A DNA stretch of 32,000 nt from Candidatus Saccharimonadota bacterium (GTDB lineage Archaea > Micrarchaeota > Micrarchaeia > Micrarchaeales > Micrarchaeaceae), in contig OY970071.1 of assembly GCA_963705375.1 (NCBI GenBank), positions 540,001 to 572,000 on the forward strand, read 5' to 3'. Shown here piece by piece: positions 1 through 32,000 of the stretch. The notes under the pieces were generated by a model. That model was not told the DNA's origin, did no database searches, and saw only the letters and a program-made list of their open reading frames with translations. The translations under genes and the position numbers were made by a program. The stretch's first letter is position 1, and each line of letters begins with the position of its first letter.

Positions 1-1
1 G

Positions 2-811
2 ATCATGGCATGGATGATGGATGAGTACAGCAAGATGATGGGCAAGAACTGCTTCGGCGTGATAACCGGCAAGCCCATCGAGGTATGGGGCTCGCAAGGC
101 AGAGGCGATGCGACAGCAATGGGAGGCATGTACGTCCTCAGAGAGGCGGCAAAGGAGAAAGGTATCAACCTCAAGAATGCCACGATAGCGATACAAGGAT
201 TCGGCAACGCAGGCAACTTCGCCTTCGCACTTTCCAGAAAGCTGTTCGGCAGCAAGGTCGTCGCGGTGAGCGATTCTGCCGGAGGGATATACAACAAACA
301 GGGGCTTGACTATGACAAGTGCGTCGAGGCAAAGCAGAAGGCAGGCAGCGTTCAGTCATATGGGAAAGGAGAAAAGATAACGAACGCGGAACTGTTGGAG
401 CTCGACGTCGACGTGCTGATACCCGCAGCGATAGAGAACCAGATAACAGGCAGCAATGCCGATAGGATAAACACGAAGATACTTCTTGAGCTGGCAAACG
501 GGCCGGTCACCCCTGAAGCAGACAGGATACTTGCGGAGAAGAAGATCTTCAACCTGCCGGACTTCTTGGTGAACTCAGGCGGAGTGATAGTCTCTTACTT
601 CGAGTGGGTGCAGAACATGCAGGGCTATTACTGGACTGCAGACGAGGTCTACAAGCGCCTCGACACAATAATGACGCGCTCTTTCAAAGACGTCATGGAA
701 ACGCAGAAAGCCTATGAAAAGAAGGGCACAAAGATGAATGCAAGGAATGCGGCATATGTGATTGCGGTCGACAGGGTCCTGAAGGCTATGAAGTATCGTG
801 GCTGGTACTGA
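2..811 (+). CDS. gdhA: Glutamate dehydrogenase (Glu/Leu/Phe/Val dehydrogenase family), C-terminal part. The 5' end lies outside the window.
   Basis: The ORF is open from the window edge. It has the NAD(P)-binding Rossmann motif IQGFGNAGN and the conserved C-terminal GGVIVSYFEWVQN, both typical of GDH. Confidence 0.9.
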   Translation: MMAWMMDEYSKMMGKNCFGVITGKPIEVWGSQGRGDATAMGGMYVLREAAKEKGINLKNATIAIQGFGNAGNFAFALSRKLFGSKVVAVSDSAGGIYNKQGLDYDKCVEAKQKAGSVQSYGKGEKITNAELLELDVDVLIPAAIENQITGSNADRINTKILLELANGPVTPEADRILAEKKIFNLPDFLVNSGGVIVSYFEWVQNMQGYYWTADEVYKRLDTIMTRSFKDVMETQKAYEKKGTKMNARNAAYVIAVDRVLKAMKYRGWY

Positions 812-860
812 ACAGTATCACAACACACATTGCACTTGCACGCGAAGCTTAGGATACGGC

Positions 861-2921
861 TTATTCAGTGTCGTGCCTTACTAACTTGACCACGCCTGAT
901 CGCGGCCGGAAGATGTCGCCGCTGCGCTCGAGCTCGTTTATGTACTTGTTCGTGGTCGTCTCATCGATGCCATCCTTGATGGCTTCCTCTACGACGCGGG
1001 GTATGCGCGCCATGCCTTCTTCTGCCTCGAGCTTGCTTATCACAGCAAGCACCGTGTTCATCTTATCGACCTTCTCCCTTGGCATGCCGGTGAGCAGTAT
1101 GTCAACGTCACGGCGCCCTCCGCGGTCTATCGCAAGGGTCTTGAGCATGAACTCACTGAGCTTGATCGCTTTCTCGGCATCCGAGACTTCCACCATATGT
1201 GAGAGACGGGTCTTTGCACTGGCTTCCGACATGCGCACAAGGCCCTCTATTTGCCTGGGGGTTATAGGCACAGTGCCCATCCTAGAACCGATCTTCCTTA
1301 GCTCTATATAGTAGTCCTGTATTTTGCTTGCTGCCTCGTCACCAAGCCTCGGCAGTATGTTTTTCTTGGCGTATGCGATGTACTTCCTGAGAAGCTCTGT
1401 GCCTATAGGTGGCCTTTCCACTTGAGCATATTCCTTGACAGATGCGAGCTGCGCGCCCGCAGCGGTGTGCTGTGTAAGTATGTGCCTTGCTATGTTTCTG
1501 TCAAGTTCGTCGTCAAGGATGTCCTTTATCGGGAATATCAGGTCGAATCTGCTGAGCAGCGTAGGGGGTATGTCAAACTGTTCTGCAGGATATATGTTGG
1601 GGTCGAACCTTCCATAGCGCGGGTTGGCAGCGGCAAGGACTGCGGTCTTCGCCAGGAACCTCGCAACTATGCCTGCTTTCGCTATGCTTATCGACTGCGA
1701 CTCCAGAGCTTCGTGCAAGGAGCTTCTGTCTTCGGAATCAATCTTGTCGAATTCGTCTATGCAGCATATACCGCCACTAGCCAGCACCAAGGCACCTGCC
1801 CTGAGGGTCCACCCATACTCTGCAAACTCGTCCCTTTCTGCGACTGCAGTCATGCCTCCGCCTGTGACGGATTTGCCACTGACGTATATTCCTTTAGGGA
1901 CTAAGCTGGAGACAGTCTGCAGTATCCTTGTCTTTGCGCTGCCAGGATCGCCTATGAGCAGGATGTGCATGTCGCCTCTTATGACACCGCCATCAACGAG
2001 TATCTTTCCGGGCGTTCCGCCGAACAGCTGCAGCACTATCGCCTGCTTTATCTCGTCGTGGCCGTATATAGAAGGCACGATGGACTTCGCTATGTTCTCG
2101 AAGATGTTCGGGTCTTTTGCCAGCTCCTTTATTTCGCGCTCTTCCGCTTCGCTTATCGGGATGTCGATGAATTCCCTCTGTTTCTGGACTACTGACACAG
2201 TGTCTAGGAACATCGTGTAGAGGTTCTTCTCCAGCTTGCCGCGCTGATTCCTTCTAGGGCGTATTCGTAAAATTCCTGTGATCTCTAGCCGGTCGCCAGG
2301 CAGCACGGTGTTCACGAGGTCGTCTTCGATCCACGCTTCTAGCTGCCATGTTGGTGCACTGCCCTTGAGCTTTTCAAGCGGGTCCTGCAACGATATTCTC
2401 TGAAGGTTTATGAACTGTGACTCTTCCTGATCCTGTTTCATCGATTTCCTCTTGCACTCCGGACACAGCTCAGGGATCTCGTCGCGGTCAATGCGCAGCT
2501 TGTATGTCGCATTGCAGTACGTGCACCTGTAGAAGCCAACGTGCACCTTCGGGTTTATCTCGGAACGTTTCACGATCAGCCCATCGAGAAGCAGGAGCTT
2601 GCCTATGTATTTTGACCCGACGTCCTGGACCATCGGGTTGTTGACTGTCTGACCGAAGAACCTGACATGGGGCTCTACATTATCCTTGTTGTAATCCTGA
2701 AGCTTCTGCTTCAGGGATTCCGTAGCGGCCTCTATCACATTGTCAGGCCGGTCTATGAGCTCGTTCGCAAGCTCGGGATCATACCTGCCCAGGATCTTGG
2801 AGTCTACGCGAAGGCTTCTATTATCAGGAAATGTGGTTAGGATCTCTGCTATCTCGTCCTTGTAGTAGGAGTCGAAGAAATCGTCGAACTTAGCCTTTAT
2901 GGACTCGAGTTGAGTGTCCAT
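861..2921 (-). CDS. mcm: MCM replicative helicase
   Basis: 686 aa. It has a C4 zinc finger (CTYCN...CPECK), Walker A GDPGSAKT, Walker B CCIDEFDK and the arginine-finger region SRFDLIF. Confidence 0.95.
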   Translation of the reverse strand: MDTQLESIKAKFDDFFDSYYKDEIAEILTTFPDNRSLRVDSKILGRYDPELANELIDRPDNVIEAATESLKQKLQDYNKDNVEPHVRFFGQTVNNPMVQDVGSKYIGKLLLLDGLIVKRSEINPKVHVGFYRCTYCNATYKLRIDRDEIPELCPECKRKSMKQDQEESQFINLQRISLQDPLEKLKGSAPTWQLEAWIEDDLVNTVLPGDRLEITGILRIRPRRNQRGKLEKNLYTMFLDTVSVVQKQREFIDIPISEAEEREIKELAKDPNIFENIAKSIVPSIYGHDEIKQAIVLQLFGGTPGKILVDGGVIRGDMHILLIGDPGSAKTRILQTVSSLVPKGIYVSGKSVTGGGMTAVAERDEFAEYGWTLRAGALVLASGGICCIDEFDKIDSEDRSSLHEALESQSISIAKAGIVARFLAKTAVLAAANPRYGRFDPNIYPAEQFDIPPTLLSRFDLIFPIKDILDDELDRNIARHILTQHTAAGAQLASVKEYAQVERPPIGTELLRKYIAYAKKNILPRLGDEAASKIQDYYIELRKIGSRMGTVPITPRQIEGLVRMSEASAKTRLSHMVEVSDAEKAIKLSEFMLKTLAIDRGGRRDVDILLTGMPREKVDKMNTVLAVISKLEAEEGMARIPRVVEEAIKDGIDETTTNKYINELERSGDIFRPRSGVVKLVRHDTE

Positions 2922-2998
2922 CCTACCCCCTACGATAATAAGCTTAAATGCTTAACATTCATAAACCTTCTATAAGGAAGTAAGGACTTCCGCTATTC

Positions 2999-3004
2999 GG
3001 TGAT
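2999..3004 (+). promoter_or_regulatory. Shine-Dalgarno-like site for metG
   Basis: GGTGAT is complementary to the 16S 3' end in this window (GATCACCTCA). It lies 3 nt upstream of the TTG start at 3008. Confidence 0.45.
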
Positions 3005-3007
3005 TGA

Positions 3008-4660
3008 TTGGCAAAATTTATTGTTACGGCTGCGCTGCCCTATGCTGAGGGCATAATGCATCTGGGCAACATGGTCGGCAGCGTGCTGCCTGCGGACGTT
3101 TACCACAAATATCTGACTTTCAAGGGTGAAGACTCGATATTCATATGCGGGTCGGACCAGCACGGCACACCCATAGAGGTGAAAGCACTGGAAAAGAGGG
3201 TTGCGCCAGAAGTGCTTGCCGAAGAGATCCACGGGCTGACAAAGAAGGCGCTCCTCGATTTCGGCTGCACGTTCACGCATTACGGCAAGACCAACACAGA
3301 GGAGAACAAGAGCACTGTTTATGAGATATTCGAGGCTCTCATGAAAAACAACCTAATCATAGAGACTGCGACAGAGATGCCTTACTGCAGCATAGACAAG
3401 CGCTACCTGCCCGATAGGTTCATCGAAGGGACATGCCCGTACTGCAAGAAGGAGGGTGCACGGGGAGATCAGTGCGACAGCTGCGGACACTTGCTTGAAC
3501 CGAGGAGCCTGATAGCGCCGCACTGCAGAATATGCGCGAACACGAACATAGTGTTCAGGCCTGTCAAGAATCTTGCCATCGACCTGAAAACGCTGCAGCC
3601 GAAGATAGAGGCGTTTGTCAGCACCAACTCGAAGAACAAGTGGAGCAAGAATGCGGTCAATGCGCCGAAGCCATACTTCAAAGAAGGGCTCAGGCCAAGG
3701 GACATCACACGCAACCTCAAATGGGGATTCCCTGTACCTGTCAAGGGTTTTGAGGATGCGACGTTCTACGTCTGGTTCGATGCTCCGATAGGATACATTG
3801 GCATAACAAGAGAGACCGTCAAGGACTGGAGGAAGTACTGGACAGACAAAGAGAGAAAGCTTGTACAGTTCATGGGCAAGGACAACATCGAGTTCCACAC
3901 GATCATGTGGCCCGGAATGCTCATTGGTGCTGATCTCGGCTACATACTTCCGACGACAATAAGGGCTTCAGAGTGGCTTACAGCAAAAGGCATAAAGTTC
4001 TCTAAGAGCAAGGGCGTTGGCCTCAACATACAGAACGCACTCGACATAGTAGGGCCTGATTACTGGCGCTTTGCGCTCATGCACCTGTACCCGGAGACAG
4101 CAGACTCTGAATTCTCGATAGCAGGATTCGTGGACATAGTCAACAACATGATGAATGACGCCATAGGAAATTTCGTTCATAGGGCACTCACCCTATACAA
4201 GAACAACGCTGACATTCTGAAGGGTGGCGCAGCAGAGTCTGAGGACCTCATCCAGAACATAAAGAACATAGAGGAATCTTATGAGAAGAGCTTTGAAAAG
4301 CTGGAACTGAGAGAGGCACTCTTCAGCGTGTTAGAGCTTGCGAACTACGGCAACGAGATAATGAGCACAAGGGAGCCGTGGGCGATGGCGAGCGGTGCTA
4401 AGACCGACGAGAAGAGCAGAAAGGAATTCGTAGAGATAATGAACACGCTGCTCAGAATCGCAAGGGACATCGGCGTGCTGCTATGGCCCTTCACACCTCA
4501 TGCCAGCTCCAAAATATGCGCTTACTTTGGCATAAAGCAGGCCACGTATGCAGAGCTCAATAACAAGGTGGCTGTAAACCTTGATGAGCCGTTAAGGCCT
4601 GTGTTCAGCAAGATAACAGAAAGGGAACTTGCACTCCTTGAGAAGTTCGCAAAGGAATAA
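3008..4660 (+). CDS. metG: Methionyl-tRNA synthetase, catalytic core without the C-terminal tRNA-binding domain
   Basis: TTG start. Class I motifs are present: the HIGH variant HLGN and the KMSKS variant KFSKSKG. It also has zinc-knuckle cysteines (CPYC...CDSC...CRIC). Confidence 0.9.
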   Translation: MAKFIVTAALPYAEGIMHLGNMVGSVLPADVYHKYLTFKGEDSIFICGSDQHGTPIEVKALEKRVAPEVLAEEIHGLTKKALLDFGCTFTHYGKTNTEENKSTVYEIFEALMKNNLIIETATEMPYCSIDKRYLPDRFIEGTCPYCKKEGARGDQCDSCGHLLEPRSLIAPHCRICANTNIVFRPVKNLAIDLKTLQPKIEAFVSTNSKNKWSKNAVNAPKPYFKEGLRPRDITRNLKWGFPVPVKGFEDATFYVWFDAPIGYIGITRETVKDWRKYWTDKERKLVQFMGKDNIEFHTIMWPGMLIGADLGYILPTTIRASEWLTAKGIKFSKSKGVGLNIQNALDIVGPDYWRFALMHLYPETADSEFSIAGFVDIVNNMMNDAIGNFVHRALTLYKNNADILKGGAAESEDLIQNIKNIEESYEKSFEKLELREALFSVLELANYGNEIMSTREPWAMASGAKTDEKSRKEFVEIMNTLLRIARDIGVLLWPFTPHASSKICAYFGIKQATYAELNNKVAVNLDEPLRPVFSKITERELALLEKFAKE

Positions 4661-4666
4661 GCACCA

Positions 4667-4993
4667 TCAGCCGACTTTGCTTCCCGGAGCTAGAGGCTTG
4701 TCAGGCCTTATGAGCCGTACATTCTCACCTTCCTGCGCGGCAAGGAGCATGCCTTCGGACAGATAAGCGCCGACCTTCTTGGGCTCCAGGTTCGCGACAA
4801 CAACGATGTAGCTGTCCAGCAATTCTTCCTTCGTATAATAACCACGTATGCCAGCCACTATGGTCTTGATGCCCAGTTCGCCAAGATCGACCTTGAGTAG
4901 ATACATGGGCTTCCTTGTATCGTTCAGCTCATCTACGGCCAGTATCTTGCCTATGCGCAAATCTACTGCACCGAATTCGTTTATTGATACCAT
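4667..4993 (-). CDS. Stand-alone tRNA-binding domain protein (Trbp111/CsaA/EMAPII-like OB fold), homologous to the MetRS C-terminal domain
   Basis: The sequence DLRIGKILAV...KVDLGE...IVAGI...VVVANLEPKK...SEGMLLA is typical of this domain. The second ATG (4993) is preferred because GGTG lies 5 nt upstream. An alternative ATG is at 5011. Confidence 0.8.
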   Translation of the reverse strand: MVSINEFGAVDLRIGKILAVDELNDTRKPMYLLKVDLGELGIKTIVAGIRGYYTKEELLDSYIVVVANLEPKKVGAYLSEGMLLAAQEGENVRLIRPDKPLAPGSKVG

Positions 4994-5113
4994 AAAAACA
5001 CCACAATGCATTAAGCTTCAGGCATAATTAAAAGCGCAGATAATATTAAACATTATTGTTAAGGTACTTATCTTGGACTGTGAAAAAATAACGCAAAGCG
5101 TGACGGTATCATC

Positions 5114-6634
5114 ATGGTGCACAAACCAATAGTTGTTTTGATCAGGGATGGCTGGGGCTATCGCAAGAATCAGGAATTCAACGCGACTGTACAGGGAGAT
5201 TGCCCGTTCACGGACGAACTCATGAAAATGTATCCGAACACGCGCCTTCATGCCGCAGGCGAAGCGGTGGGCCTTCCTGAAGGATATCAAGGAAATTCAG
5301 AAGTCGGCCACATGACAATAGGTGCAGGCAGGATATTGCTGCAGCCGATGGTCGCGATAAACAGGGCAATAGAAGACCGGAGCTTTTTCAAGAACACGGC
5401 TTTGCTTGGAGCGATCGAGAACTGCAAGAAGAACAACACGAACCTTCACATACTAGGGCTTCTCCAGAAGGAAGGCGTGCATGCGCACCTGAACCACTGC
5501 ATCGCCCTGCTGGAACTGTGCAAGGAGCACGACTTCCCAAGGGTTTTCGTGCACGTGATATCGGACGGCAGGGACGCGCCGGTGAATAACACGATAAAGA
5601 ATGTGAGACTGCTTTCGAGAAAAATGAAGGAGCTCGGCATCGGCCGCATAGCGACAATCTCAGGAAGATACTATGCGATGGACCGGGACAAGAACTGGAA
5701 CCGGACGAAAGCCGCGTACGATTGCATCGCCGAAGGCAAGGCCGAGCGCTCGTTCGATGACCCGATAAGCTGCTTCAAACAATGCTATTCGACGGGCGAG
5801 ACCGACGAGTTCATAGTCCCCAGGAAAGCCGCATGGTATGAAGGCATCAAAACAAACGACTCTGTGATATTTTATAATTTCAGGACCGACAGAACCAGGC
5901 AGCTCACTAAAGCCATGATCGAGGAAGGGTTTGAGGGCTGGCAGAAGAAGCCGCTGGAAGTATATTTCGTGGCGATGACTGAGTATTATGCGCCTATGAA
6001 TCGGAGGGCGCATGTTGCTTTTGTTTCGCAAAACATGAACAATCTGCTCGGCACGGTGATAGCGGACAACGGCCTGAGGCAGTTGAGGATTTCCGAGACA
6101 GAAAAATACGCGCACGTGACGTTCTTCTTCAACGGCCAATCGGAACAGCCGAACAGAGGAGAGGACAGGGTACTGATCCCAAGCCCTAAGGTGGCAACAT
6201 ACGACCTGAAGCCCGAAATGTCTGTGTACGAACTAGGCGACAGAATAGGACAGGAGATAGACCGGAACGTGTACGATATCATAATCACAAACTTCGTCAA
6301 TGGCGACATGGTGGGCCACACAGGGATCTGGCAAGCGATACTCAAGGCTGTCAAAGCTGTAGACGACAACGTCAAGAAGGTTGTGGACAAGACGCTTGAG
6401 AAAGACGGCGTTGTGCTGATCCTTTCAGATCACGGCAATTGCGAGAACAAAACAGGAAAATGGTCGACATCACACACTATCAACCAAGTACCATTCATCA
6501 TGGTCAGTAGTGATCCGTTGCTGATGAAATCCAAACTCAAGAAAGGAAAGGGCCTGAAAGATGTTGCACCGACAGTCTTGAAACTGCTAGGAATAGAGAG
6601 GCCCAAGGAGATGGACGGGGAGAGTCTTTTCTAA
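5114..6634 (+). CDS. gpmI: 2,3-bisphosphoglycerate-independent phosphoglycerate mutase, long GpmI type
   Basis: 506 aa. It has GNSEVGHMTIGAGRI, DGRD and the C-terminal SDHGN metal-site motifs. Confidence 0.9.
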   Translation: MVHKPIVVLIRDGWGYRKNQEFNATVQGDCPFTDELMKMYPNTRLHAAGEAVGLPEGYQGNSEVGHMTIGAGRILLQPMVAINRAIEDRSFFKNTALLGAIENCKKNNTNLHILGLLQKEGVHAHLNHCIALLELCKEHDFPRVFVHVISDGRDAPVNNTIKNVRLLSRKMKELGIGRIATISGRYYAMDRDKNWNRTKAAYDCIAEGKAERSFDDPISCFKQCYSTGETDEFIVPRKAAWYEGIKTNDSVIFYNFRTDRTRQLTKAMIEEGFEGWQKKPLEVYFVAMTEYYAPMNRRAHVAFVSQNMNNLLGTVIADNGLRQLRISETEKYAHVTFFFNGQSEQPNRGEDRVLIPSPKVATYDLKPEMSVYELGDRIGQEIDRNVYDIIITNFVNGDMVGHTGIWQAILKAVKAVDDNVKKVVDKTLEKDGVVLILSDHGNCENKTGKWSTSHTINQVPFIMVSSDPLLMKSKLKKGKGLKDVAPTVLKLLGIERPKEMDGESLF

Positions 6635-6718
6635 TAGAGCAACGCCGAAGTCATTACCCTGGTCGGAGATAAACCCCACCTTCAGGCTGAGGAGCGAATC
6701 CGACACATTCTTTGTTGC

Positions 6719-6949
6719 TCAGGGTTTTACCTTTTTCTGACCTGCCCTCCAATAGGCCAATGCACCTGACACCCAAGAAATCAATAATCCAACTCCAACT
6801 CCCCGAAAGTATGCATTTTCTATCAGATGCCCGATTAAGAACGCAGGTATGCTCACGACAAATCCCAAAAGAACCAAATAGAACAAGGTCCTTTTCCAGA
6901 TATTTTTCCCTTCCACGTTTTTCAACTCGTGTCTTGATTTACTTAGCAC
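6719..6949 (-). CDS. Small membrane protein with two predicted TM helices
   Basis: 76-aa ORF with two hydrophobic segments. Its start overlaps the enolase stop by 11 nt, which suggests co-transcription. No recognisable family. Confidence 0.45.
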   Translation of the reverse strand: MLSKSRHELKNVEGKNIWKRTLFYLVLLGFVVSIPAFLIGHLIENAYFRGVGVGLLISWVSGALAYWRAGQKKVKP

Positions 6950-8153
6950 CCACCTCTGCCTCTTCTATCCGTATCAGTTCATTGTGTTTCGCTGTGCGCT
7001 CGCCACCTATCGTGCCAGTCTTGATGTACCTTATGCCAAGACCTACAGCAAGATGCGCTATCGTTGAGTCTTCGGTTTCGCCGCTCCTGTGAGATATCAC
7101 GGTCTCGTAGTTGTGCTTCTTCGCGAGATCGACCGTCTCGATCATATCAGTGAGCGTACCGATCTGGTTCGGCTTGATGAGCACGCCGTTTGCAGCACCG
7201 GCCTTTATGCCGATATCGAGCCGCTTCTTGTTGGTGACGAAGAGGTCATCGCCGACTATTATTGTATTTTTGCCTATTCTCTTCGTGAGCGCGGCGAATC
7301 CTTCGAAATCGTTCTCTTCGAGAGGATCCTCTATGATCTTCAGCGAGAACTTTTCAGCCATGTCCGCGATGAAATCTATCTGCTCAGACTGCGTGCGCTT
7401 CCTGTCTTTGTATTCGTACACGCCGTTGTTGTAGAAAGAAGTCGCTGCGAGGTCTAGTGCAGAGCCCATGCGTATCCCAGTCTCGTTGCTTGCGTACTTT
7501 ATAGCCTCAGATAGCGTTTCTAGCGCACTCACGTCATCAAGCGCAGCCACCCACGCCTTTTCGTCGCCAAGACCTATAGGATAGTCCGGAAAACGCTTCT
7601 TTAGGAGCTCTCCGGTCTTTTTGTGCGCCTTTGCGTTAGCGAATGCCGAATCGAAATAATTGTTGCCCATTGCAAGCGAAAGGAATTCCTGCATTGTTGT
7701 GCCGTTGATCGCATGCTTGCCCCCGCCTATTATGTTCCCAAGAGGATGTGGCATCACGGCGTTGCCGTTTTTCAGGATGCGCCGGTACAGCTCAACGCTT
7801 TCAGACTTTGCGGCAGCCTTGGCAACAGCGAGAGATGCCGCAATGGCTATGTTGCCACCGATCGAGGAGAAGTCGGCAGTTCCGTCGATGCTGTGCAGGA
7901 GTTTGTCGAATGCACTCTGGTTTAGAAGATCGTTGCCCACCAGCTTCTGAGCGACAGACGACCTGAACTTTGCGATGCCAGCATCTATGCCTTCCTTCGG
8001 GTATTCTTTCACTTCGAATGCGCCCTTGCTTGCGCCTGAAGGTGCAGCGGCACGACCCATAGCCCCGTCGCTCGCCGCAATATCTACCTCCACGGTGGGA
8101 TTGCCTCTGGAGTCTATTATCTTGCGTATCTTTACCGAACGTATCTCTACCAT
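6939..8153 (-). CDS. eno: Enolase
   Basis: N-terminus MVEIRSVKIRKIIDSRGNPTVEVD and C-terminal SHRSGETEDSTIAHLAV. The ATG at 8153 is preferred over the upstream TTG at 8183. Confidence 0.93.
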   Translation of the reverse strand: MVEIRSVKIRKIIDSRGNPTVEVDIAASDGAMGRAAAPSGASKGAFEVKEYPKEGIDAGIAKFRSSVAQKLVGNDLLNQSAFDKLLHSIDGTADFSSIGGNIAIAASLAVAKAAAKSESVELYRRILKNGNAVMPHPLGNIIGGGKHAINGTTMQEFLSLAMGNNYFDSAFANAKAHKKTGELLKKRFPDYPIGLGDEKAWVAALDDVSALETLSEAIKYASNETGIRMGSALDLAATSFYNNGVYEYKDRKRTQSEQIDFIADMAEKFSLKIIEDPLEENDFEGFAALTKRIGKNTIIVGDDLFVTNKKRLDIGIKAGAANGVLIKPNQIGTLTDMIETVDLAKKHNYETVISHRSGETEDSTIAHLAVGLGIRYIKTGTIGGERTAKHNELIRIEEAEVGAK

Positions 8154-8249
8154 TTTAACAACCCAAAGATACTGAGCCCACAAAGGTATAAATACATTGG
8201 ATATATTAACGATATATCAATTCTCAACCATCTGTACGTTTGTGATATC

Positions 8250-8642
8250 ATGAGCCAGTTTAGGAAGCAACATCACGGAAGATCGAACACGAAGAGTTCA
8301 GGCAACGGAAAGAAACGGCTTAAGTTCAGGGACAAGCTTAGGAGCGAGAGCGGCAACTATTTTGTTGCAACCAGATTGGCAGACGCCAACAGCCTTACGC
8401 ACATCAGGCGCAAGGGCGGTGCTTCAGGAATAAGGCTGAAAGCAGCGGCATTTGCCAATGTGCTGACAAGCAGCGGCTACAAGAAGGTAAAGATAACAAG
8501 GATTGTAGAGGCTAAGAGCAACAGAAACTTTGCAAGGCAAAACATAATCACGAAAGGGGCTGTTGTCGCGACCGAGCTTGGCAATGCCATTGTGCTAAAC
8601 AGGCCAGGCAGGGAAGGCACGATAAACGCGAAGCTTATTTGA
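8250..8642 (+). CDS. rps8e: 30S ribosomal protein S8e
   Basis: 130 aa, with a basic N-terminus (GRS..K.SG.GKKR), RRKGG and the C-terminal NRPGREGTINAKLI pattern of archaeal S8e. Confidence 0.9.
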   Translation: MSQFRKQHHGRSNTKSSGNGKKRLKFRDKLRSESGNYFVATRLADANSLTHIRRKGGASGIRLKAAAFANVLTSSGYKKVKITRIVEAKSNRNFARQNIITKGAVVATELGNAIVLNRPGREGTINAKLI

Positions 8643-9119
8643 TTGGGTGTTGGATTGCCTGTCCGTGTCTACGAATGCGATAGATCCGAAGCAGATGCGC
8701 TGAAGAAAGTCCTGGAGTACGACCCTTACACTGATGCTAGCCTCATACCTTCCGCACCAAGAAGCGCAGACAAACCTGCGGACAAGCTCACAGAGAGCGA
8801 AAAGAAAGAGGTCGAAGAGTATGAGAAGAAGGCGCAAGAGGTGCGCGAGAAGCTGAGCAAAGATCCCAGGGCACAGACCATATTTGTGAGGCAGGGATGC
8901 AACCTGAAAGACGGCGCAATAGTGGGCCTGAATGCGAACAAGCTTTACCTTTACGTCAATGCTGCTGAGGATTTCTTCCCAAAGGCAGAGCAGCGCTTCA
9001 AGAATGAGTTCAAGACCATCAAGAGAGCCGAGAAGAAGGATGAAGACGCGGTAATCGCAGCGATAAAGAAAGATGAAGACAATGCAGGGTCAGGCTTCGG
9101 TTCGATATTCGGTGGTTAG
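8643..9119 (+). CDS. Hypothetical acidic protein with a ribosomal-stalk-like C-terminal tail
   Basis: The ORF has no internal ATG. TTG codons occur at 8643, abutting the S8e stop, and at 8655. The 8655 TTG is preceded by GGGTG with a 5-nt spacer. The C-terminus is DEDNAGSGFGSIFGG. Confidence 0.6.
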   Translation: MGVGLPVRVYECDRSEADALKKVLEYDPYTDASLIPSAPRSADKPADKLTESEKKEVEEYEKKAQEVREKLSKDPRAQTIFVRQGCNLKDGAIVGLNANKLYLYVNAAEDFFPKAEQRFKNEFKTIKRAEKKDEDAVIAAIKKDEDNAGSGFGSIFGG

Positions 9120-9164
9120 CTGCACATACTTGAAATCGATTCGCTATCCAAAGACCACATAAAC

Positions 9165-10013
9165 ATGATATTCGAAATGGCAGATTCCGCTGCGCAGAAA
9201 AAGAATATTGATGTGCTTAAAGGCAGGACCTTAGCTTTGCTCTTTACTTTGCCATCTACGCGCACAAGGCTCTCTTTCTCTGTAGCGATGACACATCTTG
9301 GCGGATCCGCAATCTACATAGACGAACACAGCTCACAGATGAAGCGCGGAGAGACGATAGCAGACACTACAAGAATGATCAACTCCTACTGCGACTTCAT
9401 AGCGGTGAGGACAAAAGAGCACAAAATGCTGCTCGAGATAGCGTCAAACGCCACGGTGCCAGTCATCAATGCACTGACAATGCAGGAGCACCCTACGCAG
9501 GCGCTGACCGACATGTACACGATACTGAAGCACAAAAATAAAGAAAAGTTGTGCATAGCGATGCTTGGGGACATCGCCCAGAACACGTTCAACTCTTTGA
9601 TGATAGTTGCAACTAAACTGGGAGCAGAAGTGCATTTGATAGGGCCTAAGGGCTTCAATCCTGACCAGAAGTATGTCTCAATGGCATCACGCTACGGCAC
9701 GGTGAAAGTCTACGACTCGATAAAGGAAGGCGTTGCAGGTGCGGACATCGTTTACACAGACACGTTCACCAGCATGGGCACGGAGAGCGAGGCAGAAACA
9801 AGGAGGAAGCTCTTCGCGCCGTACCAGGTTAACGACAAACTGCTCTCTTACGCCAAGCCTGACGCGCTCGTGATGCATCCGCTGCCTGCGCACCGCGGTG
9901 AGGAGATAACCTCTGAAGTGCTCGATGGCAGCAAAAGCATAGCATGGGAACAGGCAAGAAACAAGCTGGCCATTGCCCAAGCGGTACTTCTATTCCTTTC
10001 AGAAAAACGTTAG
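9165..10013 (+). CDS. argF: Ornithine carbamoyltransferase-like protein. The real start is probably upstream, near 9120.
   Basis: It has STRTR, HPTQ, the OTCase-type DTFTSMG and YQVN, and HPLPAHRGEEIT. The in-frame upstream peptide LHILEIDSLSKDHIN resembles the conserved OTCase N-terminus. Confidence 0.8.
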   Translation: MIFEMADSAAQKKNIDVLKGRTLALLFTLPSTRTRLSFSVAMTHLGGSAIYIDEHSSQMKRGETIADTTRMINSYCDFIAVRTKEHKMLLEIASNATVPVINALTMQEHPTQALTDMYTILKHKNKEKLCIAMLGDIAQNTFNSLMIVATKLGAEVHLIGPKGFNPDQKYVSMASRYGTVKVYDSIKEGVAGADIVYTDTFTSMGTESEAETRRKLFAPYQVNDKLLSYAKPDALVMHPLPAHRGEEITSEVLDGSKSIAWEQARNKLAIAQAVLLFLSEKR

Positions 10014-10090
10014 TGCAACCTCAAAACGCGCGCGTTCAAGGCACATGAAAATGCTTAAGTATCTAGATCAGAGCCATACTTGTGATCAGG

Positions 10091-11083
10091 ATGAACAAGG
10101 CAATTCGGTACAGTTCAACGCAGTCGGGGTCAGAGATTTCTGGCCGTTGGAGGCCAGAAGAACTACTCGACTCTCAGTTTTTAGCAAACCTGATGAAATG
10201 CGGAGAAGTCCAGAAAGGAGGGTGGTCTGCATATCTCAATAAGGCACAGCTAATGCGAGGTGAAGATGCTCAGAACGGAGAATGGTCTGCGTATTTCAAT
10301 AAGAACCCGTGCCATATACGTCTGGGCAGAAATATGCATGACCGTCCGTTAATAGACATAGAACTTGCACCAAAAAGCAACATGGTGACTTCGATAGCGT
10401 CATATATCGTTTCAAGCAAGCCAGAATTTGCAGGTCTTGTTCTTGAACTTGAGAATTTGGAGATTTTCAGGTCTGAAAGTGCAGAGAAACTTGGTTTCAA
10501 GCCTTCAGAATTGAGTGCGGGCAGGCAAACAGCAGAAGGACTTTTAAAGATTCTTCATCTCAACGCTTACGATATCTCTTTGTTGCGACCAAGCTCAGAA
10601 TATGCCGGAAATAAGGACAATACGGTTTTAGTGCTTCAAGATGAGTCCGTAATAATTGAGTCCGGACATGGAGTTTATGGACTTCATACTTTCGGAGCGA
10701 GCTCATGTTCTATACTGATAGTTGTATCAAGAGATTCAAAAGGCACGGTCAAGAGGGCAGGATTGGCGCACATTGATTTTGGGGTGCAGAAAGAACAAAT
10801 TATACGATTTTTAAATATGGCAAAACTAGGGGATATTGATCCTGAAATCTATGTCATAGGCGGAGACAAAGAAACAGCTTTGCATGTCTTGGAAAGCTGC
10901 GAAGCAATAAGGGCGCAAATAAAATTTTTCTGTGCCAATTTGGACTTGTCAAGGTCGGATGCTGCGATAGTCGATTTCAACGGGACAGTCTATTATGGCA
11001 AATTTAAAGATTTGCTTGCATTGTTAAATGAAGAAGGAGCAAGACAACGCCTTGAGATGTTCAAGTCGCAAATGCTGCGCTGA
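10091..11083 (+). CDS. Hypothetical protein with a C-terminal CheD-like (Cys/His deamidase-like) domain
   Basis: FGASSCSILIVVSRDSKGTVKRAGLAHIDF and YVIGGDKE resemble the CheD core pattern GSC..(hydrophobic)..D...G.aH and I.GGA. ATG at 10091 (GTG at 10082 is an alternative). The function call is tentative. Confidence 0.5.
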   Translation: MNKAIRYSSTQSGSEISGRWRPEELLDSQFLANLMKCGEVQKGGWSAYLNKAQLMRGEDAQNGEWSAYFNKNPCHIRLGRNMHDRPLIDIELAPKSNMVTSIASYIVSSKPEFAGLVLELENLEIFRSESAEKLGFKPSELSAGRQTAEGLLKILHLNAYDISLLRPSSEYAGNKDNTVLVLQDESVIIESGHGVYGLHTFGASSCSILIVVSRDSKGTVKRAGLAHIDFGVQKEQIIRFLNMAKLGDIDPEIYVIGGDKETALHVLESCEAIRAQIKFFCANLDLSRSDAAIVDFNGTVYYGKFKDLLALLNEEGARQRLEMFKSQMLR

Positions 11084-11125
11084 CACGTAAACCTTCCAAT
11101 CAGCAGTTTAACTGCCTGAGCTCAA

Positions 11126-11632
11126 TCATGTTGGAATCGGTGGAGGCGTTGCAGAAGAGTTCGTGTTATTGAATATGCTGTTTGGGGAAGGCTGGCCTGA
11201 CGATGCATTGCCTGTTGGCGTTGTTGTAGTGCTGTTCACGGATGTTGAAGACGTATTGGCAGTAGTTGTATTGTGGTGCGCTGCCATGACCATGGATGTC
11301 GAAGTGTTTACAGCAGGGCTGCTCGCAAATATGTAGAGATATGCCAGAATCAGAATTCCGATAGCCAGAATAACAAGAAGTGCAGGCAAAAGAGGACCAT
11401 GTCCGCTGCTCGGAAGCGGCACAGTATTAGAAGCAGCAGTTTCTGGAGCCTTGCCTTGAGGCATTTGAGGCATATTAGGTGCAGAGCTTTGGACAACATT
11501 CATAGAAGTATTTGCAGCAGCACCAAGAGCAGTGCTTGAGATGTTATTCGAAGATGGATTCACAGGATTGTTTTGAATATCACTCGAAGTCGCACCCGAG
11601 GCAGCATTCGTGTCTTTCATATCGGCGTCCAT
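11126..11632 (-). CDS. Low-complexity Ser/Thr/Asn/Pro-rich protein with a single TM helix
   Basis: 168 aa with one central hydrophobic helix (LLPALLVILAIGILILAYLYIFA) and low-complexity flanks. It lies 15 nt downstream of the surface protein gene on the same strand. Confidence 0.5.
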   Translation of the reverse strand: MDADMKDTNAASGATSSDIQNNPVNPSSNNISSTALGAAANTSMNVVQSSAPNMPQMPQGKAPETAASNTVPLPSSGHGPLLPALLVILAIGILILAYLYIFASSPAVNTSTSMVMAAHHNTTTANTSSTSVNSTTTTPTGNASSGQPSPNSIFNNTNSSATPPPIPT

Positions 11633-11647
11633 TTTCTCACTCGTTTT

Positions 11648-12967
11648 TCATGGTGGCGAAGGAGGCATATTGTTGTTGCCAAGGCTGCACGCACTGGACA
11701 CCTTGATCAGATACCCAGCTCCGGAATGCATACCAGTTTGGTTGTTTGTTGATGAAGTAGAAACATCGTAGTAGCTGTTCGATGACGTATTGAAGCCTAC
11801 AAGGCGTATGGCGTTGCATGAACCTGCGATATAACTGAAAGCCGTAGGTGCTGCTGGTGCGCCTATACTGCTCCAGCCCGATGATAACGACGGCATAATC
11901 GAATATGTCATATTAGAGCCGAAGAATGTCACAGAACACGCGCTAGTACTCCTCACCCAATAGCCAAATCCGCCGCTAACGCTGCTAACCTTCCTGTAAC
12001 TGCCATTTGCCAGCTGCCATATCGGGCTGGAAATCATTCCGGACTCGCAAGTCGTGTTGTGCATCACTGCGTACGCCATGGGCACGGAGAAAAGGTTCCA
12101 GCCCCTGTTAAGGGAGAGGGTGTATGTAATATACCGCGGTATGGTCACAGTGGTTGTAGTGATTGGAGGGGTTGGAGTAATCGTAGAAGAGAGATTCTTT
12201 ACACCAATACTAGCCCATCTAGAGACGTTTCCTGCGTATGTCGAGTTCAGGAACAGGATGAAGCTGTGCTCATCAGTCGTAAACTTCGTTGTTGAATGAG
12301 GCAGCAGAGTGAAAACATTTGTCTGCACAGTGTTGTAATACATCACAAGTGTTGCAGGACTAATCCCGTTTGCATTTGCAGCGCCAAGGTTCTGCAGCTG
12401 AATTCTCAACTTACCGTCGATCAGGCTGTTGCCCACGTAAACAGTTGTCAAAGGTATTGTGAGATTTGAAAGAGTGTTAGTTGGAATTGTGGTTGTTGAA
12501 GTGTTGCTAGGCGCGGTAGTTTGTGATCTTGTTGTTGCTGACAGGTTCCTTATACCTATCTGCGCCCACTGTTGATATGATGAAGATGAAGAATTTGCAC
12601 GCGAAGAGTTTGCGGTTGCATAAGAGTTCGGATAATAGGTCTCGTTAACGAACACTAGGAAGCTGTGGTTGGAAAAGTTGAAGATCATAGTTGAAAAGGG
12701 CCTGATTGTTGCAATCTGTCTCTGTGCCCCATAGTATGTGGCAGATATTTGCACGGGAACATTGTATGTGATATAATTTCCTGACTGGTTGCCGAGAAGG
12801 CTTGTGAGCTGCACCCTGAACAGACCGTCTGTCAGGTTCTGTTTCAGGTAGAGCTTTGTTAGCGGTATTGTGAGATTTGACTGGGATTCAGAGAAAGCGA
12901 CGTTGCTCATCATCGTTGCAGCCACCAGCACTAAACCAAGCACAAGAGGAATATGTTTGAAGTTCAT
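11648..12967 (-). CDS. Secreted cell-surface (S-layer-like) glycoprotein candidate with an internal tandem domain duplication
   Basis: It has a signal peptide (MNFKHIPLVLGLVLVAATMMSNVAFS). Two modules of about 130 aa are homologous (SNLTIPLTKLYLKQNLTDGLFRVQL versus SNLTIPLTTVYVGNSLIDGKLRIQL). There are many N-x-S/T sequons, and the C-terminal region has GWNLFSVP / GFGYWV motifs. Confidence 0.7.
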   Translation of the reverse strand: MNFKHIPLVLGLVLVAATMMSNVAFSESQSNLTIPLTKLYLKQNLTDGLFRVQLTSLLGNQSGNYITYNVPVQISATYYGAQRQIATIRPFSTMIFNFSNHSFLVFVNETYYPNSYATANSSRANSSSSSYQQWAQIGIRNLSATTRSQTTAPSNTSTTTIPTNTLSNLTIPLTTVYVGNSLIDGKLRIQLQNLGAANANGISPATLVMYYNTVQTNVFTLLPHSTTKFTTDEHSFILFLNSTYAGNVSRWASIGVKNLSSTITPTPPITTTTVTIPRYITYTLSLNRGWNLFSVPMAYAVMHNTTCESGMISSPIWQLANGSYRKVSSVSGGFGYWVRSTSACSVTFFGSNMTYSIMPSLSSGWSSIGAPAAPTAFSYIAGSCNAIRLVGFNTSSNSYYDVSTSSTNNQTGMHSGAGYLIKVSSACSLGNNNMPPSPP

Positions 12968-12996
12968 TGTATCGGAAGTATTGAAAAGCGATATTA

Positions 12997-13008
12997 GATA
13001 TAATTTTT
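12997..13008 (-). promoter_or_regulatory. Candidate TATA box for the surface-protein operon
   Basis: The minus strand reads AAAAATTATATC about 30-40 nt upstream of the ATG at 12967, consistent with a short or absent leader. Confidence 0.3.
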
Positions 13009-13183
13009 GGTTAGTTGACTAGGCACGAAAAACAGAAAGAAATTGTTAGTTCTTACTTTTTAGCTGCTTCTTTTGCCTCAGAGCATATCTCATTAACGCA
13101 CCACCGCCTGTTTGTTTTGTATGTAAAGCGATAAAACCGTTGATAGGGATCGGGTATTCAACAGCCGCAAAGAATGGGCAAGG

Positions 13184-13191
13184 TATATATA
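13184..13191 (+). promoter_or_regulatory. Candidate TATA box of the 16S rRNA promoter
   Basis: TATATATA lies about 80 nt upstream of the processing stem and about 145 nt upstream of the mature 16S 5' end. Confidence 0.3.
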
Positions 13192-13267
13192 TGTTTCAGG
13201 CGTATCTTATTACGCTTTTTTCTGTTGTTTTCATTGGTTTATTCTATGAAAATTCCTGCTTGGAATT

Positions 13268-13301
13268 GGATGTAGTCTTGAGTTGTGCAAAGAGGACCGC
13301 A
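13268..13301 (+). other. 5' strand of the pre-16S processing stem with a BHB motif
   Basis: GGATGTAGTCTTGAGT pairs with 15385-15400 (16 bp). The central GTGC pairs with GCAT at 15378-15381. This is followed by a 3-nt AAA bulge and then the inner helix GAGGA-CCGCA, which pairs with 15367-15377. Confidence 0.6.
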
Positions 13302-14385
13302 CAACGCCAATAAATAAGTAAAAGGCTAAATAGACTCCAGTCGATGCTGCTGGAGAACACCGCTATCAGATTTCGACAGCCATGCAAGTCAGCCCTGCGA
13401 CTTCGCAGGACGGCGAACGGCTCAGTAACACGTAGTCAATCTAACGCAAAGAGGTGGATATCCTCGCGAAAGTGAGGTTAATACACCATACGCTATTGCA
13501 CCTGGAAAGAGCGATAGTATAAAGGCGCACGAAATGTAGTGTTGCCACTTTGCGATGAGACTGCGGCGGATCAGGCAGATGGTGGGGTAACTGCCCACCA
13601 TACCAATAACCCGTAGGGGATGTGAGAGCAAGCGCCCCGAGAAGGGCACTGAGATAAGGGCCCTAGCGCTACGGCGTGCAGCAGGCGCGCAAACTTCACA
13701 ATGCGCGAAAGCGTGATGAGGGGAATCTGAGTGGATAACTTTTAGTTATCCTTTTGCCAAGTATATCAAGCTTGGCGAATAAGTGCTGGGCAAGACAGGT
13801 GGCAGCCGCCACGGTAATACCTGCAGCACAAGTGGTGTTCACGATTATTGGGCTTAAAGCGCTCGTAGCTTGCATGTTCCGTCTTGTGTGAAATATTGGT
13901 GCTCAACATCAATGCGAGCACGAGATACCGACATGCTGGGGAGCGGGTGAGGTCAGGGGTACTTATAGGGGAGGGGTTAAATCCTGTAATCCTATAAGGA
14001 CCAACGGTGGCGAAGGCGCCTGACCAGAACGCATTCGACAGTGAGGAGCGAAGGCTAGGAGAACGAATCGGATTAGATACCCGAATAGCCCTAGCAGTAA
14101 ATTATGCAGACTCTAGTGTTGCACGTGACACGATCACGTGCAGTACCGTAGCGTAAGCGTTAAGTCTGCCGCCTGGGGAGTACGGCCGCAAGGTTGAAAC
14201 TTAAAACAATTGGCGGGGGAGCACCACAAGGGGTGGATGCTGCGGTTCAATTGAACTCAACGTCGGAAATATTACCAGGAGCGACGGCAGTATGAAGGTC
14301 AAGCTAAAGACTTTACCTGACAAGCCGAGAGGTAGTGCATGGCGATCGTCAGCTCGTGGTGTGAACTGTCCGGTTAAGTCCGGTA

Positions 14386-14897
14386 AGCTGGTGAGTAATT
14401 GGCTAGAAGGCTCGCATTGAATCCAGATATATGCTACATGCTTGGTCTGTACGCAAGCAATTTGCGTGCAGAGTCGGCAGTAGTGACAACAGTGGGCAGC
14501 GATGCCCTTGTCGAGCGCTTCGTCAAGATAGCAGTTCAGCAGTTGGGCATAGAACCAGGAAAGATCCTGATAAGGGACCTTGGTACGCGCAAGAGCGCGT
14601 TTTTCTATAACTCTAAGCTGAGAAAGCATCTTGATAACGCATTGGAGCGCAAGGAACATATCTTCAAGTACAGGAACGAGTATTCGGCCAGTTATTTTGC
14701 GGCTCTCTTCGACTGCAATGGAGTGACAGGCGCTAGCGGCACATACATAATCCGCCTTAGTGCTTTCGATTCCCTTCTTCTTGAGAAGCTGGGATTCCAC
14801 ACATTGACAAAGAGAGGCAGATGTTACATCGCGAACTCGTTAGACTTTATGATTTTCATAAAGCCTTTTAGCATATCAATTGCTCATCAGCCCGGTT
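14386..14897 (+). mobile_element. Archaeal BHB-type intron within the 16S rRNA gene, near the E. coli position 1100 region
   Basis: The conserved GTTAAGTCCGGTA / ACGAGCAAGACCC is interrupted. The central helix is CCGG (14380-83) paired with CCGG (14892-95). There are 3-nt bulges TAA (14384-86) and TTA (14896-98), and a 16-bp inner helix (14387-14402 with 14876-14891). The exact junction could shift by 1-2 nt. Confidence 0.75.
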
Positions 14898-14917
14898 ACG
14901 AGCAAGACCCTTGCTGA
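14399..14917 (+). CDS. Intron-encoded double-motif LAGLIDADG homing-endonuclease-like protein
   Basis: 172 aa, with motif 1 YMLGLYASN and motif 2 YFAALFDCNG about 86 aa apart. The TTG start directly follows an in-frame TAA. The ORF runs 20 nt into the 3' exon. Confidence 0.75.
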   Translation: MARRLALNPDICYMLGLYASNLRAESAVVTTVGSDALVERFVKIAVQQLGIEPGKILIRDLGTRKSAFFYNSKLRKHLDNALERKEHIFKYRNEYSASYFAALFDCNGVTGASGTYIIRLSAFDSLLLEKLGFHTLTKRGRCYIANSLDFMIFIKPFSISIAHQPGYEQDPC

Positions 14918-15366
14918 CAGTTGCAACCTATCCAGCGATGGGTAGGGCACTCTGTCGGGACCGCCTCTGTTTAAAGAGGAGGAAGGAGAGGGCAACGGTA
15001 CGTCAGTATGCTCTGAATCTCCTGGGCCACACGTGGCATACAAAGGTTGGCACAATGGGATGCAATACCGAAAGGTAAAGCAAACCCCCTAAAACCAACC
15101 CTGGTTCGGATTGAGGGCTGAAACCCGCCCTCATGAAGCTGAAATCCCTAGTAATCGCTTGTCAACATCGAGCGGTGAATCTGTCCCTGCTCCTTGCACA
15201 CACCGCCTGCCAAGTCACCCAAGTGGGGTCCTAGCGAGGTTGTGCCTTTGGCATAATCGAGTTAGGATTCTGTAAGGAGGGCTAAGGCATAACAAGGTAT
15301 CCGTAGGGGAACCTGCGGATAGATCACCTCAAATATCATTTAGTGTGCATAATAACAGCAATCGAA

Positions 15367-15400
15367 TGCGGATCCTCGCATAAAACTCAAGACTACATTC
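15367..15400 (+). other. 3' strand of the pre-16S processing stem with a BHB motif
   Basis: It is complementary to 13268-13301: TGCGG-A-TCCTC (inner), GCAT (central), AAA bulge, then ACTCAAGACTACATTC (outer). Confidence 0.6.
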
Positions 15401-15418
15401 TTTTTCTATTTTTGTTTT
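15401..15418 (+). terminator. Oligo-T tract, candidate archaeal terminator for the 16S transcript
   Basis: TTTTTCTATTTTTGTTTT lies immediately 3' of the processing stem. Confidence 0.3.
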
Positions 15419-15449
15419 GAATAGAAGAGACAACAAGCCAGTTGACACG

Positions 15450-16643
15450 ATGGACATCACAAAAGCAGCAAGATGTTTTGTCGTTGTACTATTTGTAATG
15501 CTGATGCTGCCGGTAGCATTCGCAGGCACGTGCAACATCACCAGCAACACATGCAAGCTGAATTCATCGATAACAATCAATGGCATAGCAGTCAACGCTA
15601 CAGGCAAGACGGGAAAGCCGGTGTACATGACAATGGCTTATGCGAACGGCTGCACCCACTGCGAAGCGCTCAATAACTACATAAGGAACCTGAGCAGCAC
15701 ATACGACATACGCGTGACATACGTGAATGCGGTCACCAATCAGACAGCATTGACGCAATATCTCAGCACATACAAAGTGCCGGCAGGCGGCTGGGACACG
15801 GTACCGATCCTTTTTGTCAACGGCATGCACTGTGTCGGCGATACCGAATGCGAAACGTTCTTGTCATCGAACATAGAGGCATTCGCCAAGAATGGCACAA
15901 GCCCACAAACGGCGTCCGGTGCAGGACTGAGGGGCATAACAATAGCAGAGCTTACAGGCCTTGCGCTTGTTGATTCGGTAAACCCGTGCGCCTTCGCCGT
16001 GCTCATATTCTTGCTGTCGACGCTGTTCATGAGAAACCCGGACAAGAGATACAGGATACTGCTTGGGGGGATCGCTTTCGCACTGGGAATATTCACGTTC
16101 TACATAACAGTGGGCATACTCCTCGTTCTCGGGATAAGGTCGGTGCTCGCCATATCAAATCTGAAAAGCATCTACGTCTACGGCGCGTTCGGAGTGTTCT
16201 CCCTCATACTTGGCGTGTTGAACCTCAAGGATTACTTTGCATACGGTAAATTTGGATTCATCATGGAGGTCCCGAGAAGCTGGAGGCCGAAGATGCTTGG
16301 GACCATGGACAAGATACTCTTCGAGTTCGCTTCTATACCCGCATCATTCATCGCAGGAATAGTCGTCACCGCTTTTCTTCTGCCGTGCATAACCGGACCA
16401 TATTTCGTCGCAGGTAGCCTGTTGAAGAACCTGCCGACAGGCACCGCGATACTTTGGCTTGTATACTACAACTTCCTGTTCGTGCTTCCCATGCTGATAA
16501 TAACCGCATTGGTATACTTGAGTTTCACGACTGTAGAGAAGGCTCAGGAGTTCAGGGAAAAGAACCTGAAGAGGCTGCATCTGCTTGCAGGTGTGCTGCT
16601 CATCATTGTAGGTATAGTCATACTGCTGCAAGTAATAAGGTAG
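15450..16643 (+). CDS. Thioredoxin/glutaredoxin-like domain fused to a CcdA/DsbD-type transmembrane thiol-disulfide transporter
   Basis: It has an N-terminal signal anchor and a CxxC motif (CTHC) in a Trx-like region. The polytopic domain carries DSVNPCAF and LLPCITGPY, the two conserved Cys motifs of CcdA/DsbD. ATG at 15450; an upstream TTG is at 15417. Confidence 0.8.
   Translation: MDITKAARCFVVVLFVMLMLPVAFAGTCNITSNTCKLNSSITINGIAVNATGKTGKPVYMTMAYANGCTHCEALNNYIRNLSSTYDIRVTYVNAVTNQTALTQYLSTYKVPAGGWDTVPILFVNGMHCVGDTECETFLSSNIEAFAKNGTSPQTASGAGLRGITIAELTGLALVDSVNPCAFAVLIFLLSTLFMRNPDKRYRILLGGIAFALGIFTFYITVGILLVLGIRSVLAISNLKSIYVYGAFGVFSLILGVLNLKDYFAYGKFGFIMEVPRSWRPKMLGTMDKILFEFASIPASFIAGIVVTAFLLPCITGPYFVAGSLLKNLPTGTAILWLVYYNFLFVLPMLIITALVYLSFTTVEKAQEFREKNLKRLHLLAGVLLIIVGIVILLQVIR
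16566..16643 (+). repeat. Direct repeat copy A, the functional 3' end of the Trx-CcdA gene
   Basis: This 78-nt segment matches 18251-18328 at 69 of 78 positions (hand alignment without gaps). It encodes LKRLHLLAGVLLIIVGIVILLQVIR followed by a stop. Confidence 0.85.
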
Positions 16644-16660
16644 TGGCTGTGTGGCACGGG

Positions 16661-17605
16661 CTAGTGAATGTGCCCCTGAGCATCAAAAATGTCATTTCTT
16701 ATAAATGTTTTTCCATTGAAAGTAATCGGAATACTTTCTCCTTGCACGTTGTTTGCCTGAATGTGCAGATGTGGTCCAGTCGTTCTTCCCGAGTTGCCTA
16801 CTTTTCCCAGAGGCTGTCCAGTTATAACCGATTCCCCTTCAGAAACAAGTATACTGCCTTTTTTAAAATGAAGCATGCTGACTCGCGCCCCCGAACACTC
16901 CAAAATAACATAATTCCCATGAGATTCGTTTTCATCTCTTTGCATAATGGGCATATCCTCTGAAGAATCATTTGCCTTAAAAACAGTCCCACTGCACGGC
17001 GCATAAACTGTTTCATTGAAAATATAATAATCAGACAAATTGCTTGAAAAAAATCCCCGTCCACTAAATCCAAGAGAATCTATTTTAATTATGTCATACG
17101 CATATTTCTGTGCTACGACTTCATTATGACTATTTAATGCGGCATTACTCCCTCCTTCCGCAAAAAAATATTGCCCATTCTTCAAAGGAAACTCGAGTTG
17201 TACTGCATTCACAGGGTAGAACGGTGCCATAAAGCAAGTAATAACGGTAAGCAGGAACAAAACTGACATTATTAGTAAACAAGTATAATAAAAATAATCT
17301 TTGATTTCAAGTTTCTTAAATAAAGGAAGTTTTTTCTTTAATTGGATCATCCATACTTTTTGAAAAGAATAAATACTAGCAATCAGAAACATTATCGGAA
17401 AAATATATCTTAGATAATAATTGATTCCAGCCCAAGAAATTAAAAAATAAATCCAGATAATGAATGATGCACTAAAAATAAAACGTGAAATCCAATCAAA
17501 TTTTGATTTATTTTTGCCGACAATTTGCCACAAAATAATCAAAAGTGGAAAAACCAGCGAAAACAAATAAAATGGAACTAGCTCAACTATTGCCGATGGA
17601 TCCAT
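16661..17605 (-). CDS. Membrane-anchored M23 (LytM/lysostaphin-type) metallopeptidase
   Basis: The N-terminal region has several TM helices. The C-terminal domain carries GNSGRTTGPHLHIQ (the HxH zinc motif), preceded by HGNYVILE and an SH...YAYD region. The coding sequence is strongly AT-rich. Confidence 0.75.
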   Translation of the reverse strand: MDPSAIVELVPFYLFSLVFPLLIILWQIVGKNKSKFDWISRFIFSASFIIWIYFLISWAGINYYLRYIFPIMFLIASIYSFQKVWMIQLKKKLPLFKKLEIKDYFYYTCLLIMSVLFLLTVITCFMAPFYPVNAVQLEFPLKNGQYFFAEGGSNAALNSHNEVVAQKYAYDIIKIDSLGFSGRGFFSSNLSDYYIFNETVYAPCSGTVFKANDSSEDMPIMQRDENESHGNYVILECSGARVSMLHFKKGSILVSEGESVITGQPLGKVGNSGRTTGPHLHIQANNVQGESIPITFNGKTFIRNDIFDAQGHIH

Positions 17606-17738
17606 ATTGACTAATAACGCTAAAAAACATAAAAGAGTATGTCTTGGGTGAGCTTGCCGAAATCAATGGATTGGACTTACGCAATCATCTGATTGCAAAA
17701 ATGGAAGAGATATAAAGTAGTATCAATAAGATTACTGT

Positions 17739-18167
17739 ATGATTAAGAAGAAGAGTGCCCCAACTAGCTTGTTGAAACTTGCTGCGCTAGTCGCATTCCT
17801 TTATCTTATCGAGATCGGGCTTATTCTGTTGGGCATTATTCCCCCATTTCTCACATATTCCCCTGGCAACCTCCTCTTTTCTTTAGCCACGATTGCAATC
17901 GTGATTTATGCAGGCACCAAATCCTCGAAGTTGGGATTGAATAGGGCGGCATTTAGCGGAGCGATCCTCTCGTTTATAGGGGCTTTTCTTATCTCCGTGG
18001 CTTCAGTAATCAACGTACTCTATATACGCGTAGCCCTACTGGGAGTATCAGTCGAGAATGACGCCCAGCTTCTTGTGTTTCTTTTCTCTCTGGTTTTTCT
18101 GTATACACTGACCGGTGTCATCATCGCCGTACTTGCCGCAGTTATCAAAGACAAGATTAGTCGGTAG
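17739..18167 (+). CDS. Small polytopic membrane protein (about 4 TM helices), unknown function
   Basis: 142-aa hydrophobic ORF inside the repeat-bracketed cassette. Confidence 0.5.
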   Translation: MIKKKSAPTSLLKLAALVAFLYLIEIGLILLGIIPPFLTYSPGNLLFSLATIAIVIYAGTKSSKLGLNRAAFSGAILSFIGAFLISVASVINVLYIRVALLGVSVENDAQLLVFLFSLVFLYTLTGVIIAVLAAVIKDKISR

Positions 18168-18250
18168 TTTGCCCCCATAGCTTCTGCTTTCCTTCCAAGT
18201 CCACAAATCTCCCCCTTCTTCCATACATCGTTACTTTAGGGGCAGAAGAA

Positions 18251-18328
18251 CTGAAGAGGCTGCATCTGCTCGCAGGCATACTGCTAATCATTGTAGGCAT
18301 AGTCATACTGCTGCAAGTGATCAAGTAG
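18251..18328 (+). repeat. Direct repeat copy B, an orphan fragment of a CcdA-like gene 3' end
   Basis: It encodes LKRLHLLAGILLIIVGIVILLQVIK plus a stop in the same register as copy A. No similarity to the Trx-CcdA gene is seen upstream of 18251. Confidence 0.85.
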
Positions 18329-18374
18329 AAGCTGACCTACTTGGTAAGTGTTAGAAAATTGATTTGTGCTGGCT

Positions 18375-19517
18375 TTATTTAGAATATTCGACAGTTTCAG
18401 AGGCATACTGCGACGCTATCAGCACTTTGCCTGTGCCGGCTTTCACCTGTCCTATTATGTCTGCAGCAAAATAGTTCCTTAGCGTTTCTAGCGCTTCTGG
18501 TGCGAAAGATTCTTCTACTGCAATGACGTAGCCTACGCCGTTGTTGAATTTCACATACATTTGGTCTGAGGGCATGCCCAATTCGTCATGTGCGTACTGG
18601 AAGATCTCTTGCGGTCTCAGATCGTGGTCGTTTCTTACATCTATGTCAAGATCTTTTTTCTCCGGTATTAATTCTTTGAGTTTCGACATACCTCCGCCCG
18701 TTATGTGCACCATACCGTGGATGAGTTCGCCTGCGATGGCTTCGCCCTGCTCTGCAGACTCTATTAATGCCTTTACAGCTGGCAGATAGACATACGTTGG
18801 TCTTGTCAGCTCTTCGCCGATTGCCACGCCCCAAGGAAGATTCGTTTCCATCAACAGATGTCGCCTGTCGAACAGCTCCTGCCGATAGAAGCTCAAACCA
18901 TTGGAGTGTATGCCGTTGCTTCCCAAGCCGATTATCAAATCGCCGTCTTTTATATTGGCATGTATTTCGTGACCCTTCCTGACATAACCTGTTGCGGTCA
19001 TGCTTATGTTGAAGCCTCGTAGAGTATTGATGATTGCAGTCTCTCCGCCACTGATTATTATAGGATAAGAACTGCCGTCTGCTTTCCAGCTGTTCTCGAT
19101 CGCAAGTTTGGTGAATTCGCTGACGATGTTGAATATCATATCTTGGCGCTCTTCCTGCATCTCTATCTCGTCCTGGAACACTACAGGAACAAAGCCACCT
19201 TCGATCAGGTCATCAACGACCATCGCGAAAACATCATGAACGCCGTATGCTTCTGAGCCCATTGACCAGTGCAGCAGACCCTTGGTTCCTATGCTGTCAG
19301 TGCAATTCATTTCGTAAAAATTATTCCAATACGCATAGTTCCTCTCTATCATGAAGCGCTTGCCATAAGGCACAGTAATCATTGGCCCTTCTTCGGGATG
19401 TGCTGATCTTATGAGCTCGCGTATCTGATCGTTGAAAGGCTTCGTAGGATCGTAAATCTCTTTGCCTTCACGCAACGCAATATCTGTCGGCTTTTCCGTT
19501 GTTTTAGTTTTATCCAC
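18375..19517 (-). CDS. purM: PurM-like protein (AIR synthase family)
   Basis: TDSIGTKGLL, ISGGETA, GSNGIHSNGLSF, TRPTYVY and HGMVHITGGG match the PurM signature blocks. The GTG start follows GGTGG with a 4-nt spacer. Confidence 0.7.
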   Translation of the reverse strand: MDKTKTTEKPTDIALREGKEIYDPTKPFNDQIRELIRSAHPEEGPMITVPYGKRFMIERNYAYWNNFYEMNCTDSIGTKGLLHWSMGSEAYGVHDVFAMVVDDLIEGGFVPVVFQDEIEMQEERQDMIFNIVSEFTKLAIENSWKADGSSYPIIISGGETAIINTLRGFNISMTATGYVRKGHEIHANIKDGDLIIGLGSNGIHSNGLSFYRQELFDRRHLLMETNLPWGVAIGEELTRPTYVYLPAVKALIESAEQGEAIAGELIHGMVHITGGGMSKLKELIPEKKDLDIDVRNDHDLRPQEIFQYAHDELGMPSDQMYVKFNNGVGYVIAVEESFAPEALETLRNYFAADIIGQVKAGTGKVLIASQYASETVEYSK

Positions 19518-19532
19518 CTGGCCACCAGTATA

Positions 19533-19739
19533 CTAAATACTGAAGAATAGATCGAGTAGCAGGTCACTGTCGCGAGTGCGCACTATGGATTCTTTATCTT
19601 CTGGTTTTTCGTCCTTGCGCAGTTCTATTCCTGTCGGAGTTTGCTGCTTGTCGATATCGAGTTCATAAAGGCCGTCATGGAGACGTATCAATTCGCCCTC
19701 TTCTTGTTTTCCTTTTGATTTTTCCATAGCCTCATCCAC
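19533..19739 (-). CDS. Small acidic hypothetical protein (68 aa)
   Basis: The ORF lies between S11 and the PurM-like gene on the same strand. Its stop is 15 nt upstream of the PurM-like start. The C-terminus is DSDLLLDLFFSI. No recognised family. Confidence 0.35.
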   Translation of the reverse strand: MDEAMEKSKGKQEEGELIRLHDGLYELDIDKQQTPTGIELRKDEKPEDKESIVRTRDSDLLLDLFFSI

Positions 19740-19794
19740 TTTAGAAACATTTGTTTTACGGTTGACGCTGCAGGTAGAGAGTGTGCTGTGCGCG

Positions 19795-20307
19795 CTATAC
19801 TCTTCTTCCCCTTCTGCCTCCAGGTCTTCTTGTTGTATCTGTAGGCATCGGAGTGATATCCTCTATCCTGTTCACACGTAGGCCGCTTCTTGCAAGAACT
19901 CGAACAACTGCTTGAGCACCCAGTCCAGGAGTCTTTGAACCATGGCCGCCAGGAGCCCTTATCTCTATGTTTATGTTGGTGACCCCCTTCTCCTTTGCAG
20001 TAGCTGCAACCTTGTACGCTGCTTGCATTGCAGCATAGGGCATGCCTTCTTGAGAGTCGACATCGACCATCATGCCGCCGCTTCCGACAGCGATGGTCTC
20101 TGCACCGCTAAGGTCTGTAAGCGTTATTATAGTATCGTTCTTCGAGGAATAAACGTGAGCGACAGCAAGCCTTTCGGCTTTAGGCTTTATTGCAGAAATC
20201 TCCAACGCCTTCGCTTCATAATTTACTGTGTTCTTGACCACTTTCTGCTGGGTCTTCGCAGTCTCCTCTTTTTCTTTTTTTGACGCAATCTTCTTCTTTC
20301 CTGGCAT
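19795..20307 (-). CDS. rps11: 30S ribosomal protein S11 (uS11) with a Lys-rich N-terminal extension
   Basis: [26 protein letters not shown] and the C-terminal [12 protein letters not shown] are present. GAGGAG lies 7 nt upstream of the ATG. Confidence 0.93.
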
Positions 20308-20335
20308 GCAATTACTCCTCGTTTTATATTTCAGT

Positions 20336-20905
20336 TCATTCAGCCTTTACATCCTTGGATTCCGTAGCTGCTTTCTCTGCAGACTTCTCTTCGGCCGGCG
20401 CAGCTGGCTTTTCTTTCTTTGCTATGTCTATCGGTTTGTAATAACCGATGCTGCCCTCTTCCGAAGATTCAACAATATAACTCGGCTTCGTGGTCCTCTT
20501 GCCTTCTATAGATATAAAGCCGTGCGTGATCAGCTGTCTTGCCTGCTTGATCGTAGTGGCCAGACCCCTCTTGAACACCAGAGTCTGAAGCCTCCTTTCA
20601 AGCAGCACTTTAGGATTGAGGTCAAGTAAAGAATCGAGAGTTGCATCCCTGTTTGCCACTATGCCAATCTTGGATAGCCTTTCTGTCATGAGCTTGCGCG
20701 TTTCCTCAAGGTGTGACGAAGACCCTGAAAGCAATATCCTTGCGTTTCTCCTCACCTTGCCTATCTCAGACGAAGCTTTCCAGAGTTCCTTCAGATTCTT
20801 GAGCCCGTACTCGGTCATCAATGCCCGATCGTTGCTTATTCTCTCGACGTTCCAAAGCTCTTTCGGCCTTTCGTACTTTCGCCTGTTTTTGTTTGGTGCT
20901 CCGAT
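20336..20905 (-). CDS. rps4: 30S ribosomal protein S4 (uS4). The start is extended beyond the first canonical start codon.
   Basis: The track ORF (20336-20821) begins at [14 protein letters not shown]. The same frame upstream encodes [29 protein letters not shown], which matches the conserved archaeal S4 N-terminus (GDPRK.RKKYETP.HPW). There is no ATG/GTG/TTG in that stretch, so the candidate start is ATC at 20903-20905. Confidence 0.85.
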
Positions 20906-20909
20906 AAAC

Positions 20910-21530
20910 TCACTTCTTTGCTGTTGGTGCAGCGCCCTTGCCCTTCGCCGCTCCGGCTGCCGGCGCCGCTCCGCCCTTCGCGTTGTCTTTCTGCAATGCC
21001 GCAGCCTGGGCTTCCTTCACTGCCTTCTTTGTCACGCCGACAGTCACGCCAGTCCTACCCGTTGAACGGGTGTGCTGGCCCCTGACGCGTTGGCCATACT
21101 GGTGCCTGAATCCGCGCCATGTCCTTGCATTGACGTCTCGGTTTACGTCCTGCCTTATTGCAAATATAAGATCGTTGCCTGAAAGATACAGACCCTTGCC
21201 AGAATCCATGTCCTTGTTCCTATTCAGCATATAGCTAGGGATCCCTGTACTCGAAGGATCTTTTACTATGCGCTCTATGCTCTGTATCTGTTCCTCACTA
21301 AGCGAACCTATAGAAGTTTTCCTGATTATTCCGAGTTTTGCTTCTACCTCGTATGAAAGAGCATGTGCCATGCTAGAGCCTATGCCTTTTACTTGGTCTA
21401 GAGCACGTTCTATGTTAAGTGCACCGTTGACATCCTTGCCGACTATGCGCACTATCGAGAGAGCGCTGCCCGCGACCTCGTTCCTCGACTTGGATTGCCT
21501 TTCCTCTTTTTTCTGTTTTTCGTCTGCCAT
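20910..21530 (-). CDS. rps13: 30S ribosomal protein S13 (uS13) with an Ala/Gly/Lys-rich C-terminal extension
   Basis: VRIVGKDVNG, KGIG, WRGFRHQYGQRVRGQHTRSTGR are present, followed by a low-complexity tail of about 40 aa. Confidence 0.93.
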   Translation of the reverse strand: MADEKQKKEERQSKSRNEVAGSALSIVRIVGKDVNGALNIERALDQVKGIGSSMAHALSYEVEAKLGIIRKTSIGSLSEEQIQSIERIVKDPSSTGIPSYMLNRNKDMDSGKGLYLSGNDLIFAIRQDVNRDVNARTWRGFRHQYGQRVRGQHTRSTGRTGVTVGVTKKAVKEAQAAALQKDNAKGGAAPAAGAAKGKGAAPTAKK

Positions 21531-21540
21531 TCAAACACTA

Positions 21541-21653
21541 CGCCAGGGCTGGGATATTCAGGTTTATCTTTTGAACCCAGAAGGCCCCGAAGAGCCATAC
21601 GCTGGCTAGAATCTTTTCCAGGCGTACGCGTTGCCGGATTCTGCCACCCTGGC
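21541..21653 (-). tRNA. tRNA-Ser(GGA), class II, with two introns (12 nt at 37/38 and 15 nt in the T-loop at 59/60)
   Basis: - Acceptor stem: GCCAGGG/CCCTGGC, discriminator G.
- Anticodon arm: stem TACGC/GCGTA; the spliced loop is CTGGAAA.
- Variable arm: long arm GGCTC-TTCG-GGGCC.
- T arm: stem CTGGG/CCCAG; the spliced loop is the canonical TTCAAAT.
- Each intron sits in a 4-bp helix flanked by two 3-nt bulges (details in findings).
- The D stem is weak (2 bp plus an A-C pair). Confidence 0.8.
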
Positions 21654-21678
21654 AGCGTAAATGTTATACTGCTAGGTG

Positions 21679-21685
21679 TATTTAG
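21679..21685 (-). promoter_or_regulatory. Candidate TATA box for tRNA-Ser and the S13 operon
   Basis: The minus strand reads AAAGTGCTAAATAC, and the CTAAATA element ends 25 nt upstream of tRNA position 1. Confidence 0.35.
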
Positions 21686-21743
21686 CACTTTCTTAAGAGC
21701 CAATAACTATTGTTATTGTGGATTTTTAACTATATATGGTGGG

Positions 21744-22136
21744 TCACTTAGAGGGATTGATGATGGTGCAGTTGACCGCAAACACGCATTTGCACTTTTT
21801 AAGGGCGTTGAAGAGCCTTCTTGTGCCTTCAGCGCTCGTATTTACGTCGAGAACGTCTATGCATGTGCCGGCGCTGTGGCGGTGCAGTTCCGCCTGTATC
21901 GAATCCTCAAAGCTGTGCAGCAAATCAAACACACGAGCCTTCTCGTGCTTCTTGTAAGTGAGCACGAACACGCTCTGAACATTCCCGGTCAGAGATTCCA
22001 GAGTCTCATATTCCTTCAATGCGCCCAGTACTGCGTTCCTGAGCAGTTTCGACCTGCTCTTGAATCCGAGAGTGCGCTGTATCGTGTTCAGCCGTTTGAG
22101 AGTTGCGTCGTCTATGGATATGCTAAGTATCGTCAT
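21744..22136 (-). CDS. nikR: NikR-like metal-responsive regulator (ribbon-helix-helix plus a C-terminal metal-binding domain)
   Basis: The N-terminus LSISIDDATLKRLNTIQRTLGFKSRSKLLRNAV has the RHH pattern. The C-terminal HRHSAGTC resembles the NikR HxH...C high-affinity site. It is divergent from the metal ABC importer. Confidence 0.7.
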   Translation of the reverse strand: MTILSISIDDATLKRLNTIQRTLGFKSRSKLLRNAVLGALKEYETLESLTGNVQSVFVLTYKKHEKARVFDLLHSFEDSIQAELHRHSAGTCIDVLDVNTSAEGTRRLFNALKKCKCVFAVNCTIINPSK

Positions 22137-22166
22137 TTAATCAACAATATGCTTTTATCGGAAAGA

Positions 22167-22195
22167 TTAATAAGTTTTCATGATTTAGTTATTAA
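22167..22195. promoter_or_regulatory. Candidate operator: inverted repeat TTAATAA-N15-TTATTAA
   Basis: This is a perfect 7-bp inverted repeat with 15-nt spacing in the nikR-like/importer intergenic region, 8 nt upstream of the importer ATG. It is AT-only, so chance occurrence is possible. Confidence 0.3.
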
Positions 22196-22202
22196 CGATT
22201 TA

Positions 22203-23147
22203 ATGGTTGCAGCAGACAGATATGCGGCGATAGGGATCGTGGCCGTCGTGGTTGCAATTGTGGCAATCGCAGGCCTTGCTGTGCAAGGCACGCATGCAAG
22301 CAGACCAATTTCAAACCAGAGCGCAGGCAGAGCAGTACAAATCGTCGCGGCAGAGAATTTCTGGGGAAGCCTTATGCAGCAGATCGGAGGAAGCCACGTC
22401 AATGTGACGAGCATCGTTACTGATCCGAATGCTGATCCACACGAATACCAGAGCAGCATCGCCAATGCAAGAGAGATAGCAAAGGCCCAGATCATCGTAG
22501 TCAACGGAGCAGGATATGACGACTGGGCACTCAAGCTCGTATCAGCAGAAAACAGCACAAGCCAAACTGTACTGGATGTCGCCAGCCTGCTGGGAATGGC
22601 CAACGGCACCAATCCTCATTTCTGGTACAACCCGTCTTACGTGAATGCGACAGTTAAGCAGATGTACACAGACCTAGTCAAAACAGACCCGGCAGACGCT
22701 AGCTATTATCTGCAGAGATATGAAGCGCTTAATGCATCGCTTGCGCAGGTAGACAGCAGGATCTCAGATATCAGGCGGCAGTTCGCAGGCACCAGGGTGG
22801 CAGCAACTGAGAGCATCTTTGTATATCTGGCGAACGCTACAGGCCTTGATCTGGTGTCACCCCCGGAATTCATGAACGCAGTATCAGAAGGCGTAGACCC
22901 GCCGGCGCAGAGCGTTGTGCAATTTGAGAACCAGATTGAGAGTGGAAACGTTAGCGTACTTGTATACAATGAACAAACAGTAAATCCGCTCACGCAGCAG
23001 ATGAAACAAATAGCTTCGCTGCATAACGTCACTGTAGTCGGCGTGACCGAAAACATCCAGCCTCCGGACAGCACATTCCAAGCCTGGATGACTGCTGAAC
23101 TGCTAAACCTGCAGAGCGGCCTCAGCGCAAATGTGCTTGAGAGGTGA
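22203..23147 (+). CDS. Metal ABC transporter substrate-binding protein (ZnuA/TroA-like)
   Basis: It has a signal anchor (MVAADRYAAIGIVAVVVAIVAIAGLAV), followed by VAAENFWGSL, TDPNADPHEYQ and VVNGAGYDDW. The track ORF 21495-23147 is an artefactual upstream extension. Confidence 0.8.
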   Translation: MVAADRYAAIGIVAVVVAIVAIAGLAVQGTHASRPISNQSAGRAVQIVAAENFWGSLMQQIGGSHVNVTSIVTDPNADPHEYQSSIANAREIAKAQIIVVNGAGYDDWALKLVSAENSTSQTVLDVASLLGMANGTNPHFWYNPSYVNATVKQMYTDLVKTDPADASYYLQRYEALNASLAQVDSRISDIRRQFAGTRVAATESIFVYLANATGLDLVSPPEFMNAVSEGVDPPAQSVVQFENQIESGNVSVLVYNEQTVNPLTQQMKQIASLHNVTVVGVTENIQPPDSTFQAWMTAELLNLQSGLSANVLER

Positions 23148-23153
23148 GTAAGG

Positions 23154-23975
23154 ATGAAAACCCCGAACACCAAAAGAATGCAACCATCGATGCCAAAAAT
23201 GGTGGTCGAGGCCAAGAACCTTGCAGCAGGCTATAGGGGAAGACCTGTCTGGCGCGATGCTAGCTTCAGAGTTAATCGAGGGGAATTTGTTGCAGTCATA
23301 GGCCCAAACGGAGCAGGCAAGACAACACTGTTCCGCCTACTTCTTGGCCTGCAACAGCCAGTAAGTGGAACGATAAAAGTGTTAGATACACCACCCAGGC
23401 GAGGCAATCCTAAAATAGGGTATGTGCCCCAGCGACACACCATAGATAACGAGAACAACATCGAATGCCTTGAACTGCTCCGCCTTGCATTCTCTGGAAA
23501 TAGGTTGGGGTTTAGTTTATCGTATGGAGAGGAGAAGAAAGCTGCAAATGATGCATTGGACAGAGTCGGAGCTACAGAGCTCGGAAACAAACCTCTTGGT
23601 TCGATGTCAGGAGGAGAATTGCAGAGAGTCTTTCTTGCAGAGGCACTGGTCAGCAACCCAGAGATGCTGCTTCTTGATGAGCCTTTGGCTAGCCTAGACA
23701 TAAGGAGAACCAAGGAATTGGTGGGTGTGATAAATAGAGTTGTCAAATCGCAGAATGTTACCGCATTCCTTGTGGCACACGATATCAACCCATTAATACA
23801 GTTTCTTGACAAGGTTATTTACATAGCGAACGGCAAGGTGGCGGCAGGAACACCCAAAGATATATTGACTTCCAAGAGTCTGACAGCATTGTATGAAACG
23901 CAGGTCGAGGTCCTGAAGGATTCTAGAGGAAACATTGTGGTTTTAGGCGGCGGAGACCATCATGGGGATGAATGA
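23154..23975 (+). CDS. Metal ABC transporter ATP-binding protein (ZnuC-like)
   Basis: Walker A GPNGAGKTT, signature MSGGELQRV, Walker B LLLDEP. Confidence 0.9.
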   Translation: MKTPNTKRMQPSMPKMVVEAKNLAAGYRGRPVWRDASFRVNRGEFVAVIGPNGAGKTTLFRLLLGLQQPVSGTIKVLDTPPRRGNPKIGYVPQRHTIDNENNIECLELLRLAFSGNRLGFSLSYGEEKKAANDALDRVGATELGNKPLGSMSGGELQRVFLAEALVSNPEMLLLDEPLASLDIRRTKELVGVINRVVKSQNVTAFLVAHDINPLIQFLDKVIYIANGKVAAGTPKDILTSKSLTALYETQVEVLKDSRGNIVVLGGGDHHGDE

Positions 23976-24801
23976 TATGACATTCAGCATAAACCTAATC
24001 TCGGATCTTCAGCTCATCTTTCAATACCAGTTCATGCAGCATGCGTTCGAGGCAGGCACCGTTGTTGCAATCGTAGCAGGGATAATAGGCTACCTTGTGG
24101 TCTTGCGCAAGTCATCATTCGCAGCGCACTCCCTTGCAGACATCGGTTTTGCCGGAGCGGCAGGAGCTGTGCTTCTTGGAATAAATCCTGTTTTCGGCCT
24201 ATTATTGTTTACCACAGTGAGCGGTGTTGGAATAGCAGTGCTAGGCAGGAACGCTGTGCACCGCGATGTGGAAATAGGATCAGTCCTCGCATTCACTTTG
24301 GGCTTGGGCGTTCTGTTCATAAGCCTTTATACGGGATATGCGACAGAGGCATACTCCATCCTGTTCGGGGAAATACTGGGCATCAGCAGCATTAATGTGG
24401 CAATAACGCTTGTTGCAAGCCTGGCCATTCTTGCCGTGAGCACTCTTGTATACAGGCCGATCCTGTTCGCTTCATTAGATGAGGATGTCGCAGAAGCAAA
24501 AGGCATGAAAACGCTTGCACTTGGGGTCATTTTCATGCTACTGCTAGCCGTTGCAGTGTCTATCGCAGTCCAGGTTGTTGGCGTTCTCCTCATTTTTGCA
24601 TTGATGGTCACACCGGCAGCAACAGCCATCAGGTTGACGAAGAAACCACTGTACGCCATAACGATTTCCATACTTATCGCCTTGTTAGCGACATGGTCTG
24701 GCCTCTTCATTTCATTCTATGAGCCATACCCTGTGAGCTTCTTCATAACAAGCATAGTTTTTGTGCTTTATTTGATCGTGAGAGTATTTTGCCCGAAATG
24801 A
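23962..24801 (+). CDS. Metal ABC transporter permease (ZnuB/ABC-3 family)
   Basis: 279-aa polytopic protein. It overlaps the ATPase gene by 14 nt and has the typical ABC-3 hydrophobic profile and EILGIS region. Confidence 0.85.
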   Translation: MGMNDMTFSINLISDLQLIFQYQFMQHAFEAGTVVAIVAGIIGYLVVLRKSSFAAHSLADIGFAGAAGAVLLGINPVFGLLLFTTVSGVGIAVLGRNAVHRDVEIGSVLAFTLGLGVLFISLYTGYATEAYSILFGEILGISSINVAITLVASLAILAVSTLVYRPILFASLDEDVAEAKGMKTLALGVIFMLLLAVAVSIAVQVVGVLLIFALMVTPAATAIRLTKKPLYAITISILIALLATWSGLFISFYEPYPVSFFITSIVFVLYLIVRVFCPK

Positions 24802-24853
24802 TGCCGAAATGAATTAACATATCCAGAAAGAGCGTGCTCTGAGTTTTTGATTG

Positions 24854-25924
24854 TTATGGGGAAATGAGCGCCATCATCACAGAATAAAGCTTGTTCAGGT
24901 CTGCGACGGTTATCTTTTCTTTGTTTGTGTGCGGATTCATCACGGAATTGCCCAGGTTAATGCATTCAAGGCCTTTGTCCACGAAAACGTTCGCGTCGCT
25001 GCAACCCCACGAGGTAGTTATGTTTGTCTTTATCCCGCTCTTTTCAAGCTTTTTAGAAGCATACTCGACCAACTTCCAACCCTTATCTCCAGGATGGTAA
25101 TCATAACCACCATTCTCCCTAACGAAATTCGTTTTGTACTCGATTCCTCTTTCGGATTTCTGCTTAAGCAATGCAGAATCGATGGCATCTTTGTATCTGC
25201 GAATGCTTTCCTCTTTCAGAGACCTCACTTCGCCCTTTGCAAGAACCTTACCAGGTATTGTATTCCTCACGCCCCCGCACGTCACAATCCCTATGTTGGC
25301 TCTTGTGTCTTTTGACACTGCACCGAGGCGGATGTCTTTTACAAACGACGCGAACGCTATCAGAGCATTGTTTGCGAGCTCTGGAGTCGACGCATGAGAT
25401 TCCTTTCCTATGATCTCGATATCGAAGCTCTCGTAGATGGGAGAGCTTGATATTATCGTGCCTATAGTGCAGTTCACCGTATCAAAACAGAATCCACGCT
25501 TTGCTTTCAGCCTTTTGTAATCAAAATTCGCAGCACCGTAGCTCCCAGTCTCTTCGAATCTTGTTATGAGTAGCTCTACTGGAGCGTGCCGAGCGGCCTT
25601 ACTGGCAGACTTCATCATTTCTAGCATAGGAGCAAGCGCTGCTTTGTCATCGGCACCCAATATAGTGTTACCCTTTGGAATCAATGTGCCGTCTTTTATG
25701 ATAGGATCTATCCCTCTGCCAGGCTCAACCGTGTCCATGTGTGCGGACATGAAGATGGATTCGCCTGTTCCTTCAATGCAGGCATAAACATTGCCGAATT
25801 TGTCCTTTTCGACTTTTGAATAGGGCTTTAGCCCTGAAACTACAAAATCAGCCACCTTTTCCTCTTCGCCAGAAGGAGAATCTATCCTCACAAGATCAAT
25901 GAATGTCTTTACAACGGCATCCAT
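24854..25924 (-). CDS. M20-family metallopeptidase (PepT/tripeptidase-like)
   Basis: It has IDSPSGEE, SAHMDTV and GADDKAAL metal-ligand blocks. The ATG directly abuts the TGA of the upstream gene. Confidence 0.8.
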   Translation of the reverse strand: MDAVVKTFIDLVRIDSPSGEEEKVADFVVSGLKPYSKVEKDKFGNVYACIEGTGESIFMSAHMDTVEPGRGIDPIIKDGTLIPKGNTILGADDKAALAPMLEMMKSASKAARHAPVELLITRFEETGSYGAANFDYKRLKAKRGFCFDTVNCTIGTIISSSPIYESFDIEIIGKESHASTPELANNALIAFASFVKDIRLGAVSKDTRANIGIVTCGGVRNTIPGKVLAKGEVRSLKEESIRRYKDAIDSALLKQKSERGIEYKTNFVRENGGYDYHPGDKGWKLVEYASKKLEKSGIKTNITTSWGCSDANVFVDKGLECINLGNSVMNPHTNKEKITVADLNKLYSVMMALISP

Positions 25925-26764
25925 TCAAGCACGTATTGGAATTGGTGGATAGTAGTTATTATCTATGAGAAGCTTTACAAAGGCTTCCGGCGACCCTCCC
26001 ACCAACTTGCCTAGACCGTTATTTACGGATTCTGCAAGGATAGGATTCAAAACGAACATCACGCATTGACATATTGCCTCGCCTTGCACGGGGACAATGC
26101 GGCCGTTGAATGCTTCCAAAACTTCCGCATTGTCTATCCGTACGTTGCAAGGCTCACCATACTGGAATCCCATCCCTCCACCCCTCCCAGGCGTGCAAAC
26201 GCAAGTCAATGGCGCCAAAAATGGATACGCTAGATGATTGACAAACTCAATTTTCAGATTCAGATGATCCGAAATATGGGAAACCGCCTTTACAAAATAT
26301 AGACTTTTTGTAGTGCCCACGCCAACAATCGAATTTTCAGCATGATTCTGCAATTCAGTATGATGAGTCCAGAGCAGACTGTCCAGCATCTTCTCAGAGC
26401 AGCGATTTTGCCTGAATTGAGGCGCCACTATTGCGCTTCCGAGCTCAATCACTTCTGGAAAATTCGGCTTCAAACCCAATTTCTTTTTCATATTTGAGTC
26501 AAGCAGACGTGTGAAACTTAGGTGCCCTGCGGTTTGGCCATCCACTCCGAGAACAACAGAATCACCCTGATTAAAACGCGTCTCGAGCATTTTGCTTGTA
26601 ACAGGAAGCAAAACATGATCTTTGTCAGCCTCTTTTCTTATTAATTTAGTTATTTCGCCAAAGTCTGGAAAGAATGATGCGGATCCGCGTGTAGAAAAGT
26701 GAACTACCTCTACAGTATGATGTCCTTCTGAAAGATCGACATGTGCTGGCTGATTCTTGGGCAT
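25925..26764 (-). CDS. Hypothetical protein, possibly GNAT-like
   Basis: 279-aa ORF translationally coupled to the M20 peptidase gene. ELGSAIVAPQFRQNRCSEKMLDSLL weakly resembles GNAT motif A. The assignment is tentative. Confidence 0.45.
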   Translation of the reverse strand: MPKNQPAHVDLSEGHHTVEVVHFSTRGSASFFPDFGEITKLIRKEADKDHVLLPVTSKMLETRFNQGDSVVLGVDGQTAGHLSFTRLLDSNMKKKLGLKPNFPEVIELGSAIVAPQFRQNRCSEKMLDSLLWTHHTELQNHAENSIVGVGTTKSLYFVKAVSHISDHLNLKIEFVNHLAYPFLAPLTCVCTPGRGGGMGFQYGEPCNVRIDNAEVLEAFNGRIVPVQGEAICQCVMFVLNPILAESVNNGLGKLVGGSPEAFVKLLIDNNYYPPIPIRA

Positions 26765-26845
26765 TGCTAAGTCGCCTTATTACGATTAATATAGTTGTTG
26801 GCGACTCCCTATTTAAATATTCGTATTTATATTACGAATATCGTA

Positions 26846-27241
26846 CTACTTGAGAACCATGCTCGTGTTGGTGTCCATCACACCCTCGACAGCACGTATC
26901 TTCTCTATCGCCGCGTTTATTTCCCAGACGCTAGAGCTCTTGACCAAGCAGGCTATGTCGTAGTTGCCGGATATCTCGTAGGTCATGTCCACGCCGAGCT
27001 TTCTTATCCTGTCGGCTACCTTCGTGGTCGAAACCGAATGAGACGTCGCGACGAGGACCAGAGCACCAACTTCAGTCTGTAAATCTATGGTGAACCTCTT
27101 TATGACCTTATCCTTCAAGAGTTTCTTCACGCGCGCCCTTATTGCACCTTCTGTCATGCCTGCTTCGCGTGCAATCTTAAGGAAAGGCGTCCTGCTGTTG
27201 GCGGAAAGCTCAGCGATGATCTTCTCATCGAGCTTGTCCAT
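26846..27241 (-). CDS. Lrp/AsnC family transcriptional regulator
   Basis: The N-terminal HTH is LDEKIIAELSANSRTPFLKIAREAGMTEGAIRARVKKL, followed by a RAM-like C-terminal domain. Confidence 0.9.
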   Translation of the reverse strand: MDKLDEKIIAELSANSRTPFLKIAREAGMTEGAIRARVKKLLKDKVIKRFTIDLQTEVGALVLVATSHSVSTTKVADRIRKLGVDMTYEISGNYDIACLVKSSSVWEINAAIEKIRAVEGVMDTNTSMVLK

Positions 27242-27364
27242 GATATACCACTACTCTACGTCCTTTTAAGACTTACCTTATCGATCAGAATTTGCATAGG
27301 ACTTGGAAAGTTCGCAATTGACATTTCAACAAACATTAGCAACAAGCTGAGCTAAAAGGCAGAT

Positions 27365-28210
27365 ATGAATATCTGGAACTGTGCTCGTTGGTACGATAAG
27401 ATGGATCGACACAAAAAGGCCGACGACTCACAAGACAGGAATCTCGATGGTTTGATTAGGAGCTTGAACACTAACGAATTTCGAAAGGGTACGCTAGAGA
27501 AGCTTAACAAGACGTTAGATGATACAGACTTGGGAAGAGACGACCTTGAAAAAATTATAAATGTACTGAACACCACCAATTATTTGACGAATTATTTGCG
27601 ATGGATAGATAATATTGAAATCAGACAAAGAGATGGCAGCGATAGCCTTGCAGATGCAACGAATGACACTACAGAGATTAAAGATCTTTTGCTTAAGGCG
27701 CTGCAACTCAAGGACCTTTGCGAGGCAGTACTTGTAGATCCACTCTTCAAAAAACTAGATAATTTGGAGAAAGATATGGAAAGAGATCCATCTATCGATT
27801 TCGTAACTAAATTCTGCGAGCTTCTGAAGTCAGGAGCACTTTCTCTTAATTTTGACGACACCCAGAATTCGGCAGAAGTCCCGAAGGAAAGTGAAAACGA
27901 AGAGCTTTCAAAAAAAGTTAAAGATGTCGAGCAAAAAATCAGCGAAATGGCCAGCATCATGGAAGAGGCAGTGGAACTTAAGAAACGCAACGGGACAGAT
28001 GAAGAGCCAAAGGATCACACAGAGATTCTTGAGAAAAAAGAAAAGCTCGATGGCAAGATTCGAGAGATAGCGGATGAGGCGATAGAGATTGGTGGTGAAA
28101 TCAAAAAAGCAGATACGACAGGCACCCGCACAGCATCAAGGGTCCCCCGTATATCAGAGGATATCAGACCTGTTGGACTGCGCCGCCAACAAGAAGATTC
28201 CAAGAAGTAA
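27365..28210 (+). CDS. Hypothetical acidic, Lys/Glu/Asp-rich (probably coiled-coil) protein
   Basis: 281-aa ORF with visibly lower GC than its neighbours. No recognisable motifs. Confidence 0.45.
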   Translation: MNIWNCARWYDKMDRHKKADDSQDRNLDGLIRSLNTNEFRKGTLEKLNKTLDDTDLGRDDLEKIINVLNTTNYLTNYLRWIDNIEIRQRDGSDSLADATNDTTEIKDLLLKALQLKDLCEAVLVDPLFKKLDNLEKDMERDPSIDFVTKFCELLKSGALSLNFDDTQNSAEVPKESENEELSKKVKDVEQKISEMASIMEEAVELKKRNGTDEEPKDHTEILEKKEKLDGKIREIADEAIEIGGEIKKADTTGTRTASRVPRISEDIRPVGLRRQQEDSKK

Positions 28211-28238
28211 TGGCTGGAACGACCTTTAAGCAAATTTT

Positions 28239-28312
28239 CGGGCCCGGTGGGATTTGGACCCACGACCTACGGATTAAAAGTCCGCCACTCTGCCATGCTG
28301 AGTTACGGGCCC
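28239..28312 (-). tRNA. tRNA-Lys(UUU), no intron, CCA not encoded
   Basis: It folds as a 74-nt cloverleaf:
- Acceptor stem: GGGCCCG/CGGGCCC.
- D arm: ACTC...GAGT.
- Anticodon arm: stem GCGGA/TCCGT, loop CTTTTAA.
- T arm: GTGGG-TCCAAAT-CCCAC.
- Discriminator: G. Confidence 0.93.
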
Positions 28313-28433
28313 CGGTAAAGATTCTAACTTTAGTATAATAAGCTTTATTGTTATCCTAGAAATGCGAAAAACCGTTTGTGCAGCAAAGCACGGCACATAT
28401 TTAAGAATATCAGCTTCAGTTATATTTGGTTTA

Positions 28434-28922
28434 ATGAAATGTAAAAATTTGTGTTTTGCAGCTATATTTGTAATAGTGTGCGAGGCTGTCGGAGTACTGG
28501 GATCTGTCGTGACAGTGGGTTCGATCACGAAGTGGTACAATCTGCTAAACAAACCCTCATTCGCACCGCCAAACTGGGTCTTTGCTCCTGCATGGCTGAT
28601 ACTGTACGCCCTGATGGGCGTGGCTGCCTATTTTGTTTGGGAGGAACGCAAGAAAAAAATGAGCGCAAAATACGTCAAACAGTCGTTGAACCTGTTCAGC
28701 CTTCAGCTAGCCCTCAATTTTCTATGGTCTTTTCTTTTCTTCGGAATGCGGTCGGCACGGTATGGGCTGATAGAAATCTTTGCCATGTGGCTTGTGATTA
28801 TAGCGACAACCATAGAGTTTTACAAAGTTTCAAAACGCGCGGCCGCATTGATGGTACCATACATAATATGGGTCACGTTCGCCATGATGCTGAACCTCTT
28901 CGTATGGATACTCAATAAATAG
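28434..28922 (+). CDS. tspO: TspO/MBR family tryptophan-rich sensory protein
   Basis: WYNLLNKPSFAPPNWVFAPAWLILY, LALNFLWSFLFF and VPYIIWVTFA are present. The internal ATG at 28434 gives the typical length of about 160 aa. Confidence 0.85.
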   Translation: MKCKNLCFAAIFVIVCEAVGVLGSVVTVGSITKWYNLLNKPSFAPPNWVFAPAWLILYALMGVAAYFVWEERKKKMSAKYVKQSLNLFSLQLALNFLWSFLFFGMRSARYGLIEIFAMWLVIIATTIEFYKVSKRAAALMVPYIIWVTFAMMLNLFVWILNK

Positions 28923-28943
28923 GAATCGAAGAAAAGCAGGCGT

Positions 28944-29720
28944 TCACTTGCTCTGTATCCTACTGAATGCGATATCAGCAATAGCTATGAAAAATACCGC
29001 AATTGCAAGAACAGCCGCGAAGTCTAGGTAGACGGGAGTATTGTGAAGGCCCACCAATGCGCCCCGCATTCCATCCACACCGTACAGCATCGGATCTATC
29101 GCCGCTAGAACCTTCATCCACAAAGGCGCGTTGGACAACGGGAAGAGTGCGCCGGATAGGAAGAACACGGGCAGTACAAGGAAGTTGATCACGACATTGT
29201 ACCCTTCTATGCTGCTTATCGTGGATGCTATTATCAGCCCTATAGCAACAAATATTGACGACACAATTATCATGAAAAGGGCCGCAACCATCAAGCCTGT
29301 TAGGCTCAGATCCTTTAAGGGGATCACACCTGCAAGTACAATTATCGCAAGCACCACGAGCGCAGACAGCAGCGACACTGTCGTGCTGCCGGCTATCTTG
29401 CCCAGTACGATGCCCACTCTAGGCACTGGTGTGACAAGTATTTCCTTGAGGAAACCGAACTGCTTATCCCACAAGACGTTGACTCCGGAAAATATTGACG
29501 AAAATAGTATCGTCATGCATATTATGCCGGGCGCCATGAAAGTTATGTAGGGAATGCTCTGGCCTGATGCAAAAGTAAACGCAGAACCGAATCCGACACC
29601 TATTATCGCGAGCCATATGAGAGGTTGGCCTCCAGAGCCCACTACTCTGGATCTCGATTTTATGAACCTCAGAATCTCCCTGAGCCACAGGGTGTATATC
29701 GTTTCAAATACGTTTGCCAT
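28944..29720 (-). CDS. ABC-2 type transporter permease
   Basis: 258-aa protein with six predicted TM helices. Its ATG lies 1 nt downstream of the ATPase stop. Confidence 0.85.
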   Translation of the reverse strand: MANVFETIYTLWLREILRFIKSRSRVVGSGGQPLIWLAIIGVGFGSAFTFASGQSIPYITFMAPGIICMTILFSSIFSGVNVLWDKQFGFLKEILVTPVPRVGIVLGKIAGSTTVSLLSALVVLAIIVLAGVIPLKDLSLTGLMVAALFMIIVSSIFVAIGLIIASTISSIEGYNVVINFLVLPVFFLSGALFPLSNAPLWMKVLAAIDPMLYGVDGMRGALVGLHNTPVYLDFAAVLAIAVFFIAIADIAFSRIQSK

Positions 29721-29721
29721 G

Positions 29722-30723
29722 TCATCTCCTGCTGGCGAAGGAGCCCTTGAGCTGATCCGTATTGCTCGCGGTTTCTTCGCGTATCTCTTTGCCTGTCAGG
29801 TTTATGAAAACATCCTCAAGCGTGGGCCTACTAAGTGTCGTGTATTCTATGTCAATGCCTGCGTCTTTGGCCAGCGAGATTATCTTGGGTATCGCCTTGC
29901 TGCCGTTCTTCGTGGTTATCTCCAAACCGTTAACGTATTCCTTTATTGAACCAAACAGCTTGCTCTTTTTTAGAAGCGCCATCAGCTTCTTTGGATTCGA
30001 GGCACCCACTTTTATCACATCGCCGCCAAGTGAATCCTTCAGCCTTTCTGCAGTGTCGAGCCTTATGATCTTTCCGTGATCTATTATGGCAATCCTGTTG
30101 CAGATAGCATCAGCCTCTTCCATGTAATGTGTAGTCAGGAGTATGGTTACCTTCTCTTTTTTGTTCAGCTTGACTATGTAGTCCCATATTTTGCGCCTTG
30201 TCTGAGGGTCCAACCCTATGGTGGGCTCATCAAGGAACAGCACGCGAGGGTTGTGCACAAAGCCCCTGGCTATCTCAAGCCGTCGCTTCATGCCGCCAGA
30301 GTAAGTCTTGACCTGTTTGTTGGCCTTGCTCTCGAGCTCGACGAGCCTGAGCACTCGGTCTATCGAGTCCTTCTTCTCCTTGCCTTTTATGCCGTACAAT
30401 CTTGCATGGAAGTCGAGATTTTCCCTTCCGGTGAGCTCGTCATCAAGGCTCGGCTCCTGAAAGACGATACCTATCAGCTTTCGCACAGCGTCCTTGTTCC
30501 TGACAACGTCCTTGTCGTACAGACTCGCAGAGCCGGAGGTGAGCTTCATTATCGTGGACAATATGGATATCGTCGTGGTCTTGCCTGCGCCGTTGGGGCC
30601 CAGCAAGCCGAATATTTCGCCTTCATTGACTTCGAAAGAGATGCCGTCTACTGCGGTAAAGTTCCCGAATTTCTTAACAAGGTTCCTTACAGAGATTGAT
30701 ACTATACTCTTTTGACCGTTCAC
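29722..30723 (-). CDS. ABC transporter ATP-binding protein (DrrA/ABC-2 exporter type)
   Basis: Walker A GPNGAGKTTT, signature YSGGMKRRLEIA, Walker B LFLDEPTIGLD. The GTG at 30723 is preferred because GGTGA lies 4 nt upstream and it removes the 35-nt overlap created by the TTG at 30777. Confidence 0.9.
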   Translation of the reverse strand: MNGQKSIVSISVRNLVKKFGNFTAVDGISFEVNEGEIFGLLGPNGAGKTTTISILSTIMKLTSGSASLYDKDVVRNKDAVRKLIGIVFQEPSLDDELTGRENLDFHARLYGIKGKEKKDSIDRVLRLVELESKANKQVKTYSGGMKRRLEIARGFVHNPRVLFLDEPTIGLDPQTRRKIWDYIVKLNKKEKVTILLTTHYMEEADAICNRIAIIDHGKIIRLDTAERLKDSLGGDVIKVGASNPKKLMALLKKSKLFGSIKEYVNGLEITTKNGSKAIPKIISLAKDAGIDIEYTTLSRPTLEDVFINLTGKEIREETASNTDQLKGSFASRR

Positions 30724-30727
30724 GCTT

Positions 30728-30732
30728 TCACC
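30728..30732 (-). promoter_or_regulatory. Shine-Dalgarno-like site for the ABC ATPase gene
   Basis: The minus strand reads GGTGA-AAGC-GTG. Confidence 0.4.
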
Positions 30733-30742
30733 AGCATGCGCA

Positions 30743-31432
30743 TCATCTTTCCCTGAAGAAGGGGAATGGCTCGGCAAGGTTCATCACTCGCAAGTATATC
30801 ATTGCCTTTTCGGTGGTGCTGCGGCAGAACTCCACAGAGTCGTTAAGGTAATTGTAGCGCAGATATCCGAACCGTTCTTTTGAATCAGAGGCAGTGTATG
30901 CGAAGGTCCTGGTGGCCCCGTCCCTGAAAAGCGCGAATGTACCAATGATGTGCTTGTCCTTGTAGAAGAACGAGTACATCCGAATTGACTCGGTCCTTCC
31001 TGAAGTGTCGCTCACGATAGACTTAACAAGCGATGCAAGGTCCTTCACCTGGACAGTAGCTACTTCATCACCAAGCTTGTTTTTTATCGTGTACAGGCTG
31101 TGTGAGATCTCGACCACAGGTATCTTGTACTTCCTGTAGTCTTCAGGGGACAGCGGCACTGAATCCTTGAACGCACAATCCTCATCTTCTGCGCTCGGGT
31201 TGTACACTAGCATGTCACCCTTCGAATCTACATCGATACAGTATAGCAATCGTATGCCGTCGAGCTTTTCTCCCAGTGAGAATAGACGGTACTTGCTGCC
31301 CTGCTTTATAGCGTTTATATGGGAAGCGCCACCGCCAAGTGTGCACGTGCTCCTAGCCAGGTCGATGAGCGCGTTCAGCTGCACGTAATAGCCGTATGAA
31401 GGTTGGTGCTTTGCCTTGCGAGTCTTTGCCAT
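30743..31432 (-). CDS. Hypothetical protein (229 aa), unknown function
   Basis: This long ORF is on the same strand as, and immediately upstream of, the ABC-2 exporter genes. No motif recognised. Confidence 0.5.
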   Translation of the reverse strand: MAKTRKAKHQPSYGYYVQLNALIDLARSTCTLGGGASHINAIKQGSKYRLFSLGEKLDGIRLLYCIDVDSKGDMLVYNPSAEDEDCAFKDSVPLSPEDYRKYKIPVVEISHSLYTIKNKLGDEVATVQVKDLASLVKSIVSDTSGRTESIRMYSFFYKDKHIIGTFALFRDGATRTFAYTASDSKERFGYLRYNYLNDSVEFCRSTTEKAMIYLRVMNLAEPFPFFRER

Positions 31433-31449
31433 GCGATCACAGGATAAAC

Positions 31450-32000
31450 TTATGCGGATTGAGCGTGCACGAGCAAACGTACCAGATACATGATGGCATA
31501 CGCAGGCTCATATATGATCGGGAACGCAAGCGCACCCTGGCCGAGTGCCTCATAATCGTTCATTATGCTTGCGCCTATCTTGAGAGATATGCCAGTTTCT
31601 TTGTATATGCGCGGGCTCGATATCGAGCTCACCCTGAGCTTCATATTGTAGACTCCAGGCTCATCCTCATATACGCCATACACGAACTGCTGCTTTGTGC
31701 TGTGCAGGGCTATGACGGTCTGCGTCGAGTTCAGGCCAGGAAGCCCGACAGAGGATATGATGAACGGGCTGTCCGATACGCCGGTGTTGTTTATCTGAAC
31801 ATACACGCTTGCGGATTCACCAGGACCCGCGCTCAACTCTGTAGGATGAACGTAGAGCACGAACACGTCAGGCGTAACGTTGACATACGCCTTAAACTTT
31901 AGGCTTCCTATCTTCGAGTAGTTGCCGATGTTTATCGCAGTCAGGTTGAACATGTAGGTGCCGTTGCTTGCGTCGGGTGCGACGGTTATCTTCGCCGAAA
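31450..32000 (-). CDS. Cell-surface/membrane protein fragment (NEW3/CARDB-like repeat, COG1470-like). The 5' end lies outside the window.
   Basis: The reading frame stays open to the window edge. KITVAPDASNGTYMFNLTA and ELSAGPGESASVYVQINNTG resemble the repeat pattern of such proteins. The C-terminal segment is hydrophobic. Confidence 0.45.
   Translation of the reverse strand, partial: SAKITVAPDASNGTYMFNLTAINIGNYSKIGSLKFKAYVNVTPDVFVLYVHPTELSAGPGESASVYVQINNTGVSDSPFIISSVGLPGLNSTQTVIALHSTKQQFVYGVYEDEPGVYNMKLRVSSISSPRIYKETGISLKIGASIMNDYEALGQGALAFPIIYEPAYAIMYLVRLLVHAQSA

Follow-up and report, generated by a model that had tools for sequence, protein, structure and literature searches.

A probable BHB-type intron interrupting a Micrarchaeota 16S rRNA gene encodes a LAGLIDADG-like protein that lacks the catalytic acids and has relatives outside the intron

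The 16S rRNA gene located in a 32,000-nt stretch of archaeal DNA (the window) contains a 512-nt insertion (14386-14897, + strand, like the gene and all its parts) that encodes a protein of the LAGLIDADG fold lacking both metal-binding acids. The cmscan alignment, the centroid fold of the junctions, the sequence of intron-less relatives and covariation among related introns all support the view that this insertion is an archaeal protein-spliced (BHB-type) intron at the E. coli 1093 locus. The explanation that best accounts for the whole set of observations, and one considered probable, is that of a BHB intron carrying the gene for a domesticated, nuclease-dead LAGLIDADG protein that serves a function in its host.

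The 16S gene (13334-15332) was matched end to end by the archaeal SSU rRNA model (Rfam RF01959, 1325 bits, model positions 1-1478) and is full-length. The cmscan alignment contained a single insertion of ∼513 nt, located 3′ of GUUAAG; the remainder of the gene was aligned with high posterior probability. An earlier note on this DNA, written from the sequence alone, had claimed that the gene is interrupted between 14385 and 14898, and the covariance-model alignment agrees with this. The edge of the 5′ exon (13334-14385) was set by the BHB rule and by intron-less relatives, which, with the cmscan alignment, also define the 3′ exon (14898-15332). The exons were 98% identical to the 16S gene of an uncultured Candidatus Micrarchaeota bin (L001) and 81–95% identical to those of other Micrarchaeota, which indicates, at the level of sequence, that the host is a Micrarchaeota (DPANN) archaeon. 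An Rfam scan of the 32-kb window showed no 23S gene. The earlier note had also referred to an intron-bearing tRNA-Ser in the window; ARAGORN and Rfam located only a tRNA-Lys (28239-28312), and this claim was not borne out.

A thermodynamic fold of positions 14340-14940 (z-score of the whole fold, -5.65) suggests how the junctions may be recognized. In its centroid, the exon sequence CCGG at 14380-14383 paired with the intron sequence CCGG at 14892-14895, forming the central BHB helix; a UAA bulge (14384-14386) and a 16-bp inner helix h′ (14387-14402 with 14876-14891), with some G-U pairs, were also present. The 5′ strand of the inner helix holds the TTG start codon of the ORF (14399-14401). 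A second 3-nt bulge, UUA (14896-14898), can be read in the sequence. The junctions are thus laid out as ...GUCCGGUUAAGU-CCGG-UA↓A-GCUGGUGAGUAAUUGG...CAAUUGCUCAUCAGC-CCGG-UU↓A-CGAGC..., where arrows mark the predicted cleavages after 14385 and 14897, and both strands follow the canonical BHB order of central helix, 3-nt bulge and next helix. Both helices and both bulges had been described in the earlier note, and all were found where it had put them. A cut 3′ of the second bulge nucleotide excises 14386-14897 and yields ...GUCCGGUA↓ACGAGC. The intron-less form of the target site is GGTTAAGTCCGGTAACGAGCAAGACCC; intron-less Micrarchaeota 16S genes carry GTCCGGTAACGAGC at the junction, which is exactly the predicted ligation product, and the predicted spliced product GUCCGGUAACGAGC is identical to the sequence of these relatives. 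The proposal that cutting at this nucleotide restores the 16S consensus is therefore consistent with naturally intron-less genes. Since CCGGU(A/U)A is present at both junctions, alignment alone leaves the boundary loose within ∼8 nt, which explains why the cut derived from the BHB rule lies a few bases further than the locus number used in the literature (E. coli 1093).

The window junction lacks the contiguous exon-exon outer helix that characterizes a strict hBHBh′ motif, as the earlier note had observed, and leaves the 3′ bulge without a contiguous closing helix; the motif is therefore of the relaxed HBh′ type. The candidates for an outer helix were a 3-bp GUU/AGC pairing and a non-contiguous rRNA helix, GCUCG/CGAGC. 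The 3′ exon CGAGC (14899-14903) pairs with GCUCG (14353-14357) in the mature rRNA, and this pairing may serve to close off the 3′ bulge by way of a three-way junction, so that the rRNA's own helix may partly replace the absent one. In the minimum-energy folds of some relatives, an extra U-A pair lengthened the central helix and would abolish the 3′ bulge. The epsilon2 EndA of Micrarchaeum ARMAN-2 cleaves relaxed BHB motifs in vitro (PMC3239211), and the relaxed HBh′ motif fits an enzyme of such broad specificity.

Introns of 505–532 nt were found at the same 16S site in seven species-representative genomes (L001, L009, L012, L014, L015, L016 and L025) and in one further contig (L048). UA↓A, CCGG and (UU/AA/UA)↓A were retained in all eight, and the central CCGG helix was unchanged in all nine junction constructs (the eight relatives plus the window). 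The inner helix showed two-sided changes, such as GCUGGUGAG/CUCAUCAGC, GUUGAC/GUUGAC and ACCUG/CAGGU, and 10 of its 16 pairs had changed on both sides among the nine constructs. The paired cells amounted to 86% in these constructs, as compared with 26–44% when the 3′ strand was slid; the covariation score was 0.405 versus 0.244 in shuffles, none of 500 shuffles scoring as high. These values argue that the junction fold is maintained by compensatory changes, rather than arising by chance.

An alternative is that the insertion is not spliced, either persisting as an expansion segment in the mature 16S rRNA or being excised without ligation to leave a fragmented rRNA. Splicing of the equivalent insertion in strain ARM-1 was considered uncertain (Sakai et al. 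2022, PMC8784108), the BHB motif is relaxed, and scans of metagenome contigs, which have no bearing on splicing, revealed no spliced or circular junction. However, the insertion site lies in the universally conserved helix 35-36 block, the fold supported by compensatory changes places both predicted cuts at the canonical second bulge nucleotide, and the predicted product is the sequence that intron-less relatives have; an unspliced insertion is hence regarded as unlikely. In the contig scans, the spliced-junction pattern with window-specific exons gave 0 matches, while the circular-junction pattern CAGCCCGGWWAGCTGGTGAGT gave one, in L049; this was rejected as a chance match, as it was accompanied by neither a homologous ORF nor homologous flanks.

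The intron ORF (14399-14917) codes for 172 aa. It starts with a TTG, at a position where its homologues have an ATG, and its stop lies 20 nt inside the 3′ exon, both the length and the overrun being as the earlier note had given them; it occupies 499 of the 512 intron nt, leaving 13 nt. Pfam and NCBIfam gave zero matches for the window protein, a search of the PDB with the single protein gave nothing useful, and LAGLIDADG_3 was matched weakly by five of 22 relatives (best E 0.0033). An exact-protein contig look-up found no identical copy on record. With a single sequence being uninformative in Pfam and NCBIfam, the fold was revealed only by the family profile and the predicted structure. The AF2 model, obtained with a 23-sequence alignment, had a pLDDT of 90.7 and a pTM of 0.87. 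When compared with the PDB using Foldseek, its 37 best matches were all I-DmoI or E-DreI (E 3e-7 to 6e-5, TM 0.60–0.67), followed by LAGLIDADG inteins, WhiA and I-Tsp061I. The family profile also ranked I-DmoI first in the PDB (E 0.015 for the chimera E-DreI, 0.3–0.5 for the native protein), and hhalign aligned the family with I-DmoI over 131 columns (E 0.0028). The relation to LAGLIDADG proteins claimed in the earlier note is thus upheld by structure prediction; as for an HMM search, it fails with the window protein in Pfam/NCBIfam and succeeds with the family profile. I-DmoI is a homing endonuclease of the LAGLIDADG type, encoded by the BHB intron of 23S rRNA in Desulfurococcus mobilis. As the closest structural and profile match to the window protein (∼20% identity), it is likewise a single chain of similar size with two LAGLIDADG helices, encoded in an archaeal rRNA BHB intron.

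The two proteins differ at the active site. The window protein contains two degenerate LAGLIDADG motifs, CYMLGLYASN (14432-14461) and YFAALFDCNG (14693-14722), joined by an inter-domain linker, FKYRNEY (14663-14683), that, outside the helices, is where the family is best conserved. The HMM and HH alignments placed FDCNG of motif 2 on YVAEG, so that Asn107 (14717-14719) falls at E117 of I-DmoI. For motif 1, the ungapped register YMLGLYASN/YLLGLIIGD places Asn21 (14459-14461) on D21, at the end of predicted helix 9-20. Both codons are AAT. The assignment of Asn21 and Asn107 to the positions of D21 and E117, proposed in the earlier note, therefore stands, and the acidic metal-binding residue that ends each LAGLIDADG helix is replaced by Asn at both sites. 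Further, hhalign indicated an 11-residue deletion directly after the motif-1 helix, and domain 1 has only three strands in the AF2 model; the first beta-hairpin of the N-terminal domain present in I-DmoI is therefore missing. The predicted fold is that of the single-chain LAGLIDADG enzymes, in which two alpha-beta-beta-alpha-beta-beta-alpha domains pack through the two LAGLIDADG helices, except for the short domain 1, and the 172 aa contain no additional domain, nor the C-terminal helix-turn-helix seen in WhiA. As modelled, the ORF product is a single-chain I-DmoI-like LAGLIDADG scaffold minus both metal-binding acids and the first beta-hairpin; both the sequence and the predicted structure suggest that nuclease activity has been lost.

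The absence of catalytic acids extends to the whole family. A scan of one genome per species identified 44 loci in 44 different assemblies, 43 of them labelled as Micrarchaeota or its subgroups and one (L007) as a bacterial bin; together with the window, these make up 45 genomic copies. The motif-1 catalytic column was acidic in 0 of 44 copies (G9 N8 S7 T7 R6 A4 and others), and the motif-2 column in two of 45, both Asp (the rest being N7 V7 C5 K4 Y4 R4 M4 and others), while Asp105, at position 6 of motif 2, was present in all 45. Only 127 clusters were retrieved when 1.84 billion cluster representatives were searched exhaustively with the profile. The searches together yielded 132 proteins of at least 130 aa, most of them representing clusters at 50% identity; only two had an acid at both catalytic positions, and these were the two weakest matches, fringe members of canonical appearance. 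At least one of the two, P0148 (canonical LLGVLAGDGS and LFDAEG), resembles an ordinary endonuclease lying at the family's edge. A word-indexed profile search returned 376 proteins; the best 120 of these were mostly nameless, and those with a name were nearly always a 'hypothetical protein', mostly from Micrarchaeota, two being named 'LAGLIDADG family homing endonuclease' (NCBI).

It might be argued that the protein is still an active homing endonuclease with a non-canonical active site, built for instance on metal held by Asn, on Asp105 or on other acidic residues, and that homing of the intron continues. The fold is intact and confidently predicted by AF2, Asp105 and Asp124 are nearly invariant, and the same intron site is filled in several lineages. 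Yet the residues at the metal-binding positions are hypervariable in both motifs, and motif 1 has no conserved acidic residue at all. Position 6 of the LAGLIDADG motif is occupied by a structural residue in canonical enzymes, and this is the position of Asp105. Further, the family is inherited vertically and as a single copy, in contrast to the patchy occurrence of a mobile element. Continued endonuclease activity is consequently very unlikely.

Several observations point to purifying selection on the protein. Nei-Gojobori dN/dS values were 0.05–0.31 in 15 of 17 pairs, the other two being saturated; for pairs of intronic copies they were 0.145 (window-L001), 0.168 (L009-L014) and 0.204 (L012-L016). 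The reading frame was open in all 45 copies, and blocks of the FKYKNEYSA type were conserved even at 27% overall identity. Conservation peaked at both LAGLIDADG helices and at the inter-domain linker FKYKNEY, and was weakest in the beta strands, which in real enzymes make up the saddle that binds DNA; this argues against a single conserved DNA target. Loci with more similar proteins also had more similar adjacent 16S 3′ exons (Mantel rho 0.46, a value reached in 0 of 2000 permutations). The same groups appeared in the protein tree and the 16S tree, both neighbour-joining trees from short alignments. The patchy spread of a mobile element was not seen: there is one copy per genome, co-diverging with the 16S gene. 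As far as the records are labelled, the family appears confined to the Micrarchaeota lineage and seems to be single-copy, vertical and nuclease-dead throughout. The earlier suggestion of a 'nuclease-dead or repurposed' protein gains strength from this, since both catalytic positions vary freely in a protein that is under purifying selection.

The gene occurs in three genomic settings. In the first, the 16S intron, it was found in the window, in seven genome loci and in metagenome contig L048. In the second (about 20 loci), it is a separate gene that lies downstream of a 16S gene without intron; 19 loci have it 116–2185 nt away on the same strand, and L013 has it in convergent orientation. At the longer distances, unrelated genes lie between the two. 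AT-rich TATA-like boxes were noted by eye 30–50 nt upstream of the start of these free-standing, 16S-linked copies. The third setting corresponds to a distant clade (L030-L044; 15 loci, 27–37% identity), in which the gene lies in a conserved housekeeping neighbourhood, directly behind a conserved 160-aa gene of no recognised family ('F2', its operon partner). The other neighbours code for NAD kinase, an RFC large-subunit-like ATPase, a protein of the amino-acid-kinase family and, as judged from its sequence motif, proteasome alpha. 'F2' had no relatives in Pfam or the PDB, and was not found beside the 16S-linked copies.

Intronic copies were interleaved with downstream copies in both the protein and the 16S trees. 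In L003, a 45-nt remnant combining intron tail and 3′ exon lies behind the free-standing ORF (score 40, null maximum 21), and 47 nt of the 16S trailer are repeated directly on either side of the cassette. Similar 3′-exon relics were recognized by eye at the end of the ORF in metagenome contigs L045 and L047 (CCTGGTAACAAGCGAG..., and CCCGGTAATGAGCAGGACCTTCACTAA followed by cagttgcc). A systematic scan for relics in 26 genome loci was significant in L003 only; a 5′-flank relic in L013 was marginal (score 22, null maximum 20) and was set aside. The 3′-exon relics of L003, L045 and L047 imply that at least this subclade left an intron-containing 16S gene while keeping the protein gene. The direction from intron to free-standing gene is thus shown for one subclade only. 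For the family, an ancestral intronic position followed by several exits is considered more likely than repeated entries, because a nuclease-dead protein cannot home.

These data also bear on the possibility that the ORF is what remains of a homing endonuclease in decay, under neutral drift since the intron became fixed. This is the default expectation for the ORFs of fixed introns, and the loss of catalytic residues and the blank Pfam result agree with it. A decaying gene, however, should not have kept its frame open in every copy, nor dN/dS values within the range cited, nor FKYKNEYSA-type blocks down to 27% identity, and would not be expected to persist outside the intron; this explanation is strongly disfavoured.

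A self-splicing group I (or group II) intron can be dismissed as extremely improbable: although group I introns with LAGLIDADG ORFs are known in Micrarchaeota rRNA genes, they lie at other positions (Nawrocki et al. 2018), the published archaeal sites being SSU/1498 and LSU positions rather than the locus of the window, the Rfam intron families (group I and II included) gave zero matches to 14380-14900 at E≤10 with lax filters, and an ORF that fills 499 of 512 nt leaves no room for a ribozyme core. A maturase of a ribozyme intron, in the strict sense, was rejected for the same type of reason, the host intron being BHB-type and showing no ribozyme match. Organellar group I maturases and the bacterial protein WhiA (3hyi/3hyj) do resemble the family in that they keep the LAGLIDADG scaffold without the catalytic acids. 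WhiA, which appeared among the Foldseek matches to the window protein as a distant one (E 3e-3), has a C-terminal HTH domain that the window protein lacks; the hosts of organellar maturases are group I ribozyme introns, whereas the BHB intron of the window is predicted to be cut by proteins and has no ribozyme fold. Unlike these proteins, the window family is archaeal and restricted to one lineage. It differs from I-DmoI in its vertical, single-copy inheritance and in that, when the family is taken as a whole, nearly any residue may stand in place of D21 and E117.

The insertion itself has been reported previously in Micrarchaeota; the fold assignment and the free-standing homologues are new. 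Sakai et al. (2022, PMC8784108) described, for the cultured Micrarchaeota strain ARM-1, a 16S gene with 522 bp inserted at E. coli position 1093. The ORF of this insert codes for a hypothetical protein with 25% similarity to that of the 16S insert of ARMAN-2 ('Ca. Micrarchaeum acidiphilum'; UNLARM2_0643, EET90204); no other homology was reported, and function and splicing were considered uncertain. These inserts resemble that of the window in phylum, 16S locus, near-equal length and the presence of one ORF that fills the insert, and the match in locus and size suggests that their proteins belong to the window family. The present analysis differs from that report in describing a LAGLIDADG fold, a missing active site, a covarying BHB motif and free-standing homologues; no paper was found that places the ORF in the LAGLIDADG fold or notes such homologues. 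Locus 1093 is also an intron site in Thermoproteales, Desulfurococcales and Aigarchaeota, where the endonuclease genes cluster by geographic origin and not by genus (Jay & Inskeep 2015, PMC4496867), a grouping read as mobility. Those introns, compared here by description only, are similarly BHB-type, at the same or an adjacent locus and in many cases provided with homing endonuclease ORFs, but they belong to another phylum. The homologues outside introns, the previous record of the Micrarchaeota insertion and the possible substitution by the GCUCG/CGAGC helix were all beyond the view of the earlier note.

A sequence of events can be proposed for the window intron, in which splicing, circularization and translation are deduced from sequence. 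In the pre-rRNA, the exon CCGG (14380-14383) would pair with the intron CCGG (14892-14895) and the intron ends would form the 16-bp helix, exposing the 5′ splice site in a 3-nt bulge and the 3′ site in the three nucleotides beyond the central helix. EndA would then cut after 14385 and after 14897, and RtcB would presumably ligate the exons and circularize the intron. Circularization would create an in-frame TAG (T14897 followed by A14386 and G14387), so that the ORF would end at the junction. In several lineages, the gene would have exited the intron and survived just downstream of an intron-less 16S gene; elsewhere, the intron would be retained as the carrier of the gene for the domesticated protein.

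The protein has most likely been domesticated and works for its host, a conclusion drawn from the combination of predicted nuclease loss, single-copy and vertical inheritance, purifying selection and survival outside the intron. What this function might be can be suggested only tentatively. One possibility is a non-catalytic binding of nucleic acids tied to the rRNA gene or its transcript, for instance in rRNA or intron maturation or in ribosome assembly. A somewhat more doubtful proposal is that of a lineage-specific factor required by the cell, acting on the relaxed BHB junction as a 'maturase' or RNA chaperone, or in the assembly of the 16S head domain. If such a factor were encoded by an intron of the rRNA on which it acts, loss of the intron would require that the gene had first been copied elsewhere, and this constraint would explain the repeated exits that left exon fossils downstream of 16S genes. 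Organellar maturases assist the folding of ribozyme introns, and a BHB intron needs no such help; the function under selection must therefore be other than that of a maturase of this type.

Linked by locus and size, the unexplained 'hypothetical protein' of the ARMAN-2 and ARM-1 16S inserts would now have a fold. In practical terms, the insertion disrupts the 16S-based detection and binning of the organisms that carry it, and deleting 14386-14897 gives what is predicted to be the correct mature 16S sequence. The usual cycle of a homing endonuclease comprises invasion, fixation, decay and loss. The family described here appears to be an exception to this cycle: the nuclease seems to be gone, and the protein has apparently been selected across a whole DPANN lineage, its gene being retained once per genome both inside and outside the intron. 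Should the more doubtful proposal of a lineage-specific factor required by the cell prove correct, no other protein-coding gene would so far have been shown to depend obligatorily on an archaeal BHB intron as its host, and the protein would be the first domesticated LAGLIDADG protein described in Archaea.

The ORF encoding the LAGLIDADG-fold protein of the 16S intron extends beyond the predicted 3' end of the intron, and the linear form of the excised intron, as predicted, contains no stop codon for it. Joining the predicted intron ends (position 14897 to 14386-14387) creates an in-frame TAG, so that the ORF would stop exactly at the junction of the circular form. In L025, a relative with a family ORF within a 16S intron, the stop lies four codons further on in the predicted circle; in two others, L012 and L016, the ORF terminates just 5' of the CCCGG at the 3' junction. 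A 199-aa ORF on the minus strand (14201-14800) runs antisense to parts of both the 5' exon and the intron ORF; it is probably spurious, since the selection observed acts in the plus-strand frame.

In some relatives (L009, 3283-4126; L016, 3266-4114; L020, 573-1426; L023, 560-1407), the 16S gene has a second intron, about 845 nt long, at a site equivalent to position ~15167 of the window; the 16S gene of the window lacks it. Its ORF contains an HTH_3 domain (Pfam E-value 2e-8) and a C-terminal part that, judged by eye, has a PD-(D/E)xK-like appearance. This ORF would differ in kind from the intron ORF that encodes the LAGLIDADG-fold protein.

The 16S leader ATGTAGTCTTGAGTT (13270-13284) is perfectly complementary over 15 bp to the trailer AACTCAAGACTACAT (15384-15398), and this predicted pairing forms the processing stem typical of archaeal pre-16S rRNA. 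Within the trailer, the motif CTCGCATTAAAyCTCAAGACTAC also occurs in conserved form 3' of the 16S genes at related loci. No 23S gene linked to the 16S gene is present in the 32-kb window. Inspection of the whole window with ARAGORN and Rfam detected a single RNA gene besides 16S, a tRNA-Lys (28239-28312, minus strand); the intron-containing tRNA-Ser proposed in the earlier note had no match in the window with either tool, neither of which models T-loop introns.

In the distant clade of the family (L030-L044), a conserved gene coding for a protein of ~160 aa always lies directly upstream of the family ORF, on the same strand and separated from it by a few bases (for example, L033 2013-2501). 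This protein has no relative in Pfam or PDB, and its gene is not present at the 16S-linked loci. A member of this Micrarchaeota family also stands at the start of contig DATLRT010000016.1 (L007), which had been assigned to a 'Candidatus Acidiferrales bacterium' bin. The protein clusters with that of L004, and the contig is probably a mis-binned archaeal one.

At L003, where a free-standing copy of the ORF is located downstream of an intron-less 16S gene, the 16S trailer is present as a 47-nt direct repeat (2331-2377 and 3058-3104) flanking the ORF cassette. Behind the ORF lies a 45-nt fossil (~3010-3055) composed of the intron tail and the 3' exon. This arrangement resembles the eroded remains of a partial tandem duplication in which the duplicated 16S gene contained the intron.

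Follow-up and report, generated by a model that had tools for sequence, protein, structure and literature searches.

A 1.6-kb two-gene cassette between two copies of a gene end in a DPANN archaeon, possibly acquired by single-crossover insertion

How does a pair of genes come to lie directly behind an intact archaeal gene when the end of that gene stands on both sides of the pair? DPANN archaea have small, streamlined genomes, and to our knowledge the routes by which they acquire genes are poorly documented. The locus described here lies in a window of 32,000 nt, the whole stretch of DNA that was analysed, and it resolves to the base a gene gain in a DPANN archaeon, the gained cargo being a putative membrane-anchored M23 peptidase in an organism without peptidoglycan. 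Its features are listed in window coordinates; L numbers denote the loci with which it was compared.

15450–16643, plus strand: Trx-CcdA target gene, an intact open reading frame of 397 aa that joins a predicted thioredoxin/glutaredoxin-fold domain with a CcdA/DsbD-like membrane domain.
16555–16649 (core 16566–16643), plus strand: repeat copy A, the last 25–30 codons and stop codon of the target gene, corresponding to its C-terminal membrane helix.
16644–16684, no strand: left junction segment, made up of a spacer of 17 nt and the 8 terminal codons of M23, which are aberrant, with no significant similarity to native downstream sequence.
16661–17605, minus strand: cargo gene 1, a putative membrane-anchored M23 family metallopeptidase of 314 aa, recognised by Pfam and structure match.
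16685–17645, minus strand: M23 unit common to other Micrarchaeia, the gene body with a 40-nt upstream presumed promoter region.
17606–17738, no strand: divergent intergenic region, GC 0.33, with the presumed promoters of both cargo genes.
17739–18167, plus strand: cargo gene 2, 142 aa, whose hydrophobic stretches would fit about four membrane helices.
18175–18233, no strand: right junction spacer; homology to L014 and L015 stops at 18174.
18234–18334 (core 18251–18328; frameshifted 5′ edge 18234–18250), plus strand: repeat copy B, a 3′ piece of the target gene that has been orphaned and cannot be translated.
18335–19517, minus strand: native right flank, a spacer and a convergent PurM-like (AIRS_C) gene at 18375–19517.

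Judged by its domains, the upstream gene encodes a CcdA/DsbD-like thiol-disulfide membrane protein with a thioredoxin-fold domain and a predicted redox function. It matches the Pfam families SfLAP (PF11139, 46.8 bits, cut-off 35) and Glutaredoxin (PF00462, 23.6 bits, cut-off 22.9), and PF02683 (DsbD) is present in its homologs. These number 212, come mostly from Micrarchaeia and other archaea, and are named thiol-disulfide isomerase or CcdA/glutaredoxin (the latter by JGI) in their sources. An earlier note on this DNA took copy A to be the 3′ end of this gene, and the 397-aa reading frame at 15450–16643 does close there; residues 372–397 form the last hydrophobic stretch of the protein, and the C terminus agrees with the ends of functional homologs (...LHLLAGVMLLIVGIVILLQVIR in P0004). 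Identity to four relatives, scanned in sliding windows along the entire gene, revealed no imported tract.

A repeat search aligns 16555–16649 with 18240–18334 as an ungapped 95-nt direct repeat of 83% identity, 1685 nt from start to start, which is the sole long dispersed repeat of the window. The other long repeat family there is confined within a single open reading frame. Recounting the 78-nt core (16566–16643 against 18251–18328) gave exactly the 69 identical positions of the earlier note, and the core translates as LKRLHLLAGVLLIIVGIVILLQVIR and a stop in copy A and as LKRLHLLAGILLIIVGIVILLQVIK and a stop in copy B. The repeat contains two perfect 20-nt blocks, CTGAAGAGGCTGCATCTGCT and ATAGTCATACTGCTGCAAGT, neither of which is marked as a crossover core. 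On the right, homology reaches 6 nt beyond the stop codon (TAGnnGCTG). A further ~16 nt on the left, back to 16549 and 18234, are probably homologous too, an extension that requires a 2-nt insertion and a 1-nt deletion in copy B and whose alignment, taken by itself, is not significant. Tested beyond the repeat, homology was not significant on either flank.

Between the two copies the inventory of open reading frames holds only the M23 peptidase gene and the small membrane protein gene, in agreement with the earlier note. Its description of the intervening ~1.6 kb as AT-rich fits the M23 gene (GC 0.35, GC3 0.30) and the intergenic region (0.33) but not the small membrane gene, which at GC 0.46 and GC3 0.52 is like the flanks. 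Cargo gene 1 is assigned to peptidase family M23, with predicted activity, by its domain score (Peptidase_M23, PF01551, 52 bits, cut-off 28.7) and by its resemblance to the ShyA endopeptidase structure, in which the zinc-binding HxH of its GPHLH motif is aligned with the corresponding ShyA motif. Hydrophobic stretches at its N terminus predict a multi-helix membrane anchor, and the protein has no binding domain. Cargo gene 2 has no match in Pfam, PHROGs or NCBIfam and just two homologs among 5.8 billion proteins. Beyond copy B, the PurM-like gene matches Pfam AIRS_C and scores 141 bits against purM TIGR00878, under the curated cut-off of 236.

The M23 gene is foreign and mobile as a gene. The nucleotide identity of the M23 unit is 81–85% to L007, L008 and L019, 77% to L006 and 69% to L009–L012, and its end points recur among these micrarchaeal loci, yet the neighbouring genes are unrelated; within Micrarchaeia the gene occurs in at least four unrelated contexts. 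Its GC content stays at 0.33–0.37 regardless of that of the host (0.37–0.48); in the window it is 0.35 against ~0.48. The next closest homologs are Lysinibacillus proteins of ~35% identity. Homology to all other M23 loci ends at 16685, and the protein tail reads DAQGHIH-stop in the window versus NAEQK-stop in L019, L007 and L006. M23 and the small gene also occur as a pair in one other metagenome: in L014 and L015 the pair has 84.5% nucleotide identity over window positions 17349–18174 and a different right flank, and the intergenic region 17606–17738 is conserved along with both genes. Elsewhere the cargo genes are found without the repeat or the junction spacers: no flanking duplication surrounds M23 in L006, L007, L008 or L009, and the right junction spacer resembles neither the target gene nor any locus compared.

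Could the duplication be a product of assembly? The genome is metagenome-derived, and a chimeric join of strain variants might create two copies of a gene end; in a second assembly (Logan, run ERR11594402) no one contig spans the cassette, with a gap at 17376–17430. Two contigs from this other assembler are nevertheless 100% identical to window positions 15303–17375 and 17431–21800, each crossing one junction over 2.1 kb and 4.4 kb, respectively. Copies A and B differ at nine sites and are therefore not a collapsed or expanded identical repeat, and we regard an artefact as extremely improbable.

The relatives provide the empty site that the earlier note had named as a check. In both L013 and L003 the PurM-like gene directly follows Trx-CcdA, with no cassette. 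In L013 (Ca. Micrarchaeota A14_bin-2569, 82% amino-acid identity) a single 89-nt gene end (7109–7197) aligns both to 16555–16643 in copy A and to 18241 onward in copy B, making it an exact empty site, and synteny extends on both sides through 16S rRNA, Trx-CcdA, PurM-like, S11, S4 and S13, as it does in L003. L013 was the only match in a scan of a genome collection whose species representatives exclude the window's own genome. Past the stop codon, L013 is homologous to the spacer downstream of copy B (p = 0.0125, shuffling), and the sequence downstream of copy A has no homology to the L013 downstream sequence. The cassette is absent from three relatives that share the gene order, the closest relatives being ~77–80% identical in DNA.

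The same empty site would also arise by deletion between direct repeats, in which case the arrangement could be ancestral and the relatives could have lost the cassette by repeat recombination; alternatively, copy B could be the stump of a tandem paralogue, the cassette having overwritten a second Trx-CcdA body. The intergenic spot does vary in the clade, with an archaemetzincin-like gene in L004 and the PurM-like gene missing from L001. However, none of the four relatives examined keeps a second gene end or a cassette remnant, M23 is strongly foreign in composition and scattered over unrelated loci, and the origin of the repeat would still require an insertion event. A history of this kind is improbable.

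The empty sites, together with a copy B that does not code, support the suggestion of the earlier note that DNA integrated into the 3′ end of the gene with an att-like duplication. With modest confidence, we favor a reading in which a ~1.6-kb horizontally acquired cassette entered at the end of Trx-CcdA by Campbell-type single-crossover insertion. The incoming DNA, which we infer to have been circular, would have borne a homologous but diverged copy of the Trx-CcdA gene end, and a single reciprocal crossover between this copy and the last ~95 nt of the resident gene would have left the direct repeat that flanks the insert. The upstream copy A would thereby preserve the whole gene, including its last membrane helix, and the downstream copy B would be a dead relic adjoining the original neighbor, the PurM-like gene. 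Integration of circular DNA by such ‘pop-in’ events proceeds by homologous recombination, is used in archaeal and bacterial genetics, needs no dedicated integrase, and predicts that the shared segment will stand as a direct repeat on both sides of the insert, which can pop out again by recombination between the repeats. Campbell-type integration is a laboratory paradigm, whereas the cassette would be a natural case in a DPANN archaeon, with only ~95 nt of 88%-identical homology and no circular form seen.

Whether copy B is indeed a relic bears directly on this reading. As the earlier note recognised, it has no upstream gene body; it also has no ATG, GTG or TTG start in frame. A small gene placed over copy B was rejected for want of a start codon. 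Its reading frame is open from 18161 and overlaps, in a different frame, the terminal codons of the small gene, and the core lacks stops and indels, which would suit a small protein, a C-terminal tail that frameshifting adds to the small membrane protein, or an element with a regulatory or terminator role. Against a functional copy B of any kind stand the missing start, the lack of a slippery site by visual inspection of the sequence, and the absence of the tail from the relatives and from the small-gene homologs in L014 and L016, and we judge it very improbable. The earlier note had also allowed that copy B might prove to be a conserved separate small gene; with no start, a frameshifted 5′ edge and nothing at this position in the relatives, it is not.

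The differences between the copies carry information on where copy B came from. Despite 11.5% divergence from copy A, its 78-nt core has accumulated 0 indels and 0 stop codons. Seven of the nine A/B differences fall at third codon positions, and the amino-acid changes are V/I and R/K, with both V and I occurring at the V/I site in functional homologs. Neutral divergence of A and B alike is rejected (p = 0.004–0.01), and a model in which A was constrained and B neutral gives p = 0.048 without transition bias and 0.09 with it (range 0.05–0.09). By this pattern the differences look like those between two functional alleles. When the nine sites were polarised with L013, L001, L003 and L004 the patterns were contradictory, because third positions are saturated at 77–80% DNA identity to the closest relatives, and they single out neither copy as the native one or as the replacement end that the earlier note took the element to supply.

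A similar signature is found at icd of E. coli, where prophage e14 (and phage 21) inserts into the 3′ end of a protein-coding gene that stays intact by means of a second version of its end. The displaced copy, icdC there and copy B here, is in each case an untranslated relic at the far junction, and in both systems homology breaks off sharply at the relic's upstream end. In E. coli MG1655 the last 165 nt of icd and icdC are identical at 153 positions; 11 of the 12 mismatches are at third positions, and 2 residues change conservatively. The corresponding values for the cassette are 69/78, 7/9 and 2, so that divergence is mostly synonymous in both. The two systems differ in scale and setting: e14 is 15.2 kb long and carries intE and xisE in a bacterial host, whereas in the DPANN archaeon the insert measures 1.6 kb and has two cargo genes but lacks a recombinase, and no extrachromosomal or viral relative of it was found.

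These comparisons bear on the most serious alternative, in which the second gene end was made in place. A replication template switch, the fill-in of a long staggered break or another illegitimate event would have copied ~95 nt of the recipient's gene end a second time, after which the initially identical copies diverged, A under selection and B drifting. Such an origin would accommodate the lack of both a recombinase and an att-bearing donor, the filler at the two junctions (16644–16684 and 18175–18233), and the two indels close together at the very 5′ margin of copy B, which along with the altered M23 3′ tail look like junction scars. Constraint on A with neutral drift in B is only weakly disfavored: it escapes rejection at the 5% level when a transition bias is allowed and is borderline otherwise. 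It is less easily reconciled with a copy-B core that shows neither indel nor stop and just two conservative changes at its level of divergence, or with the likeness to e14/icd, whose second copy is known to be element-derived. Derived changes also fall in A and B in roughly equal numbers, not ~3:1 toward B, a weak point since the outgroups (L013, L001, L003 and L004) are distant. On balance we consider duplication in place unlikely, though it retains some weight.

If a diverged gene end instead arrived with the cassette by single-crossover insertion, what carried out the strand exchange? Pfam scans of 26 open reading frames of the window, nine of which were also compared with PHROGs and five with NCBIfam, revealed no recombinase domain, and in line with the earlier note these scans and the repeat search found no integrase, transposase or terminal inverted repeat in the window. 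The insert itself holds no integrase, excisionase or replication gene, and its 1.6 kb leaves no room for a decayed one. An insertion sequence or transposon was rejected, as there is no transposase, no inverted repeat pairs the insert ends, and the duplication is ~95 nt and imperfect; an integron gene cassette was likewise rejected, with no IntI/integrase domain in the window and no imperfect inverted-repeat (attC-like) structure at the ends in the repeat search. Viral contigs contained no match to the repeat-core pattern or to the M23 protein, a blastn comparison of 16500–18400 with phages and plasmids (a check that the earlier note had named) had no match, and a metagenome-contig scan returned one chance match in a bacterial TPR gene. 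We slightly prefer strand exchange by host homologous recombination on ~95 nt of homeologous sequence, given the lack of an integrase and the occurrence of the cargo genes at other loci that do not have these ends. A site-specific recombinase, since lost or acting from elsewhere in the genome, could have done the same.

The locus has the bounding direct repeats, the intact target with a relic copy, and the empty site in relatives that characterise integrative elements, and lacks an element-encoded integrase or recombinase. Its layout of intact target, insert and partial 3′ copy is like that of the archaeal and bacterial elements that integrate at tRNA 3′ ends. Unlike in those elements, the target is protein-coding, an imperfect repeat of ~95 nt stands in place of a short perfect core, and no integrase is present. 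The locus is an ordinary insertion scar, unusual only in its missing integrase, and provides a useful annotated example and not a new principle. If it is true that no recombinase was needed, ~95 nt of diverged homology would suffice for natural capture of a cassette and its spread between related archaeal genomes. A bolder extension is an integrase-free mobile unit that moves among sister Micrarchaeota by carrying a piece of its target's 3′ end: recombination between A and B would release a 1.7-kb circle with M23, the small gene and one hybrid repeat, which would insert by ordinary homologous recombination into the Trx-CcdA gene of a naive relative and leave that gene undamaged. Such a ‘homology-hitchhiking’ cassette in a DPANN archaeon of reduced genome is in our view quite unlikely.

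The nature of the cargo connects the locus to wider gene flow. Horizontally acquired peptidoglycan hydrolases are patchily distributed in archaea (PMC12352652), and the gain of M23 fits this evidence of patchy archaeal uptake of bacterial cell-wall hydrolases, possibly as weapons. Like those hydrolases, the M23 gene resides in an archaeon without peptidoglycan, is patchy among close relatives and has its nearest bacterial relatives in Bacillota. The enzymes of that study are secreted and modular with cell-wall-binding domains, in contrast to the membrane-anchored cassette protein. In L006 the M23 gene is 22 nt from the 3′ end of a tRNA-Glu, and the other side is without a partial tRNA copy. 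L008 contains two partial tRNA-Glu 3′ ends where the 99.8%-identical sister L007 has an intact tRNA, and is likely an example of tRNA-end integration.

A repeat search of the window returned one 95-nt direct repeat (16555-16649 and 18240-18334, 83% identity), the sole long dispersed repeat in the 32 kb, and alignment of its two copies reproduces the 69 of 78 identities that the earlier note counted by hand in the 78-nt core. Copy A supplies, as claimed there, the last codons and stop of an intact Trx-CcdA gene, the target gene, whose product joins a glutaredoxin/thioredoxin-fold domain to a CcdA/DsbD-related membrane domain; the repeat encodes the last hydrophobic helix of this protein. Copy B lies in the convergent gap that separates a PurM-like gene from the gene for the 142-aa membrane protein. 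The features are:

15450-16643, Trx-CcdA target gene (397 aa)
16555-16649, copy A
16661-17605, minus strand, M23 peptidase gene
17739-18167, small membrane protein gene (142 aa)
18240-18334, copy B

Only these two genes lie between the copies, in agreement with the earlier note, and its description of the cassette as AT-rich applies to the M23 gene (GC 0.35, GC3 0.30) and the intergenic region (0.33) but not to the small membrane protein gene (GC 0.46, GC3 0.52), which is like its flanks. Two Logan contigs (run ERR11594402) are 100% identical to window 15303-17375 and 17431-21800, so each junction is reproduced by a second assembler, and we give an assembly artefact almost no credence. The contigs end 56 nt apart at 17376-17430, within the stretch of the M23 gene that is richest in AT (GC about 0.25), which is probably a coverage or assembly break and not a structural variant.

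The target protein is 78-82% identical to its closest relatives. Two of their loci, L013 (CAISDH010000033, Ca. Micrarchaeota A14_bin-2569) and L003, have the order 16S rRNA, Trx-CcdA, PurM-like, S11, S4, S13, with the PurM-like gene directly after Trx-CcdA and no cassette. L013 3757-7197 aligns with window 13180-16643 and L013 7109-13194 with window 18241-24223, and because these alignments overlap, a single 89-nt L013 gene end is the counterpart of both window copies. The 30 nt past the copy B stop align with L013 post-stop sequence (p = 0.0125, shuffling); by the same test the sequence past the copy A stop aligns with neither L013 nor copy B post-stop sequence. The empty site suggested as a check therefore exists in L013 and L003, with one gene end and no insert, and the flank of copy B is L013-like. 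In the relative's locus L001, S11 comes straight after Trx-CcdA and the PurM-like gene is absent altogether. In L004 the Trx-CcdA/PurM-like gap holds a different gene (8994-9728, minus strand) with host-like GC (0.46) and no flanking repeat, which overlaps the Trx-CcdA stop by 15 nt and encodes a 244-aa protein with a HEAGHLLGYGLHHC...C..C motif that we take to be archaemetzincin-like. Together these loci indicate that the site is variable in the clade and that insertion of the cassette is confined to the lineage of the window; the gap is a gene-turnover hotspot. An ancestral cassette lost later in the relatives is improbable.

The nine differences between the copies comprise seven at third codon positions and two replacements, V/I and R/K; functional homologs have both V and I at the former position and R at the C-terminus. 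The copies are each other's closest relatives, since at a site that is Ile in relatives both share a derived Leu codon (N-L-K-R-L), and outgroup comparison does not tell the native copy from the other. Simulation rejected neutral divergence of both copies (p = 0.004-0.01) and weakly disfavoured a constrained copy A with a drifting copy B (p = 0.05-0.09). A functional copy B is very improbable in our judgement. As reported earlier, it has no upstream gene body, and its frame contains no ATG, GTG or TTG start. This frame is open from 18161 to 18328 and overlaps the last two codons of the small gene in another frame. A frameshift in the overlap would extend the small membrane protein by 55 aa, with the borrowed membrane helix at the new end; no slippery sequence was seen on reading the region.

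The divergence signature of the copies is like that of e14, the E. coli prophage in the icd 3′ end. In MG1655 the annotated e14 feature begins 165 nt before the icd end, and the displaced original end is the annotated pseudogene icdC on the far side of the prophage. e14 differs from the window cassette in its length of 15 kb and in its possession of intE and xisE.

Divergence of duplicated gene ends (pair; identical nucleotides; differences at third positions; amino-acid changes)
e14, icd 3′ end and icdC (E. coli); 153/165; 11/12; 2, conservative
Window copies A and B; 69/78; 7/9; 2, conservative

The locus is a gene-3′-end insertion scar of the e14/icd type, with an insertion, an intact target and a dead relic. 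The empty sites, target and relic uphold the proposed att-like insertion with a duplicated gene end, and the scar is unusual in its small size, absence of any recombinase and DPANN host. As to its origin, we lean toward a Campbell-type insertion, in which a circular DNA bearing a diverged copy of the last ~95 nt of the gene beside the M23 and small genes would have undergone a single recombination with the chromosomal gene end, yielding a working hybrid end (copy A) and a relic (copy B). We infer both the circle and the single crossover. Pfam searches of the 26 window ORFs bear out the reported absence of integrase and transposase, no recombinase or transposase domain occurs in the ORF subsets searched against PHROGs and NCBIfam, and no inverted repeat pairs the insert ends, likewise as reported. 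The insert is too tightly filled to accommodate a decayed gene. Nothing matched in viral contigs, phage records or plasmids, and a scan of metagenome contigs gave one chance match. Since an integrase is absent and the cargo genes are found elsewhere without these ends, host homologous recombination is slightly favoured over a lost or trans-acting site-specific recombinase.

The main rival, which we consider unlikely, is an illegitimate insertion during which the gene end of the recipient itself was duplicated in situ. It would suit three features: the junction fillers (16644-16684 and 18175-18233), which match nothing in any locus compared; the indels clustered at the 5′ edge of copy B (18234-18250), where alignment to the gene requires 2 nt inserted and 1 nt deleted; and the damaged tail of M23. 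This tail reads DAQGHIH* in the window and NAEQK* in other M23 loci, which indicates that the left junction cuts into the M23 gene end.

About eight proteins are close homologs of the M23 protein (59-80% identity), and every one is encoded on a Micrarchaeia-type contig; the next nearest are Lysinibacillus proteins at about 35%. The recurring DNA unit (window 16685-17645) comprises the gene body and 40 nt upstream, is 81-85% identical in L007, L008 and L019, 77% in L006 and 69% in L009-L012, has different neighbours at every locus, and keeps a GC of 0.33-0.37 on host backgrounds of 0.37 or 0.48 alike. Membrane helices lie at the N-terminal end of the protein, and its C-terminal M23 domain keeps GPHLH. 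Archaea have no peptidoglycan. The protein may plausibly act against bacteria or help to remodel the surface of a partner. Archaeal peptidoglycan hydrolases that are patchily distributed, were acquired horizontally and kill bacteria are described in recent work (PMC12352652). In L006 (GCA_038871515.1, 8001-9043) M23 converges with a tRNA-Glu(UUC) gene, their 3′ ends lying 22 nt apart, and the far side of M23 showed no partial tRNA copy. Between L007 (1800-1875) and L008 (943-1170), similarity changes at the last ~15 nt of a tRNA-Glu(CUC) gene: rightward of this point the two loci are 99.8% identical, leftward they are unrelated. L008 lacks the intact tRNA there; in its stead two partial tRNA 3′ ends (..CGGTCGGAGCA) occur at a distance of 168 nt. 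The pattern resembles att-type scars left by integrative elements at tRNA-Glu in Micrarchaeia, adjoining the M23 locus.

In a set of 5.8 billion proteins, only two homologs of the small membrane protein occur. In L014 and L015 its gene adjoins M23 in the same divergent arrangement as in the window (84.5% identity over window 17349-18174), and similarity ends 7 nt past the small-gene stop codon. L016 has a homolog of the small gene without M23, but at 373-435 it retains the region upstream of M23 and about 22 nt from the start of the M23 coding sequence, which suggests that M23 was deleted or replaced there. The small protein could be a partner or an immunity factor, yet both genes are also found apart. 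Beyond the two genes, L014 (826-3203), which apart from L015 is the only other locus with the pair adjacent, has genes for an Imm5_like protein (an immunity-protein family) and a Laminin_G_3 protein, which hints at a conflict or toxin-immunity neighbourhood.

The 16S rRNA gene (13334-15332, Rfam SSU_rRNA_archaea) marks the DNA as archaeal; the source contig has a recorded length of 1.21 Mb. The window also encodes ribosomal proteins S11, S4 and S13 and otherwise housekeeping functions (MCM, MetRS, enolase, iPGM, S8e, aspartate/ornithine carbamoyltransferase-family, Znu-type ABC transporter, TspO), and the closest protein relatives carry the names Candidatus Micrarchaeales, Micrarchaeia or Micrarchaeota. 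The 16S match covers 1999 nt, whereas the model has 1478 positions, so the gene contains ~520 nt of additional sequence. A 172-aa ORF inside the gene (14399-14917) has counterparts in L013 (172 aa), L003 (116 aa) and L004 (110 aa) and no match in Pfam, PHROGs or NCBIfam; together these resemble an intron in the rRNA that carries a homing-endonuclease-like ORF. A second clade-variable segment (10015-13170) separates the carbamoyltransferase-family gene (9165-10013) from the 16S rRNA gene, and none of L013, L003 and L004 matches it at the DNA level. The segment holds three family-less ORFs of 333 aa, 168 aa and 439 aa, the last encoding a Ser/Thr/Asn-rich protein, its gene having an internal 74-nt repeat at 411 nt spacing; L013 has a 697-aa ORF in its place.

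Follow-up and report, generated by a model that had tools for sequence, protein, structure and literature searches.

A probable tRNA-Ser(GGA) gene with introns at 37/38 and 59/60 upstream of rps13 in a Micrarchaeota genome

Immediately upstream of the ribosomal protein gene rps13, on the minus strand of the 32-kb window (the whole stretch of DNA that was analysed), lie 113 nt in which standard tRNA finders report nothing and over which two open reading frames run. Does this stretch hold a working tRNA gene whose exons are separated by short archaeal introns, or does it only look like one? Its anatomy, the cloverleaf that forms after excision of two insertions, and the conservation of both introns with covariation across many species are described below. 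Our reading, in which we have high confidence, is that this is a functional two-intron tRNA-Ser(GGA) gene of a Micrarchaeota (DPANN) archaeon, whose transcript would be spliced to an 86-nt tRNA.

Anatomy of the gene and its detection

The extent of the gene was determined from the sequence and with ARAGORN (Table 1). Read 5′ to 3′ on the minus strand, its order is GCCAGGGTGGCAGAATCCGGCAACGCGTACGCCTGGAA / AAGATTCTAGCC / AGCGTATGGCTCTTCGGGGCCTTCTGGGTTCAAA / AGATAAACCTGAATA / TCCCAGCCCTGGCG, in which the segments are exon 1 (38 nt), AAGATTCTAGCC, exon 2 (34 nt), AGATAAACCTGAATA and exon 3 (14 nt). A preliminary description of this DNA had proposed a tRNA-Ser(GGA) with two introns on the minus strand, and its coordinates and sequence details proved right to the base. 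When both introns are excised, the resulting 86-nt product is called as tRNA-Ser(GGA) by ARAGORN. This product has a perfect 7-bp acceptor stem and anticodon and T stems of 5 bp each; excision also recovers the anticodon loop CUGGAAA and the T-loop UUCAAAU, as had been predicted. The variable arm, GGCUC UUCG GGGCC, consists of a 5-bp stem (GGCUC/GGGCC) closed by a UUCG loop. A long variable arm, the serine anticodon GGA and the 3′-terminal discriminator G73 identify the molecule as a class II tRNA-Ser, an earlier assignment upheld by the ARAGORN call on the 86-nt product and by the comparative evidence given below. CCA is not encoded at the 3′ end of exon 3. The spliced tRNA has a single blemish: A12.C23 in the D stem is mismatched, as it is in 9 of 34 distinct orthologues. 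Thermodynamic folding by itself misses the cloverleaf and predicts an alternative D/T pairing instead.

Table 1. Positions of the tRNA-Ser(GGA) gene, its parts and other features of the window
Feature	Position	Strand	Description
tRNA-Ser(GGA) gene	21653-21541	-	113 nt
exon 1	21616..21653	-	acceptor 5′ strand, D arm, anticodon stem 5′ strand, loop positions 32-37
anticodon GGA	21617-21619	-	inside exon 1
intron 1	21604..21615	-	12 nt (AAGAUUCUAGCC), canonical position 37/38
exon 2	21570..21603	-	position 38, anticodon stem 3′ strand, long variable arm, T stem 5′ strand, T-loop positions 54-59
intron 2	21555..21569	-	15 nt (AGAUAAACCUGAAUA), position 59/60 in T-loop
exon 3	21541..21554	-	U60, T stem 3′ strand, acceptor 3′ strand, discriminator G
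TATA-box-like element CTAAATA	21679..21685	-	-32 to -26 from first tRNA base
rps13 (ribosomal protein S13)	20910..21530	-	Pfam PF00416, E=2e-32
83-aa ORF	21452-21703	-	lies over the tRNA
550-aa ORF	21495-23147	+	5′ part lies over the tRNA
NikR-like gene	21744-22136	-	ribbon-helix-helix regulator
ZnuA	about 22190-23147	+	listed 550-aa ORF over-extended at 5′ end
ABC-transporter ATPase	23154-23975
ABC-transporter permease	23962-24801
tRNA-Lys	28239-28312		known tRNA
16S rRNA gene	13334-15332	+
16S insertion	14386-14897	+	512-513 nt
ORF in 16S insertion	14399-14917		172 aa

Standard tRNA finders miss the gene because two short archaeal-type introns interrupt its exons. The unspliced locus gave no ARAGORN call, with or without the anticodon-loop intron mode, and no match to the Rfam tRNA model even at E values up to 10. 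An intron-aware tRNA search had been put forward earlier as a check; ARAGORN failed on the unspliced gene even in intron mode and succeeded on the spliced 86-nt sequence. Against the Rfam tRNA model, for which the threshold is 29 bits, orthologues without a T-loop intron scored 54.3 (L086), 47.5 (L015) and 46.6 bits (L066), and both two-intron orthologues tested (L002 and L013) were missed. The L013 orthologue, from Ca. Micrarchaeum sp. A_DKE (NZ_CP060530), spans 2374-2488; its precursor would be 115 nt and its spliced product about 85 nt. The spliced product from the window is 90% identical to that of L066.

As a chance control, we deleted every segment of 8–120 nt with ends capable of forming 3 or more of the 4 possible central-helix pairs of the splice motif described below, on both strands of the whole 32-kb window, and scored the resulting 1,052,603 single-deletion constructs with ARAGORN. 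Matches were confined to the serine tRNA locus (7), edge artefacts arising from the known tRNA-Lys, and one isolated false match. This motif-guided single-deletion scan of the whole window found no further hidden tRNA of the same type.

Owing to the ARAGORN and Rfam misses, a Micrarchaeota genome can appear to be without a decoder for the serine codons UCC/UCU. For DPANN archaea, estimates of both the tRNA complement and the completeness of a genome could be skewed by a missed gene of this kind, whose place in the annotation is taken by spurious ORFs. Training of the intron models in tRNAscan-SE 2.0 drew on Crenarchaeota, Euryarchaeota and Thaumarchaeota (PMC8450103), which makes DPANN cases a useful test set.

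Splice motifs and the splicing endonuclease

The published splice motif is a 4-bp helix between two 3-nt bulges, with the first and second anticodon bases paired to the intron (PMC4090602). At both junctions of the locus we found a 4-bp helix and two 3-nt bulges that contain the splice sites. In intron 1, the central helix joins C32-G35 (CUGG) to CUAG in the intron through 4 pairs, one of them G.U; the outer helix is the anticodon stem, and the bulges AAA (A36, A37 and an intron A) and CCA (C, C and A38) place the site at canonical position 37/38. In intron 2, U54-A57 (UUCA) and UGAA in the intron form 4 Watson-Crick pairs, flanked by bulges AAA (A58, A59, A) and UAU (U, A, U60), and the T stem serves as the outer helix. 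The preliminary description had listed the same elements, namely a 12-nt intron after position 37 with its CUGG/CUAG helix and AAA/CCA bulges, and a 15-nt intron at 59/60 with the T stem as outer helix, UUCA/UGAA and AAA/UAU; all were found as claimed. Its proposal of one cutting rule for both introns, after the second bulge nucleotide, fits the geometry at both junctions, and cutting in this way restores standard 7-nt loops at both sites. Because of runs of A, the sequence does not fix the exact points of cutting; the mature RNA is identical whichever sites are chosen.

Pairing deeper within the introns is minimal. The inner helix of intron 2 is a single G-C pair, and intron 1 has no real inner helix (at most 1 pair). 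Neither window intron has the strict hBHBh′ form, in which a second outer helix lies inside the intron; with inner helices of at most 1 bp, both motifs belong to the relaxed type (hBH/BHL). Since neither intron has a real inner helix, splicing is expected to depend on an enzyme of relaxed specificity. Such a need for a broad-specificity endonuclease would fit the phylum: the ε2 endonuclease of ARMAN-2 (Ca. Micrarchaeum acidiphilum) has been characterised (PMC3239211; PDB 4fz2), and this three-unit enzyme cuts strict and relaxed motifs in vitro (PMC3239211).

The endonuclease gene, EndA, was sought in the 32-kb window by tblastn with ARMAN-2 EndA fragments, taken from a PDB search, and 47 homologues; this returned only noise and no EndA. 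Weak recurrent matches at 31481-31756 were rejected, as their frame is full of stop codons. A profile built from ARMAN-2-like sequences retrieved 3,772 EndA homologues, many of them about 380 aa long, three-unit and labelled Micrarchaeota; the best 120 of the 3,772 matches did not include the EndA of this genome. Many Micrarchaeota EndA entries are only 180–220 aa long and begin inside the middle catalytic unit of the three-unit enzyme. These look like truncated gene calls or contig ends, not a two-unit form.

We infer that the gene is transcribed, that the precursor is cleaved by the cell's own endonuclease and ligated, and that the tRNA is used in translation. Transcription would start from the TATA-like box about 26–32 nt upstream, with rps13, rps4 and rps11 probably on the same transcript. 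The precursor would carry two short bulge-helix-bulge introns, at 37/38 and, in the T-loop, at 59/60. In each motif the 5-bp anticodon or T stem acts as the outer helix, and the first four loop bases pair with the intron's last-but-two bases to form the 4-bp central helix, leaving a splice site after the second base of each 3-nt bulge. Both motifs would be cut by the archaeal endonuclease, most likely a three-unit ε2-type enzyme as in other Micrarchaeota, and the exons would be joined by an RNA ligase. The predicted product is an 86-nt class II tRNA, to which CCA would be added afterwards.

Conservation, linkage to rps13 and alternative readings

Homologues of ribosomal protein S13 assign the genome of the window to Micrarchaeota (DPANN). 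We examined 83 loci, comprising the window, two loci from close relatives (L002 and L005) and 80 further Micrarchaeota loci. The further loci came from a scan by S13 alignment, with one genome per species, that yielded at least 80 Micrarchaeota loci; among the matches listed, the S13 of these species is at most 66% identical to that of the window. A rule-based parser, which required perfect acceptor, anticodon and T stems and left the D and variable stems free, found the gene upstream of rps13 in 46 of the 83 loci (45 besides the window). Both introns are present in 37 of these, only the 37/38 intron in 8, and none in 1. Sequence similarity alone matches 38 loci to the spliced tRNA (score above 100), and the strict stem test was passed by 38 of 38.

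Introns differ in length among the orthologues yet retain the splice motif. The 59/60 intron keeps its 4-bp central helix and 3-nt bulges in 35 of 37 two-intron loci, and in those 35 it is 13–43 nt long with an inner helix of 1–9 bp; in many orthologues the inner helix of intron 2 is 2–9 bp, unlike the 1 bp seen in the window. The 37/38 intron ranges from 11 to 62 nt and keeps 3–4 of its 4 central pairs, with one exception that has 2. The two close relatives, whose S13 is 77–81% identical and whose neighbourhood is the same (NikR-like gene, gap, rps13), have exons 95% identical to those of the window. Their substitutions include a compensatory change of C49:G65 to U:A in the T stem and a change of U.G to U-A in the variable arm. 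Their intron 1 is 11 nt as against 12 nt in the window, one base having been lost, and their intron 2 is 24 or 26 nt as against 15 nt, the change being confined to the loop part. Across 34 distinct spliced sequences, which are 68–95% identical to that of the window, 98.2% of cloverleaf pairs are standard, and 13 of 25 stem pairs carry compensatory changes, compared with 1–3 when the partners are slid. The variable stem covaries among orthologues.

Several individual loci depart from this pattern. In L016 (2376-2487) anticodon-loop position 33, a near-universal U elsewhere, is a C, and the intron base opposite is a G, giving a perfect CCGG/CCGG central helix; this could be exon-intron covariation or a sequencing error. 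Six more distant Micrarchaeota (L053, L071, L075, L078, L079 and L080) carry inserts of about 40–120 nt in the T-loop of tRNA-Ser that end in GCCCAAAAA before UCCCAU and seem to be in a register other than 59/60. Anticodon-loop introns are very long, 80–190 nt, in L074, L077 and L079.

Upstream of the tRNA, the CTAAATA element sits in a block, GCTAAATACACCTA, that is invariant in close relatives, and its flanks vary. In most of 44 distinct upstream regions, (C/T)TAAATA or TTTAAATA occurs at about -33 to -26. The element is a probable promoter of the tRNA and likely also of the downstream rps13 operon. rps13 begins 10 nt past the end of the tRNA, with the genes for S4 and S11 behind it, and this gene order is kept in relatives. 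The spacer between them is 5–44 nt in 34 of the 37 loci with both introns, most of which have GGTG, usually 5–8 nt before the rps13 ATG. The short spacer and the GGTG suggest that the tRNA is excised from a transcript that also carries rps13; the two are probably co-transcribed. A literature search for tRNA-Ser/rps13 linkage in other archaea found nothing usable.

The same spacer lengths bear on a reading in which the tRNA is real and its T-loop intron is kept for expression of the rps13 operon, whether by contributing to an internal promoter or by serving as a checkpoint in the processing of a shared transcript. Spacers are 86–289 nt in 9 of 9 loci without the T-loop intron, some of which have their own TTTAAATA box or a T-run past the tRNA, and mostly short in the loci with it; the intron is rich in A/T, with UA prevailing at the intronic positions of its 3′ bulge, all of which this reading would accommodate. 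Both traits, however, may be co-inherited within one clade. By eye, the intron has no TATA-like box at a fixed distance, pairing with UUCA already accounts for the conserved UGAA, and the GGTG ribosome-binding motif right after the tRNA fits an upstream start and plain co-transcription. We consider a role in rps13 expression very unlikely. An internal promoter in intron 2 was rejected as the main reading on the same two grounds, the missing fixed-distance TATA-like box and the GGTG directly past the tRNA. Only slightly less doubtful is the idea that the T-loop intron is an old, selectively retained feature of a large Micrarchaeota clade, tied to the fusion of tRNA-Ser(GGA) and the rps13 operon; if it were true, T-loop splicing could control how a joint tRNA-mRNA transcript is processed, or the intron could add promoter function.

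A decaying tRNA pseudogene, in which two insertions broke the anticodon loop and the T-loop and the helix/bulge patterns are fortuitous, would explain why standard tools give no call, why the D stem has a mismatch and why inner helices are almost missing from both motifs. It would not explain the recurrence of the same two sites, the 4-bp helix and the 3-nt bulges in at least 35 species whose S13 is only about 45–66% identical to that of the window, nor compensatory exon changes accompanied by introns that shift in length while the motif stays. A pseudogene would also not retain perfect acceptor, anticodon and T stems in 38 of 38 loci found by similarity, and the chance that the locus is one appears slight indeed. 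That the region instead codes for protein, through the 83-aa ORF or the 5′ part of the 550-aa ORF, with an incidental tRNA-like fold, is barely credible: both ORFs are present mechanically, but the former has no Pfam match, the ZnuA match of the latter begins only at residue 283 and its 5′ part is antisense to the conserved NikR-like gene, relatives have ZnuA called at 312–319 aa with no gene called over the tRNA, and length differences of 1, 9 and 11 nt among the relatives would shift any frame. The changes in intron length among close relatives exclude a conserved reading frame. The earlier judgement that the minus-strand ORF and the 5′ part of the plus-strand ORF are spurious was sound; both exist, and neither has support. 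The NikR-like regulator is divergent from the ZnuA/ABC-transporter cluster.

Related introns in other archaea and in the 16S rRNA gene

The functional two-intron gene that we favour has close parallels in Micrarchaeota. Disrupted genes make up 56% of the tRNA genes of ARMAN-2 (Fujishima et al. 2011, PMC3239211). A relaxed (hBH) intron of 13 nt at 59/60 of its pre-tRNA-Cys(GCA) is cut in vitro by ε2 (PMC3239211), and this tRNA shares with the gene described here the phylum, the T-loop site, a very short intron and a relaxed motif without an inner helix. In contrast to that single-intron tRNA, ours is a class II tRNA-Ser with an additional 12-nt canonical intron. [quoted passage not shown]

According to reviews, 59/60 is a recurrent non-canonical site, and in Crenarchaeota a single gene can hold as many as three introns (PMC4090602, PMC4033280). 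As far as the multi-intron tRNAs of Thermoproteales and other Crenarchaeota are covered by the accounts of Sugahara et al. 2007, 2008 and of Marck and Grosjean 2003 (via PMC4033280, PMC4090602), they have at most three bulge-helix-bulge introns per gene, with 59/60 included and often combined with the canonical site, and are served by a broad-specificity endonuclease, as we suppose for our gene. On the same accounts they differ in phylum and in enzyme, which is (αβ)2 there, whereas a three-unit ε2 enzyme is expected for the genome of the window. The preliminary description overrated the rarity of the arrangement, as 59/60 introns and multi-intron tRNAs are documented in both Micrarchaeota and Crenarchaeota (PMC3239211, PMC4090602).

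The locus is a further example of a documented phenomenon, in a phylum where it is expected, and reveals no new mechanism. New is that the 37/38 and 59/60 intron pair is kept in one particular tRNA across a wide span of Micrarchaeota, which takes the record beyond the single genome of ARMAN-2 to dozens of species. Retention of the pair fits long-term coexistence with a broad-specificity endonuclease. The value of the finding lies mainly in annotation, and in the conservation of the two-intron arrangement.

The same window contains a 16S rRNA gene with an insertion after GUUAAGUCCGGUA, at about position 1033 of the Rfam model. The rRNA genes seem to be unlinked, since no 23S rRNA gene lies beside the 16S gene in the whole of the 32-kb window. 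The 172-aa ORF in the insertion has two LAGLIDADG-like motifs by eye; it gave no significant Pfam match (DUF6262, E 0.049, is chance-level and below the cutoff) and no PDB match, so it is these two motifs that suggest a homing endonuclease. At the ends of the insertion, a 15-bp helix lies beside a 4-bp CCGG/CCGG helix with a 3-nt bulge; a cut placed after the second base of the bulge brings back the conserved GUUAAGUCCGGUAACGAGC. The insertion is probably a bulge-helix-bulge rRNA intron. Archaeal rRNA introns of this type follow the same splice-motif logic as tRNA-Ser(GGA); the one in the window differs from the tRNA introns in being far longer (about 512 nt), ORF-bearing and located in rRNA. 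From its sequence it would be a second substrate of the tRNA cutting rule in the same genome, and we count it in favour of the two-intron reading.
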